Made by a program: the position numbers and the translations under genes. This document shows positions 1 to 64,000 of a stretch of DNA of 64,000 nucleotides, piece after piece; positions within the stretch are counted from its first letter, which is position 1, and every line of letters begins with the position of its first letter. The stretch comes from Anthoceros angustus. Lineage: Eukaryota; Plantae; Anthocerotophyta. The stretch is taken from the NCBI GenBank assembly GCA_010909165.1, contig VJWM01000289.1, positions 61,051 through 125,050 on the forward strand, written 5' to 3'. The notes beneath the pieces were generated by a model. It saw only the letters and a program-made list of their open reading frames with translations, was not told the origin of the DNA and searched no databases.

Positions 1-636
1 GAATGCTTCACGCACACAGACTTAAACACAGGAATGATGCTTAAACACACATGCCTGAATCATGGAGGTTATGATGGTGTTGCCTTCTACAATGCGGAAG
101 GACAATTAACTGAAGCCGGTCCCAGGGCTACTGAAGACAAGCCCAACACAGACTTGATGCAATTAAGACTGCCAGTTTTTGGGAACAGAGCCATCTCAAG
201 AAGAAAGGAAGTGTTTCAACCGCACTCTTAAGAGTTAGGAGACACACCTTACCAGCCGATCGTACATTTGCAGTATTTGTATGGAAGGCCAATAGGCCCG
301 TAATATTCTCCTTAATACAGAAAATTTCGACCCACAACAGTCCTCTGCTGCCGTTGCGCACATACTTCACCGACTTATCAACCTCATTCTTTTGCTTGGA
401 ACTATTTGCGTAAGACTCATACAGGTATGCGTCCTGTACCTCTCCTTGGGCTAAGGGGAGCCAGATCCCAGGAGTAATCTCGAGCATCCCAATAAGTGGG
501 GTCCTAATTAGAGGGGGATGAGGGGCGAGAGAGGGGAGGCGCAGGAGGGTTGGACTGTACATATGTACATAAACTGTGTGAAGCAAGCACTCCAGTGAGT
601 TTGTCAGGATTTTCATAGGGAATCAAAAGACCAATA

Positions 637-1959
637 TCAAGACCTCCAGTGCATAAGGTACTTAAGCTCGTCGTAGACTGCAAGGACGATGGCTGACCCC
701 GTGCACCTGACCATCTTGGAGCCCAAGCCCCTGTAGAACGAGGCCAGCCCTTCCATCCTGTAGATCATCCTCCAGCAATCCAAGGTGCCGTTGAACACTC
801 GCTGGTGCGGCTCCAAGCCCGCCTGCATCATCATGCGGTGCCTGACCGTGTCCAGAGGGTAGGAGATGAGGCCAGCCGCGGATGTGGTAGCCTGCGCCAC
901 CAACCATTTCTTCCAAAACGCCAGATTGACCTGCTCCTGGCTGGTGAGGTAATCCTTAGCCGTGTCGAATGCCCCGAAGTAGATGCTCCTGTGCACCATA
1001 ATCCCGTGCAAGGAGGCGGGAAGGCCCCGGTAGACGCCTCGGATCCCCTCCATCCGGTACACGGTGGCCAGGAAGTGAGAAATTCCCTTGAACTGCCGCG
1101 CCTCTTTCGTGCCGAGGTCCGTCGCCAGCCTGGTGTGCGCGATGTCCAGCGGGTACACGAAGGGCAGCGCGCTGCACCCGGCTGCCGCTCCCGCCAGGAA
1201 ATTTGCCGGAGCTGTGGCCAGGCTCCCTGGCCGGCCCTGCCCCTCCCGCCCCGGCATCAGCATGCTGCGATAAAGATCCTGCATAGCCGCATCAATCACA
1301 TGTCAGATCAGAAGATCTACAAATCAGAAGAATCCGACACGCTTGCTTGTAGGACAGATCTATTTGCATCCACAAATACACAAGACAGAGCATCTGACAT
1401 GCAAAAGCAAGCTGCGGACGCGGCGCAGTACCTTGAAGGCGAAATTGAGGCCCAGGGAGGGGTAATGGCGGATGACGCTGGTCCCGTTCCCGCGCCAGAG
1501 CGACAAAACTCCCTCGTCCCGCGCCACGCGCACGATGCAGTCCACCAGGCCCTTGTAACGTGGCTGCGAGCCGGCCCGGATGACCGGGTTCCCCTCCTGC
1601 GTCTGCAGCACCAGCTTTGCGCGCTCCAGGGCGCCACCAGCGTGTGCGCCAGCGCTCCGAGAGTCGCCCCGCCAGGGCGTCCTCCCGAACGCGGCCCGCC
1701 TCCTCTCCAGCGCTGCCACCGGCCGCATGCGCATCAGCAGCTCAGCCTCCTTTAAAGAGAAGGCGGAGGCGAGCCCGCTTCCTTCCGCTGCCTCCTCCTT
1801 CCCTTCTCCTCGCAGCTGCTGCTGCCGCCATCGCTGCCACCTCTGGAGCTGCCACTTCCGCTGCCGCTGCTGCTCCGGGCCCCAAGACATCCCTTCCAGC
1901 TCATTCTCTTTCACCTCCGCCCCGTCCCTCCTCCCCCTCATCCTTGCTTCGTCCTGCAT
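637..1959 (-). CDS. PM-ANT1: Mitochondrial-carrier-family adenine nucleotide transporter, PM-ANT1 (At5g56450)-like. Two exons: exon 2 at 637-1278 and exon 1 at 1432 to ~1959 (start uncertain).
   Basis: Translation gives ERAKLVLQTQE..EGVLSLWRGNGTSVIRHYPSLGLNFAFK|DLYRSML..ANFLAGAAAGC..VYPLDIAHTRLA..RQFKGISHFL..GVYRGLPASLHG..SYPLDTVRHRMMMQ..EGLASFYRG, which follows the PM-ANT1 sequence as I recall it. A phase-0 GT..AG intron lies at 1431-1279. TGA stop at 637-639. Three apparent 1-bp deletions at 1625-1690. Confidence 0.9.
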
Positions 1960-2813
1960 CCTGCCCCTCCACCCATGCTCTGCCGCTACTCCTCCTCCTC
2001 CCTCCCAATTCCCCTTCCCCGCACACCCGAAGATCACCTGCACACCCCCGCACTGACTTCCTGCCCCGAAAAAGCGCCGAAAAAACAGCAAAACAACACA
2101 GAAAGCCTGGTCACCGCAAATTTCTTCACGCTCTATTTATTCTTCCCACTTCCCCGCTACAGCACCTAACCCATTAAACTTGGTACTGGGAGGGCGTTAA
2201 TTCTTATAGATAGGGCATTCTGGCTATAGAACTTACCATGTAAGGGGAGCAGGTTATTATCCACAAGGACATAAATGCTAAAGGTATAATTCTTATGAGG
2301 GCGTTAATTCTTATAGACAGGGCATTCTTGCTATAGAACTTACCATGTATGTAAGGGGAGCAGGTTATTATCCACAAGGAGATACACGCTAAAGGTGTAA
2401 TTCTTATTACCTACAGTTTAACTTCACGGACATACATAGAAAGAGGAGATACCCAAACACAGACCTGGTTTCGGTATCGTTTGATCATATTCTCGTTTCT
2501 ATCGGCATCTATTACGTGGATATTTTTACCTTGCACCTGCCGCAGGTGACAGTCCGTGTCATGGCTCACGTGACGGGCTTACGATGCCTGTCATGTACAG
2601 AATAAGTGTTGGGTATACGTCGTGACGCATATCTATACACACGGTGGCGGGCTGCTCATTTGCTACGGTGGGCACATATATATGTACGTATCCGTGTAGG
2701 AAGTTTCGAATCCCGGGCTTGTGACGAGACTTGGGAGCAGGGGGTCGTGGAGTGATGCCAAAGAGACGTTTGCGGGTACCGGAAAGGATTGCAATGTGGA
2801 GCGCGGGGTAGCA
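1960..2813. promoter_or_regulatory. Divergent intergenic region shared by the two genes, with a G-box CACGTG at ~2568
   Basis: The 5' ends of the two genes face away from each other ~0.85 kb apart. CTCACGTGAC is present. Promoter function is inferred only. Confidence 0.45.
2190..2407. repeat. Tandem duplication of a ~107-bp unit
   Basis: GAGGGCGTTAATTCTTATAGA..AAAGGT(A/G)TAATTCTTAT starts at 2190 and at 2297, with few mismatches and a 4-bp TGTA expansion in copy 2. Confidence 0.9.
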
Positions 2814-5800
2814 ATGGGACCAGGAAAGGCCCGGCCACTTACCCCCATGCCACGTGGCATTTCGTCTAAGCACTTTCCTGGCGCGGGCGAGACCGTGCGG
2901 GTTGTGCGGAAGCGGCTCCCCCGATGCAGCTGCTGCTGATGCGAAGGATGCGAAGGCAGGTGATGAGCTGCTTCTGATGAGGTGCGACCGCTTGCGTCCT
3001 GGAAGCTTGCGCGAATTTACGGATTTAGAAGTTGGTACGTGTCAGATTTTTTTGAGTTGCTGTACTGCAGGAATCAGATGGAGAGAGCTGGAACTGCAAG
3101 GCACTGATGAGTTGCTGCACTGCAGGAATCAGATGGAGAGAGCTGGAACTGCAAGGCACTGATGAGGAAGGACTCTGCGCAGTGGCTCTCTCTCGTTCAT
3201 CACAAGGTGAGCACTCGCACTCTGGTTTGGCAGTTTTAAAAAAACAGATGTATGTATCTCGGTGGAATCTGCTGTGTCAAGAGGGCGGAGCAGAGTGATT
3301 CACTGTGAGGACGTTTGTAGATGTCTACCTGCCAGCTCCGCTAATAAGAGAGTTTTACCTCGAGTTCATGTGACTGTCTCATCAGTTGCCCTAGTTGGAC
3401 TGTAGCTGTACCAGCCTGGCTTTGTAGCAGCGAGGATTGCTTTTTTTTTTTGAGGACGCGAGGCAGCAGAGGGAACCTGTTTATAGCCTGAGCTCAAAAC
3501 AATTGCGATTTGCAAGTTGCTAAAGCTCCGTGCGTCCCGTGGTGCTGACAGTGGAGAACGGCGTACTTGTCTCCGCATCAGCTGAATAGTCGGAAATAGT
3601 GGTACGAAATTCCTGCCAAGATACGCCTTATCCCTTTGCTGATCTTGCTGAAGTGCAATTTGTCTGCACGCGGCCTTCCTGTATTTACTTTGTCGTCTTG
3701 GCCCAAGCAACCCTTCCCCTTCCTAGACTGAAGTTACTAATGAACATGGCCATTTGGCTTCCTCAGCATGGAATGCAAGATAGGAACGAATTATGGTTAT
3801 TACAATGAAAGTGTAGTCGGTGTAGCTTTCGTTGGAGGTAGAGGTTGTCGCTGGTCAGGGTGCACAACTGCACGTGGGGAAGCCAAGCCGGGGGTCCCAG
3901 CTGTCAGAAGCCAAGCCGGGGGTCCCAGCTGTCATCGGCAGGGCAGAGGGATGTGGAGTACGCTGGTGGGCGAAGGCAGCATGCTGCCACACACGTATGT
4001 ACTTCGGCACACAGTTCACACGATTTCTTCGCCTCCTCCTGTCAAGGAGTATGCTGGTGGGCTGCCTTCGAAGGCAGCATATTCCACATTCCTAGCAGGA
4101 GAAGGCGAAAAGCATTGTGCGTAGATGAGAAAAAATCGTGTGAAATGTGTGCCAAACTGTTATGTGAATACATGTTGTTGCTCCTCGAAGCCAGCACATC
4201 TCTGAGCCCCTCTTTCAGCTCGAATCCATCGCCAATTTCTTCACCTTGAGGTTCCATACGCATATGCAGCTGCCGTCACCCTCAAAGCTGCGAAACATGG
4301 CAAATCCTTTTCCCATGGCTGTAAAGCTTCGGAGCTCCATGGGAAGACCACCCTGACCAAATCAAACGCACACTGTGAGTCTCCTTTCAGTCCTGCAGGA
4401 GCATTGGATGCTTTTATCATCCCACAGTGAACAGCACCGTCAAACTAACAAACAACCGCTGGGGACGGAATTATAGAGTAGCCATTTGCTGGAGTGCAGG
4501 CTGTCCACCCATCCATGACACTCCCGCTCGCGATCGATCCTCAGTTGCTGTCCGCAGAGCCCCCTCTGTCACAAGAGAAGAACATGATTCACCCAATTTA
4601 TGCCAGTTCCTCTGGACCGTGACAATCACGGGCAGAATGAGACGATTACCTGCAACGCTTCAACTAGGTCTTTACAAAGATGTGATAAGAGGAATGATGG
4701 ACCCGGAAAATTTCAGGTAAGGGTCCTGGTGTGCTTGTAGCAGACAAAGGTATGCAATCAACCAGGCCAATGTGTCCTACACTTTGAGCCAGCAACAATT
4801 GCAGCACAGCATGCCATCCCATGACACGACAAGAAGGGGTTTTGACAAGACACCTGCACCGATGACAGCTCCGGTTGATTGTGACGAGTGTCTGGGCTAG
4901 GACAAGATTTCTTTGGCTCGTATTTGCTCATACGAGCTGTTACACAGCAGCCGCAAAACCTCTCCTGCTTTATCAAGACCATGCTCATCAAGACATCAAG
5001 ATCAGAAACCACAACATCAAAAGGAACATGGAGCTGAACTGACCTGCCCACTAGAGGAAACGGGGCAATACGCCCCAAGCCCCGAGCCGAGTGGAGCATC
5101 TGGAAGACCTCACGAGTAGGACACTTCATCAGTGCCCACGATCCAGACGTTACCCTAATTGTTCATTCTGTTGACATCGTGATGCTGGTCTGGCGTCTTG
5201 CTCCATGACGTTTTCAACACGATGCTGGGATTTTTGTGGGGAGAATTGTGCCAACTCCGGAAGGGGAGCATTTTCGAGTACAGCTGGGAAGGCGAGAGTT
5301 TGCATGTCGAGTCACCGCAGGGGGGAACTGCTGGCTTTCCCTCGTCTAGTCAAAGGCTTTTCAACCATTTGTTCACCCTCGAGCCCTTCTCCATGTACGC
5401 AACAGAGGCGGTATGTAAGTCTAGTTGGGATACGTTTGGGTGGTGGGAGGAAGGACGGGTCGTCATATCAATGGATGAGAGGGCCAAGAGCAGCAGGAGC
5501 AGCAGGGGCAGCAGCTGACTATAGTGGAACAGACACGAGCTGCAATCCGCATGATTACTTGCAGGTGTTGTCTGTTTGAGGAACTTGTTCAGAAAGTACA
5601 ATTATTCCTTAAACTGTTTTCATCTACATGTGCTTCAGACTTGCTGTCCATCATGTGAACCTAGGTTCAAGGAGTGAAGTATCGGAAGCCTGGAACCACA
5701 GATTTTCTTCTCACCGATGTCAACTTGTGTCTCCCACGGAAGAGGTTACACAGAGTTGTCCTGCAGCTGCTTCTGTTACCAAATTTGTAGCTCTGCATTG

Positions 5801-7149
5801 GCAGCTGTGTCTCCCACAGAAGAGGTTACACAGAGTTGTCCTGCACCTGCTTCTGGTACCAAATTTGTAGCTCTGCATTGTCAGCTATCTTCCACCTGAT
5901 GTGTAACTATGCGTTTGTTACGCAGGCTAGGTTTGATCTATGGGCGCAGCGGGAGTGGGAAAACAACCCTCTTGCAGGTGATTCCTCGCACTGAGTTGCT
6001 ATCTTTCAGTCTCTACTTTTTGGTTATTTACCATAGGGGTGCTCCCTGCAGCTGCTGGCAGGATTAAACACACCCACTGAGGGATCAATAACGGTGGGGA
6101 CAGAGACCTATGGTCCCTCCAAAAAGTCCTCTCACCAGGGACCACTCTCAGCCAAGGCTGGCATAGTGTTCCAGTTCCCAGAGAGGTAAATCTTCAGCTC
6201 ATTATGTCAGTCGGAAAGCAAGTCTCTTTTCCAGGGTTCAGGGCTCCCTTGGACCGGCTGGCTTCTTAGATTCTCAACAACTTGGGTGTAGGTATTTTTT
6301 GACTGACACGATGTTGGATGAGCTTGTGTTTGGATGGCCACGACGCACTGCTGATGAAGAGCTTAGGAGGAAGCTGACGTTTCGACTGCAAAATGCCATA
6401 TATGCTGTACAATATATCTGCCCTCTAGCCCCTTGTGACCACAGGCAGAACAGAGATTTTCTGATCACAGTTATCTTGTGTGTGCTTTCAGGTTGGCCTT
6501 GCAGGGATCCCATTGGATACTGATCCCCGATCTCTGAGTGATGGTTTCAAGCGCCGCCTGGCTTTGGCTGTACAGCTGGTAACCTCACATATTTTCTGGT
6601 TCAATTTCTGGATGTGGCATTCTGCTGATCTCCAGTTCTCAGTTGTTTTTGTTCCACATGTGGCTGTGGAAATTATCAAGAGCAGTACAGCAGAAGCTCG
6701 TTGTTTGCTGTGAAACCATGCCACACCACCCCAGCTTCTTAACCAACATCCTGTTGATGCAGGTGCGAATGCCGGACATACTTTTGCTGGATGAACCTCT
6801 TGCAGGTCTAGGTGAAAGCCCTTCCATTCACTCTCACTTTGGTAACCATTTACTTTGAATGCTAGCAGTCAAGTCATCACCCGAAGTTATTTTCTTTGTC
6901 AGATTGGATGGCGCGGGCAGAGTTGGTCAGACTACTATCGAAACTGAAGCAAACACAAACACTGATTGTTGTCAGCCATGATTTGAAGTAAGTGAAATAT
7001 GCTGCGAACGCCCCGAGCTGAAAGATCAGTGCCGCAGTTCTGTTCATTTGTGTGATTCTGGTTGGCACAGGGAATTGACACCTTTAGTCGACAAGGCGTG
7101 GGAAATGGAGATGGGTGGGAAGCTTACTGAACAAGCCTGGCCTCAGTGA
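2814..7149 (+). CDS. ABCI11: ABC transporter I family member 11 (NAP14), stand-alone ATPase. Exons ~2814-3030, 5665-5744, 5926-5977, 6052-6185, 6292-6406, 6492-6578, 6763-6811, 6903-6987, 7071-7149.
   Basis: The spliced product reads LE|VQGVKYRKPGT..|LGLIYGRSGSGKTTLLQ|LLAGLN..KAGIVFQFPER|YF..LDELVFGWPR..|VGL..DPRSLSDGFKRRLALAVQL|VRMPDILLLDEPLAGL|DWMARA..LIVVSHDLK|ELTPLVD..*. Walker A, Q-loop, Walker B and H-loop are present and all eight introns are GT..AG. The start ATG (2814) needs one inferred frameshift near 2918. Confidence 0.9.
3054..3166. repeat. 55-bp tandem duplication at the start of ABCI11 intron 1
   Basis: GAGTTGCTG(T/C)ACTGCAGGAATCAGATGGAGAGAGCTGGAACTGCAAGGCACTGAT occurs at 3054 and 3109. 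Confidence 0.9.
4006..4153. repeat. Imperfect fold-back (MITE-like or hairpin) in intron 1
   Basis: Outer arms GGCACACAGTTCACACGATTTCTTC and GAAAAAATCGTGTGAAATGTGTGCC are complementary at 23/25. Inner arms are GCCTCCTCCTG/CAGGAGAAGGC. A perfect central palindrome GCTGCCTTCGAAGGCAGC lies at 4061-4078. Confidence 0.7.
5726..5886. repeat. 80-bp tandem duplication spanning the exon 2 splice donor
   Basis: TGTGTCTCCCAC(G/A)GAAGAG|GTTACACAGAG..GCAGC occurs at 5726 and 5806. Confidence 0.9.
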
Positions 7150-7760
7150 GCTTGTAGGTTCTGCTGAAGCTTACAGGTAACAGCCAGCTTACTTCAGATT
7201 GATCCGGCCTAGCACAAGCTGTCAGCGCTGGGGGGCAGTGCTGTGGACTCAAATCTTGAAGGACTGCGCAACTTTTATGGGCTTGTTCTTACATCACTGT
7301 CTAGCTTGACACACAGTATTTCATTGAAAGGCTCATTGCCCTGGAAGGTTCATTGCTTTGTAACCGCTGAAGCTTGGTCGTCAAGCTTGTGCTTCAGCTC
7401 TCACTATTTAAGCAGAAGGAGATGGACAAACAGTCTTGTGAACTACGGCCCCATGAATACCACTATTTTATGTTGTTAATGCTCATGACATGGGCCTGTT
7501 AACTACTCCTTCTCTTTGAGGTAACAGCCTACCCGGGCACAAAGATCCTTACCCTTCACTCGCAGCCTGTCTCACACATTCATAGATGCTTCTATGGACG
7601 TACTTACTAGCCGCCTCGCCTGGTGGCTTGAGGACTCGCTTCGACGTTTCACTCTCCTTAGAGATTAGAAATCCCTAAGGTCATCTTGATTTGTTTGATT
7701 CAAGGCTAAACAATTTCCCGTTTCTAACTGAAAGACAGATTGCTGATGAATGACCTCTCT

Positions 7761-8443
7761 GTTAGGTTAGTCCGGTTACGGTAGGTTAGTCCGGTTTCCG
7801 TAGGTTAGTCCGGTTACGGTAGGGGTTACGATAGGTTAGTCCGGTTACGGTAGGGGTTACGATAGGTTAGTCCGGCTACGGTAGGTTAGTCCGGCTACGG
7901 TAGGTTAGTCCGATGAGGTTAGTCCGATTCACGGTAGGTTAGTCCGGCTACGAGGTTAGTCCGCTACGGTAGGTTAGTCGGCTACGAGGTTAGTCCACGG
8001 TGGGTTAGTCCAGTTACGAGGTTAGTCCGCTAGTCCGCCACGTAGGTTAGTCGGCTACGGTAGGTTAGTCCGCCACGGTAGGTTAGTCCGTTCGAGGTTA
8101 GTCCAGTTACGGTAGGGGTTACGATAGGTTAGTCCGTTACGGTGGGGGTTCTGATAGGTTAGTCCGGTAGGTTAGTCACGGTAGGTTAGTCCGATGAGGT
8201 TAGTCCGATTCACGGTAGGTTAGTCCGGCTACGAGGTTAGTCCGCTACGGTAGGTTAGTCGGCTACGGTAGGTTAGTCCGATTACGGTGGGTTAGTCCAG
8301 TTACGAGGTTAGTCCATTCGGTGGGTTAGTCCGCTACGGTAGGTTAGTCGCTACGGTAGGTTAGTCCATTCTGAGGTTAGTCCGTTCGAGGTTAGTCCGG
8401 TTACGGTAGGTTAGTCCCGTTACGGTAGGTTAGTCTGGTTATG
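7761..8443. repeat. Minisatellite, ~19-bp unit TAGGTTAGTCCGGTTACGG, roughly 35 variable copies
   Basis: Directly visible tandem array. Variants include GGGGTTACGA inserts, CT/TT swaps and short deletions. Confidence 0.95.
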
Positions 8444-8460
8444 AGGACACCATGACTTGC

Positions 8461-9450
8461 TGTTATCGCGTCACTGTGTGGTCCAAGCGGGGGTGTCTAC
8501 GTGATACAGCCTAGTTCTTACGCTCACCAAGCCTTGCTTTGCACACACACACACAAGTGGAACTCCAAGCACAACTGACTGTTAACGATCACAAAACACA
8601 CGACACAGATGTATGGGGGACTACCCAACTAGAATGCTGGTAGAACCAAGGCACAGGAGCTTAGAAGCTCCGCAGTGAGCAAGGGAACACAGTCCCATCC
8701 ATTGCCGAATGCCCCCTTCAGATTACAATGACTGCTACTTGTAGCGGAAGTCCCTTTGCTAAAATTGGCCCTATTTCAAACTTATGGCGCCTACTGGGAT
8801 CCTAGGCACCACTGTCCCCTAAGAGACATTGTTGCAAAGTCCTCTCGCTCTCAAATAGAAAGCTTCATTCACACTACAAAAGTCATTTTCCTTATTGTTT
8901 CATCCTTATCCTCACACATTGGCTCCAGCAGGCGCCTGGGTTCGCTCCCCTGCTAAGAAAGACAAGGGTGTAGTCACACTCACACAGTTCCGCACCTCCT
9001 CCATTTGCACTCCACGCACACACAATTTGCATACCACACTCTGCATTGTATCGTTCACCTAGCTCAGAGCCATTGGGGAAGGTCTTATGTCTTCCTGCTC
9101 TTAGTTGGAGAACCAATAGTTGATGGATTAAGGCCTTGCTTCACTCTAAGCCCTATTTTTCAACTTTGCTATGAATCCCCGCATCAGTCCAGCAAACTAG
9201 CCCACTAAGTCGTTCGACTCTTCTTCAATCGACTCCTGTATAGGCTCCAAGGCAGGTGAGTCTTGGGCAATCCTCAAGGTATCCCAAAAAGCATCATGAA
9301 CAGACGACCACTCCCAAAAAGCTAGATCTTTCCTTAAGATCTGAGCCAAGGGATATACCAAGCAATACCAATCATTGAACTCAGCTGACCTTCCAGTGAT
9401 GCGCGGATCGACTAACTAGGCTTGAAGCTCCCCATGGTTGGTCTTTTCTC
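8461..9450 (-). mobile_element. Probable LTR-derived segment of the minus-strand gypsy element
   Basis: Begins with TG, contains a (CA)n run, and lies downstream of the minus-strand integrase. No partner LTR was found and the boundaries are approximate. Confidence 0.35.
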
Positions 9451-9989
9451 ATGAAACACCGACCAGTCCATCCTGCAAGCTTCTACCCCTGCACACACAT
9501 GATGCAGCCACAAGTGCATCTAGAGATCTTCTCAACATTCGTTGACATCGCTGGGTCCAGGTATAAGCATTGGACCTACCCATCAGACTCAAGTCGAGGC
9601 GCTTCCTATCAAAACCTTCTATTGGGCACCACTCATGGTGTCTATCACAGTATGACAGAAACAAGGTGACCTCCTTCCCATTACAAGGCCTCTGCAGCAG
9701 TTGAGGGTCACAAGCAGGCCCAAAGAATCCATGCCTATCATAGTATGAAGTACACACCTCCTAAACAAATGTGCCAATCTTGAGTAGCTCTACTGGCCAT
9801 CATTAGCCACTTGTTCAGGGCCATCAGCAACTACATTCTCAGCCATTCACACAACATACCTTATCTAAAACCTAATCCTACCCAAAATAGCCTGTTGCTT
9901 TAGGTTAGATGCCTTTAATCATGGCACAAGAGCATCTTAACCATGACCAACAGCTATTCATAGCAATATTATCAGCAATAGAATTTCTT

Positions 9990-10720
9990 GAGGTGAGACA
10001 CACTTACCGTCTCCGCAGTTTCCAGGTCATATGGCTTTGCCACATGTACTGACCCATTCTAATGGATCTTTTTGACAAGCCATGGCCCTTCCCAAAGTGG
10101 CTTCAGCTTCGACCCCAACTCTTTTTTGAGATACCTATGGACATTTAGCATGAGGACCCACTCCCCCATAGAAAAGCTGAACTCCTTCCTGTCCTCATCA
10201 TACTTTTCTTTTTGCTTGAGTTTGCCTTCTTTGATGGTGAGGTAGGCTGCTCTCCTGACTTCATCCAATTCATGCAACTGTACCATCCTTGCATCTTCTC
10301 CCATAGACATGACTTCCAAAATGCCAAATGACCTTGTTGCTGCTAAGACCTGAGAGGATACCCTAGCATGTACTCCATAAACTAACTCGAAAGGAGAAAC
10401 TCCTACAGCTGCTTTGACGCGAGTCCGTATGGCCAAGAAGGTGCCATACAGATGTTGATCCTAGCGTCATGCTCATCCTGGCAAAGTTTGACCATTAGCC
10501 ATAGGATGATAGGCTGTGGTCAACCTATGCTTGATAAAGAACATAGATAGGACCTTCTCAACCATCTCATTGACGAACTCTCGACCCCGATCTGACACTA
10601 TTTCTATTGGACATCCAAACCTAGTGATCACATGATGATACAGAAAGTTCATGAGCGGAAACGCGAACACGCGGAGAGAGTCATAGCCATCGGTTTCATG
10701 TGCTGAGCCCGAACAGCAAT
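9990..10720 (-). mobile_element. Non-chromoviral (Tat/Athila-type) Ty3/gypsy integrase fragment, degenerate
   Basis: VITRFGCPIEIVSDRGREFVN..HRLTTAYHPMANGQ (core) and GVSPFELVYG..SKLKPLWEGPW (C-terminal GPY/F module). Confidence 0.85.
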
Positions 10721-10838
10721 GCCATTCGGGCTGGCAAACGCTCCCATCATGGTGCAAAAATGTGTGCTAGCTGCGCTTGTAGAGAAGGATGAGAAAGCGC
10801 AAGTGCGCCAAGGCCAGAGGATTTGAGCTCAAGGAGAT

Positions 10839-11110
10839 TTGTCACCTTGCAGTCGTGAGGTCTTGGACCCAAGACGATGCAAGAGGCATTTTGATGCTTC
10901 AGGCTCTTGTCACCTTGTAGTCGTGAGGTCTTGGACCCAAGACGATGCAAGAGGCATTTTGATGCTTCAGGCTCTTGTCAACTTGCAGTCGCGAGGTCTT
11001 GGACCCAAGACGATGCAAGAGGCATTTTGATGCTTCGGGCTCTTGTCACCTTGCAGTTGTGAGGTCTTGGACCCAAGACGACGCAAGAGGCGTTTTGACG
11101 CTTCAGGTTC
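10839..11110. repeat. Four tandem copies of a 68-bp unit
   Basis: TTGTCACCTTGCAGTCGTGAGGTCTTGGACCCAAGACGATGCAAGAGGCATTTTGATGCTTCAGGCTC starts at 10839, 10907, 10975 and 11043. Confidence 0.95.
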
Positions 11111-13877
11111 TTGTGTTTCTTGGTGCATAGTTGCGAGATTCAACAATCTCGAACGAAGTGAGAAGTGTATCCTGAAGCGTTCTCATCGCCATCTGCCGGT
11201 CAGCGGATCTTGGGTGATTGTGGAGGAGTGCGAATCACTGTAAAGAATCATCAGCACGTTGCTTGATTATCAAGGTTCCCAGGTTGCTAGCTCTCACAAC
11301 AAAAGGCATGAGCGATCTGCTACGGCGCATAGCGGGCTTCCTAGAGCCGCAGTCAAAAACCGAACCAGGCTGATTTATTGACGAGCCTCGGCGGATTCAG
11401 AGCCATCCCGCAAGACTCACCAAAAGGATCGATTCCAATCCACGGCGCTTTGTTCTAATCCGCTCGGCTGATTTCAAGAGATCGACCATTCCTCGGCGGA
11501 TCCTGCAGCCACACGAAAAAGGCTTGCCGATGAGGAGCGATGAGTTTTCATGCTAAGCAAGGCTAGTCACTTGCATCAAGTGATCGGCATGTGCGCTTGC
11601 AGCCCGCTAGTCAATGGAATAGCGAGCCGTGAACACCCACCGTGCCGTGCAAGTGGTGGGAATCACGTGTTGTGCCAAAGACAAACATTGCGGTTGGAGG
11701 AACAAAGTCGGCCAGTTCCGAATTTCCAAGCTGCCAAAAACATGGACGGTGATACTATCTCATCAAGGCTGCGTGGCGGACGGATCCATGGCGAAGTGGA
11801 AGAAGCGGCTGATCCAGCTCCAGTGCGAGCCGAGCGTGGTGGGCGTGAAGACACGAGGAGCCTAGCGCAAGGGTGGAGTCGAAAGAAACCAAGACGACGA
11901 GGAAAAGTCAATCACCGCACAAGGTGCAACAAGAGTGGCGGAGGCGGGGAGTTTCAATGGACAGAGGGACGAACCTGTCACGGACACACACGAGCTTACA
12001 CCCGAGTTAGAGGAGCCTGCCGCTGAAGCTGGTCATGAGGGACGGCGTCCGGATCGAGAACATATGGGAGATCATGTTGCAGCAGAATTCCGAACCCGCA
12101 TAGAAGAAGCTGCTCAACAAATCCTGCAACGCACATTGGAGGAACAAAAATGCGCATGAGAGGTTAGTCGAGTTGCTTGCACAAAATCTTGAACGAGAAC
12201 AAGCACTGAGAGACATACTTGCTCAAGTGCTTCAAAGGCCAACCTCGGGACAAGAGAGCCATCGACCAGAAACGGCCTTGCCACAGGTCAACCACGATCA
12301 TAGAGGAAATGATGAGCCTGTCCCCAGTAATGTGAATGTGCACCCCGAGCCTGCAACAACCCCCAGCATATATCTGCTCAGCCTGCACAACCCACGATCG
12401 CGTCAGCGACAGCTCTTAAGCATTTCAGAGTTCAAGGTCTGGCACAAGACACTACTAGGAAAAGTATACTTTTACTAATTGCAGTTTTACAACAGGGGTG
12501 CATTTTACCACGACTGCCCATTTTACTACGTCACTTGAAGGCACCGTTTCAAGTCCATGTATTATTTTCAAGTATAGCCTCAATTTACTAACCCTCATTC
12601 CAACTTTATTATAGGCTTGTTTTGCCAAAGGCGCAACAGACGTGGCAAAACAAAAATGGATTTTACTACGGGCACTTGTTATTTACAATGAGCTTATGGG
12701 CGTTACAACGATGGCATGTTTGTTTACTACGGCCATCAATTTACTACAAGACTTTCTCCATTACAACGGGTTCTTTTACAACATGCCAATGGTATTTTAC
12801 AACATCCCATAGTTTACTACACACCGTAGGGTTTACAACAAGACCCTTTACGACTAGACACCCGTTTACAATGACTAATTTAGAATGGGTTTGATGATAA
12901 CCCACATCTTTTTACCCTAAAATGAAAAAAAGTAGAGGTAACCGGGTGGAATGGGATAGGTAGAGACGGGCTGAAAAATGCCTCTACGCTAAATGTCTTA
13001 TGGCGCTCGCAGCTCTATATAACACTTCTAAGCGTAGCGCAATCCGTCTTGGAAGACGCAACCTAAGTCTGGGCGGACTCTCCGAAAGGGCAATAATCTC
13101 CATCAAGCAACGCCCCATCTCCATGAGCCTCCTCTTGAAATCCACCGCCTCCGCCTGAGTTTGAAGCGCCATCAACCGGTCTGCAGCCTCGTCGGTCATG
13201 TGTGGGTCGCGCTCAGGAAGCCTTCGATCCGCCCAAGCGTGCTCCCACGTTAGCCGATAAATTTCCAGGCACTCTGCCGGCCAGCCATCCAAGTTCCTGG
13301 GATCACCTCCTCCAGACACTACTGAAGAAAGGCGGAATCTGTAGGAAGAGGCGCACCAGATTCGACGGCAATAATCCAGCCAGCAGCGCGCGCAATAAAG
13401 AGGAGGAACGGTTCAAATATGTGGCATGCGAGGCCGAATTCCTGGCATGCCAAGAGGCAGACACAATCCAATCCAATCCAATCGGTGGCTCTTGGACATA
13501 ATCGCCGCCGAGGGAGAGTGTTCCCGTCCTGCTAGATCAAGGATGAAATGCGGAGGAACTCACCGTTTGAAGCAAGACTAGGAGGATTTCGAGCACGGGC
13601 TTAACAACCTAGAGGAGCGGTGAATGAATTGTTCCGTATGTTGATTGCCGCCAGGATCGGGCCGATGTGCTGGGCAGCTCCAAAGGGCTCTTCTGAAAGT
13701 GTGGCAAGCAGAACTAGAGATAACCAAACACTAGCTCCGTCCTACAAACCAGTGACTTCTCTGGAAATGTTTCCAGAACCGTGGTTAATTATAGTGCTAT
13801 TCCAAATATATATGCTAGGTAGCATATATAGCCTAAAGTATCCTTGGTCTTCATCGCACAAATGATGCCACCGAGGA

Positions 13878-14011
13878 TTAGGGTTTGGGTCAAATTAACC
13901 TTGGCCTTCGAAAATCGAGTTGAATTTGTCGGATGAGGGTTAGGGTTTGGGTCAAATTAACCTTGGCCTTCGAAAATCGAGTTGAATATGTCGGATGAGG
14001 GTTAGGGTTTG
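13878..14011. repeat. 62-bp tandem unit (2 copies plus a partial third) carrying telo-box TAGGGTTT motifs
   Basis: TTAGGGTTTG starts at 13878, 13940 and 14002. Confidence 0.85.
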
Positions 14012-15126
14012 GTTAAAGTAACCTTGGGCTTCGGGATTCGCATGGAATATGCTGGCTTGAGGTCTAGGGTTCGGGTAAAGTCCTATTATCACCGATATCC
14101 AAGGAAGAAGAAGGCTATAAATGCAATGATAATGTGCTAATTCACCAAGCCATATCCAGGGTTTGAGCTCCATTCCCACCAGAGCAAAAACATCTTGCAA
14201 AAAACACGCACTGGCGAGTGCTGCGAAATTCCTGCTCAACCTAATGGCGGGAAGTCCTGACTATGAGTCATTTCCGCCGGCGTTTCACACCGCGGTCAAG
14301 GAGAGACGCTGTACAAGTGTATGGAAAACCCTTCGTCTCGTATCATGACTCAGAGAGGCAAGCCCGCACCAGAATCGCTGACGCCAGCCATGGCCGCCAC
14401 GCTAAACCCTGGAGATGGAGATGGAGGCAGCTAGTCGTCGAAGTCGCGCCAAGGAGAGTGCCTGCAGCTATCTTAGAAACTCAAGTGCTTTCGTTGTTCC
14501 AGCCAGATTTGGGCTCAAGGGTTGCAAGGATTGATGTTTCTGTGTCCCGCTGCAGTGCCAGGTGCGACTTACCCGACTCCAAGCTGCCTGGTGCAGGCAA
14601 CCCATCAACAAAGTCGTTCCCACGACTCCTAGAAACCTGCACGTGAGCAGATTTCATGTCACTTCGACGACTAACTGCGAGACCTGAGTGCGTCTGGGCT
14701 TAGGGGAGGTGGCTACGCACCCACAGCAAGGCACCACCTCCCCGCCTCACTAGCCGCAGCAGCGTTGCAGCCACAGCAACGCTGATCCAACAAGTTTGGG
14801 GTTTCCAACCTTCCAGGGTCATAGCGCCCGCGTTACAGGTCGGTTGCCGTTGATTCTTATACCAAACTGCTCGCCTTGATGAGGCGAGTCTAATGGTATA
14901 CTGTGTGTCCAATTTGGAGCCCTATCCAGGGACTGATTGCGTTTGAAAGTTTCGAACAGCAGGGTTTTGCTCTTGCTGCATTTGCTTTGATTTTCAATCT
15001 GGCATCACGAGTGAGCGAGGCCGTGTGCTGCAAGCTTTGCATGTGAGCTGGAGTTTTGCTGTGCTGTGTTTCTCAATCCTAGGGCAGACATAGGGGACCG
15101 TAGGTGCTGCCGCATGATCAAAGCAG

Positions 15127-15562
15127 TTGTACTTTCTATTTTGTGCTGGGGAGGAGGGTGCCATGAAGAGGGTGAAGGATACAGGTAGCAATACCTACAC
15201 ATGCTTTGGCCATGGGGGGCAGCGTGGTTTTCTGGATAGGTTCAGAGGAATGTTTGGGAGGGAGCCAACCGTGGATGAGATCAGAGCTGTTGGTACAGTT
15301 CACGGAAATTGGCTGGTGAAGCTGCGAGCGTTTTGGATGAATTCCAAAATCACAAGTCCTGCTTTGGGTCCACAGGTTAACTCACAGGGGGGGATTGACA
15401 CTGCTATTAACGTGTGGAACCTGTTGGTTGAGGCAGGTTACCCAACCGATGAATGCGATGGCAAGGTCATGGATGCCATCATAAAAAAAATGTCTTAGAC
15501 GATGGGTGGATGGTAGGGCACTACCTTCCCAAAGTAAAGGATGCTGAGGAAGTCTCAGCATG
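15127..15562 (+). pseudogene. Possible TnpA-like (Ptta/En/Spm, PF03004-like) fragment inside the CACTA element
   Basis: YTCFGHGGQRGFLDRFRGMFGREPTVDEI resembles the H..G..F....GREP motif of En/Spm TnpA-like proteins as I recall it. Partial copies occur at 32100-32250 and 34050-34234. Confidence 0.4.
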
Positions 15563-18500
15563 ATTAAGGTTAGAGGCTGATGCTGTTGCTTTCATCATTT
15601 CCATGTTCCATGATTTGTCTGAAATTTCTTGTTCCAGGACCTCATATTTTGGGTGTGTAAATTTTCTGTAGGATGCCTGGTTTTCTAAGGGCAATGCCAT
15701 GGATTTGGCCGGCTAGCTGGAGAGGACAACTCTTGTTTTTTGAATACACAGAAGGGGCGGAATTGCAGGTGTATGACGCTCTGATGATGTAGCCTGGGTC
15801 TGCAAACAGTGGTTTGGTCGAACTGTCCTCCCTCACTCCCTCCTCCCCTACATCCTATCCCCTGCCTACCCTCCCTCCTCTCCCCTCCCTCCCCTCCCTT
15901 CCCTCCCTCCCTCCCCACTTATGAAATTGACAACACCGGTTATGAATCTGCATACACTTTGCAGCCAATCTTTTGCTACGTTCCATTTACTACAGGGAGT
16001 CCACTACTAAACATTTCACTACGAACTTTTACTATAGAATTCTACTACAAGCTTTTACTGTAGAATTTTACTTCGGACTTTTAACCATAGAATTTTACAA
16101 CATACTTTTACTATAGAATTTTACTCCGTATGTTAACTACACTGTTTACTACAGGATTTTACTACGAATATTTACTATAAAATATTACTACAGGGTCTTT
16201 TTCTACAACGAGAGATTTACAACGGAACCCAGCGGGAATTTACAACGGAGCTGTCGGATTACTTAACCGTGATTAATTAACTATGGTCAATATATGATTA
16301 ACCAAACCCACTCATTTAATTGCAGTTAATATACTGTAGTTAGCTAATCTCGGTTAACTAACCATGATTTTTAACCACGATTAGGCCAGTAGTAAAGTCC
16401 GTGGTTGTTTGATGTAGTAAATACCGTGGTAAAAGGTTGGTAATTTAAAGAGTAACTAGTATATGGTAGACTTCATTAACATACTCTGTACATACTCCGT
16501 ATAGAATACAGAGTATAGCCATCATATACGATGTACTGGACTTTACCACGGACACTAACGCTATGTGATTACTACTGACATTTTACTACGGGAGTAGTAA
16601 AACCCGTTGTAAAGTCCGTAGTAATGTCCGTGGTAAAAGTACACTTTTCCTAGTAGTGAGAAGAGCAGGAGGATCCCAAAATAGTGGAAATTGCAAGGAG
16701 ATTGCAAGTAGCAAGGCATGCAAGAGCTCAGACTCAAGCGGTAGCCGAGCTAGCTGTCAAGGAAAGCTTGCTTTCGATGAGGACTGAGCCATCCAGAACG
16801 ACACTGAGGAAGCCAAGTTGAAGTTTTGAGTCGGGACACCGAGCAAGCAGGAGTGGGCATGGCATTCTCGACCTACCAAGCAAAGGAGTATGATGAAAAG
16901 AAGGTTGATTTCAGCCCATTACACCGCCACTTGGCGGGCGTGGTGGGACAATGTAAAGGAAGCAGCAAAAGAGGAGACAAGCCTACCATCCAATCTTGGG
17001 ATGTCATGAAGTCAGCTGCTGCAGACCTTTTGCCCAAGGATCACAAAGAAAGGTGTTGGTCAAAGATGGTAATGCAGCGTTGAAGCACACGGAGCACTGG
17101 AAGACTTTCACCTTGCATTCATGAAGGCAATGTTAAAGCGATCTCGAGCAAGAAGCAAAATTGGCAAAATCTGCGATGCGATCAAACCCGAATACAAGCT
17201 CGGGATTAAGCGGCATTATAAGATGTGGAGGAAGCTATGCAAGCGACCATGGACATCGAGCACTACGGTGTGAAGGCCCACGCATCGGTCCAGCCTCATC
17301 GCCACAAACAACGTAATTACTCACAAATTTGAGTGAAATACCACGCTGCTCCCACATGGAAGCCAAGAGCTGAACCTGCAAGGCCAGTCGCACAAATGAG
17401 TCGGCAAGGAGAATTAAATCCCATCGAATTCAGGCAGCGAAGTGATGGAGAGAAAAAAGAATTCATGGCCAAAGGGCTTTGCTTCATATGTGCAGAGCCG
17501 AATCATTTGGCTAGAGGCTGCCCTTACAACAGCATGTATGGTAAGTGGCTGAGAGCCACCAGAAATAATGGAGCAACTCCTGGGCATGCCGTTGCCAAAG
17601 TTAATGCTTGCACAAGAGTGCAGCCCGAATCAAGTGATGAGCTGCACAGCCTGCACATCGAGAGCAACCCAAGTCAGATGGTTGTAAAGAATGGCGCCGA
17701 GAAGAGGGCTGGAAAAACCAAGACCCGCAAGGTGAGACTTACGAACATCTTAAGCACCACCCATATTGATGGCATGTTGGGTGGCGAGACGTGTCCTTTC
17801 TCATTGATGGAGGCTCAACACACGATTATGTGCAGGCGTGAGCAGATGCACCGGTGTCAAGTGGTTTTGCAAGGAAATGGAACAATACATGAAGTTAGCC
17901 AATGGAGCCATCGAAAGAGTAAACATGCACGAAATCCAAGTGACATCTCCTTTCAAGGGTATGAAGATGTGTCGGCTCAAGTCCTAGATGCCTTTGTCAC
18001 ATGAAGTCTTGTTAGGACAGGATTGGCTATGGCAGCTTGACCCCGAAATATCATTCAGGAGGCATGAAATGACGTTGAGCTGGAAAGGAGAGAGGGTGGC
18101 GGTCAAGGGCTCTCACCAACGTCCAGGCATCAAGCTCTTTTCAGCCAGATCTGCAAGGAAGGCCATCAAAGCTGGAACGTTGGAGTATACTGCCTTCTTG
18201 TTCAGCTGCTAGAACGTAGAGCAAGAGCCTACAAGCTTGCACAAGCAGCGGATGTACGAACCACCCAGTCAGATCAAAAGAAAGAACGAGGAACCCCAAG
18301 AGCTGAAGGAAATTTTGGAGCAGTTCAAAGACGTTTTTGAGGAGACACAAGGATTGCCACCAAGACGTGATGTGGATCATGCAATAGATCTCATCCACGA
18401 GCCAAACCTGGCCCGTCCTATAGACTAGCACCACCAGAGAACTTCGGTGCAAGGCGCAGTGACGACCTTTTGAAGAAAGGCCTCATAGAGGAGTCTGTCC

Positions 18501-21349
18501 CCATCGCAGCTCCAGTCTTGATTGTCAAGCACGAATGGCAAAGTGCGCATGTGCATAGACTACAGGGTTGAACGCTTCCACGGTGAAGAATCGGTTTGAT
18601 GCGCGATCAAGAAATATTGGATAATCTTGTCGGAGCCCAGGTGTTTAGCAAGGTGGATCTGCAGAGCGGTTCCATCAAATCCGCATCAAGGCCGGGGACG
18701 AATTCAAATCCGCCTTCAGAACACTGTACGGGCACTATCAGTTCCTTGTCTTGCCTTTTGGTATGACCAACGCTCCTGCAAGCTTTACAACTTTGATGAC
18801 CAAGATTTTGAGGCCGTACCTGGGCAAGTTCGTGGAAGTATTTGTGGACGATATTCTGGTGTACTCTGCCAATGCTGCAGACCACAAACAAGACTCACAT
18901 TAGGCCGATGACTTTGAGAGAGCATGTCGCTTTTTGCTAGAAGAAAGAAGTGCGAATTCAGCCAGCAAGGTGCATTATCCGGGCTTCATAGTATCCGCCG
19001 GTGTAGAAGTTGACCCGAGAAGGTGCAAGCTATTCAGATTGGCCACCGCCCGAATCTCACGAGATGCGGTTCACAGGCATGTGTGCAAATGAAGTCCTTC
19101 ATACCTCAATATGCAAAGGCGGCCGTTCCACGACCGACATGCAAGCTTGCAAAATTCCCCATGTCGATACAGAGGTGATTCGAAACTTGAAAGAGGCAAT
19201 TGCGTGCGTTGTTCTTACATTGCTGCATGAAGAAGCCATTCGTGAGAACAGACGCCTCGACTTTGCATTAGGAGCGATCGAAGAAGGAAGAGCATCGATT
19301 ACTTGTCCAGAAATTGCAAGGGCGAGCTCAACTACACCACACACGACAAGGAGCTTCTAGCGCGGTGTATGCATTAAAAGCACGGAGACATTACGCATGG
19401 GAGTGAGTTTGTTGTGTACACGAATCAAAGTTCGAGCATTTTACAAGCAGCCCTTGCTCAACCCTCGACAAAGGAGATGGGTCACGGCGACACTTCCACA
19501 TGACAATCTCATATTGCCGCAAGCCAATTTGATTGCGAGATGCTTTGAGCGGATGCAACGCAATGCTGAAAGTAGAGTCAGACACCTGGAGAGCGGTTCG
19601 GGAGAACACTCCGCAAGATGAGTATCTAAGTGATGTGTTGACAAAGCTAGAAGGCAGTCTCATCACTAGTAGGCCCACGCAACTCGGCGACAAGTTCAAG
19701 GTGCACCAAGGGTGCTTGTACAGAAAAGGCAAGTTGTGCATACCGCAACCGTGGACCTCAAAGCAGCTCTTTTGCATGATGCGCACGACGCCCCACCGGA
19801 CACATGGGAATAGATAAGTCTTATCAGCGCCTGAAACAGCATGTGTGGTGGAAACAAATGAGGACAGAATGTGTCAAGCATGTGAAGGAGTGCCTACCAT
19901 GTCGAGACCAAGTTCGAGCAAGCCACTGGTCTGCTCATGCCACTCCAAGTTCCAGAGATGAAATGGCAAAGCATGGCTTGCGACTTTGTCACCTGCTTGC
20001 CCAAGACCAGGAAGGGACATGATGCCATCTCGGTCTGCATCGATAGGGTCACCAAGCTAGCTCATTTTATTCCCGTGAAGGGAAGCATCAAAGCCAAACA
20101 GCTAGCGCCAATCTTCATCAAAGAGGTGGTCAGATTGCATGGAGTGCCCCAAGAGATCATATCAGACAGAGATTCGAAGTTCACTTCCGAGTTCTGGTCT
20201 GCCTTCTGCAAGACACTCGGAATCAAGCAAGGGATGAGCACTGCATATCATGCACAGACTGATGGAGCAAGTGAGAAGATGAATCAAACAATGGAAGATT
20301 TGCTTAGGCCCTACTGTCACGACAAGCAAGGAAGCTAGGAAGACATGCTACCACTGGTGGAATTCGCTTACAACTCAGCAAGACACTGTACAACGGGATA
20401 CTCTCCTTTCAAGATGACCTACTGCTGCAACATTCCACCGCCTGGACTTTGGCCCGTGTTGCAGGGAGTTCCGAAAGCCTTAACTGAGCTTAGCGAAGAA
20501 ATGCGAGAAACCCTTGCAGACGCTGTCCAACGAATGAGAGCCATCAACCAGCAGAGGTCGACACATGCAAACAAAAAATGGCGAGATGAGCAACATGAAG
20601 TCGGACCGGTATGGTTAAGAGTGCAAAGCAGGTATTCTAAGCTGCAAGAGGGCAAAGCCAAGCTGTCCTAAAGGTATGTGGGCCCGTTTTGTGTCACAAG
20701 GAAAATTTCACCGTGAGTATATCGCCTTGACATGCTACGGGATCCGCAAGAGCTTCCACGTTTCCTTGCTAAAGAGGTTTGTGGTGCTGCCCCAACCCAG
20801 CAATTTTAAAGACTCAGGAGAGGAGAGTGAGACCGTCAAGCGCGAGTTCCAAAGAATCGGGCGGATGCAACCTCCCAAGAGCTCGTAGCTGCTAGTAAGA
20901 AGGGGAGGATGCGGAGCGAACCAAGCCAAAACGCAGGAGTTTCAAAAGCGGCGACAAGCTAATCTTCCACCACCGCTATTCGACAGAGAGGTGCATGGAA
21001 GAAGCATCAAGGAGTACCGTCACCGGGAGAGTGACCATGGAGAAGAACCCAGCTGGGAGACTCAGGCTTTCGTCGATATGTTCCGACATTTAAACAAGTC
21101 TGAAGAACGTGACGAAGAGCAATGTCTTCATAGTCCCGTTCAGAGGGAAGGGATGATGCCACGGCCAGCTATCGCCGTGAGCCAGAAGAGAAGCTCAACG
21201 AAGGATCGACACCGATCGGGCCCGATGAGGCTGGCATACAGTAAGCCGTCGGTGGTGGGGATGGGATTGCCTGGTTCCGGCCGGGCTCATGGCTGCCCTA
21301 AGCCCCGACAGGGCGCCTAATCGGATGATCCAGGCGGGCCTGTGGACTA

Positions 21350-24300
21350 CGGACTTCCACAGGGGTGAGAAATTAGGTAGGGTTTTGTTTTTGTAGGAGT
21401 AAAGGATAAAATGAGGCGAAAAAGGGAAATAAGCACGGTTAGCACTCGGACGGCACTCGGAGTATACTCCGGACTGAGTGAACGCACTAGGCCTACGATG
21501 GCGTATAGCAACGGATAAGTCCGGACCCACTCCTGTGACCCGGTGATAAGTACGCCGGAAAGTAACTTAGAAGTTGGGCGTAGGGCGGACTAAGCGGCCA
21601 CGTGGGCGACCACAGTGGAGGCGGGCATGCGCCGGTCAGACCGTAACCTTGCGAGGCCGTTATAGCGGTATTCACGCCCCGCGGACTACGGACTTTGGGC
21701 TCTGGCTCCGAGGCGAGAGGACAGCGGCGGCGTAGGGCGAGTAAGCCATGCGGACCTCAGCGATTCTGGACGAGGAAGAGGCGCCCTCAGCCCGGTTACT
21801 CCGGCGTGGTCGCGGAAGAAGGTCATTTCGCTGCGACCTCGAGACAATTCGCGATCTCTTGCGCTCCATGATCCGGCTCTGGCGGTATCTCGTGGGACAC
21901 TCGGGCGTCTTGGCGGCTCACCGTTGAGGTCGGAGGAGGAGAAGGCGAAGGAAGGCGAACGCGTGCCAGCCTCACAAGCGAAGAACCAAGGAGGAGAAGG
22001 CGATGGCACCCAAAAGCCAGCGGAAGTTTGGGAGCCATGGAACCTTGTGGAGCGCAACATTGTGACCGGCGCTATCCGGACTTTGGGCTCTGGCTCCGAG
22101 GCGGGAGTGGCATTTGGATGTGTTCGGATAGTGCGGACATTTGATGTCACTCTGGTCGGGAGTTTGCCCGGAGGGCGGTCAATAAGGAGGTGCGGTCCAA
22201 GAACCTCCGGGAGGACCAAGGCGATGGACCTTGGAGGTCTGAGGCGGCCTACAACCGCCCAAGGAGGAAGAGGGGAGTGCCGAGCCCTCAAGGCGAAGGG
22301 AAGATAGGGCCGACCACAGCGATGCTAAGGCACAGGGCATAGCGGACCCTGTGGTTGGGCGATATCCGACTGTTGGACGGTCGAGTCGAGGCGGCCCGGA
22401 TCATTGTCCATCGAACCTACTCACCAAGGTGGATCACCTTGGTGATAATCTATTGCTGTTCCCGCACGCCGCAGGGGAAGAGGCGAAGGATTATCTTCGC
22501 CGGTTTAGCGAGGCTCATAGCTCGGGGCCAGAAGCCTTCGCCATCAGGCATCCCCATACGATCCATGTATGGGGCATTTGAACTCCTCAAGGAAGGAGCT
22601 TGGCTCGGAAAGGGAGGAGGCCTAGGAAGTGGAGGCGGGCAAGGCGGAGGAGGAGGCGGTCGTCGAAACCAAGCGGACTCGGGAGGAGGAGGCGGAGGAG
22701 GATTCCGGACTCCATACGTGGGGCGGACCCCTCACCACCCGAAGTATGGGAAGCAATTCCGCCTCCCTCCTTGGTGCCCCAACCCAGCGGCCGATCGGCG
22801 AGGCGGCCCGGCCAGCCCCCGGCCATCACTCGGTGAGGCCCAGCCGGACGGAGGCCGAAGGCCAAGACCACGGCTGGCAGCGGCACCCGGTCGGTGCAGT
22901 ACCTCTTCCCTGCGGAGTGGAGCGGAGGAAGCGATGGGAGGCGAGAAAGGGGCCGCCGAGGCGAGAGGACAGCGGCGGCCGCATCGAGCGGTCACATCGC
23001 GGGGAAGGGCAAAAGGCGTGCTCCGGACTCCATCACCTCGAGCCCAGGAGAAGAGGCGGAGAAGGGCTCATGACCAAAAGGGCCAAGGAGGAAGCTCGGC
23101 CTCGGGACCTAAGGGTCTGATTGGGTCGGAGGAGTCCGGACTTACTCGGCTGCGGTATGGAGGTCCTTGGCCGGACCGTGAGATCCGGCTCACTACGGAC
23201 TTTGTGGGAGCCTCACCGGCGGCGGCCGTGGAAGAAACACGGCGGGTCACAGCTACCGTCATGGGTATGCTCACAGGAATGCATGCGGGATGGCGAGACC
23301 CGGTGGAAGCCACCGGGCGCATGGTACTCCTCGGGAGGCGGTTGGAGGAGCCGAGGCGAGAAGGAAGCTCTCGGCGGATTGAGGAAGGAAGCGCGGAGGC
23401 GGAGAGGAGTCTGGTCCATCCGCAGGGCCGGACCAAATTCCTTCAGTGGAGGAGGAAGCGATGGGAGGCGAAAGGCCCAGCGGGCGGAGGACCTCGGGAG
23501 GCGGAGGAAGCGATGGGAGGCGAAGGGCCTTGGGCGCAGCGAGGCAGGCGGGATCGGAGGCGGCCGTGGACGAGCCAAGGCTGGAGGCTCGGTGAAGGTG
23601 GCCAGGAGGCGGAGGCCCGGCGAGGCCGATCGCGATCACTATCGGCGTGATCGGGCCGGTGGAGGAGGCGGAGGCCCACAGCCAATCAGAGGCAGTGGCC
23701 AGACAAGCACGGTCGAGCCGTGAGGAGGCGGAGGCCGGCACGGGAGATTGGGGACCTCGAGTGCAGTAGGAGGTAGAAGGCGGCGGAGGCTGGAGCAACA
23801 AGGACACCTTGGGTTGCAACTCCAAGATGCATCGGGCGGGGGTTCTCAGCGAGAGAATCCAAGACTTGACGAGGTGGGCGCCTCCGGCTCCTTGAAGCGG
23901 AGGAGAATAGGCGGCAGTGCAAGGAGTTCGGCGTCGCAAGGTTGCGAGGATGTGGAGGAAGCCGAGTCGGACGGGGATCTGCCGCTGGAGAAGGAAGTGG
24001 AGGACCTCGGGAAAGAATAGGCGGAGGAGGAGGAGGAGGCCGGGAGGCGGAGGAGGAGGCCGGGAGGCGGAGGCGGCCGTGGACGAGCCTGGAGGCTCGG
24101 TGAAGGTGGCCAGGAGGCGGAGGCCCGGCGAGGCGATCGCGATCACTATCGGCGTGATCGGGCCGGTGGAGGAGGCGGCCGAGGCACCAATCGAAGGCCG
24201 AGCAAGTGGCCGCGGAGCAAGCAGTCGGCCGTGAGGAGGAGGCCGGCACCGGGAGATTGGGGACCTCGAGTGCAGTGCGGGAGGTAGAAGAGGCGGCGGA

Positions 24301-25200
24301 GGCTGGAGGGCCAAGGACACCTTGGGTTGCAACTCCAAGATGCATCGGGCGGCGGGGGTTCTCAGCGAGAATCCAAGACTTGACGAGAGGTGACGCCTCC
24401 AGCTCCGCTTGAGCGGAGGAGAATGGCGGCAGTGCGAGGAGTTCGGCGTCGCAAGGTTGCGAGGATGTGGAGGAAGGAGTCGGACGGGGATCTGCCCGCT
24501 GAGAAGGAAGTGGCGGACCTCGGGAAAGAATAGGCGGAGGAAGAAAGCCTTTGGAGGAGAGGCTACATTGCTCGTCCGGTTGCGAGGCGAAGGGAGCTCG
24601 GCTCCATGGCCCATAGGAGGCGGGCTGGAACACAGCAGGAGGAGGAGAGCGTCGGCGGCGAAGGTTGCAAGTAGCGGAGGCGGCCTTGGCGGCCTCAAGG
24701 AGTCCGCCCGCCTCGGTGGTAAGCTTGGCCGGGCAGGCGGTGGCGGGCGATGCTCGATTCTGGAGCACCTGGAGGAGGAGTGGTGCTCGGGCTCATGTGG
24801 AGGAGGCGATTGACAAGTCGATTCCGACCGCCTACTACCACCTTGAGCTCCTCAAGGCTCTGGAGGTCTGCGCCACCCTAGGCGGGAGGTGGACTTCGAG
24901 AAAGGATGGAGGAGGAGGCGAGAGGAGGAGGCGGAGGCCCAGCGGGCGGAGGAGGAGGAGTCCTAGGGCTTGTTTGGCGGCCAGGCGGGAGGAGGCAGGA
25001 GGAGGAAGGAGTCGCCACAGGAGGTAAGCACTCGGCACCCTCGCATGGAAGGAAGGAGGATCTTGGAGGAAGGGAAAGGTGCAATCGGGCATTCGGGAAC
25101 CAAGGGAGGGTGTGGCGCGACTTTCGCGTGTGACCCGGTAGCGCCACAATCCGTGTGTCGTTGTAGGAAGAAGTCCGTTCCCAAAGGGAATGATAGGCTC
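21350..25200 (+). mobile_element. GC-rich multi-ORF repeat family, plus-strand copy: upstream spacer, MAPK-start ORF (~21980), then a Glu/Arg-rich coiled-coil-like ORF with an internal ~508-bp duplication
   Basis: Homologous segments recur at 36200-36870 (-), 38550-39560 (-), 40590-41250 (-) and 56400-58200 (-). GATCGCGATCACTATCGGCGTG occurs at ~23628 and ~24136. Confidence 0.7.
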
Positions 25201-26816
25201 CGTTTACGCGTTTGGTGATTCTTCCCGTCCTTAGCGCTCGTTCGGTCTCAACACACACATACTCCTAACTACTCTGGCGTTCACCGTCTGAGGCCGGTAT
25301 GGCCAAGCGTTTAAGGACCCGTTCGCGTCCGTATCGTTCATACATCCTCACGCATCGATCCTTTCCTCTCTCCCTCACGCTACACTCTTGATCTTAGAAA
25401 GGCGGGTTCTGTGATCCGGACCTCCTCCGTTCGCGGGCCTCTCCGTCCGGGCTCTACGCCCTCCGGAGTTCCTCCGGCTCACGTTCGATCAGGTCGGTGG
25501 GGCGCGGCTCGGGCGAGCTCAGTCACCCTTCCTGCACACACCACAGCGTTAAGAGTCACGGGACCTTGATCAATCTCCCGGAGGCGTGCACCTTTCGGTG
25601 ACTCGGGACTCACGTTAGCAAGAAGACTCACAAAGGTGCAGCAGCGGCATCAACACCAAGAAAGATGCTTTACTAGGCCTCGGCCCTCTTATCTGCGCCC
25701 AAGGTGGCGTCTTTATTACACCCCTATTACGGTGATAGCCCATTTCGGTATACCTAATCGACGCCTACCATCCTATTTCCCCTATCTCCCATCTCCTTGT
25801 GAAATTTGGGAAGGTCACAGGCCGCCTCGGAATGGGTGGTCAATCCCCGTCTGGCGGTTGTCGCAATCGGATGATCCGTGAGGCGGGGCCCCTCCTCTCC
25901 CGGAATCACAGCCGGGTTGGGCTCTGGTGATCGACAGCCGCGTCATCCTCCTGGCCTCCACAGGTCCTTGGCGGTGGGGCCACCACTATCTGCTCCCCTA
26001 AGCGTAAGTCGAAGGGGCTCCTCCTTCTTGCGGTCCGGTCCTCGAGGTCTGTCTCGACTCCGAACTTGAGTCGGCTTATTCACAGGTCCGGCTAGGTCGT
26101 CGGTCCGGACCTCGGTCGGTTCAGGTCCGGACTTGAGTCCGGACTTATTCCGGACTTGGTCGGACTTATTAGTCCGGACTTGGTCGGCCTCCCTCGGGGT
26201 CCGGACAAAGTCGGACTCACGCCCACCGGGTTTCCTCCCTCAGGACTCCTCCGTGGCTCTCCTCGAAGTCCTTCGCTGTTCCCGATCGCCCGGTGACTCC
26301 CGTTGGCCCCTCCTTCCATGGTGAGGTGCGGGGTGACCTCGATCGCATCCGCGCTCCCTCGTTACGCTCCTCGGTTGCTCCTCTCCGCTCCGTCATCTCA
26401 AGCAGGGGCCACTAGGGTCCTGTCTTGTCCCGTGGCCTTCATCTCCTTGAGCCTTCCGGGGGTCTCAGTTCGGTCGAGGCTTCTCGCCTTGGGAGCTCGG
26501 CGTGGTAATAGGCAAAAATCGACTTGTTGGTGCCTCTTCCACGTGTGCGGGCACCGATACTCCCTCGCCATAAGTGTTAGGCGTCTTTGCCCGGCTTGTT
26601 GGGCCACCTCTCTGCCCGGTTGTGGTGGGCGGGTATCACGCGAGGCTACAAGGCGGCCTCGGTCACCTCCTGCATTGCCTGTTGCTCCACTGCTCCGGCT
26701 CCGTCGTTTCCTCTCCATTGCCGACTTACCGCCATAGGCGTTCCCTTCCGCCTTTCTCGGTGGACCGGCTTCTTTTACTTCCGGTGCTCGCTCCTCCGTT
26801 CATTACGGCCTTTAGC
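25200..26816 (-). mobile_element. Same family: LTR-like segment (25200-25800), TCCGGA array and coiled-coil ORF tail
   Basis: Re-copied at ~27500-28730 and partly at 29565-30180 and 32520-33140. A purine tract GGGAGAGGAGGGG lies on the minus strand near 25890. LTR identity is unproven. Confidence 0.55.
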
Positions 26817-28387
26817 TCATGACTCAGAGAGGCAAGCCCGCACCAGAATCGCTGACGCCAGCCATGGCCGCCACGCTAAACCCTGGAGATGGAGATGGAG
26901 GCAGCTAGTCGTCGAAGTCGCGCCAAGGAGAGTGCCTGCAGCTATCTTAGAAACTCAAGTGCTTTCGTTGTTCCAGCCAGATTTGGGCTCAAGGGTTGCA
27001 AGAGGTAGCAGGCGGCCTTGGCCTCAAGGAGTCCGCCCGCCTCGGTGGTAAGCTTGGCAGGAGGCAGGCGGTGGGCGATCTGCTCGATTCTGGAGCACCT
27101 CTGGAGGAGAGTGCGGTGCTCGGGCTCATGTAGAGGAGGCGATTGACAAGTCGATTCCGACCGCCTACTACCAGCTCCTCAAGGCTCTGGAGGTCTGCGC
27201 CACCCTAGGCGGGAGGTGGACTTCGAGAAAGGATGGAAGGAGGCGAGAGGGCGGACCGGGGCAGCCTGACACAGGAGTCCTAGGGCTTGTTTGATGACAG
27301 CGTGGCGAGGAGGAGGAGGAGGAAGGAGGAGGAAGTCGCTGCAGGAGGTAAGCACTCGGCACCCTCGCATGGAAGGAAGAGGAGGATCTTGGAAGGAAGG
27401 AAAGGTGCAATCTGGGAACCAAGGAGGGTGTGGCGCGACTTTGCGATGCGGCCAGCTGGCGCACAATCCGTGTCGTTGTAGGAAGAAGTCCGTTCCCAAA
27501 GGGAATGATAGGCTCCGTTTACGCGTTTGGTGATTCTCTGTCCTTAGCGCTCGTTCGGTCTCAACACACATACTCCTAACTTCTCAGCGTTCACCGTCTG
27601 AGGCCGGTATGGCCAAGCGTTTAAGGACCCGTTCGTATCGTTCACATCCGTCCCTCACGCATCGATCCTTTCCTCTCCCTCACGCTACACTCTTGGTCTT
27701 AGAAAAAGCGCGGTCTGATCCGGACCTCCTCGTCGTTCCGGCCTCTCGTCCGGGCTCTACACGCCCTCCGGAGTTCCTCCGGCTCACGTTCGATCAGTTC
27801 GGTGCGGGCCGTCCGGGACCGTCACGGTCACCCTTCCTGCACACACCACAGCGTTAAGTCGTCACGGGACCTTGATCAATCTCCCGGGCGCCGTGCACCT
27901 TTCGGTGACTCGGGACTCACGTTAGCAAGAAGACTCACAAGGTGCAGCAGCGGCATCAACACCAAGAAAGATGCTTTACTAGGCGGCCTCGGCCCTCTTA
28001 TCTGCGCCCAAGGTGGCGTCTTTATTACACCCCTATTACGGCGATAGCCATTTCGGTATACCTAATCGGCCGCCTACCATCCTATTTCCCCCCTATCTCC
28101 CCATGTTGTAGGTGGGAAGGTCACAGGCCCGCCTCGGAATGGGTGGTCAATCCCCGTCACAGCGGTTGTGGTGCACCCAATCGGATGATCCGTGGTGGGG
28201 CCCCTCCTCTCCCGGAATCACAGCCGGGTTGGGCTCGTCGGTCGACAACGCCCGTTACCGGCGTCATCCTCCTGGCCTCCCCACAGGTCCGCCGGTGGGG
28301 CCACTATCGGCTCCCCTAAGCGTAAGTCGAAGGGGCTCCTCCTTCTTGCCGCGATCCGGTCCTCGAGGTCTGTCTCGACTCCGAACT

Positions 28388-28726
28388 TGAGTCCGGACTT
28401 ATTCTGGTCCGGACTTGGTCCGGACTTGGTCCGGACTTATTCTGGTCCGGACCTCGTCGGTCGGACTTATTAGTCCGGACTTGGTCCGGACTTATTAGTC
28501 CGGACTTGAGGTCGGACTTATTCTGGTCCGGACTTGGTCCGGCCTCCTCTGGGGTCCGGACAAAGTCGGACTTATTCTGGTCCGGACTTGAGTCCGGACT
28601 TGAGTCCGGACTTATTAGTCCGGACTTGAGTCCGGACTTATTCTGGTCCGGACTTGAGTCCGGACTTATTCTGGTCCGGACTTGAGTCCGGACTTGGTCC
28701 GGACTTGGTCCGGACAAAGTCGGACT
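28388..28726. repeat. Array of about 20 GTCCGGAC palindromes with short spacers (TTG, TTGA, TTATTCTG, TTATTA). Shorter versions at 26091-26215 and 32346-32535.
   Basis: Directly visible. Confidence 0.95.
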
Positions 28727-29564
28727 TCCTCCGGCTCATACAGCAGCGTTGCAGCCACAGCAACGCTGATCCAACAAGTTTGGGGTTTCCAACCTTCCAG
28801 GGTCATAGCGCCCGCGTTACAGGTCGGTTGCCGTTGATTCTTATACCAAACTGCTCGCCTTGATGAGGCGAGTCTAATGGTATACTGTGTGTCCAATTTG
28901 GAGCCCTATCCAGGGACTGATTGCGTTTGAAAGTTTCGAACAGCAGGGTTTTGCTCTTGCTGCATTTGCTTTGATTTTCAATCTGGCATCGCGAGTGAGC
29001 GAGGCCGTGCTGCAAGCTTTGCATGTGAGCTGGAGTTTTGCTGTGCTGTGTTTCTCAATCCTAGGGCAGACATAGGGGACCGTAGGTGCTGCATGATCAA
29101 AGCAGTTGAACTTTCTATTTTGTGCTCCATTCCCACCAGAGCAAAAACATCATAAAAAACACGCACTGGCGAGTGCTGCGAAATTCCTGCTCAACCTAAT
29201 GGCGGGAAGTCCTGACTATGAGTCATTTCCGCCGGCGTTTCACACCGCGGTCAAGGGAGAGACGCTGTACAAGTGTATGGAAAACCCTTCGTCTCGTATC
29301 ATGACTCAGAGAGGCAAGCCCGCACCAGAATCGCTGACGCCAGCCATGGCCGCCACGCTAAACCCTGGAGATGGAGATGGAGGCAGCTAGTCGTCGAAGT
29401 CGCGCCAAGGAGAGTGCCTGCAGCTATCTTAGAAACTCAAGTGCTTTCGTTGTTCCAGCCAGATTTGGGCTCAAGGGTTGCAAGGATTGATGTTTCTGTG
29501 TCCCGCTGCAGTGCCAGGTGCGACTTACCCGACTCCAAGCTGCCTGGTGCAGGCAGCCCATCAA

Positions 29565-32500
29565 CAAAGTCGGACTCCCACCGGGTTTCCTCCCTCAGGA
29601 CTCCTCCGTGGCTCTCCTCGAAGTCCTCCTTCCCGATCGCCCGGTGACTCCTTCGTTGGCCCCTCCTTCCATGGTGAGGTGCGGGTGCTTACCTCGATCG
29701 CATCCGCTCCCTCGTTACGCTCCTCCGGTTGCTCCTCTCCGCTCCGTCATCTCAGGCCACTAGGGTCCTGTCATCCCGTGGCCTTCATCTCCTTGAGCCT
29801 TCCGGTCCGTCGGTTTCGGCCGTCGAGGCTCTGCGCCGGGAGCTCGGCGTGGTAATAGGCAAAGTCAGATCGACTTGTTGAATTGCCTCTTCCACGTGTG
29901 CGGGCACCGATACTCCCTCGCCATAAGTGTTAGGGGGCGTCTTTGCCCGGCTTGTTGGGCCACCTCTGCCCGGTTGTGGTGGGCGGGGTATCACGCGAGG
30001 CTACAAGGCGGCCTCGGTCACCTCCTGCATTGCAGCTGTTGCTCCACTGCTCCGGCTCCGTCGTTTCCTCTCCATTGACTTACCCGCCATGGCGGCGTTC
30101 CCTTCCGCCTTTCTCGGTGGACCGGGCTTCTTTTACTTCCGGTGCTCGCTCCTCCGTTCATTACGGCCTTTAGCTCATGACTCCCTCTCCGGTGATCCGT
30201 CTCACTCCGGACTTCCTCCGGCTCATACATGGCAGCAGCGTCCAACTCCTTGGATAGTCGCGATTTTCCTCCGTCTTGAGACGGGGCACTCTATTTCGTG
30301 CTCGTGGATTCTCGTTGAGAATCACTGCTGCTCGACGCATCTTGGGTTGTAGCTCCGGCGTGTCCTTCTCCTCCATCTCCTCCTTCTACCTCCTGCACTG
30401 GCTCGGAGATCTCCTATCTCCCGAGTCGGCCTCCATCTCCTCCTTGGCCTTGCACGCTCCATAGCCCTTTGTCGGCCGAGTACTGCTGTGACTCTCTCCA
30501 CGGTTCGATCTGCGTCTGGTGATCCGGTCGCTCTTTGTGACTTGCTCGCCGCCTTTACAGGCCTCGCCCACTTGGCGCTGGCCGGGCCTCGCCAGTCCCG
30601 AGCTCTCTTGTGCCGGGCCTCTTAGCCTCTGCTGCGCTTCCCCCCTTCTGCAAGGTCCTCCGCCCGCTTGGCCTCTGAGCTTGCTTGACGCCGGTGAAGA
30701 ACCTTGATCTGGCCCCGCCGGGCCTCGCGCTCCGCCACCGGCGTTTCCCTTCCTCGATCGGCGAGGACTCCGCCTTTGCCCTGGCGCCTTCACTTGCTCT
30801 TGGGTTCCACCATCCTCCTCGGGTGGCCTCCACTTCACAGGTCTTCTCTGTACCACGAGACCCCAAAGCATTCCGTCCATGGCGGACTCGCCGTGTTTCT
30901 TCCACGGCCGCAGTGAGGCCCCACAAAGTCCGTAGTGGAGCCGGCATTTCTCGTCCAGGACCTCCATACCCTTGATCCGGGAGTAAGTCGGGTGGGTTCT
31001 CGGACCTAATCGGGACCCTCGGGTCACAGTGGTGGTCAGTCTCACCCTCTTGGCCCTCTTGGCCTCTAACTCCTTTGTGCCCTCTTTCTCACAGGGCTCG
31101 GAGGAGGTGGCTACGCACCCACAGCAAGGCACCACCTCCCCGCCTCACTAGCCGCAGCAGCGTCCAACTCCTTGGATAGTCGCGATTTTCCTCCGTCTTG
31201 AGGCCGGAGGGCACTCTATTTCGTGCTCGAGTCGTGGATTCTCTCGTTGAGAATCACTGCTGCTCAGCGCATCTTGGGTTGTAGCTCCGGCGTGTCCTTC
31301 TCCTCCATCTGCTGCGCCTCTCCTCTCTACTGCTGTACTCGGGAATCTCTATCTCCCGTCTTGGCCTCCATCTCCTCCTTGGTGGCCCTTGCTCCATAGC
31401 CTTTGTCGGCCTTGAGTTAGCCTCGGTGCTGTGACTCTCTCCACGGTTCGATCACGTCATGGTGATCCGGTCGCTCTTTCGCTTGACTCGCCGCCGCCTT
31501 TACAGGCCTCGCCCACTTGGCGCTCTGGCCGCCTCCGGTCGAGCTCTCTGCTTGTGCCGGGCCTCTTAGCCTCTGCTGCGCTTCCCCCCTTCTTTGCAAG
31601 GTCCTCCGCCCGCTTGGCCTCCAGCTTGCCGATTCGGTGAGAACCTTAACCCGATCTGTGAACCGCCGGGCCTCGCGCTCCGGCGTTTCCCTTCCTCGAT
31701 CGGCGAGGACTCCGCCTTTCCTTTGCCCCAGGCGCCTTCACTTGCTCTTGGGTTCCACCATCCTCCTCGGGTGGCCTCCACTTCACAGGTCTTCTCTGTA
31801 CCAGAGACCCCAAAGCATTCCGTCCATGGCGGTAGCAGGACTTCGCCGTGTTTCTTCCACGGGCTGTGAGGCCCCACAAAGTCCGTAGTGGGGCCGGCAT
31901 TTCTCGGTCCATAGGACCTCCATACCTTGATCCGGAGTAAGTCGGGTGGGTTCTCGGACCTAATCGGGACCCTCGGGTCACAGTGGTGGTCAGTCTCACC
32001 CTCTTGGCCCTCTTGGCCTCTAACTCCTTTGTGCCCTCTTTCTCACAGGGCTCGGAGGAGGTGAGGGGTCGGGAGCAAGCTCTTTTGCCCCTTCACAGGG
32101 GGGCAGGTTTTCTGGATAGGTTCAGAGGAAAGTTTGGGAGGAGCCAACCGTGGATGAGATCAGAGCTGTTGGTACAGTTCACGGAAATTGGCTGGTGAAG
32201 CTGCGAGCTTTTGGATGAATTCCAAAATCACAAGTCCTGCTTTGGGTCCACAGGTGTCCGCCGGTGGGGCCACCACTACTCCCCTAAGCGTAAGTCGAAG
32301 GGGCTCCTCCTTCTTGCCATGACCTCGAGGTCTGTCTCGACTCCGAACTTGAGTCGGACTTATTCTGGTCGGCCCGGCTGGGTCCGACCTTGTCTGGGGT
32401 CCGGACCTCGAGGTCCGGACTTGAGTCGGACTTGGTCCGGACTTATTCTGGTCCGGACTTGAGGTCGGACTTATTAGTCCGGACTTGAGGTCCGGACCTC

Positions 32501-34055
32501 GAGGTCCGGACCTCGAGGTCGGACAAAGTCGGACTCCCACCGGGTTTCCTCCCTCAGGACTCCTCCGTGGCTCTCCTCGAAGTCCTCCTTCCCGATCGCC
32601 CGGTGACTCCTTCGTTGGCCCCTCCTTCCATGGTGAGGTGCGGGTGCTTACCTCGATCGCATCCGCTCCCTCGTTACGCTCCTCCGGTTGCTCCTCTCCG
32701 CTCCGTCATCTCAGGCCACTAGGGTCCTGTCTCCCGTGGCCTTCATCTCCTTGAGCCTTCCGGTCCGTCGGTTTCGGCCGTCGAGGCTCTGCGCCGGGAG
32801 CTCGGCGTGGTAATAGGCAAAGTCAGATCGACTTGTTGAATTGCCTCTTCCACGTGTGCGGGCACCGATACTCCCTCGCCATAAGTGTTAGGGGGCGTCT
32901 TTGCCCGGCTTGTTGGGCCACCTCTGCCCGGTTGTGGTGGGCGGGGTATCACGCGAGGCTACAAGGCGGCCTCGGTCACCTCCTGCATTGCAGCTGTTGC
33001 TCCACTGCTCCGGCTCCGTCGTTTCCTCTCCATTGACTTACCCGCCATGGCGGCGTTCCCTTCCGCCTTTCTCGGTGGACCGGGCTTCTTTTACTTCCGG
33101 TGCTCGCTCCTCCGTTCATTACGGCCTTTAGCTCATGACTCCCTCTCCGGTGATCCGTCTCACTCCGGACTTCCTCCGGCTCATACATGGCAGCAGCGTC
33201 CAACTCCTTGGATAGTCGCGATTTTCCTCCGTCTTGAGACGGGGCACTCTATTTCGTGCTCGTGGATTCTCGTTGAGAATCACTGCTGCTCGACGCATCT
33301 TGGGTTGTAGCTCCGGCGTGTCCTTCTCCTCCATCTCCTCCTTCTACCTCCTGCACTGGCTCGGAGATCTCCTATCTCCCGAGTCGGCCTCCATCTCCTC
33401 CTTGGCCTTGCACGCTCCATAGCCCTTTGTCGGCCGAGTACTGCTGTGACTCTCTCCACGGTTCGATCTGCGTCTGGTGATCCGGTCGCTCTTTGTGACT
33501 TGCTCGCCGCCTTTACAGGCCTCGCCCACTTGGCGCTGGCCGGGCCTCGCCAGTCCCGAGCTCTCTGCTTGTGCCGGGCCTCTTAGCCTCTGCTGCGCTT
33601 CCCCCCTTCTGCAAGGTCCTCCGCCCGCTTGGCCTCTGAGCTTGCTTGACGCCGGTGAAGAACCTTGATCTGGCCCCGCCGGGCCTCGCGCTCCGCCACC
33701 GGCGTTTCCCTTCCTCGATCGGCGAGGACTCCGCCTTTGCCCTGGCGCCTTCACTTGCTCTTGGGTTCCACCATCCTCCTCGGGTGGCCTCCACTTCACA
33801 GGTCTTCTCTGTACCACGAGACCCCAAAGCATTCCGTCCATGGCGGACTCGCCGTGTTTCTTCCACGGCCGCAGTGAGGCCCCACAAAGTCCGTAGTGGA
33901 GCCGGCATTTCTCGTCCAGGACCTCCATACCCTTGATCGGAGTAAGTCGGGTGGGTTCTCGGACCTAATCGGGACCCTCGGGTCACAGTGGTGGTCAGTC
34001 TCACCCTCTTGGCCCTCTTGGCCTCTAACTCCTTTGTGCCCTCTTTCTCACAGGG
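29565..34055. repeat. Near-identical direct repeat of ~1.5 kb at a 2958-bp offset (29565-31100 vs 32523-34055)
   Basis: Identical ORF-track entries are shifted by 2958 (29785/32743, 29927/32885, 30170/33128). Confidence 0.9.
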
Positions 34056-35096
34056 GGATTGACACTGCTATTAACGTGTGGAACCTGTTGGCTGAGGCAG
34101 GTTACCCAACCGATGAATGCGATGGCAAGGTCATGGATGCCATCATGAAAAAAAATGTCTTAGACGATGGGTGGATGGTAGGGCACTACCTTCCCCGCAA
34201 AGTGGCCAAGGATGCTGAGGAAGTCTCAGCATGATTAAGGTTAGAGGCTGATGCTGTTGCTTTCATCATTTCCATGTTCCATGATTTGTCTGAAATTTCT
34301 TGTTCCAGGACCTCATATTTTGGGTGCCATTGCTTTCTCCTCCTCTCCCCTCCTCCTCCTCCTCCTCCCCACTTATGAAATTGACAACACCGGTTATGAA
34401 TCTGCATACACTTTGCAGCCAATCTTTTGCTACGTTCCATTTACTACAGGAGTCCACTACTAAACATTTCACTACGAACTTTTACTATAGAATTTTACGA
34501 GCTTTTACTGTAGAATTTTTTCTACGGACTTTTACCATAGAATTTTACAACATACTTTTACTATAGAATTTTACTCGTATGTTAACCACGCTGTTTACTA
34601 CAGGATTTTACTACGAATATTTACTATAAAATATTACAGGTCTTTTCTACAACGGAGAGATTTACAACGGAATCCAGCGGAATTTACAACGGAGCCGGAT
34701 TACTTAACCGTGATTAATTAACTATGGTCAACATATGATTAACCAAACCCACTCATTTAACTGCAGTTAATATACTGTAGTTAGCTAATCTCGGTTAACT
34801 AACCATTATTTTTAACCACGATTAGGCCAAGAGTAAAGTCCGTGGTTGTTCGTTGTAGTAAATACCGTGGGTAAAAGGTTTGGTAATTTAAAGAGTAACT
34901 AGTATATGGTAGACTTCATTAACATACTCACATACTGTGATAGAACATACGTAGTATAGCCATCATATACGTATCGGACTTTTACCACCGGACACTAACG
35001 CTATGTGATTACATCGACGCTTTACCACGGGAGTAGTAAACCCGCTGTAAAGTCCAGAGTAATGTGGGTGGTAAAGTACACTTTTCCTAGTAGTGT
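34047..35096. mobile_element. Second copy of the right ~1.1 kb of the CACTA element. A third right terminus lies at ~36866-37333.
   Basis: Matches 15381-16658 and ends in ACTTTTCCTAGTAGTG. Both copies are followed by the same flank TTCGGCACAGTGACC. No left TIR is present for these copies. Confidence 0.85.
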
Positions 35097-37333
35097 TCGG
35101 CACAGTGACCGAAGATCTTAAATGCAGTGGTTCGTGGGCTACGGCGTAGAAGGATGTGGGAGTTCACCGAGGTGTGATGCGGTCGGCCGGGTTACGGCCT
35201 TTAGCTCATGACTCCCTCTCAGCGGTCGGATACCTCCGTCTCGGGACTTCCTCCGGCTCATAGCACAGCAGCGTCCAACTCCTTGGATAGTCGCGATTTT
35301 CCTCCGTCTTGAGGCCGGAGGGCACTCTATTTCGTGCTCGAGTCGTGGATTCTCTCGTTGAGAATCACTGCTGCTCAGCGCATCTTGGGTTGTAGCTCCG
35401 GCGTGTCCTTCTCCTCCATCTGCTGCGCCTCTCCTCTCTACTGCTGTACTCGGGAATCTCTATCTCCCGTCTTGGCCTCCATCTCCTCCTTGGTGGCCCT
35501 TGCTCCATAGCCTTTGTCGGCCTTGAGTTAGCCTCGGTGCTGTGACTCTCTCCACGGTTCGATCACGTCATGGTGATCCGGTCGCTCTTTCGCTTGACTC
35601 GCCGCCGCCTTTACAGGCCTCGCCCACTTGGCGCTCTGGCCGCCTCCGGTCGAGCTCTCTGCTTGTGCCGGGCCTCTTAGCCTCTGCTGCGCTTCCCCTT
35701 CTTTGCAAGGTCCTCCGCCCGCTTGGCCTCCAGCTTGCCGATTCGGTGAGAACCTTAACCCGATCTGTGAACCGCCGGGCCTCGCGCTCCGGCGTTTCCC
35801 TTCCTCGATCGGCGAGGACTCCGCCTTTCCTTTGCCCCAGGCGCCTTCACTTGCTCTTGGGTTCCACCATCCTCCTCGGGTGGCCTCCACTTCACAGGTC
35901 TTCTCTCTGTACCACGAGACCCCAAAGCATTCCGTCCATGTAGCAGGACTCGCCGTGTTTCTTCCACGGCCGCGGTGATGAGGCCCCACAAAGTCCGTAG
36001 TGGGGCCGGCATTTCTCGTCCAGGACCTCCATCTGATCGGAGTAAGTCGGGTGGGTTCTCGGACCTAATCGGGACCCTCGGGTCACAGTGGTGGTCAGGA
36101 GTCTCACCCTCTTGGCCCTCTTGGCCTCTAACTCCTTTGTGCCCTCTTTCTCACAGGGCTCGGAGGAGGTGAGGGGTCAGGGAGCAAGCTCTTTTGCCCC
36201 TTCACAGTCGGGGGCAGGGGCCGGCTCGTGGGGCTGCGCGGTGACCTCCTGCTCCTTGGGCCACGTCCCTTCGCCCTCCTTCGCCTCTTGACCTCTTGCC
36301 ACTCAGGTGGGCGGGGTAAGTCTGGCACCTGAGGTCTTTGCGTTGGTAAGCGGCACCGTCTTCGCCTCTTGACTCCCGTTGAGTTCGTCGGGGCTCGGCG
36401 GCCGTCGTGGTTGTTAACTGCAGCCGGTCAGCCGCGCCGACGACTCCCTCACTGTCTTGCTCGGAGGGCACCAAAAGGAGGAAGGGAATCGCCTCCCAAA
36501 CTTCCACAGGTGGTGAGGGGTTCGCTCGGCGTATGAGTCAGGAATCCTCGGTCGTCCTCCTCCGAGTCGCTTGGTCTTGAAGGGCGACCCCCACCTCAGG
36601 CGCCCTTGCACGCTCTACTTGGCGGGGCCTCCGGCCCGGGCGCCCGTTCAAGCTCTCCCTCCTTGAGAGCTCGAAATGTCCCCATACATGAATCGGTATG
36701 GGGTCGGCCGATGGCGAGGCTTCTCGCTCCTTAGCTTGCGTGCCTCTGGCCAGGCAGGCGAAGATAATCCTTCCCAGTCGCTCTCTTCCCCATTGGGCGC
36801 ATGCGAGAATACCAGAGTTATCACCAAGGTGATCCACCTTGGTGGCGAGTTCAATGGACAATGATCCGGGCTACAGGGTCTTTTCTACAACGGAGAGATT
36901 TACAACGGAATCCAGCGGAATTTACAACGGAGCCGGATTACTTAACCGTGATTAATTAACTATGGTCAACATATGATTAACCAAACCCACTCATTTAACT
37001 GCAGTTAATATACTGTAGTTAGCTAATCTCGGTTAACTAACCATTATTTTTAACCACGATTAGGCCAAGAGTAAAGTCCGTGGTTGTTCGTTGTAGTAAA
37101 TACCGTGGGTAAAAGGTTTGGTAATTTAAAGAGTAACTAGTATATGGTAGACTTCATTAACATACTCACATACTGTGATAGAACATACGTAGTATAGCCA
37201 TCATATACGTATCGGACTTTTACCACCGGACACTAACGCTATGTGATTACATCGACGCTTTACCACGGGAGTAGTAAACCCGCTGTAAAGTCCAGAGTAA
37301 TGTGGGTGGTAAAGTACACTTTTCCTAGTAGTG

Positions 37334-38550
37334 TTCGGCACAGTGACCGAAGATCTTAAATGCAGTGGTTCGTGGGCTACGGCGTAGAAGGATGTGGGAG
37401 TTCACCGAGGTGTGATGCGGTCGGCCGGGTTACGGCCTACATTGTCGACACAATGGCCCCTCACCTATATACTACCGTAGCACCATTCGAGAAGTGGGGA
37501 ATCGATTGTAATCAAACCTACCGCCGCAATGGAAAAGGAAACAAAGACATTTTGGTGGCTACGGATTATTGTATCAAGATGGTGGAGGCCAAGTACCGAG
37601 GAAGGATCCGCCGTGGCAAAGTTTATTCGAGAACATCATAACGAGGTACGGGTGTCCTTTAGAGTTGGTCACGACGAGGGACACATTTCCTCAACTCGCT
37701 GCTGAGTCCCTAACCACCTACTTCAACATTCGGCACCGAAAGACGACCCCCTACAACCCCAAGGCGAACGGATTGAGAAGACGAACGGATTGCCAGGCAC
37801 AATCCTCACCAAGGTAGAACACACACATGTATGGATCGATGCGCATTCAAGACTGGGCTTACAGGACCGCGGAGAAGGTAACCACCAAGAAGACCCCTTA
37901 TTATCTGACGTATGGAATGTCGCCTGTGATGCCCGTGGAATTTGAAGTACCTACCTACAGGATCATGGAGGATGAACGCATGACTGTAGAAGATAGTCAG
38001 TTAGCTAGGCTAGAATCTTTCATGGAGCAGGAGGAACGTAGGGAAGATGCTTTAGAGGAGACTCAGCGAATTCAGGAGCTCAGAAAGGACCGGCATGATG
38101 GAAAAGTGAGGAAGCAGGAGGCTATCACAGCCGGGGATTTAGTTCTTCTCTACGATAGTTTGGTGACTCCTGGAAAGCTTAGGTGAGATGGATGGGACCT
38201 TATGAGGTAGTAGCAAGATATGAGAATGGATCCGCAACCCCAAAAGAGGCGGAGAAGTGTTGCCCACTGTGAGTAAATGGGTGGAAGGTTAAGAAGTACC
38301 TTCACTGAGAATTCGCTGTTTGTAGGACGCAAACAAGTGAGGAGGGGAGTATGTGGAACGCAAAAGTTTGGGCAACTACCCCAAAAGAGCCGTAAGGCAA
38401 ACAAGTTTGATTTTCTTTGGCTAAAAATGATTGAAGAGGAGCATGTGAAATTTTCTCTGAAGTCAAGTTGTAGGATATTGTTAGGAAGTCGAAGGAAGAT
38501 ATCCCAGACAAAGAACGGGTCAAACGACCCCAAAGCGGCGTAATGGCACC
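37334..38550 (+). mobile_element. Tat/Athila-type gypsy integrase, PPT and LTR start. Partly duplicated at 39562-40210 and 35097-35200.
   Basis: PFEKWGID, MVEAK, ENIITRYGCPLELV, HRKTTPYNPKANG, KKTPYYLTYGMSPVMPVEFE, VNGWKVKKY, then GAGGAGGGGAG-TA-TGT at ~38340-38355. Confidence 0.85.
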
Positions 38551-41500
38551 AAAAGGAGGAAGGGAATCGCCTCCCAAACTTCCACAGGTGGTGAGGGGTT
38601 CGCTCAGGGCGTATGGAGTCAGGAATCCTCGGTCGTCCTCCTCCGAGTCGCTTGGTCTTGAAGGGCGACCCCCACCTCAGGCGCCCTTGCACGCTCTACT
38701 TACGGGGCCTCCGGCCCTTGGGCGCCCGTTCAAGCTCTCCCTCCTTGAGAGCTCGAAATGTCCCCATACATGAATCGGTATGGGGTCGGCCGATAAGCGA
38801 GGCTTCGCTCCTTAGCTTGCGTGCCTCTGGCCCAGGCGAAGATAATCCTTCCCAGTCGCTCTCTTCCCATGGGCGCATGCGAGAATACCAGCGGGTTATC
38901 ACCAAGGTGATCCACCTTGGTGGCGAGTTCAATGGACAATGATCGGGCTACCGCCCTTACTCGGATCCGGATCGGATATCAACCATCCGTTGGTTGTCAT
39001 TGCGTTCGAGCCTCGGCATCGTGGCGGGGCCCTATCTTCCCCGCCGCCTTAAGGGGCTCGGCACCCTTCTTCCTCCTTGGGCGGTTGTAGGCCATCCTCG
39101 GGACCTCAAGGTCCATCGCCTCGGGTCCTCCGGAGGTTCTTGGATCGGACCTCCTTGTTGATCGCCATCTTGCAAACTCCGGACTAGAGTAGCGTTGTCA
39201 AAGGTCGAGACCTGGAACCATCCTGCCTCCCCACCAATTCCCACTTCCTCCGGCCCGGGCCCGAAGTCCGGATAGCGCGGGTCACAATGTTGCGCTCCAC
39301 GGTCCATGGCTCCCAGGTTCCGTCGGCTTTTGGGTGCCATTGCTTTCTCCTCCTCTTGTTCTTTGTAGGCTGCTGGCGGTCGGCGCGATGTTCCTCCTTC
39401 GCGCGTTGCTCCAACCTTGGGTGCGCGCTCTAAAGTGGGCGCCCAAAAGATGCGCGGAGCGGATTGCGGGCGCGGGCTATGAGGGGTTATGCGGAGGCTG
39501 CGCGGTGACCTCCCTCCCTCCTTGGCGCTTGTGGAAATGGCTGGGGCGGAAGGCGCCTCACTAAGAAGACCCCTTATTATCTCGACGATGGAATGTCGCC
39601 TGTGATGCCCGTGGAATTTGAAGTACCTACCATGTGATCATGGAGGATGAACGCTCAGAGAAGATAGTCGCTTAGCTAGGCTAGAATCTTTCATGGAGTG
39701 AGGAACGAGGGAAGATGCTTTAGAGGAGACTCAATTCGTGAGCTCGAAAGGACCGGCATGATGGAAAAGTGAGGAAGGTGGAGGCTATCACCGGGATTTA
39801 GTTCTTCTCTACGATAGTTTGGTGACTCCTGGAAAGCTTAGGTGAGATGGATGGGACCTTATGAGGTAGTAGCAAGATATGAGAATGGATCCGCAACCCC
39901 AAAAGAGGCGGAGAAGTGTTGCCCACTGTGAGTAAATGGGTGGAAGGTTAAGAAGTACCTTCACTGAGAATTCGCTGTTTGTAGGACGCAAACAAGTGAG
40001 GAGGGGAGTATGTGGAACGCAAAAGTTTGGGCAACTACCCCAAAAGAGCCGTAAGGCAAACAAGTTTGATTTTCTTTGGCTAAAAATGATTGAAGAGGAG
40101 CATGTGAAATTTTCTCTGAAGTCAAGTTGTAGGATATTGTTAGGAAGTCGAAGGAAGATATCCCAGACAAAGAACGGGTCAAACGACCCCAAAGCGGCGT
40201 AATGGCACCAAAGGGCGGTAGGTCAGACTACCATCGAGGTCGCCACACACGGTAGGTCGAGAAAAGGAGCATCACGGTAAGTCGCCATCACCGCTGACCC
40301 AAGGGATCTCGCCAGAAAAGCAATGAATATAGGGGATATCCACTATATATGCTCATCAATAGGGGAATAAATATATAGGTTAATTAGGGTAGCGGCTAGA
40401 ATAGAAAAGATAGGCGCTTTAGATAGGATTAGGATTTTGTAAATGATGAACCAAATCTAGGGTTGTGCAGCAGTGGCACATCCAAAGAAGGCAAAGTGCG
40501 CTTGGGGCAAATAACTTCCTCTTCGAGAGGCGCCTCACTACAAAGAAGACTGGAGCCGGAGCGTAAGGAAGCGCGAGAAAAGGAAGCTGCCATTGCTTTC
40601 TCCTCCTCTTGTTCTTTGTAGGCTGCTGGCGGTCGGCGCGATGTTCCTCCTTCGCGCGTTGCTCCAACCTTGGGTGCGCGCTCTAAAGTGGGCGCCCAAA
40701 AGATGCGCGGAGCGGATTGCGGGCGCGGGCTATGAGGGTTATGCGGAGGCCGCGGCCTCTCCCCTTGGCGCTTGTGGAAATGGCTGGGGCGGAAGGCGCC
40801 TCTTCGTTGTCGTAGCGCGAGTGCATGCGCCTCGACCCTCGCGCTTACCTGCTTACGCGCCGCGCCGGCGTGAATACCCTCTGCGGCCTGCAGCATTCAG
40901 TCTGACCTCTGCATGCGACCTCCACTCGGGGCCGTCCGTGGCGCCGCCTCGTCATCCTCACGCCTCGCTCCTAGGTTACTTTCACTGGCGTACTTATCCT
41001 GTTTGACACAGGTGGGTTGGACTTATCCGTTACTCCGGCGTAGTCGGAGCTTGCCATAGTGGTGCGGGGTCCGTTGTTCACTCCAGTCGGAGTATACTCG
41101 AGCCTCGTCGGCGCTACCCCAATTTATTCCTCCTTTTCCTTATTTATCCTTCAATCCTAAAAAGCGAAACCCTACTTATTTCTTAACTCCCGAGAAGTGC
41201 AGCCCACATACTCCCTTCTCATCATTGGCGTCTCGCCAACACTAAGCATATACTTCTTCACCCGTTCAGTGGGCAGACTCTCCATCTAGGCCGTGGGCCG
41301 GACCCGTGAACTGTGAAGGAGCGCGGTGCCGGAATTTGTCAAGGGCGGAGCCAAGTCGAGGAGCCTAGCGTGTGAGATTGAAGGGATTGAAGACGAGGAG
41401 GAGCAAATTGAACGGAGAAAGAGGAAACGCCACCCGCCGCCTTGCCCCGGAGGAGAAATCGCGAGGGGAAATTAGCCAGCCTAGAAGGCCTGCCGTGGCT

Positions 41501-41699
41501 AACGGTACTTGTGCCTCGGTATTGCTAGTGACAAGGAAGGGAGTGTTTGGGAGTAAAGCTTTGGAGCCCACAAATACCGGAATTGGAGAGTCCTCGGCGT
41601 TGGAAGTGAGAAAGGTGCCATGCCACGGGAAGAGCAAGGGAAGGAGCCACTGCTAAAGGTTCCTCCTGAGAGGAGGAAAGGGCCGGGGAGCGCCACGCC

Positions 41700-42400
41700 G
41701 TGGGGAGGCGAGCTTATAATGCCCCAATTCACTTGTTTTTGCAGCCTTAACCCCGCGATTTTGGTTGATTTTCAATGGGCGAGGAGGATAACATCCAATG
41801 GGATGGGTGTATGGCCGCCAATGGGCCTACACTAATTTAGAGTTGATTGAGGAGTGCTTCATCAATCTCCATCAATCGAGGCAGCCTTGCCGTTATTTAA
41901 AGGAATGCTCGAACGGATCCTCGCCGCCGGACCGTAAGGAGCATTCAACAGTGTGTATGGAGACCGGAGGAGGAAAGCTCAGAATTGCTCTCCTCGAAAG
42001 GTTGAATGGAGGAAAGAGGACGCCTCTCCGAATTCCGCAAGAGCTCCTCGACATGATGGACGGAGGAGTGAAGGCCCATGCCAAGAATGGCTGGAAAACA
42101 GAGCATCAAGGAGTCAAGTGGAGGCTCTTGCTAAGATTGTGCCGGGTTGGTGAATTACCAAAGGACTTCTTATTTCAAAGCACCAACTTCCTCCAGTGGA
42201 AGATTTCCATGGGAGCCAAGCCGGATTGGGGAACAATTATGTAGGAAGCATACATCCACCATGTGGAGAAGCTCCTCGCCGAATTCGTGGATGAAGAAGG
42301 CCTGTGCCTTGCTACCTTAGCACCTATTTTGTTGTCTCGACGATTTTTGTCCTCCATGGCCTTCCACCGCCTTGACGCCCCTGGCCCTCCCATGGTCGAT
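41700..42400 (+). pseudogene. Retrotransposon accessory ORF, tentatively PF20167-like (putative plant transposon protein). Second copy at ~45170-45560.
   Basis: LGWVYGRQWAYTNLELIEEC(F/Y)INLH..LDMMDGGVKAHAKNGWK..KWRLLLRL..ELPK..KISMGAKPDWGTIM. The pattern W..N.ELI.EF..NL and W..L..LP..G..DWG.I is recalled from that family. Confidence 0.45.
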
Positions 42401-42599
42401 CGTCATCTCGTGACGCCCCCGCCCATGTCGGGGTTCCACTTCGCTTTGTTGTCCTGCACATTCGCCCTTCCTTCCCCGCACATTCGGCCCGCTTTCCTCC
42501 ACCACATGCCGGTGGCTTTCCTCTTCATCGTCTCCTTCCATCATTACTCGAAAAGTGGGCACTTCAAACTCTCGGCATTACGGGAGTGTCGTAGGTCAA

Positions 42600-44150
42600 G
42601 AAGGGTCCGTTGTGTGGTCACCTTCTGCCGGGAGCAGTCGGATGGCGCTTAGTATCCCGATCATGGGCGTAGTTCACTGAGTTTATTCGAGATCCTGCGG
42701 ATGAGCCCATTTGTCTTCTGTCGACCCATTGGCCTTAGGATTGTAGGGTGCCGTCTTGCGATGATTGATGCGAAATACTCCGTCATGGCGGCCACCACAT
42801 CATTAAGGAAATGGGTTCCCCTATCACTTACCAAGCTGCGGACATCCGTGCGGGTTATGATGTTCTCAGAATTTGGCCACGGTGTTTGCGAGTCCGTTCT
42901 TGTCGCCCTCTACCCACAGTGCGGTGGTCGTTGCCACCGGGATGTATCTCCTTGTGTGTGTCTTGTGTCAGTATGGGTCCAACAAAGTCAATACCCCACT
43001 TTTGAAGGTGCCGGTGCCAATATCGGTACTAGCGGCCTTTGTGTCGTCGGGGTTGGCTTCCGATCCGGACAAGCATCACACTTCTTCTAAGCGGTGGGTG
43101 TCCCCATACATTGTTGGCCACCGGTATCCGCTTCAAAATCTTTTGGTGGTGACTGTCTTTGCGTAGTGTCCCCCCAATCCTTCGTGCATTCCCAGCGGCC
43201 ACTCTGTCTCTGGGTTGCAAGTACCTTCGTTCTCTCCGGCCCTAATTTGAACACACACCGTTGTACATTACGAAGGGTCGAGCATAGTGCACGAATGCCT
43301 CCCTCATCCGAGTGATTTTGGAAGCTCCATTCCCAGTGCCTATTTCTTCGTGGTCGGACGGCCGGACCCTCCCTTCTCCGCTTCGCTAAGTGCCGGTTCT
43401 CGTAGCTTGGGGTTCGGTGGGCTCCTCCGGTTGTACTTTTCTGCGGCAACCAATGTCTCATCCGGAGCATCTTCCGATCTCTCAACACCTGTTTTCAATC
43501 GTGAAATGCATTTTTTTTGCCTCCCTTGTCTTGTTTCCACTTGACGTGAACTCCTGGCAACAATATCCACCTTGCTATCCGTCCGGACAGTCCTTATTCA
43601 CCGGATGCTTGAGCAAAGTGGTCTACATAGAACACAAACTCCGGGTAGCGGTAGTGTCGAATTTCTTGTGACATATACCATACCCGATGCTTCGCCTCTG
43701 TAGTTGTGTATTTTAGTTCGCGTGGGTGAGTCGTCCGGTAGTATACGGGATAATCCCTTGCGCCGTCCGCCGGCTCGGCACTACTCCGATAGCAAAAGCG
43801 GACACATCTACATACATGAAATTTCTGCTCGATCCGGTCCTCTTAGAACGTGCGCTTACCAAGGTGTTCTCCGAAGGCCTCCTCTCGCTCAGACGGTCCA
43901 AACCTCCTCCTTGGAAGGCCACGATCAGATCCTTCTCTTAGCTTATATCATTCAAGAACGCATTCTTTCCCGCTCTCCGCAATGTCCCGTGATCTCGGGT
44001 TCGCCCATACTTTTGCCTCCCTCACACGCCCGAGAACTCCGCACCGAATCGCGCCGCGACCGCCCATAGCCTTTCCATGTTTGTCGCTCTTTTCTAGTAT
44101 TCCATACTACGCCTCGGCCATCTCGCCGGATACGTAAGCATACCGCTTGT
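42600..44150 (-). mobile_element. Tat/Athila-type gypsy pol fragment (RT end, RNase H, integrase), heavily frameshifted
   Basis: Minus-strand fragments KFRHY..FVFYVDH..LSGRIARWILL (RH) and ENIITR..LVSDRGTHFLNDVVAAMTEYF (INT core). Confidence 0.8.
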
Positions 44151-46555
44151 GAAAACGCAACACCCAAATGGCCCGAGAAGGAAGTAGACTACCGTGGTAG
44201 GCTGACGAATTTCGGCTAAAAAGGAAAATTAGAATAGGGGGGGATATCCACTATATATGCTCATCAATAGGGGAATAAATATACAAGGTAATTAGAAAGC
44301 GATTCATTAGAGATAGTAGGTAAAATAGGAAATAAGCAGCATAGGTAGGATTAGGATTTTGGAATGATAGACCAGATCTAGGGTTGTACAGCCTCCAGGT
44401 GGCAGCCATCCAAAGAGGGCAAAGTGCAATTTGGGCAACGCCAACTTTCCCTTCGAACTGAGCCAACTTCACTTCGCGAGACTGGAGCTGGAGCGTATAC
44501 GCAAGAGGGGAGAAGGAAGTCTGCCATCGCCATCGTCGCAAGAGGAAGGAAGGCGGCGGGAAGGAGAGACGGACTGGAAGTAGTTAGAAGGAAACCCCGC
44601 CCGGCGATTGGCGAAGAAGAAAAGGGAAAGGAGGTGGAGAAGAGGCAGTCGCTGTGGAGCGTGAAAAGCACCAGGAGCTGCTGGAAAAACACCAAGGAGG
44701 GCTGGTGCTGAAAGCTGGAGCACCAAGAGTGATGCGGTAACGGAAATTGGAAGCTTAGCGAGGAGCGCAGAGCTGGGTTGCCGAAGACGCCTTCGGAAGG
44801 AGAAAGCGAGAGGGCAATTTGCTGGCGGACCTCCACTTCTTCCACGTCGTCCGGGTTCACCGTCTCCGTTCCGTCTTTTCGTGCGTCAAACCCCTCGTCC
44901 TCCTCTCGGGGATCGTCCTCTCGCATCCCCATTCTCGAAGAGCTCGTCGGAGGTGAATCGTGTTACTCCTTGATGTCGCTTTTCCTTGGTCGACTCTTGT
45001 TGTCTCCCCTTGTCTTTGGTCCGACCTCCTCTTCACTTCCTTCCTCCGGCCCGTTGTGGCGTTTACTAAAACAATCAACCACTTCCGCCAAAGGCATCCG
45101 CGAGTCCATCTCCTCCTCGAAGGAGGAAGGGCAAAAGTCAGCAGGCTACGCCAGAGGAGGCGAGCTTAATGCCGCAATTTACGTGCTTTTGCAGCTCAAC
45201 CCTGTGGATTTGGTGGATTTCAAAGGCGGAGGAAGAAACATCCAATTGGGATGGGTGTATGGCCGCCAATGGGCCTACACCAATTTGGAATTGATTGAGG
45301 AGTGTTACATCAACCTCCATCAATCGGAAGCAGCCTCGCCGCAGCGAGAGGAATGCTAGAACGGATCCGCTGCGTGTGAGCATTCGACTGTGTATGGGAG
45401 ACCGAGGAGGAGAGCTCGGAATTGCTCTCTCGAGGACAAATGGAGGAAGAGGACATCGCCTCCGAAATTCCCGCAGAGTTCTTGACATGATGGATGGAGG
45501 AGTGAAGGCCCATGCCAAGAATGGCTGGAAAGACAAGAGGAGTCAAGTGGAGGCTCTTTGCAAAGATTGTATTGGGGTTGAGCTTGTATTGTCGGATTCG
45601 GTGGCACGCTCGGCTTCAAATCGATCTTATGCTCTCCACTTCTTGAATGCCCTTCATGTCGTGACCTTGAAGGCGAACACCTCATAAAACTCCCCAGTGC
45701 TTTAGTCCTTCCTTGGTCCAGGAGGCATGCCTTTCTTAAACTTGAGAATTTGCTGGCGGACCTCCACTTCTTCCACGTCCGGGTTCACCGTCTCCGTTCC
45801 GTCTTTGCCTCACGTCAAACCCCTCGTCCTCCTCTCGGGGATCGTCCTCTCGCATCCCCATTCTCAAGAGCTCGTCGGAGGTGAATCGTGTTACTCCTTG
45901 ATGTCTTTTCCTTGGTCGACTCTTGTTGTCTCCCCTTGTCTTTGGTCGACCTCCTCTTCACTTCCTTCCTCCGGCCCGTTGTGGCGTTTACTAAAACAAT
46001 CAACCACTTCCGCCAAAGGCATCCGCGAGTCCATCTCCATAAGTTTGGAAAGGCCTTTGCCTTTGCATTGAAGAAGACAATGGGAGGTCGACCTCCACAA
46101 GCATGCTAGGCAAGAGAAGGAGAGGCAACAAGGTTGATGGGGAATCTTTCCTTCCCAAGAGCAAGGGGAGGAGGAAGAGCAAGGTCCGAGAGGGCCGAAT
46201 GGTAGTCTATGAGGAGGACCCAGAGGGGTGATGCCCAAGGGTGGGGAGTCCCCACCATTTCTTTCGTTAGGGAGGCACCCCACACTAAGGTAGACTACCA
46301 GGTGGGCGCCACCACCACAGTGGTAGGTGCTACCCCGGGGAGCACCTCACCGCTGGTAGAGCAGCACCCCACGCCCAGGCGCAGCTTACCATGTAGGGAA
46401 GGAAGGAGAAGCACGAGGCGCGCTACGCGCCAGGCCGCCCACTCCGCTGGAGCGGATGGGGCGACAGAGGACCACCGCTGCTGAGGAGCAAGGGAGCTGG
46501 AAATTTCCAAAGAAGAAGGCGAGGGTGGAATTGGGGACCCCTAGAGAATTGCTGA

Positions 46556-47414
46556 GTGCAAGCACTCACTGCAGTGGATTTGAAGGGGCTAGGAACTAGC
46601 AGCCTTTGTGGGCATGCCGAGGAAGTCAAGGCCCAAGAAATGACGGAGAGGAGAGCAGGGACCAAGTGGCAATTGGAGGCCATGGAGTCCGACGAGAAGG
46701 CAGCCAAGTTAGAGAGGGCTGTGGAGAAACTCCAGCGGGATCTTGTGGATCAACGGCGCGCCGAGAAGGTCCTAGAGGGGAGGTTGTCACAAACCGAGGA
46801 GAGAGCTATTCGAGCGACAACCCAGCGAGACTCTTGGAGGCAAAAGGCGGACGAGCATTTTGCCCAATTAGAGCAAGAGAGAAAGAGCAAAACAGAGGCC
46901 CTAGGAAGGAGAAGGTGCACCCAACAAATGGACGAAGAGCAGTGTGATGGCTACCCAAGCCATCAAGATCCGGACATGGAAGAGGAATCAAGAACGACCA
47001 TTTGGAGGAGAAGCGCATGGAGTTGGGGCTCAAGATCAAGAATTGCGTGAGCCGGAGCACAAGAAGAGTGGGCAAGCGGAAAGAGAAGGACTTGCTCAGC
47101 AACTAAGAGACTCGGAGGGGAAGAGGTCTCAGGAAGAGGAATACCACAAGAAGGTGGTACATAGGATGCTGGTGGTAAGGAAGAGGCGATTTTGGGCAGA
47201 TTATGCCCTTCAGGCGAAATTAGCCAACCAGCTGAAAGAAGCAAGGGAGGAGAATGTGACCCTCCATGTCAAGGTGGGAGAATTGACCACCGCAAGGGAC
47301 GCCTACAAGAGTAGGTGTGAGGATGGAGAGTGGCCCACGGAGATTGATGATCTCCAAATGCGTGATTACAGCTTGGGGCTCACCTCCACAACAGATTTTG
47401 AAGGCCAACAATGA
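46556..47414 (+). pseudogene. Coiled-coil accessory ORF (frameshifted). Inverted homolog at ~62750-63196 (-).
   Basis: EEE(Y/H)HKKVVHRMLVVRKRRFWADYALQ.KLANQL.EAREENVTLHVKVGELTT.RDAYK.RCEDGEW is shared by both copies. Confidence 0.65.
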
Positions 47415-47913
47415 AGTGGCCAAGAGGAGGACAATAGGTCCTCATGATGATGATAGAAGGAGCGCAAGTGTGGAAGCCTCATTGACGAGGCTGTGACATG
47501 GACCCGAGGAACTGGGGAGCTCAAGGAGGAGAAGAGACAGCCGCTGTGAGCGAAGGATGGCGTGAGGAGCGAGGAGGTGGGGGAACCAATCCCACCGGGA
47601 GAATGGTGGACTGGATCCGACCTGCTAAGAAGGAAGGAGGAGGAGAAGTTCCTCATCCCACGAGCGAGGGAAGGCCCGAGCTGTGAGAGGAGGCGATGGG
47701 TAAAGGGCCCTAAAGATTAGTGGAAATCGGGTCGATAATTGAGGGAGGAAGAATCTTCAAGATGCTCCATGATAGGTAAGGACAAACCAAACAGGAGGAA
47801 AAGAGCACAGAAGATTCCAACCCGAGAGGCATCGCCAATGGAGAAGAAGAAGAAAAATGAAGATCAGACTACCATAGTCTACCCCTTGGTAGTCTCGACC
47901 TCATCCGCGGTGG

Positions 47914-50900
47914 TGTTATTTATATATAATCTGGGTTCAGGGTTATATATATATTTATATATACATAAAACGTATTGTTAGCAGCCTAAAGTTTAGGATT
48001 GTGAATAGTCATGACTCTTGACATTTTAGTATATAAGACATATCAGTGCTTAATTTAAGAATCTTTCTTTGTTTTGGCAATTGAGTGAGCATGCGTTGCT
48101 CTCAAAAACTTTAACATGGTATCAAAGCATATTTTGTTTTTCTGATACATGATCTCATGTCATCATCTTTTTGTAGCAGTTCCTAGCTTGATGTTCTAGC
48201 TGCGAGTAGCAACACGGGATTCTTGGACACAAAATCCAATAGCCACAGTTCTGTGGCTCTTGGGTCGTGTGTCCAATTTCTCACTTTGCTACCTGCACGA
48301 GAGCGTTTAGATATAGGCTAGTTTCTGCACTTGGCAAATAGACAGACATGAGTGATTTCACTGCAAGTCTGCTGTGCGTGATTCTTTTACTCGAAATCGG
48401 GTGAAGATGCTCGACGTGACGCCTGCTGAGCATTCTTTTTCCAAAGATCCTCGCAATCATCGAGGATACGACATCAAGTTTCTAGGTTTTCGGTGATCTT
48501 AATTTTAGGATTACGGACCGTGATCCGAGGACCTCCCATACGCCCTTTCCATTCCGGACACCTGCCGCGCCTACAAAGAACGGCACCTATCACATGAGCA
48601 GGAATTGGAGGAGACTTACCGTCACCGAGCCATTGTTTTGCCAGAGATTGTTGGGGCATCACATGTACTCAACACCAGGCTCGAAACAACGGAAAGAGTT
48701 TTTCTCACCGTCTTATCTCGACAGGACGAGGTGTACATTGCTCGGCATCACGAGATTACGGCAGCAATTGACTTCTTCCTCTGCAAGCAGACATCTTTAA
48801 TTGAGGATGTGCGGAAACTCACAGTTTTGGTGACCGATTTGCATCGACAAGTCGGCTCGATTTCGCTTGTTCGCCTTCCGTGCTCGCCTCCGGGCGGCGA
48901 TCGATCAATCGCCACCACCGACGCTTAGACGGGCGCTACCGTTGGTTGCGCATCTCCCAGCGGCTCCGCGTTGTCTCGATTTGTCGACCGGTTGACGGTT
49001 TTTTCCGAAGGCAGGTGTGCCGGAAGCGGTGCATGTGTCTGGTGCGTATGTTATTCTCGCATGCAAAGGACGGAGTTAGTCCTTTCCCCAACCGCCATCA
49101 CCTAATGTTTGCTGCCCCGACCCCTCGTCTTCCTTCCATGCCGCTTGCGCTTTTCTCTCTCGGCTCGCTATCCATTCTTGACGCACTCGAAGAAGGTCCC
49201 GGTGCGGCTTGATCACCCGCAACCTCGTATCTTCTCCGTAGCGAATGGCGATAGCAGGAGGGGGAGGAGGAGCGGGCCGTGGTGGAAGTGGGGGAGCAGT
49301 AGTGGAGGAGTGATTCCTCACCACTCCGTGCTGATTCCACAACCTTCGTTCATTGAATTTAAGGAGCGAGATCGCTTTAATGGCATGAAGTTCAAGGTTG
49401 GAAGGTGCGATGACAAATGCCTGCAAGCGAGACACGCTTTGGGAGTTGTTAGCGGCACGCTTATGAACCCGCTACGCCACACAAGAAGAGAAGGACAAGT
49501 GGGCAAACCTTAATTATGTTGCTCGTGCTGGCCATCATAAGCGGGACGAGACTCTCATGCGGATGTTGCCTTCTTAACCAAAGTGAAGACATCGGATCCC
49601 GCCACAGCATATATGAAGCTAAGAACATTCTTACCATGTGTGTCGTGGTGAACTCTTCTCTTTGCGGCTTAAGGAAGGCGATAAGGTGTCCCCATTTGTC
49701 ATTCATTAATCAGCTGGGCTCAACTCATCAACCTCGGCTCACAATTCCCGAGCTTGATGCTAACTTCCCCACCGCCTTGCCTCCTAGCTATCGACTTTGT
49801 CTCCAACTATGGAGTAACTGTCGCACCGCTGACTAGAAGAGTAGCCTGCCAGCCAACCAACATCAACCTGGCTGATGTGATTGGCGCCCTGCTACAAGAG
49901 GAACAAAGCCGCAGCCACTCTACTATTAGTAGTGGTCGAACCAAGGCTGATAAAGTTCTCTATTCTCAAGGAAAGAATATCAGAAGGAAGCCTACCTCCG
50001 GTGCAGGTGCAGGCTCTTCTAAATCCACCTCTGTAAAGAGATCTGGCGCCTGTAAATGGTGTGGTGTACAGGGCCACTGGGAACGGGAGTGTAGAAAAAA
50101 GAAATCAGGGGAGCCACGCAAAGCTGAGAAGTCCTCCAGACAGGCTGAAGCTCATGTGGCATCCAAGGATCGACTTTCCTCGTCGACTTCCACCAAACCG
50201 CCTGTTGTCATGACGGTTTGCCTTGCATCTTCTGCTCACCCTTCCCCACAGAGTTGGTATATCGATTCAGGGGCCACTTCTCACATCTGTAACGATAAGT
50301 CAATGCTCAGTCATTTTCGTTCTTCTCAAACTGCTGACAAAGTGCTTCTCGGAGATGAGCTTACACGTACAGGTTTGAAGATAGCGCCCGCTGTCGTTTC
50401 CATCTCCAGACCCCTTCACTGACAATGTTCTTTTACCCTCATATGGCTAAGCACTTGTTGTCCGTTAGCCGCCTTATGTCCCCACGCACATATGATTTGC
50501 TCTTCTTCTTTCCGCTGTGAGCTTAAGACGAGAGGAGGGAGGTCGTTGTTGCTCTTGGACATATAGTACATGACTTGTATCAACTTGATTTACCATACCT
50601 CCGTGATTTGCCCATGTTGCCTAGTCGAAGTCGCCAGCGCCTTTTGGCACGCCCGACTAGGTCATGCCAACCGTGACAAGTCGATAAAGATGTCTAATCG
50701 ACCGCCACAGAGCCTCGCCAAAATGTTTTAAGGACCTTCCTTGTGTGATGCCTGCGCTATAGCAAACAAAGGAGAGACCCTTTCCAACATCCAAGGCACA
50801 TCGAGCTTCATGTATTCGAATTGGTACATGCAGATATCTCCGGAAAGGTCCACATACCCTCTTGGGTGGAGCTTTATACCATTTTACACTTACCGATGAT

Positions 50901-53900
50901 TTTAGTCGGTATTCTTGGACATACCCGCGGCTCAAGTCGACACTTTTGAACTCTTCCAAGAGTGGCTGCAAATGGTCCAAAGCGGTTGCGTTGTTGAAGT
51001 GCCTATGTACCGATAATGGCATGTAATTTACATGGCCACTTCAATCGGTTTCTTCTGGATCGTGTATTGTCCGCCAATTGATTGTCCCTATACCCGGGGA
51101 GCGTAGCAGCGTCAACGCCGTAACTGCATTCTCGTTAGGGATGACTCGTAGTATGTTGGAATGGTCGGTCTTAGCAAAGCATACCCAAGCAAGTGGTAAC
51201 GGCAACTTACATTCTCAATCGCCTTGGTGACAAGTGTGGATGGTGCAACCCCTATGAGGTCATATGGCTAAGAAAGCCGAGTCTACTTCATCTCGTAGTG
51301 TTCACCACCACGCATATGTCCTCGAGGAAAAGAGACAGTTAGATGCCCGTGCGCAAGCCACGATTGTTTGTTGGTTACGTGAAGAAGTAAAGGCGACAAG
51401 CTTTATGATCCCTTACCAATTCTGCGATGTTCGTGAGTGTCACTTTCCGTGAGCTAACCAGTCCTGCAAAGCCGTATTTTGATTCGGTGCCCTATACCCC
51501 TTCCAACTTTACTGTCACCGATGTTGTTGACGAGGAAGATACATCTGAGTTTCCCCAAGATGATTTTGTGGCTGCAAGCTCGGAATATTCCCTCGTGTTT
51601 GATCCTGCTGTTCAACATGCCCCACCAGGCAATCCAGTTGATCCCGACGAGGACCCTGCAGCAGTGTTCTCCAATGGAGAATGCTCAAGATCGCCGGTGC
51701 TCACCGGCCCCAAAGACTCAGATGAGCAAGCGAATCGTGACATTCCAGATTTATATCTCCAAGATGTTTCGACGGATTTGTTACCTAATTTTGCAGTGGA
51801 GGCTGAAGATGACATCCCTATACCCGCTCCACCAGCTGAGCGCAGATATCCCATCCGAGAGAGGTTACCACCAACTCAGTGGAAAGAACCTCCATACCAG
51901 TCAGTCGATTTTCGGCGTCCAAGGGCAGGCCTTTCTCTGAAGGATGCCGAGGAACTTCCCGTTTTCAAGCCCGAGCCCCGTACTTATACTGAGGCTATCA
52001 CTGGAGCTGATCAAGCTCATTGGATACCCTCCATCCAAGATGAATACGATTCACTTATTAAGAACGATACATGGGAACTTTGCCTCTGCTGCTGGACGAA
52101 GGTGGTCACCGTAAGTGGGTATTCAAACACAAACTCAATGAGAAAGGCTAGATTGCCGATATAAATCCTCTTCGCCGAGGCTTCACTCAAATTCCGGTGT
52201 TGATTTGGGACACCTCAAATTGTCAAAACACAATCCATCGAATGATATTTGCTCATTACCATGCATGGGACGGCAGAGATGGACGTCTGCATCGCTTTTG
52301 TATGGTGAGCTTAAGGAGGATATCTACATGCAACAGCTCGAGGGTTTTGTTGATTACGAACATCCTACCGGTATGTCGCTTGAAGAAGACTATTTACGGT
52401 CAAGCAAGCGACGCGTGAGTGGTACAAAACCATCGATAAGTACCTCAAATCCATCGGTTTTGTGCGAACCTCGTGATGCCAACGTGTATATGTACTCTAA
52501 GGGAGGCCATCTTGTCATCTTGGCTCTTTATGTTGATGATGCCATTCGCATCCAACAATCGAGTTACTCGCTTGGGTTAAGAGTATGCTGCATAAGAAAT
52601 TCGACATGAAAGATATCGGCCCTCTCACCTTTGTGCTTGGTGTTCAGTTGGTTCGTAACCTGGATGAGCGAACTCTTATGCTTCACCAAAGCAAGTATAT
52701 CGTTGAGACTCTCCACCGATTCCATCTGGCTTCTTCCAATCCTGTGTCTACTCCTGGTGTTCCTAGTCTTAACCTTTCTGCTGACGATTGCCCTACTGAT
52801 GATGCTGCGCGTCAGGCCATGTCCCAGTATCCATATCGTCATGCGGTTGGATGTTTAAACTACATCAGCTGCTGGACTCGTCCGGATATCCAAGATGTCC
52901 GCCCGGTTTCACAATTTCTTGACAATCTCGGTCAGCCCAATCGGAGTGCGGTTAAGCGCATCTTACGCATTTGAAAGGCACTATGACTTATGGCTTATGC
53001 TTGTGGGGGTAGATAGCACACCTACCGTGTTGATTTCTTGATGCCGATTGGGCCACCAATCCGGATGCCGTGGAAGCATATTAGCACTCTTTTTCATCCT
53101 TTCTAATGCTGTCGTTGGAGCTCTAGCAAGCTGTTCTCCTCCCTCTACCGAGGCAGAGTACAAAGCTCTAACTGAAGCTGCCAAGGAAGCTGTTTGGGAG
53201 CGTGCCTTCTGCAGGGCCTTGGGTTTCCACAGCAGCAGCCGACGCTTCTCCATTGTGATAACATCTCCACAATTCATATGACTGCTAATCCCCGTTTTCA
53301 CGCACGTACCAAGCACATTGAAGTGCAACATCACTTTATTCGCCAACAAGTGGAGGAGAAGGTGGTCGGGGCTCCGATGTCTCCAGATCTTAATCCGGCA
53401 TTTGTTGACCAAGTATCTCGCTCGCTAGCAAACATCACCGCTTTATGGAAGCTCTTGGTGTGAGAGCTCCTTCTCCCTAGCATCTATGGTCCACACCACT
53501 GTGGTGCGGATGAAGCTCACAGTCCCTAATCGCTGAAGGTGACAGCACTCACCGGAGAAAGGGGACAAGCGGCACTTCTTCATTTTGTCAAGATCTCTTC
53601 TCGTATCGATATTGTGGTTCGGGAGCCTTCACCGAGAAAGCGATCCATAGCCGGACTCCCATCCTGGGCCATTTACGGTCCGTTGTGAAGTCGCACCGCT
53701 CCTCGAGCACGGTGTTCGAGGTGCTGCTTTCTTTGTTTTCTCTGGCTGTTTGATGTGCTCGGGAAAAAACGGCGATCATGAACGCGCATCCTGCCAGCCA
53801 TTGTGTGAAGGATCCCGCCATGTCTGCCAACTTTTCTGCGTTGCTAACAGAAAGCTCCGTTTAAGGGGGCGTGTTACGATATATAATATGGGTTCAGGGT

Positions 53901-54080
53901 TATATATATATTTATATATACATAAGTAAACGTAGCTGTTGTTAGCAGCCTAAAGTTTAGGATTGTGAATAGTCATGACTCTTGACATTTTTGTATATAA
54001 GACATATCAGTGCTTAATTTAAGAATCTTTCTTTGTTTTGGCAATTGAGTGAGCATGCGTTGCTCTCAAAAACTTCAACA
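47914..54080 (+). mobile_element. Full-length Ty1/copia retrotransposon with frameshifted ORFs
   Basis: LTRs 47914-48116 and 53872-54080 (TG..CA). PBS TGGTATCAAAGC at 48117. PPT AAGGGGGCG at 53863. TSD GGTGG/GGTAG. Zn knuckle CKWCGVQGHWEREC, protease WYIDSGATSH, LWHARLGH, RT EPRTYTEA..KNDTWEL and LYVDDA, RH STEAEY..CDNISTI..HARTKHIEVQHHFIR. Confidence 0.95.
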
Positions 54081-54389
54081 GGTAGGGTGCTGATGGACGG
54101 GGCGCGACCAGGCGGCGGAGGCTGGAGAAAAAGGCGCCTAGGTGAGGGAAGGGGGTGCAGTTGCTGGAAAGTGACAAAGGAACCAGGGCGCCGCCCCGCG
54201 GAATTGAAGGAAGGGGCAAGATTGTACTTGCCCCACACATTAGGAAGATGACAAGCTGGGAAGGGGCAAGAGCAAAAGGAGGGCGAGGGAGCCAATCCAC
54301 AACGGACGCGTCCCTGTCCCAGCAGGGTGAAGACTAGATATGGTCAAAGACCATAAATGTTAGATAGAAGAATAGAAAGGACAGGTGAT

Positions 54390-55030
54390 GTAACCTGACA
54401 TCCTTCAAGGATGGACTTAGGTGAAGTTACTAGAATAGAATTTACCAAGGATCAGACAATAGCCTTAGGTGCTAGGTATTAAATGTTGGCGGTAGGAAAT
54501 AATAGAAAATTGGAAAAGGTGACCTGTAGTAGGGGCACCTAAGGGAGGTTGTATGTGGAAGGCCTCCTATAAGAGGAGGAGGATTTCACAAAGTAAAGTA
54601 TCACGTCTTGCGCTTCCACACTCACCGAGTCCTTTGCCATTACAGAGGAATTTCGTGCCGGCTGTGAGCCAACGCAGTCTGGGTAGAGAGGAAGTCATGT
54701 GGTCGGAGTGTTTGGTGGAGGACTTGCTCGTAAGTGCCTAAACGAGTTGCTCCCTTGTGAATGGTTGCTATGAAATTGCTTTGCTTTGGGTGTGTGGCAA
54801 TGCCTGTGAACCTCGGCTTGAGGGTAGACTACAGGGAAAGACTCCCTGGAGGTTCTCGCTGTCTGGTGTCAAACTCATAGCAACCGGCCCAAGGAACAAG
54901 CAAAGGAAGAAAACGCGGCGCACCTGCAGGAAGAAGAAAAATCTTCCGCTGAGGACAACCAATGGGTATAGCGGTGTGGGCAAGAAGCCTTAGTAGCAAA
55001 GGATTTCGTTTTATGTAGGAAGAATGTGAG
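54390..55030 (+). mobile_element. LTR-like or promoter-like repeat. Diverged minus-strand copies at ~59600-60460 and ~61000-61860.
   Basis: Shared blocks AGGTGAA(G/T)T(T/G)(A/G)CTAGAATAGAATTT, CCTATAA(G/A)AGG and GTCTTGCGCT(T/C)CCA in all three. No PBS or clear end was found. Confidence 0.5.
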
Positions 55031-56399
55031 GGCTTCTGAGGAGATAGCTGCCATCTGGATGAATGTGTGGTTCAGAGCACAGTGGAGATGTGAAGGCTGG
55101 AAAGGGGAGAAGCTTGTGGTTGACCGGAATCGATGACTCTGTAACAGACAATTGAGACATTGTTGTTTTGTGTCACAAGTGAAATTGTTGGTAGGTGTGG
55201 TTTGAAGTATGATTGCTAGGTGCCGCTTGGGAGCAGCGGTGGAGCACCACCACAAAGACAAGTAGTCTCGTGGACTCGGAGAAATAGATGTGGGAGAAAT
55301 GATTAGTGTTTTGGAATGGGAGGTGGCTGTATGTGGGAAAAGACGACCAGGCAGACGGGGGCGGGGAACCTACGACGACATTCCTCATGTATACCAGCAT
55401 GGGATTCTTCCCACCCCGTCACCGTGATATGTTAATGACGCTATTCTTCCACTGCAAGGCTGCCCATGTACCAGCCTCTTCCCGATTTCAGAGAGCACGT
55501 TGCTTCCCAACCTTGTAGCATATGGTAGGAATGCATCCTACTTGTATAGCAAATTGCGTGGTAGGCATCGATGTTCTATGAACAAAGTTGCTCGAAAGGT
55601 GAGATGTATGTATAAAGGAACCATCCATCCATGTACTCCGTGTTGGTGGAGTGGAGGAGGGATGGTGACGAGTGGTCGCGTGTTCAAAACCGGTTGAGCC
55701 ACACGATTTTGCACCGCAACAACAAGTGGCATAAGACTTGTATACAAAGACACACACCATGCCGAATGAATGTGCAGATAGCGGTCAAGCACTGTGAAGA
55801 AAACGATATCCGTGGTCGTAATAATATCAGTATAATCTAGTGGTGATGTACAAATCACAGTATACATCATATATGCACAAGAATATATCTACAAGTAGGT
55901 ACCTATACGTATAAACCTATCGTGCCTCCATTTCTACCAAAGATATCGTGCAAAAAGCCATAAACAATTAGTATACGAGCCAATAATAGCTATTGTGAAG
56001 AAAAAGGTTGATAAAGGAATTATGACCTTGTGAGGTGGAATGGCAGATGCTTAATGTTACTTGATATTCGTGTCCTGGGCACCATTATCAAATAGTTGGG
56101 AAGAAAGAGTGCAAAGAAGAGCGCTAGGAAAACATTAACTAATTGTACTCCCAATGGGTGTAATAAAGATGGGGAGAGAGAAGAGAGAGAGGGTCCTTAT
56201 TATCATGTTGCAATTGCATTTTGGGAGTTCATAAACAATGCGATGAGAGAGGGATGTAGTTAAGAGGGTGAAGTGGTAGGAGAGAGGGGGTGTTAAGATG
56301 GTAGGCCCACTTGGGGAAAGAAATGACAAACTTAATTACCAAGCCTCCAAATGATGTTGCAAGTTAGAACATAAAATTGCAACAACGATCGAACGTAGG

Positions 56400-59300
56400 C
56401 TGCCCTTTCTAGTAGGGTCCCTCACCTGGTAGGGGCGGGAAGTGCGCCCTGGCGCTCACAGTTGGTGGGCCGTCCGCCTCTTGACGACTCTCCTAGTCTC
56501 CGAGGCTCCTGCCGGGCTATGGTGGGTTGCACAGCGGGCGTCGCCGGCCTTGATTCTCCCTTGTGGGTACTCCGTCCGACAGGGAGCTCCGCTGGGACCA
56601 AAAGAAGGGAGGCGAATATCCTCCCATACCTCCCGGGCGGCGAGGGGGTCCGTTCCAGTCGAATGGAACTGAATCCTTCCCAATCGCTTCCTCCCGGGCC
56701 CGTTTGGCCTTGGGAGGCGGACCTCCGCCTCGCGCCTTCGGCTCTTCACGCTCCGCCTGCAGGGGCAGCCCTTTCTCGGGCGCCCGCTCCTCCTCTCCGG
56801 AAGGTTGAGGTGTCCCATACATGGATGAGGAAGGGCGCGGTGAGCCCAGGTGGCTTCTCACTCCGTAGCTTCCCGGCCTCTTGGTTGATTAGAAGATGAT
56901 AGGCCCCGCCGGCCCCCTTTTCCCTCGCTGAGGGCGTGCAAGAACACAAGGTTGTCATAAGGTGATCCACCTTGGTGAGCATGTTCTAGTGGACAATGAC
57001 CTTGGCCACTGCCCTCATCCGCCCGAAGCAGTCCGAGCATCAACTAGCTGTTGGACGATGCTGAGTCGGCCTCACCATTGCCGCCTTTGCCGCCTCCACC
57101 TTCCCTCTCACCTCAGGGGCCTCCCACTCTCTCCACCGGCGGTTGTAACGCCTGTGACCTCCACACTCCACCTCCTGGGGTCCTCCTCGAGGCTCTTGAG
57201 AACCTCCTTGTTGGCGCCAGCATCTTCTGGCGTACTCTCGGAGGGCCGGCTAAACGTCGCACTGCTACCAAGATATCCAAGTGCCATTGCTCCACCTAGC
57301 TCTCCGCTTCCTCCGGCGGGGCGAAGTCGGGTATCTCTTGGTGACGATGTTGCGCTCCACCAAGCGCCTGTGCTCCCACATCCGTTCGCCTTCTTGGGTC
57401 CCATTGCGTGCTCTTCTCGCCGCTGTTGGAAATTGTCTTAACACTGCCGCTCTATCGCCGCTTGGTCGCTCAACCACGTGCAAGAGTGCAGCGCTCAAAA
57501 AGACAATGCTGTAGAGTGTCGAGCAGAGATCGCAAACCGCCACGAGGCCGCGAGGAAGAATGGCCTTCCCTCACTGCGGGATGCTTGGGCGGAGGTGTCT
57601 TCGCCGTTCAGAATCGCTGGAGGAGGCCCGCATGGCTTACTCTCCGACCTTACGCCGCCGCCTACTCGCCTTACGCGCGCTTACTGGGCTCACGCTACCG
57701 CGTACTGCCCACGCCGGCTGCGTCCAGCTCTTATGTTGGTCGCGTGACACAGGCGTGAATACCGCCTATAATGGCCACAGCAACCCCTCGCCCCTGGGTC
57801 GCTGTGGCCCGTTCTCCTCTCAATACTGGCCCATGTGGCCTCGTCAAAATACGCTCCGAATCCTAAGTTAGTTTTACTTGTACTTATCCCGTCACCTTGA
57901 GTGTAGTCCGGACTTACCGATGCGCTGTATGCATCAGATTCCTCCGCAGTGGTCCAGTAGCTTCCGGGAGTGTGCTCGAGTCTCTCGCCTACTCCGGAGT
58001 GTAGTCCGGAGTACTCGATCCTTATTTTCTCCTTTCCGCCTTATTTTCTACCGTGCGTGAAAAAAAAAAACCTAACTCATTTCCCATCCAAAGGGAGAGT
58101 CCATGGCCCTGAAACTTCGGGGTCCGGGCCTCGTCTAGTCCCAGTGGTCCGACTCATGGGTCCTGAACTCCCTCTCCCGAGCACTCCCAGGGTCCATCCC
58201 GCCCGCCGGACCCCTGCCTGTCTTGGGTCTCCTATGCTTCTCCTTTCTCCTCGACCCCCTCGGGGCCCTCCTCCTTTCCTTGGTGGGTGCCGACTTACCT
58301 CATGTCCGTGGTGTCGCGTATCCCACTCCTCCTGACAAGCTTCCTCTCCGCCGCTGCTCTCATCTCCAGGCCCTGTGGTCTCGCAGTGACTATCCTGGGC
58401 CTTCGCCCCCCTCCCTCTTATCCCTCCGGCGGTCCTTCAATGCCAGAGGTGAGGCAGACCTCCGGTGCCTTGAGGAGCTCTAAGTGGTAGGCGGTCGAAT
58501 CGACTTGTTGAATGGCCTCCACATGAGCCGGGCACCTGTATTCCCTCCTCCGAGAGGTGCTCCGCACTGGGCGTCTTTGGTTGGCCTCTGGACCGTCTTC
58601 ACAGAAGACACGCCTGATTGAGATCCTGGAGTCTCGAGTGAGCTGTCAAGCCTCTCACACTTCCTGACCTCTGCTGCCTCCGTGCTCCTCCTCCCAGTCA
58701 CTGGCCAACTTGATGGCCATAACGCTTGGCGCTCCCCTTCCACCTTCACTTTGGACCAACAGCCTGCTCCTCTCTCAAAGCTCTCTCCCAGCCATTCATC
58801 CTTGCCTAGAGGGCCACCATCTCCCTTTCCGTGGTCCGGCAGCTCCGCGCCTCCTTGCTTCCTCCAAATCCCTCTCCATCTCGGCGGCCTCCCTTGTTTG
58901 GCGCGAACTTCCTCCGCCCTCCACGGAGCTGGAGCCGCTCTATCTCCCTTCGTGGTCCTCGATTCTTCCTTGGAGGTCCCAATTCCGCTCCACCTCACGT
59001 TGACAGAGCTTGTGGTCTCCTATGTCCTCCGCCTCGGGCTGGCGCTCCTCCGTCCCTTGCAGTGCCCGGAGATACTCCGTCTCCTGTGCCGCCTCTCTTC
59101 TTCTTCACGGCTGTATTGGCCGCTTGGCCTTCATGTTGGCCTCGCTACCGCCCTCCACCGGTTCCAGCCCCGCCAGAGGTGGTCTCCATCTGTTTTGCTG
59201 CCCGGCCTCCGCCCCTTTCACTGGCTGCCAACTTGGTGTTGCTCCCCGCCGAGCCGCCTTGGCGAGTCCTTGGTCCTTTCCGGGCCCTCCTCTCGCTCCC

Positions 59301-59545
59301 CACTCTTCCGTCTGCAAAGGTCCTCCGCCTTTGCTTGTGCCTCTGCTCTTGCCCACCACACTGAAGGACCTGCCCGGTCTTGTTGAGCGGACCTTGCCTT
59401 TGACTCCGCCTTGGGCGCTTCCTCCTCGACTCTCACGAGGTTTACGCCTTCCTCTTGGCACACGCCTCCGTGGGAGGCTGATTCCGGGCTCCGAGATGCA
59501 CCTGGCCACACTTATCCCACTATCGTTTACGTTGGGTTTCGTCCC
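56400..59545 (-). mobile_element. Diverged subfamily copy of the multi-ORF repeat: ORF from ~59545 to ~58440, spacer, then the MGPK-start ORF from 57404
   Basis: CAACAAGTCGATTCGACCGCCTACCAC (minus, ~58490) matches 24810-24840. The VERNIVT and HVW motifs and the AAGGTG-N3-CACCTT hairpin match the 22 kb and 39 kb copies. Confidence 0.65.
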
Positions 59546-60519
59546 ATGAGACTTGTGGAGCAGTGGATCTTGAGAAACTGCCACCGCAGCACACTACCTC
59601 AACCTTCTAAGCAAGCAAGGCGCCCTCATGCTCCCTCTCTGAGCTACACGCCCGTCTTCCGTAGAATTCACCAAGCCTCAACCTACAATGACACCCACAA
59701 TTGCGAGTCCGTCTTACGGCACGTCATCCGCGCCAGGGACCCTGACCCACACCGCAATTTGTCCTTACTCCTAAGACCACTCTTCTCGACTGAGGGCGCC
59801 CTCTTCTTGCAGAGGATTCGTCCTTAGGCTCTGCCTCATGGCCTTCCGTTTTCCTACACTCTAATCCTCCTCACAACTCTCTCAATCAACAATGCGTCTT
59901 CTCTACTCATCTATCCTTCCTCCACAATCTCCTACTCTAACACGATTGCTGGCTCATTAATTCCAACTCGCCCTTACGGCACAACTGGGTCCGTCCGAAA
60001 ATTAGTTCTTCCTTGGGCGGTTCCATGTGGTTTGTACCATAAAGGAGAACCTCCGTGGAGTCTTCCCAGCCTACCCTCAAGCCGAGAGTTCCTTGAGCAT
60101 CGCCACACACTCAAAGCAAAACAATTCACACAACTATTCACAAGGGGAGGGCAGGGCGCTGCAGAGCAAGCCCTCCGCCGGCCTCAACTGCTAGTCTCCT
60201 CTCTGACATGCGTTTTTACCCGGCAAAATCGCACGAAGGACTGGAGGATGGGAGCGCAAGACATAATTTTACTTCACAAGCCCTCCTTTTATAGGGAGGT
60301 CCTCACATACATCCCTCGGCGCGCCTCCACGCACCGCCTCACTCCTTATTTTAGTGTATCCTATTGTCGACTTTAAGTTCGACATTGAAGCATCTTGGGT
60401 AAAATTCTATTCTAGCAATTCACCTATGTGAGCCTTAATGGCTCACAACATTCCTATCTAGCTAGTCAACACACTCTTTGGGACAAGCATTAATGCTTGT
60501 CCTCCTCTAAAGAAAAGTC

Positions 60520-60620
60520 TTCCCAAGTGGCATCTTCCATGTCTTCAAGCTAATTTAAGGACCCCTTATGAATCCCCTCCTTATCTTGGCGCCTCAGTTT
60601 CTTCCTCCAATAAAATAGCC
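60520..60620 (-). mobile_element. Possible chromodomain remnant
   Basis: The minus strand reads ..LRRQDKEGI..EDMEDATWED, resembling the chromodomain DATWE tail. Short and frameshifted. Confidence 0.35.
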
Positions 60621-63196
60621 GGGCTCTCTTAGCCACCGGCTCATCCTCGCCTCCTCTTCCTCTCACTTGTGGAGCAAGTGAGCTCCTTGCTCCTGCACCC
60701 ATGTTAGGAGGTTGGTCTTCTCCTTGTGATTCTTGCTCCACCCCTGCAAGATTGACCACCTCTTCCTCCTTTCCCGCAAGGGCCGAGGTACTCGCCTCCC
60801 TGCCACAAATCCATGCTAGCAGCCCTTGACCATTCTTCGCTCCTCCTACCATGGTAGGACCTTCTCCCTCTTGTGGGAGGAAAACCTCGGGGCTTCGAGG
60901 CTTCCCCTCTAGTGGCCACACTTATCCCACCGTCGCTTCGTATGTTGGGTTTCGTCCCATGAGACTCGTGTGAAAGTTTGAGGTCTTGTGATAACCGATC
61001 ACACCGCAGTGACACAACTTCAGCCTTCTAAACAAGCAAGGCGCTACTCACCCTCTTACACACGCTTGCACCGCCCGAAGACCACCAATTCTCAACCCAC
61101 AACAACACACATTGAGGTCCCGCCTTAGCAAAGAAGGAGCCACGGCGCCCAGGGACCCCCGATCCACACCGAATTTTGTCCCTACTTCTAAGACCAATCC
61201 TCTCCACCTGTGGGAGCGCCTTTTACTTGGTGATTTGGGATTCGTCCCTTAGGCTCTACCGGCCTTCCACCAACACCTACACTTCTAATCCTCTACTCAT
61301 CTCCTCATCCTCTTCCTCCTATTCTAACCTCGCCTGCCATGGCTCGACCTCACGGCACAACCGCCTCGGCCTCCACCAAAGAAGTTCTTCCTTGGGCCGG
61401 CTATGAGTTTGACACCGACAGAACCTCCTGTGGAGTCTTTCCTGATCAACCTCAGCCGAGAGTTCCGGCATTGCCACACACCCAAAGCAAAGCAATTTCA
61501 AAGAACCATTCACAAGGGGAGCAACTGCTTAGGCACTTGAGCAAGCCTCCACCAAGCACCACCACCTCTCTACCGTTGGCTCACACTGCTAAAATTCCTT
61601 TACAAGAATGGCAAAGGACTTGAGTATGGAAGCGCAAGACATGATACTTTACTTTGTGAAATCCTCCTCCTCTTATAGGAGGCCTCCACATACACCTCCC
61701 CTTGGTGACCCTACCGCAGTCACCTTTTCCAATATTCTATTATTTCCTACCGCCAAGATTTAAGACCGGCATCTAAGTCTATGCCCGATCCTAAATTCTA
61801 TTCTAGCAACTTCACCTAAGATCATCCTTAAAGGATGTCACCTATCTCACCTATCCTTCCTATTCTCCAAGCTCATTTATGGTTTGACCATTCCTAGTCC
61901 TCATCGGGGTGGTGACGGCCTGTGGATTGGCTCTCGCCTCCTTTTGCTCTGCCCTTCCCCATCTGCTCTTCCTAATGTGTGGGGCAAGTACCAATGTTGC
62001 CCCTTCCTCCATCTCCGGGGTGGCGCCTTGGTCGTTCATCCAGCCGCGCCTCCACGCTTTTCTCCACCTCCGCCTGGTCGCCTTTATCAAGACTACCGCG
62101 GTAGTCCGCAGATCATCGGGTAGTCCGACTACCTACCATGGTAGTCTGTCCCTATCTCCTTCTTCTTCTCTCCTGATCTTCGGGTTGAGATCTTCTTGCT
62201 CCTTTCCTTGTTTGGTTTGTCCATACCTATCATGGAGCATGTCTTCAAAGGTTCCTCCCCATGGCAACCGATGTTGTCACCTCGCTAACCTCCGGGCCTT
62301 GCTGGTCTCCTCCTCCGGCCGGCTCTCATCGTGGGTGAGGGAACTCACCCTCCCCTTCCTCGACGGATCTAACTCCGCCTGTCTCCTGGGGTTGTTCCCC
62401 ACCACCGCCTCCCTCCAGGGTATGCCGACCCCGGCTCCTTCATCCCAGCCAGCCTCGCCCCGACTCCCAACAGTTCAGGCCTGGCCTGCCTACCCAGAGT
62501 CCGCGACCACCGTGAGGGTGGCCACCACACGGTAGTCCGCATCTCGGTAGGGTGGTCACCCACCGTGGTAGTGTGACCGTGAGGGCGGGCTGTCCCCTCC
62601 TTGCTCTCCGCGCCATCTCTCTTGGCGCCGGCTCTCCATCTCCTCCCCTATTCTTCCCGAGTCCATGTCACTTGTGGCCTCATCAGGGCCTCCGCCGCAC
62701 TGCTGCAGCCCTTCCTGTCATCATCATGAGGACCCAATGTCCTCCTCTTGGCCAACGCAACTCATTGTTGGCCTTCAATATCTGTGAAGATGGGCGCCCA
62801 AGCTATGATATTGCATTTGGAGATCATCAACTCGGGCCATTCTCCATCTTCACACCTACCCTTGTAGGCATCCCTTGAGGTGGTCAATTCTCCCACCTTC
62901 ACATGGAGGGTCACATTCTCCTCCCTTGCTTCTCTCAGCTGGTTGGCTAATTTCACTGAAGGGCATAGTCTGCCCAAAATCGCCTCTTCCTCACCACCAG
63001 CATCCTATGCACCACCTTCTTGTGGTGCTCCTCCTCTTGGGACCTCCTCCGCTCCAGGTCCACCAATTGTTGTGCAAGCCCTTCCCTTTCCGCTTGCCAA
63101 ACACCCTTCTTGCGCTCCAACTCCTGCAGTTGCTGGTCTTGTGTCTCCAGCTCCGAGCGCTTCTCCTCCAAATTGTACCGGGTCCTTCGCAATTCT

Positions 63197-63466
63197 TGAT
63201 AAAATACATATAGTTTAGGGCACTATTCACTAGGGCACCTTTACTTATGCTTTAATTTATCTCTAGGGCATTAAGTAGTTACTTAGTTAATTGTCCTAGG
63301 AGGTTAGTTGTTATATTAGTTATACAACGAATAACAACTTATGGTTATAACCGCTCAACCACCTAACCACCTTGCCTATAAATAGGCTTTGTACTTATTA
63401 TATACATTGTAATGCAAGCATCTTTTATGCTAGAGCTTAGCATGATTTTCATCATGGTATCGAGGC
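63197..63466 (+). mobile_element. 5' LTR and PBS of another LTR retrotransposon, truncating the coiled-coil ORF
   Basis: TGATAAAA start, CTATAAAT TATA-like box (~63376), ..CATCA end at 63454, followed directly by the iMet-type PBS TGGTATCGAGGC. Confidence 0.7.
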
Positions 63467-64000
63467 CTTTGCTCTTGATGCTAGAGCTACTTTCCTATTT
63501 CCTCCTACTCTCACTTTCTCTTTTGATTGCAAACAAAAGCGGAAAATGAAAACAATTGAATTGAAAAGAGTTATTTCAAATTTCAAGAGAGCCTCCGCTA
63601 GTAACACAACTTTGTTGTGTTTTCCCTCTTTAATCCATTAAAGGAGGCAAGCGGAGAGGTTAATCTTAGATTTTCAAACTTTTAAACTATTTTTATTTGC
63701 GTTGATATTGTTTTATTTGATAAAGTGTTTTTATTGACTTTATTTTCTTTACAGATATAAGAACAAGGTGAGGGATTGTCAGTGCAATCGATTCTTGTAA
63801 GCGTTGTTGTAACAATGTCTTAGAGCTTTGGAAATAAGATAATTTTTCTTGTACTGAATGAGAAAATCTGTTGTACAAGTTTATCTTCATTTTATCAGAA
63901 ATGCTCATTAATGAAAGCGTATCTTGAGTGAATTTTCCAATCCCAGGAAACACATTTTTAATCTTTCAAGAACTTTATGTTGCAACAACAATGATTGCAA

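Follow-up and report, generated by a model that had tools for sequence, protein, structure and literature searches.

Some 10-14 kb of the Anthoceros angustus DNA analysed here, a stretch of 64,000 nucleotides called the window below, consists of stitched copies of neighbouring repeats, all on the same strand. Exact direct copies of other window sequence (matches of at least 20 bp) make up 91% of the bases in 26817-36218, against 5-9% elsewhere, and most pieces follow one another at short words common to both parents, usually of exactly 9 bases. Real serial template switching in the plant is put forward with a confidence that comes close to even, and the analysis leans slightly towards it over a software artefact. 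The sequence-only reading had considered an artefact at least as likely as template switching; its memoryless k-mer and strand-symmetric graph forms are not supported.

If the joins are real, the genome preserves a dense series of template switches that sharply required 9 bases and used one strand only; it would illustrate how a burst can give rise to satellites and gene/transposon chimeras, and would be a natural system in which to study what determines the shortest pairing that lets DNA synthesis restart. If they were made by software, a sizeable share of the repeat fraction of the assembly is inflated and scrambled, and conclusions on repeats, tandem gene arrays and 'broken' genes need re-checking.

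Sources and arrangement of the pieces

Every piece of 26817-36218 has a relative within the window, the sources being two copies of a CACTA element, a probably non-coding repeat called BC (with two versions, alpha and beta) and a short piece, G. It had been claimed earlier that every donor lies inside the window, and relatives do exist there for all pieces, but several are matched at only 86-95% (26994-28572; 29564-30183 against 26205-26825; 34347-34638). Features are given below on the forward strand.

CACTA element no. 1 (12450-16658, 4.2 kb) has terminal inverted repeats beginning CACTACTAGGAAAAGT at 12450 on the forward and 16658 on the reverse strand, with 25 of the first 26 bases matching, and the 3-bp duplication AGA at both flanks. 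Its CACTA-starting inverted ends and 3-bp target-site duplication are those of the CACTA (En/Spm) group; no transposase domain was found, the tested ORFs in or adjoining it (11550-12026, 12173-12475, 14263-14643 and 15127-15495) having no Pfam match, and the element is taken as non-autonomous. Most of the patchwork's CACTA pieces have their near-identical relative in part 'M' of this element (14162-16658).

The host sequence on the left is B1 (24663-26825), the left part of BC in version alpha, which is left at 26825. A 186-bp CACTA island follows (26817-27002), with TCATGACTC and GGTTGCAAG at its ends and 100% identity to 14343-14528 as well as to 29299-29484. The second copy of the left part of B, B2 (26994-28727), carries an expanded GTCCGGACTT-type array at 28380-28727; its first part, 26994-28572, is 86% identical to 24663-26217. 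After it stands a fragment from the start of C (28721-28749), the exact 22-bp core of which (28721-28742) recurs at 30208-30229 and 33166-33187, and which joins CACTA at CAGCAGCGT. Two CACTA pieces come next, 28741-29126 (14757-15147, 98.2% identity) and 29119-29572 (14162-14616, 98.7%), the latter a backward step on the CACTA template. The tail of B with C1 in version beta (29564-31109) is entered at ACAAAGTCG; its portion 29564-30183 is 90% identical to 26205-26825. It completes the BC unit begun at 26994-28727, which is interrupted by an 837-bp insertion (28727-29563) with a 13-bp duplication on its flanks.

Between C1 and C2 lies a 61-bp CACTA island (31103-31163, 100% identical to 14705-14765). 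C2, of version alpha (31154-32107), is exact over its first 433 bp when set against 35266-36207, the whole comparison giving 0-2 substitutions and 13-15 small indels. A CACTA piece (32106-32255; 15226-15377, 98% identity) leads to B from the equivalent of 25957 with C3 (32247-34055), joined at TCCACAGGT and CTCACAGGG, which interrupts CACTA as a 1791-bp insertion after position 15377, with 3 bp lost before CACTA resumes at 15381. CACTA then continues (34047-34326, equal to 15381-15655) up to a 29-bp island from G (34318-34346, from 39328-39356 downstream), entered at TTTTGGGTG. The 3' part of the second CACTA copy (34339-35200) ends at 35095 and brings 105 bp of its own flank; it is only 88-95% like element no. 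1, its flank is unlike that of no. 1, and 34639-35200 equals 36877-37438 exactly (562 bp). Finally BC alpha is re-entered at TTACGGCCT with the last 23 bp of B and C4 (35192-36218), by which an 8.4-kb insertion (26826-35191) is closed.

Blocks have three different end points and start within repeats, at the equivalents of 24663, 25957, 26205, 26803 and 30232. Two pieces stand upstream of their relatives: the G island of its donor (39328), and the 28721-28742 fragment of its full copies. Long stretches of 562, 835 and 433 bp are reused exactly, beside copies that differ by clustered small indels.

The sequence-only reading had also described shuffled CACTA, gypsy and accessory-ORF modules. Only the CACTA part of this can be kept, the others forming no part of the patchwork and no shuffled module having a Pfam match: a Pfam search of 20 ORFs returned only retrotransposon domains (integrase and gag), all outside the patchwork. 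An Rfam search gave no match, and a metagenome scan with a 34-mer adjoining the 26817 join was empty. Word searches of a large protein collection with the ORF that spans the 26817 and 26994 joins, and with the longest ORF of C, found no match, the window's own ORFs being likewise unmatched there, so that these searches carry no independent evidence; part C is probably non-coding.

Junction words, strand and template fidelity

The junction words cited in the sequence-only reading (12 of 12) are all present in place. Shared length is 7-10 bases in 15 of 17 joins, being exactly 9 in ten joins, 10 in one and 7-8 in four; three right-hand joins share only 1-6. Nine perfect bases are shared at 26817 (TCATGACTC), 26994 (GGTTGCAAG), 28741 (CAGCAGCGT), 29564 (ACAAAGTCG), 34047 (CTCACAGGG), 34318 (TTTTGGGTG), 35192 (TTACGGCCT) and 38545 (GGCACCAAA), and ten at 31154 (GCAGCAGCGT). 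The word earlier placed at 32248 is a real one, but it had been given one base short: the full 9-base word, TCCACAGGT, stands at 32247. Eight perfect bases are shared at 34339, about 8 with one mismatch at 29119, about 8-9 at 32098-32107, and 7 perfect bases (GGAGGTG) at 31103, or 10 with one mismatch. For a join placed at random, nine or more common bases would have a probability of about 4e-5. In three-way views of mosaic, left parent and right parent, near-perfect identity to the left parent runs up to the word and to the right parent from the word on. The junction flanks are clean. Each junction is unique, and none was found in two diverged copies within the window, so they give no proof of age.

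The suspiciously uniform word length that had been remarked on proved to be a real and sharp threshold. Among available shared words, 6 of 25 9-mers were used against 1 of 76 8-mers (p=8e-4), and words of 10-12 nt, seven of which were available, were not preferred over 9-mers, even though annealing energetics would favour longer words. Opposite-strand words were used in none of 38 available cases; all joins are same-strand (p=0.007; about 2e-5 for 14 joins). The long pieces keep to one template over 1.5 kb and the two BC versions are unmixed: 32523-34055 differs from 29564-31096 by 0 substitutions and 3 indels, and agrees with it at 91 of the 94 sites separating the versions, across 39 stretches of at least 9 identical bases.

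Insertions return to the host at -460 to +23 bases from where it was left. In the outer 8.4-kb block, B is abandoned at 26825 and resumed at the equivalent of 26803, so that the last 23 bp of B1 are repeated exactly at 35192-35214 as a 23-bp duplication. In five of six cases the CACTA template is resumed further along, by +4 to +461 nt (p about 1e-3, computed by hand), as would be expected of a stalled fork with single-stranded template directly in front of it.

Differences between copies are mostly small indels and less often substitutions (116 substitutions to 185 indels, against 328 to 163 in control repeats); the predominance of indels depends in part on alignment settings, as MAFFT turns some garbled patches into substitutions, but the contrast with the control repeats persists. 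Two pairs of the same sequence differ very unequally, by 1 and 15 events. These differences, like the digital gate, the single strand and the uniqueness of the junctions, weigh against switching in the plant. The small indels are enriched at CG, CCG and CWG; enrichment at such methylation contexts implies native, unamplified DNA and therefore speaks against amplification chimeras.

Proposed template switching and the explanations that compete with it

Under serial template switching, 26826-35191, and more loosely the sequence up to about 40.8 kb, would be newly copied DNA from a replication-type process in the plant, comprising one event or a few, with 14 or more switches of the growing strand among a few nearby templates: two CACTA copies, the two BC versions and G. 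At each switch the last 9 or so copied bases would pair with the new template. Only one template strand would be available, as would fit a fork that has stalled or reversed and exposes single-stranded template, or else synthesis of the rolling-circle or break-induced kind. The agent that we infer is a plant polymerase acting in a single burst; one speculative candidate for the gate is a footprint of about 8-9 bp, of a polymerase or of the recombinase type. With a little less confidence than is given to switching at this locus, it is proposed that this plant possesses a pathway which restarts synthesis on a nearby single-stranded template only where at least 9 bases are paired, and which may act genome-wide, building scrambled repeat arrays and transposon/gene patchworks from a few kilobases of local sequence. 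Such strand-restricted, length-gated template switching would be previously undescribed.

The closest known relatives are MMBIR, FoSTeS and chromoanasynthesis, with which the patchwork has in common switches in series, templated insertions that range from tens of bases up to a few kilobases, and shared bases at each join; as in MMBIR and FoSTeS, a template is left and then regained near the same spot with small duplications or deletions. Junction microhomology beyond chance and templated inserts with serial switches are both present, and the islands of 22-186 bp look like the templated insertions that break-induced replication makes. Published human MMBIR, however, has a median overlap of 3 bp, draws its donors from many loci and in both orientations, and shows fold-backs (PMC13065848). 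In the window pairing is gated at 9 bases, no donor is more than about 12 kb away and only one strand is used; overlaps of a few bases in either orientation are not what is seen. Replication slippage normally acts over tens to hundreds of bases; it is likewise confined to the same strand and yields direct duplications and deletions with small indels alongside, but jumps of 1-12 kb and interleaved unrelated repeats are unlike it. Strand invasion would not be confined to one strand. A gate based on length is also known from microhomology sampling by Rad51/RecA filaments, which reject duplexes without an 8-nt match and gain stability in 3-nt steps (PMC10903458; PMC6719624); that gate is 8 nt in vitro, and here 8-nt words are almost unused (1/76).

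The most serious competitor, which is regarded as a good possibility while staying slightly behind the switching reading, is an error in the making of an error-prone assembly, probably from nanopore data: a correction, consensus, patching or merging step would have joined real local pieces at exact same-strand matches of 9 bases or more, and the reuse of pieces would have inflated the locus. Its best argument is the sharp threshold at 9, together with the flat use of longer words and the restriction to one strand. It would also account for the closed local vocabulary (the 91% of 26817-36218 in exact direct matches), the uniqueness of all junctions, the exact reuse of 562, 835 and 433 bp beside copies with clustered small indels, and the collinear stepping along CACTA, as an anchor chain would give; an overlap- or anchor-type join with a minimum match of 9 would fit the hard minimum, the single strand and the faithful pieces alike. 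Against it, re-entry upstream of the leaving point, with duplications of 23 and 13 bp, breaks simple anchor collinearity, four joins have only 7-8 perfect bases, and the junction flanks are clean. To our knowledge no assembler or polisher joins at 9 bases, long-read assembler steps included. The k-mer or graph-consensus artefact that had been suggested earlier resembles the patchwork in its fixed minimum overlap and closed vocabulary, but a de Bruijn graph is strand-symmetric and would mix near-identical copies at each shared stretch, and neither was found. A memoryless k-mer or de Bruijn walk is ruled out by the one-template fidelity (91/94 sites kept across the 39 switching opportunities), a strand-symmetric graph by the 0/38 opposite-strand words, and overlaps range from 1 to 10 bases instead of having the same length (k-1) throughout.

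It is very unlikely that the sequence was generated by a computer or a model that copied earlier context and jumped at repeated words, as the sequence-only reading had allowed. Same-strand copying, the closed vocabulary, small slips in place of substitutions and the word-length threshold would all suit such an origin, but left-to-right copying is contradicted by the 22-bp fragment of C (28721) and the 29-bp fragment of G (34318), which precede their only full copies. The BC versions are not mixed, and a genuine CACTA element, complete with inverted ends and its 3-bp duplication, is present in the window, as are integrase and gag domains of retrotransposons. Chimeras made in the laboratory, by PCR or whole-genome amplification ahead of sequencing, appear a shade less probable still. 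Such reactions do yield polymerase jumps at short overlaps between nearby sequences; in phi29 chimeras the overlap peaks at 6 nt (mostly 5-8), the distance at about 250-300 nt, and the inverted type is treated as most numerous (PMC4595205), whereas the joins here are all direct, with a mode of 9 nt and distances of up to 12 kb. For a single consensus to contain fourteen jumps, many identical molecules would be required, and the methylation contexts at which indels are enriched speak for native DNA.

Chance similarity and the ordinary nesting of transposons, scarcely credible in spite of the CACTA and other repeats present and of 23-bp and 13-bp duplications that superficially look like target-site duplications, are refuted by the junction anatomy, as pieces begin and end at internal repeat points that differ each time, one of them with 105 bp of flank beyond the CACTA end, and a 9-base overlap at a random join has a probability of only about 4e-5. 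The blocks are not bounded by element termini with a target duplication foreign to the element, and the junction words are not target-site duplications because they belong to both parents. A host CACTA with nested insertions is ruled out by the same material: the CACTA-like part comes from two element copies and includes 105 bp of flank beyond the end, therefore it is copied DNA and not the product of transposition.

The right-hand part, 36467-40802

Looser joins are found to the right. E1 (36467-36874) matches 38545-38951 at 95% and is joined at only 4 shared bases (36871) to the 3' fragment of CACTA copy no. 2 with its flank (36871-37438, element end at 37333). F1 (37883-38553) matches 39559-40212 at 95% and is joined at GGCACCAAA to E2, which runs on into G1 (38545-39559) and has an old inverted relative at 21981-22779 (74%). 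F2 (39559-40212) shares only 1 base with G1 at their join; AGGCGCCTC, which had been read as microhomology at 39551, does not hold as such, since the right parent (37883) differs upstream of it and only that single base is common to both parents. G2 (40588-40802) matches 39335-39559, and its left join, at 40588, shares about 6 bases.

Shared words at the joins

In the patchwork between 26817 and about 40.8 kb, each join, or switch point between two parents, was examined by printing the mosaic beside both parents, the left one continued beyond the join and the right one extended back in front of it. In these three-way views one parent is near-perfectly identical at every join until the shared word and then collapses immediately, the other parent being its mirror image. 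Self-comparison of the window tiles 24.6-40.8 kb by same-strand matches to other window parts, and adjoining matches overlap at their ends by about 9 bases. All twelve junction words cited in the sequence-only reading are present where it had placed them. Perfect sharing amounts to 9 bases at 26817, 26994, 28741, 29564, 32247, 34047, 34318, 35192 and 38545, to 10 at 31154, to 8-9 at 32098-32107 (small indels in the parents), to 8 at 29119 (with one mismatch) and 34339 (a CT-rich run), to 7 at 31103 (10 with one mismatch), and to about 6, 4 and 1 at 40588, 36871 and 39559, respectively. That such overlaps exceed chance is borne out, as at least 9 shared bases are expected at a random join with a probability of about 4e-5. 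The word AGGCGCCTC at 39551, proposed as a further microhomology, recurs in the left parent family only and therefore does not constitute one.

Within 26817-36218, 91% of bases belong to stretches of 20 bp or more that recur exactly and in direct orientation somewhere else in the window; the window parts on either side reach 5-9%, and the retrotransposon interior about 1%. A 44-bp exact match (40332-40375 = 44240-44283), whose surroundings (40332-40593 vs 44240-44527) are only 76% similar, may be a further small templated island beyond the range reported.

Maximal shared words were counted between CACTA part 14162-16763 (which overruns the element, ending at 16658, by 105 bp) and the alpha version of BC, a repeat of about 3.1 kb with left part B and right part C. 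On the same strand, joins use one of 284 available 7-nt words, one of 76 8-nt words, six of 25 9-nt words and none of seven 10-12-nt words. Use differs between 9 and 8 nt (Fisher p=8e-4) and between at least 9 and at most 8 nt (p=2e-9), the difference between 9 and at least 10 nt being not significant; the gate thus opens abruptly at 9, with no further rise in use for longer words, unlike simple annealing energetics, which would prefer the longest ones. Opposite-strand words of at least 9 nt in this comparison were never used (0/38, p=0.007), and the probability that all 14 joins are same-strand is about 2e-5.

Source repeats and nested architecture

The first CACTA copy (12450-16658) is a complete, bona fide non-autonomous element with a 26-bp terminal inverted repeat (25/26 bases match) and a 3-bp target duplication, AGA; no transposase was found in it. 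Subterminal repeats of 13 bp (ATTTTACTACAGA-type) lie at 16013-16193, and the element's 3' 2.5 kb form the source part M (14162-16658). The element end is found again at 35095 and 37333, followed by a flank unlike that of copy 1 and identical at both sites (562 bp exact, including 105 bp past the element end), which is a second CACTA copy. Patchwork pieces equivalent to 14162-15655 are 98-100% identical to copy 1, whereas the rest of the CACTA material matches copy 2 at 100% but copy 1 at only 88-95%; the material therefore has two sources.

An array of GTCCGGACTT-type units lies within BC, which gave no Pfam or database match (protein look-up included). The alpha version of BC is represented by B1 (24663-26825), C2 (31154-32107) and C4 (in 35192-36218), its beta version by 29564-31109 (with C1) and 32523-34055 (with C3). 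The right-hand pieces E (36467-36874), F (37883-38553, 39559-40212) and G (40588-40802), with E and G also in 38545-39559, are additional repeats without annotation. The TCCGG core of the GTCCGGACTT arrays within B is shared by a 19-bp tandem array of TAGGTTAGTCCGGTTACGG at 7763-8441 (about 39 copies, unusually high indel content of 20% by TRF). Both strands of a 64% GC block at 22355-24768 carry long ORFs (431 and 475 aa, no Pfam hit). The block also has an internal 513-bp tandem duplication (23533-24028/24046-24541; 13 substitutions, 27 indels), and E and part of C have old relatives there in inverted orientation (21981-22779 and 23136-23264, respectively).

Taken as insertions, the blocks of the patchwork nest within one another. 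The path departs from B1 at 26825 and rejoins BC alpha at the equivalent of 26803; since 26803-26825 and 35192-35214 are 23 identical bases, 26826-35191 is a single 8.4-kb block within a BC unit. Within this block, an insert of 837 bp, bordered by a 13-bp duplication, splits a BC beta unit (26994-28727 plus 29564-31109) in two. CACTA pieces follow in the order 14343-14528, 14757-15147, 14162-14616, 14705-14765, 15226-15377, 15381-15655 and 15878 to the element end. The return to the CACTA template after an excursion lies +4 to +461 nt ahead of the exit in 5/6 cases (p about 1e-3 under random re-entry, calculated by hand from match coordinates), most clearly where exit at 15377 is followed by 1791 bp of BC and re-entry at 15381. 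The islands at 28721 and 34318 are only 22-29 bp long, and the sole full copies of each are downstream.

Copy differences and origin of the patchwork

Long pieces are faithful to one template: of the 94 events by which 29564-31096 departs from BC alpha, 32523-34055 shares 91, over an interval with 39 runs of at least 9 identical bases. The k-mer artefact suggested earlier, taken as a 9-mer or de Bruijn walk without memory, should have changed template about half the time (0.5^39) and is ruled out by this fidelity.

Substitutions are rare between the members of near-identical pairs, most of whose differences are indels of 1-8 bp (29564-31096 vs 32523-34055: 0 substitutions, 3 indels; C2 vs C4: 0-2 and 13-15, all within the last 490 bp). 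About 12 small C2/C4 indels cluster in 140 bp at 31793-31932, the preceding 433 bp being exact; C1 and C3 show one event only in the same sequence. Overall, patchwork copies show 116 substitutions and 185 indels vs 328 and 163 in control repeats from elsewhere in the window (p=1e-14), a split partly set by alignment settings, with many differences being short garbled patches. Controls included the inverted pairs 47000-47466/62704-63173 and 54182-54899/61385-62032 (81-84% identity, 7-15 kb apart, diverged mainly by substitutions). Indel counts moderately exceed expectation at CG (101 vs 78), CCG/CGG (65 vs 42) and CWG (33 vs 21); if these indels are nanopore-type errors at methylated DNA, the sequenced DNA is probably native.

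Two explanations survive. The one tentatively favoured, held with slightly under even confidence, is that serial template switching really took place in a burst, on single-stranded local templates and with a requirement for at least 9 paired bases. It is preferred because of the insertion geometry, the returns that step forward on a single template, the shortness of the templated islands and the presence of material from both CACTA copies and from flank, because the DNA is probably native, and because, to our knowledge, no assembler step joins at 9 bases. This last point weighs against an overlap- or anchor-type software join, a possibility of real weight albeit doubtful, which would account for the digital threshold, the single-strand joins, the uniqueness of each junction and the exact reuse of long stretches. 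Independent copies of the joins were sought, protein look-ups of junction ORFs being blank and a metagenome scan empty. Generated sequence is quite unlikely; laboratory amplification chimeras are highly improbable, the probably native DNA arguing against them, and ordinary nesting is practically negligible, with a small share of the probability left unassigned.

No full fit is offered by three known processes. Human microhomology-mediated break-induced replication gives insertions of 55-3916 bp with a median junction overlap of 3 bp, from many donor loci in both orientations (PMC13065848). Phi29 amplification chimeras peak at 6 nt of overlap and a distance of 250-300 nt, the inverted type being treated as most numerous (PMC4595205). 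Recombinase filaments reject duplexes without 8 nt of match, stability rising by 3-nt steps (PMC10903458; PMC6719624); this gate is similar in size, yet 8 not 9, and unlike the patchwork it has no strand restriction.

Retrotransposon remains in the window

Gypsy and accessory-ORF modules had been named among the shuffled parts, which is not supported; for gypsy, this follows from the retrotransposon (gag plus integrase, 17.3-20.3 kb) lying outside the patchwork. Its remains, with fragmented ORFs, adjoin the CACTA end on the right and occupy 17333-20338 on the + strand; a gag zinc knuckle is weakly recognised at 17333-18004, and an integrase core lies at 19937-20335 (E=8e-11). A copia-type gag/Pol beta-barrel ORF (49754-50422) lies between two direct repeats, each about 200 bp long (47922-48121 and 53879-54084; 95%, 6 kb apart), and 47922-54084 is possibly a copia element in decay whose LTRs are short. 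The word TCATGACTC, which also serves as junction word at 26817, is present in both repeats.
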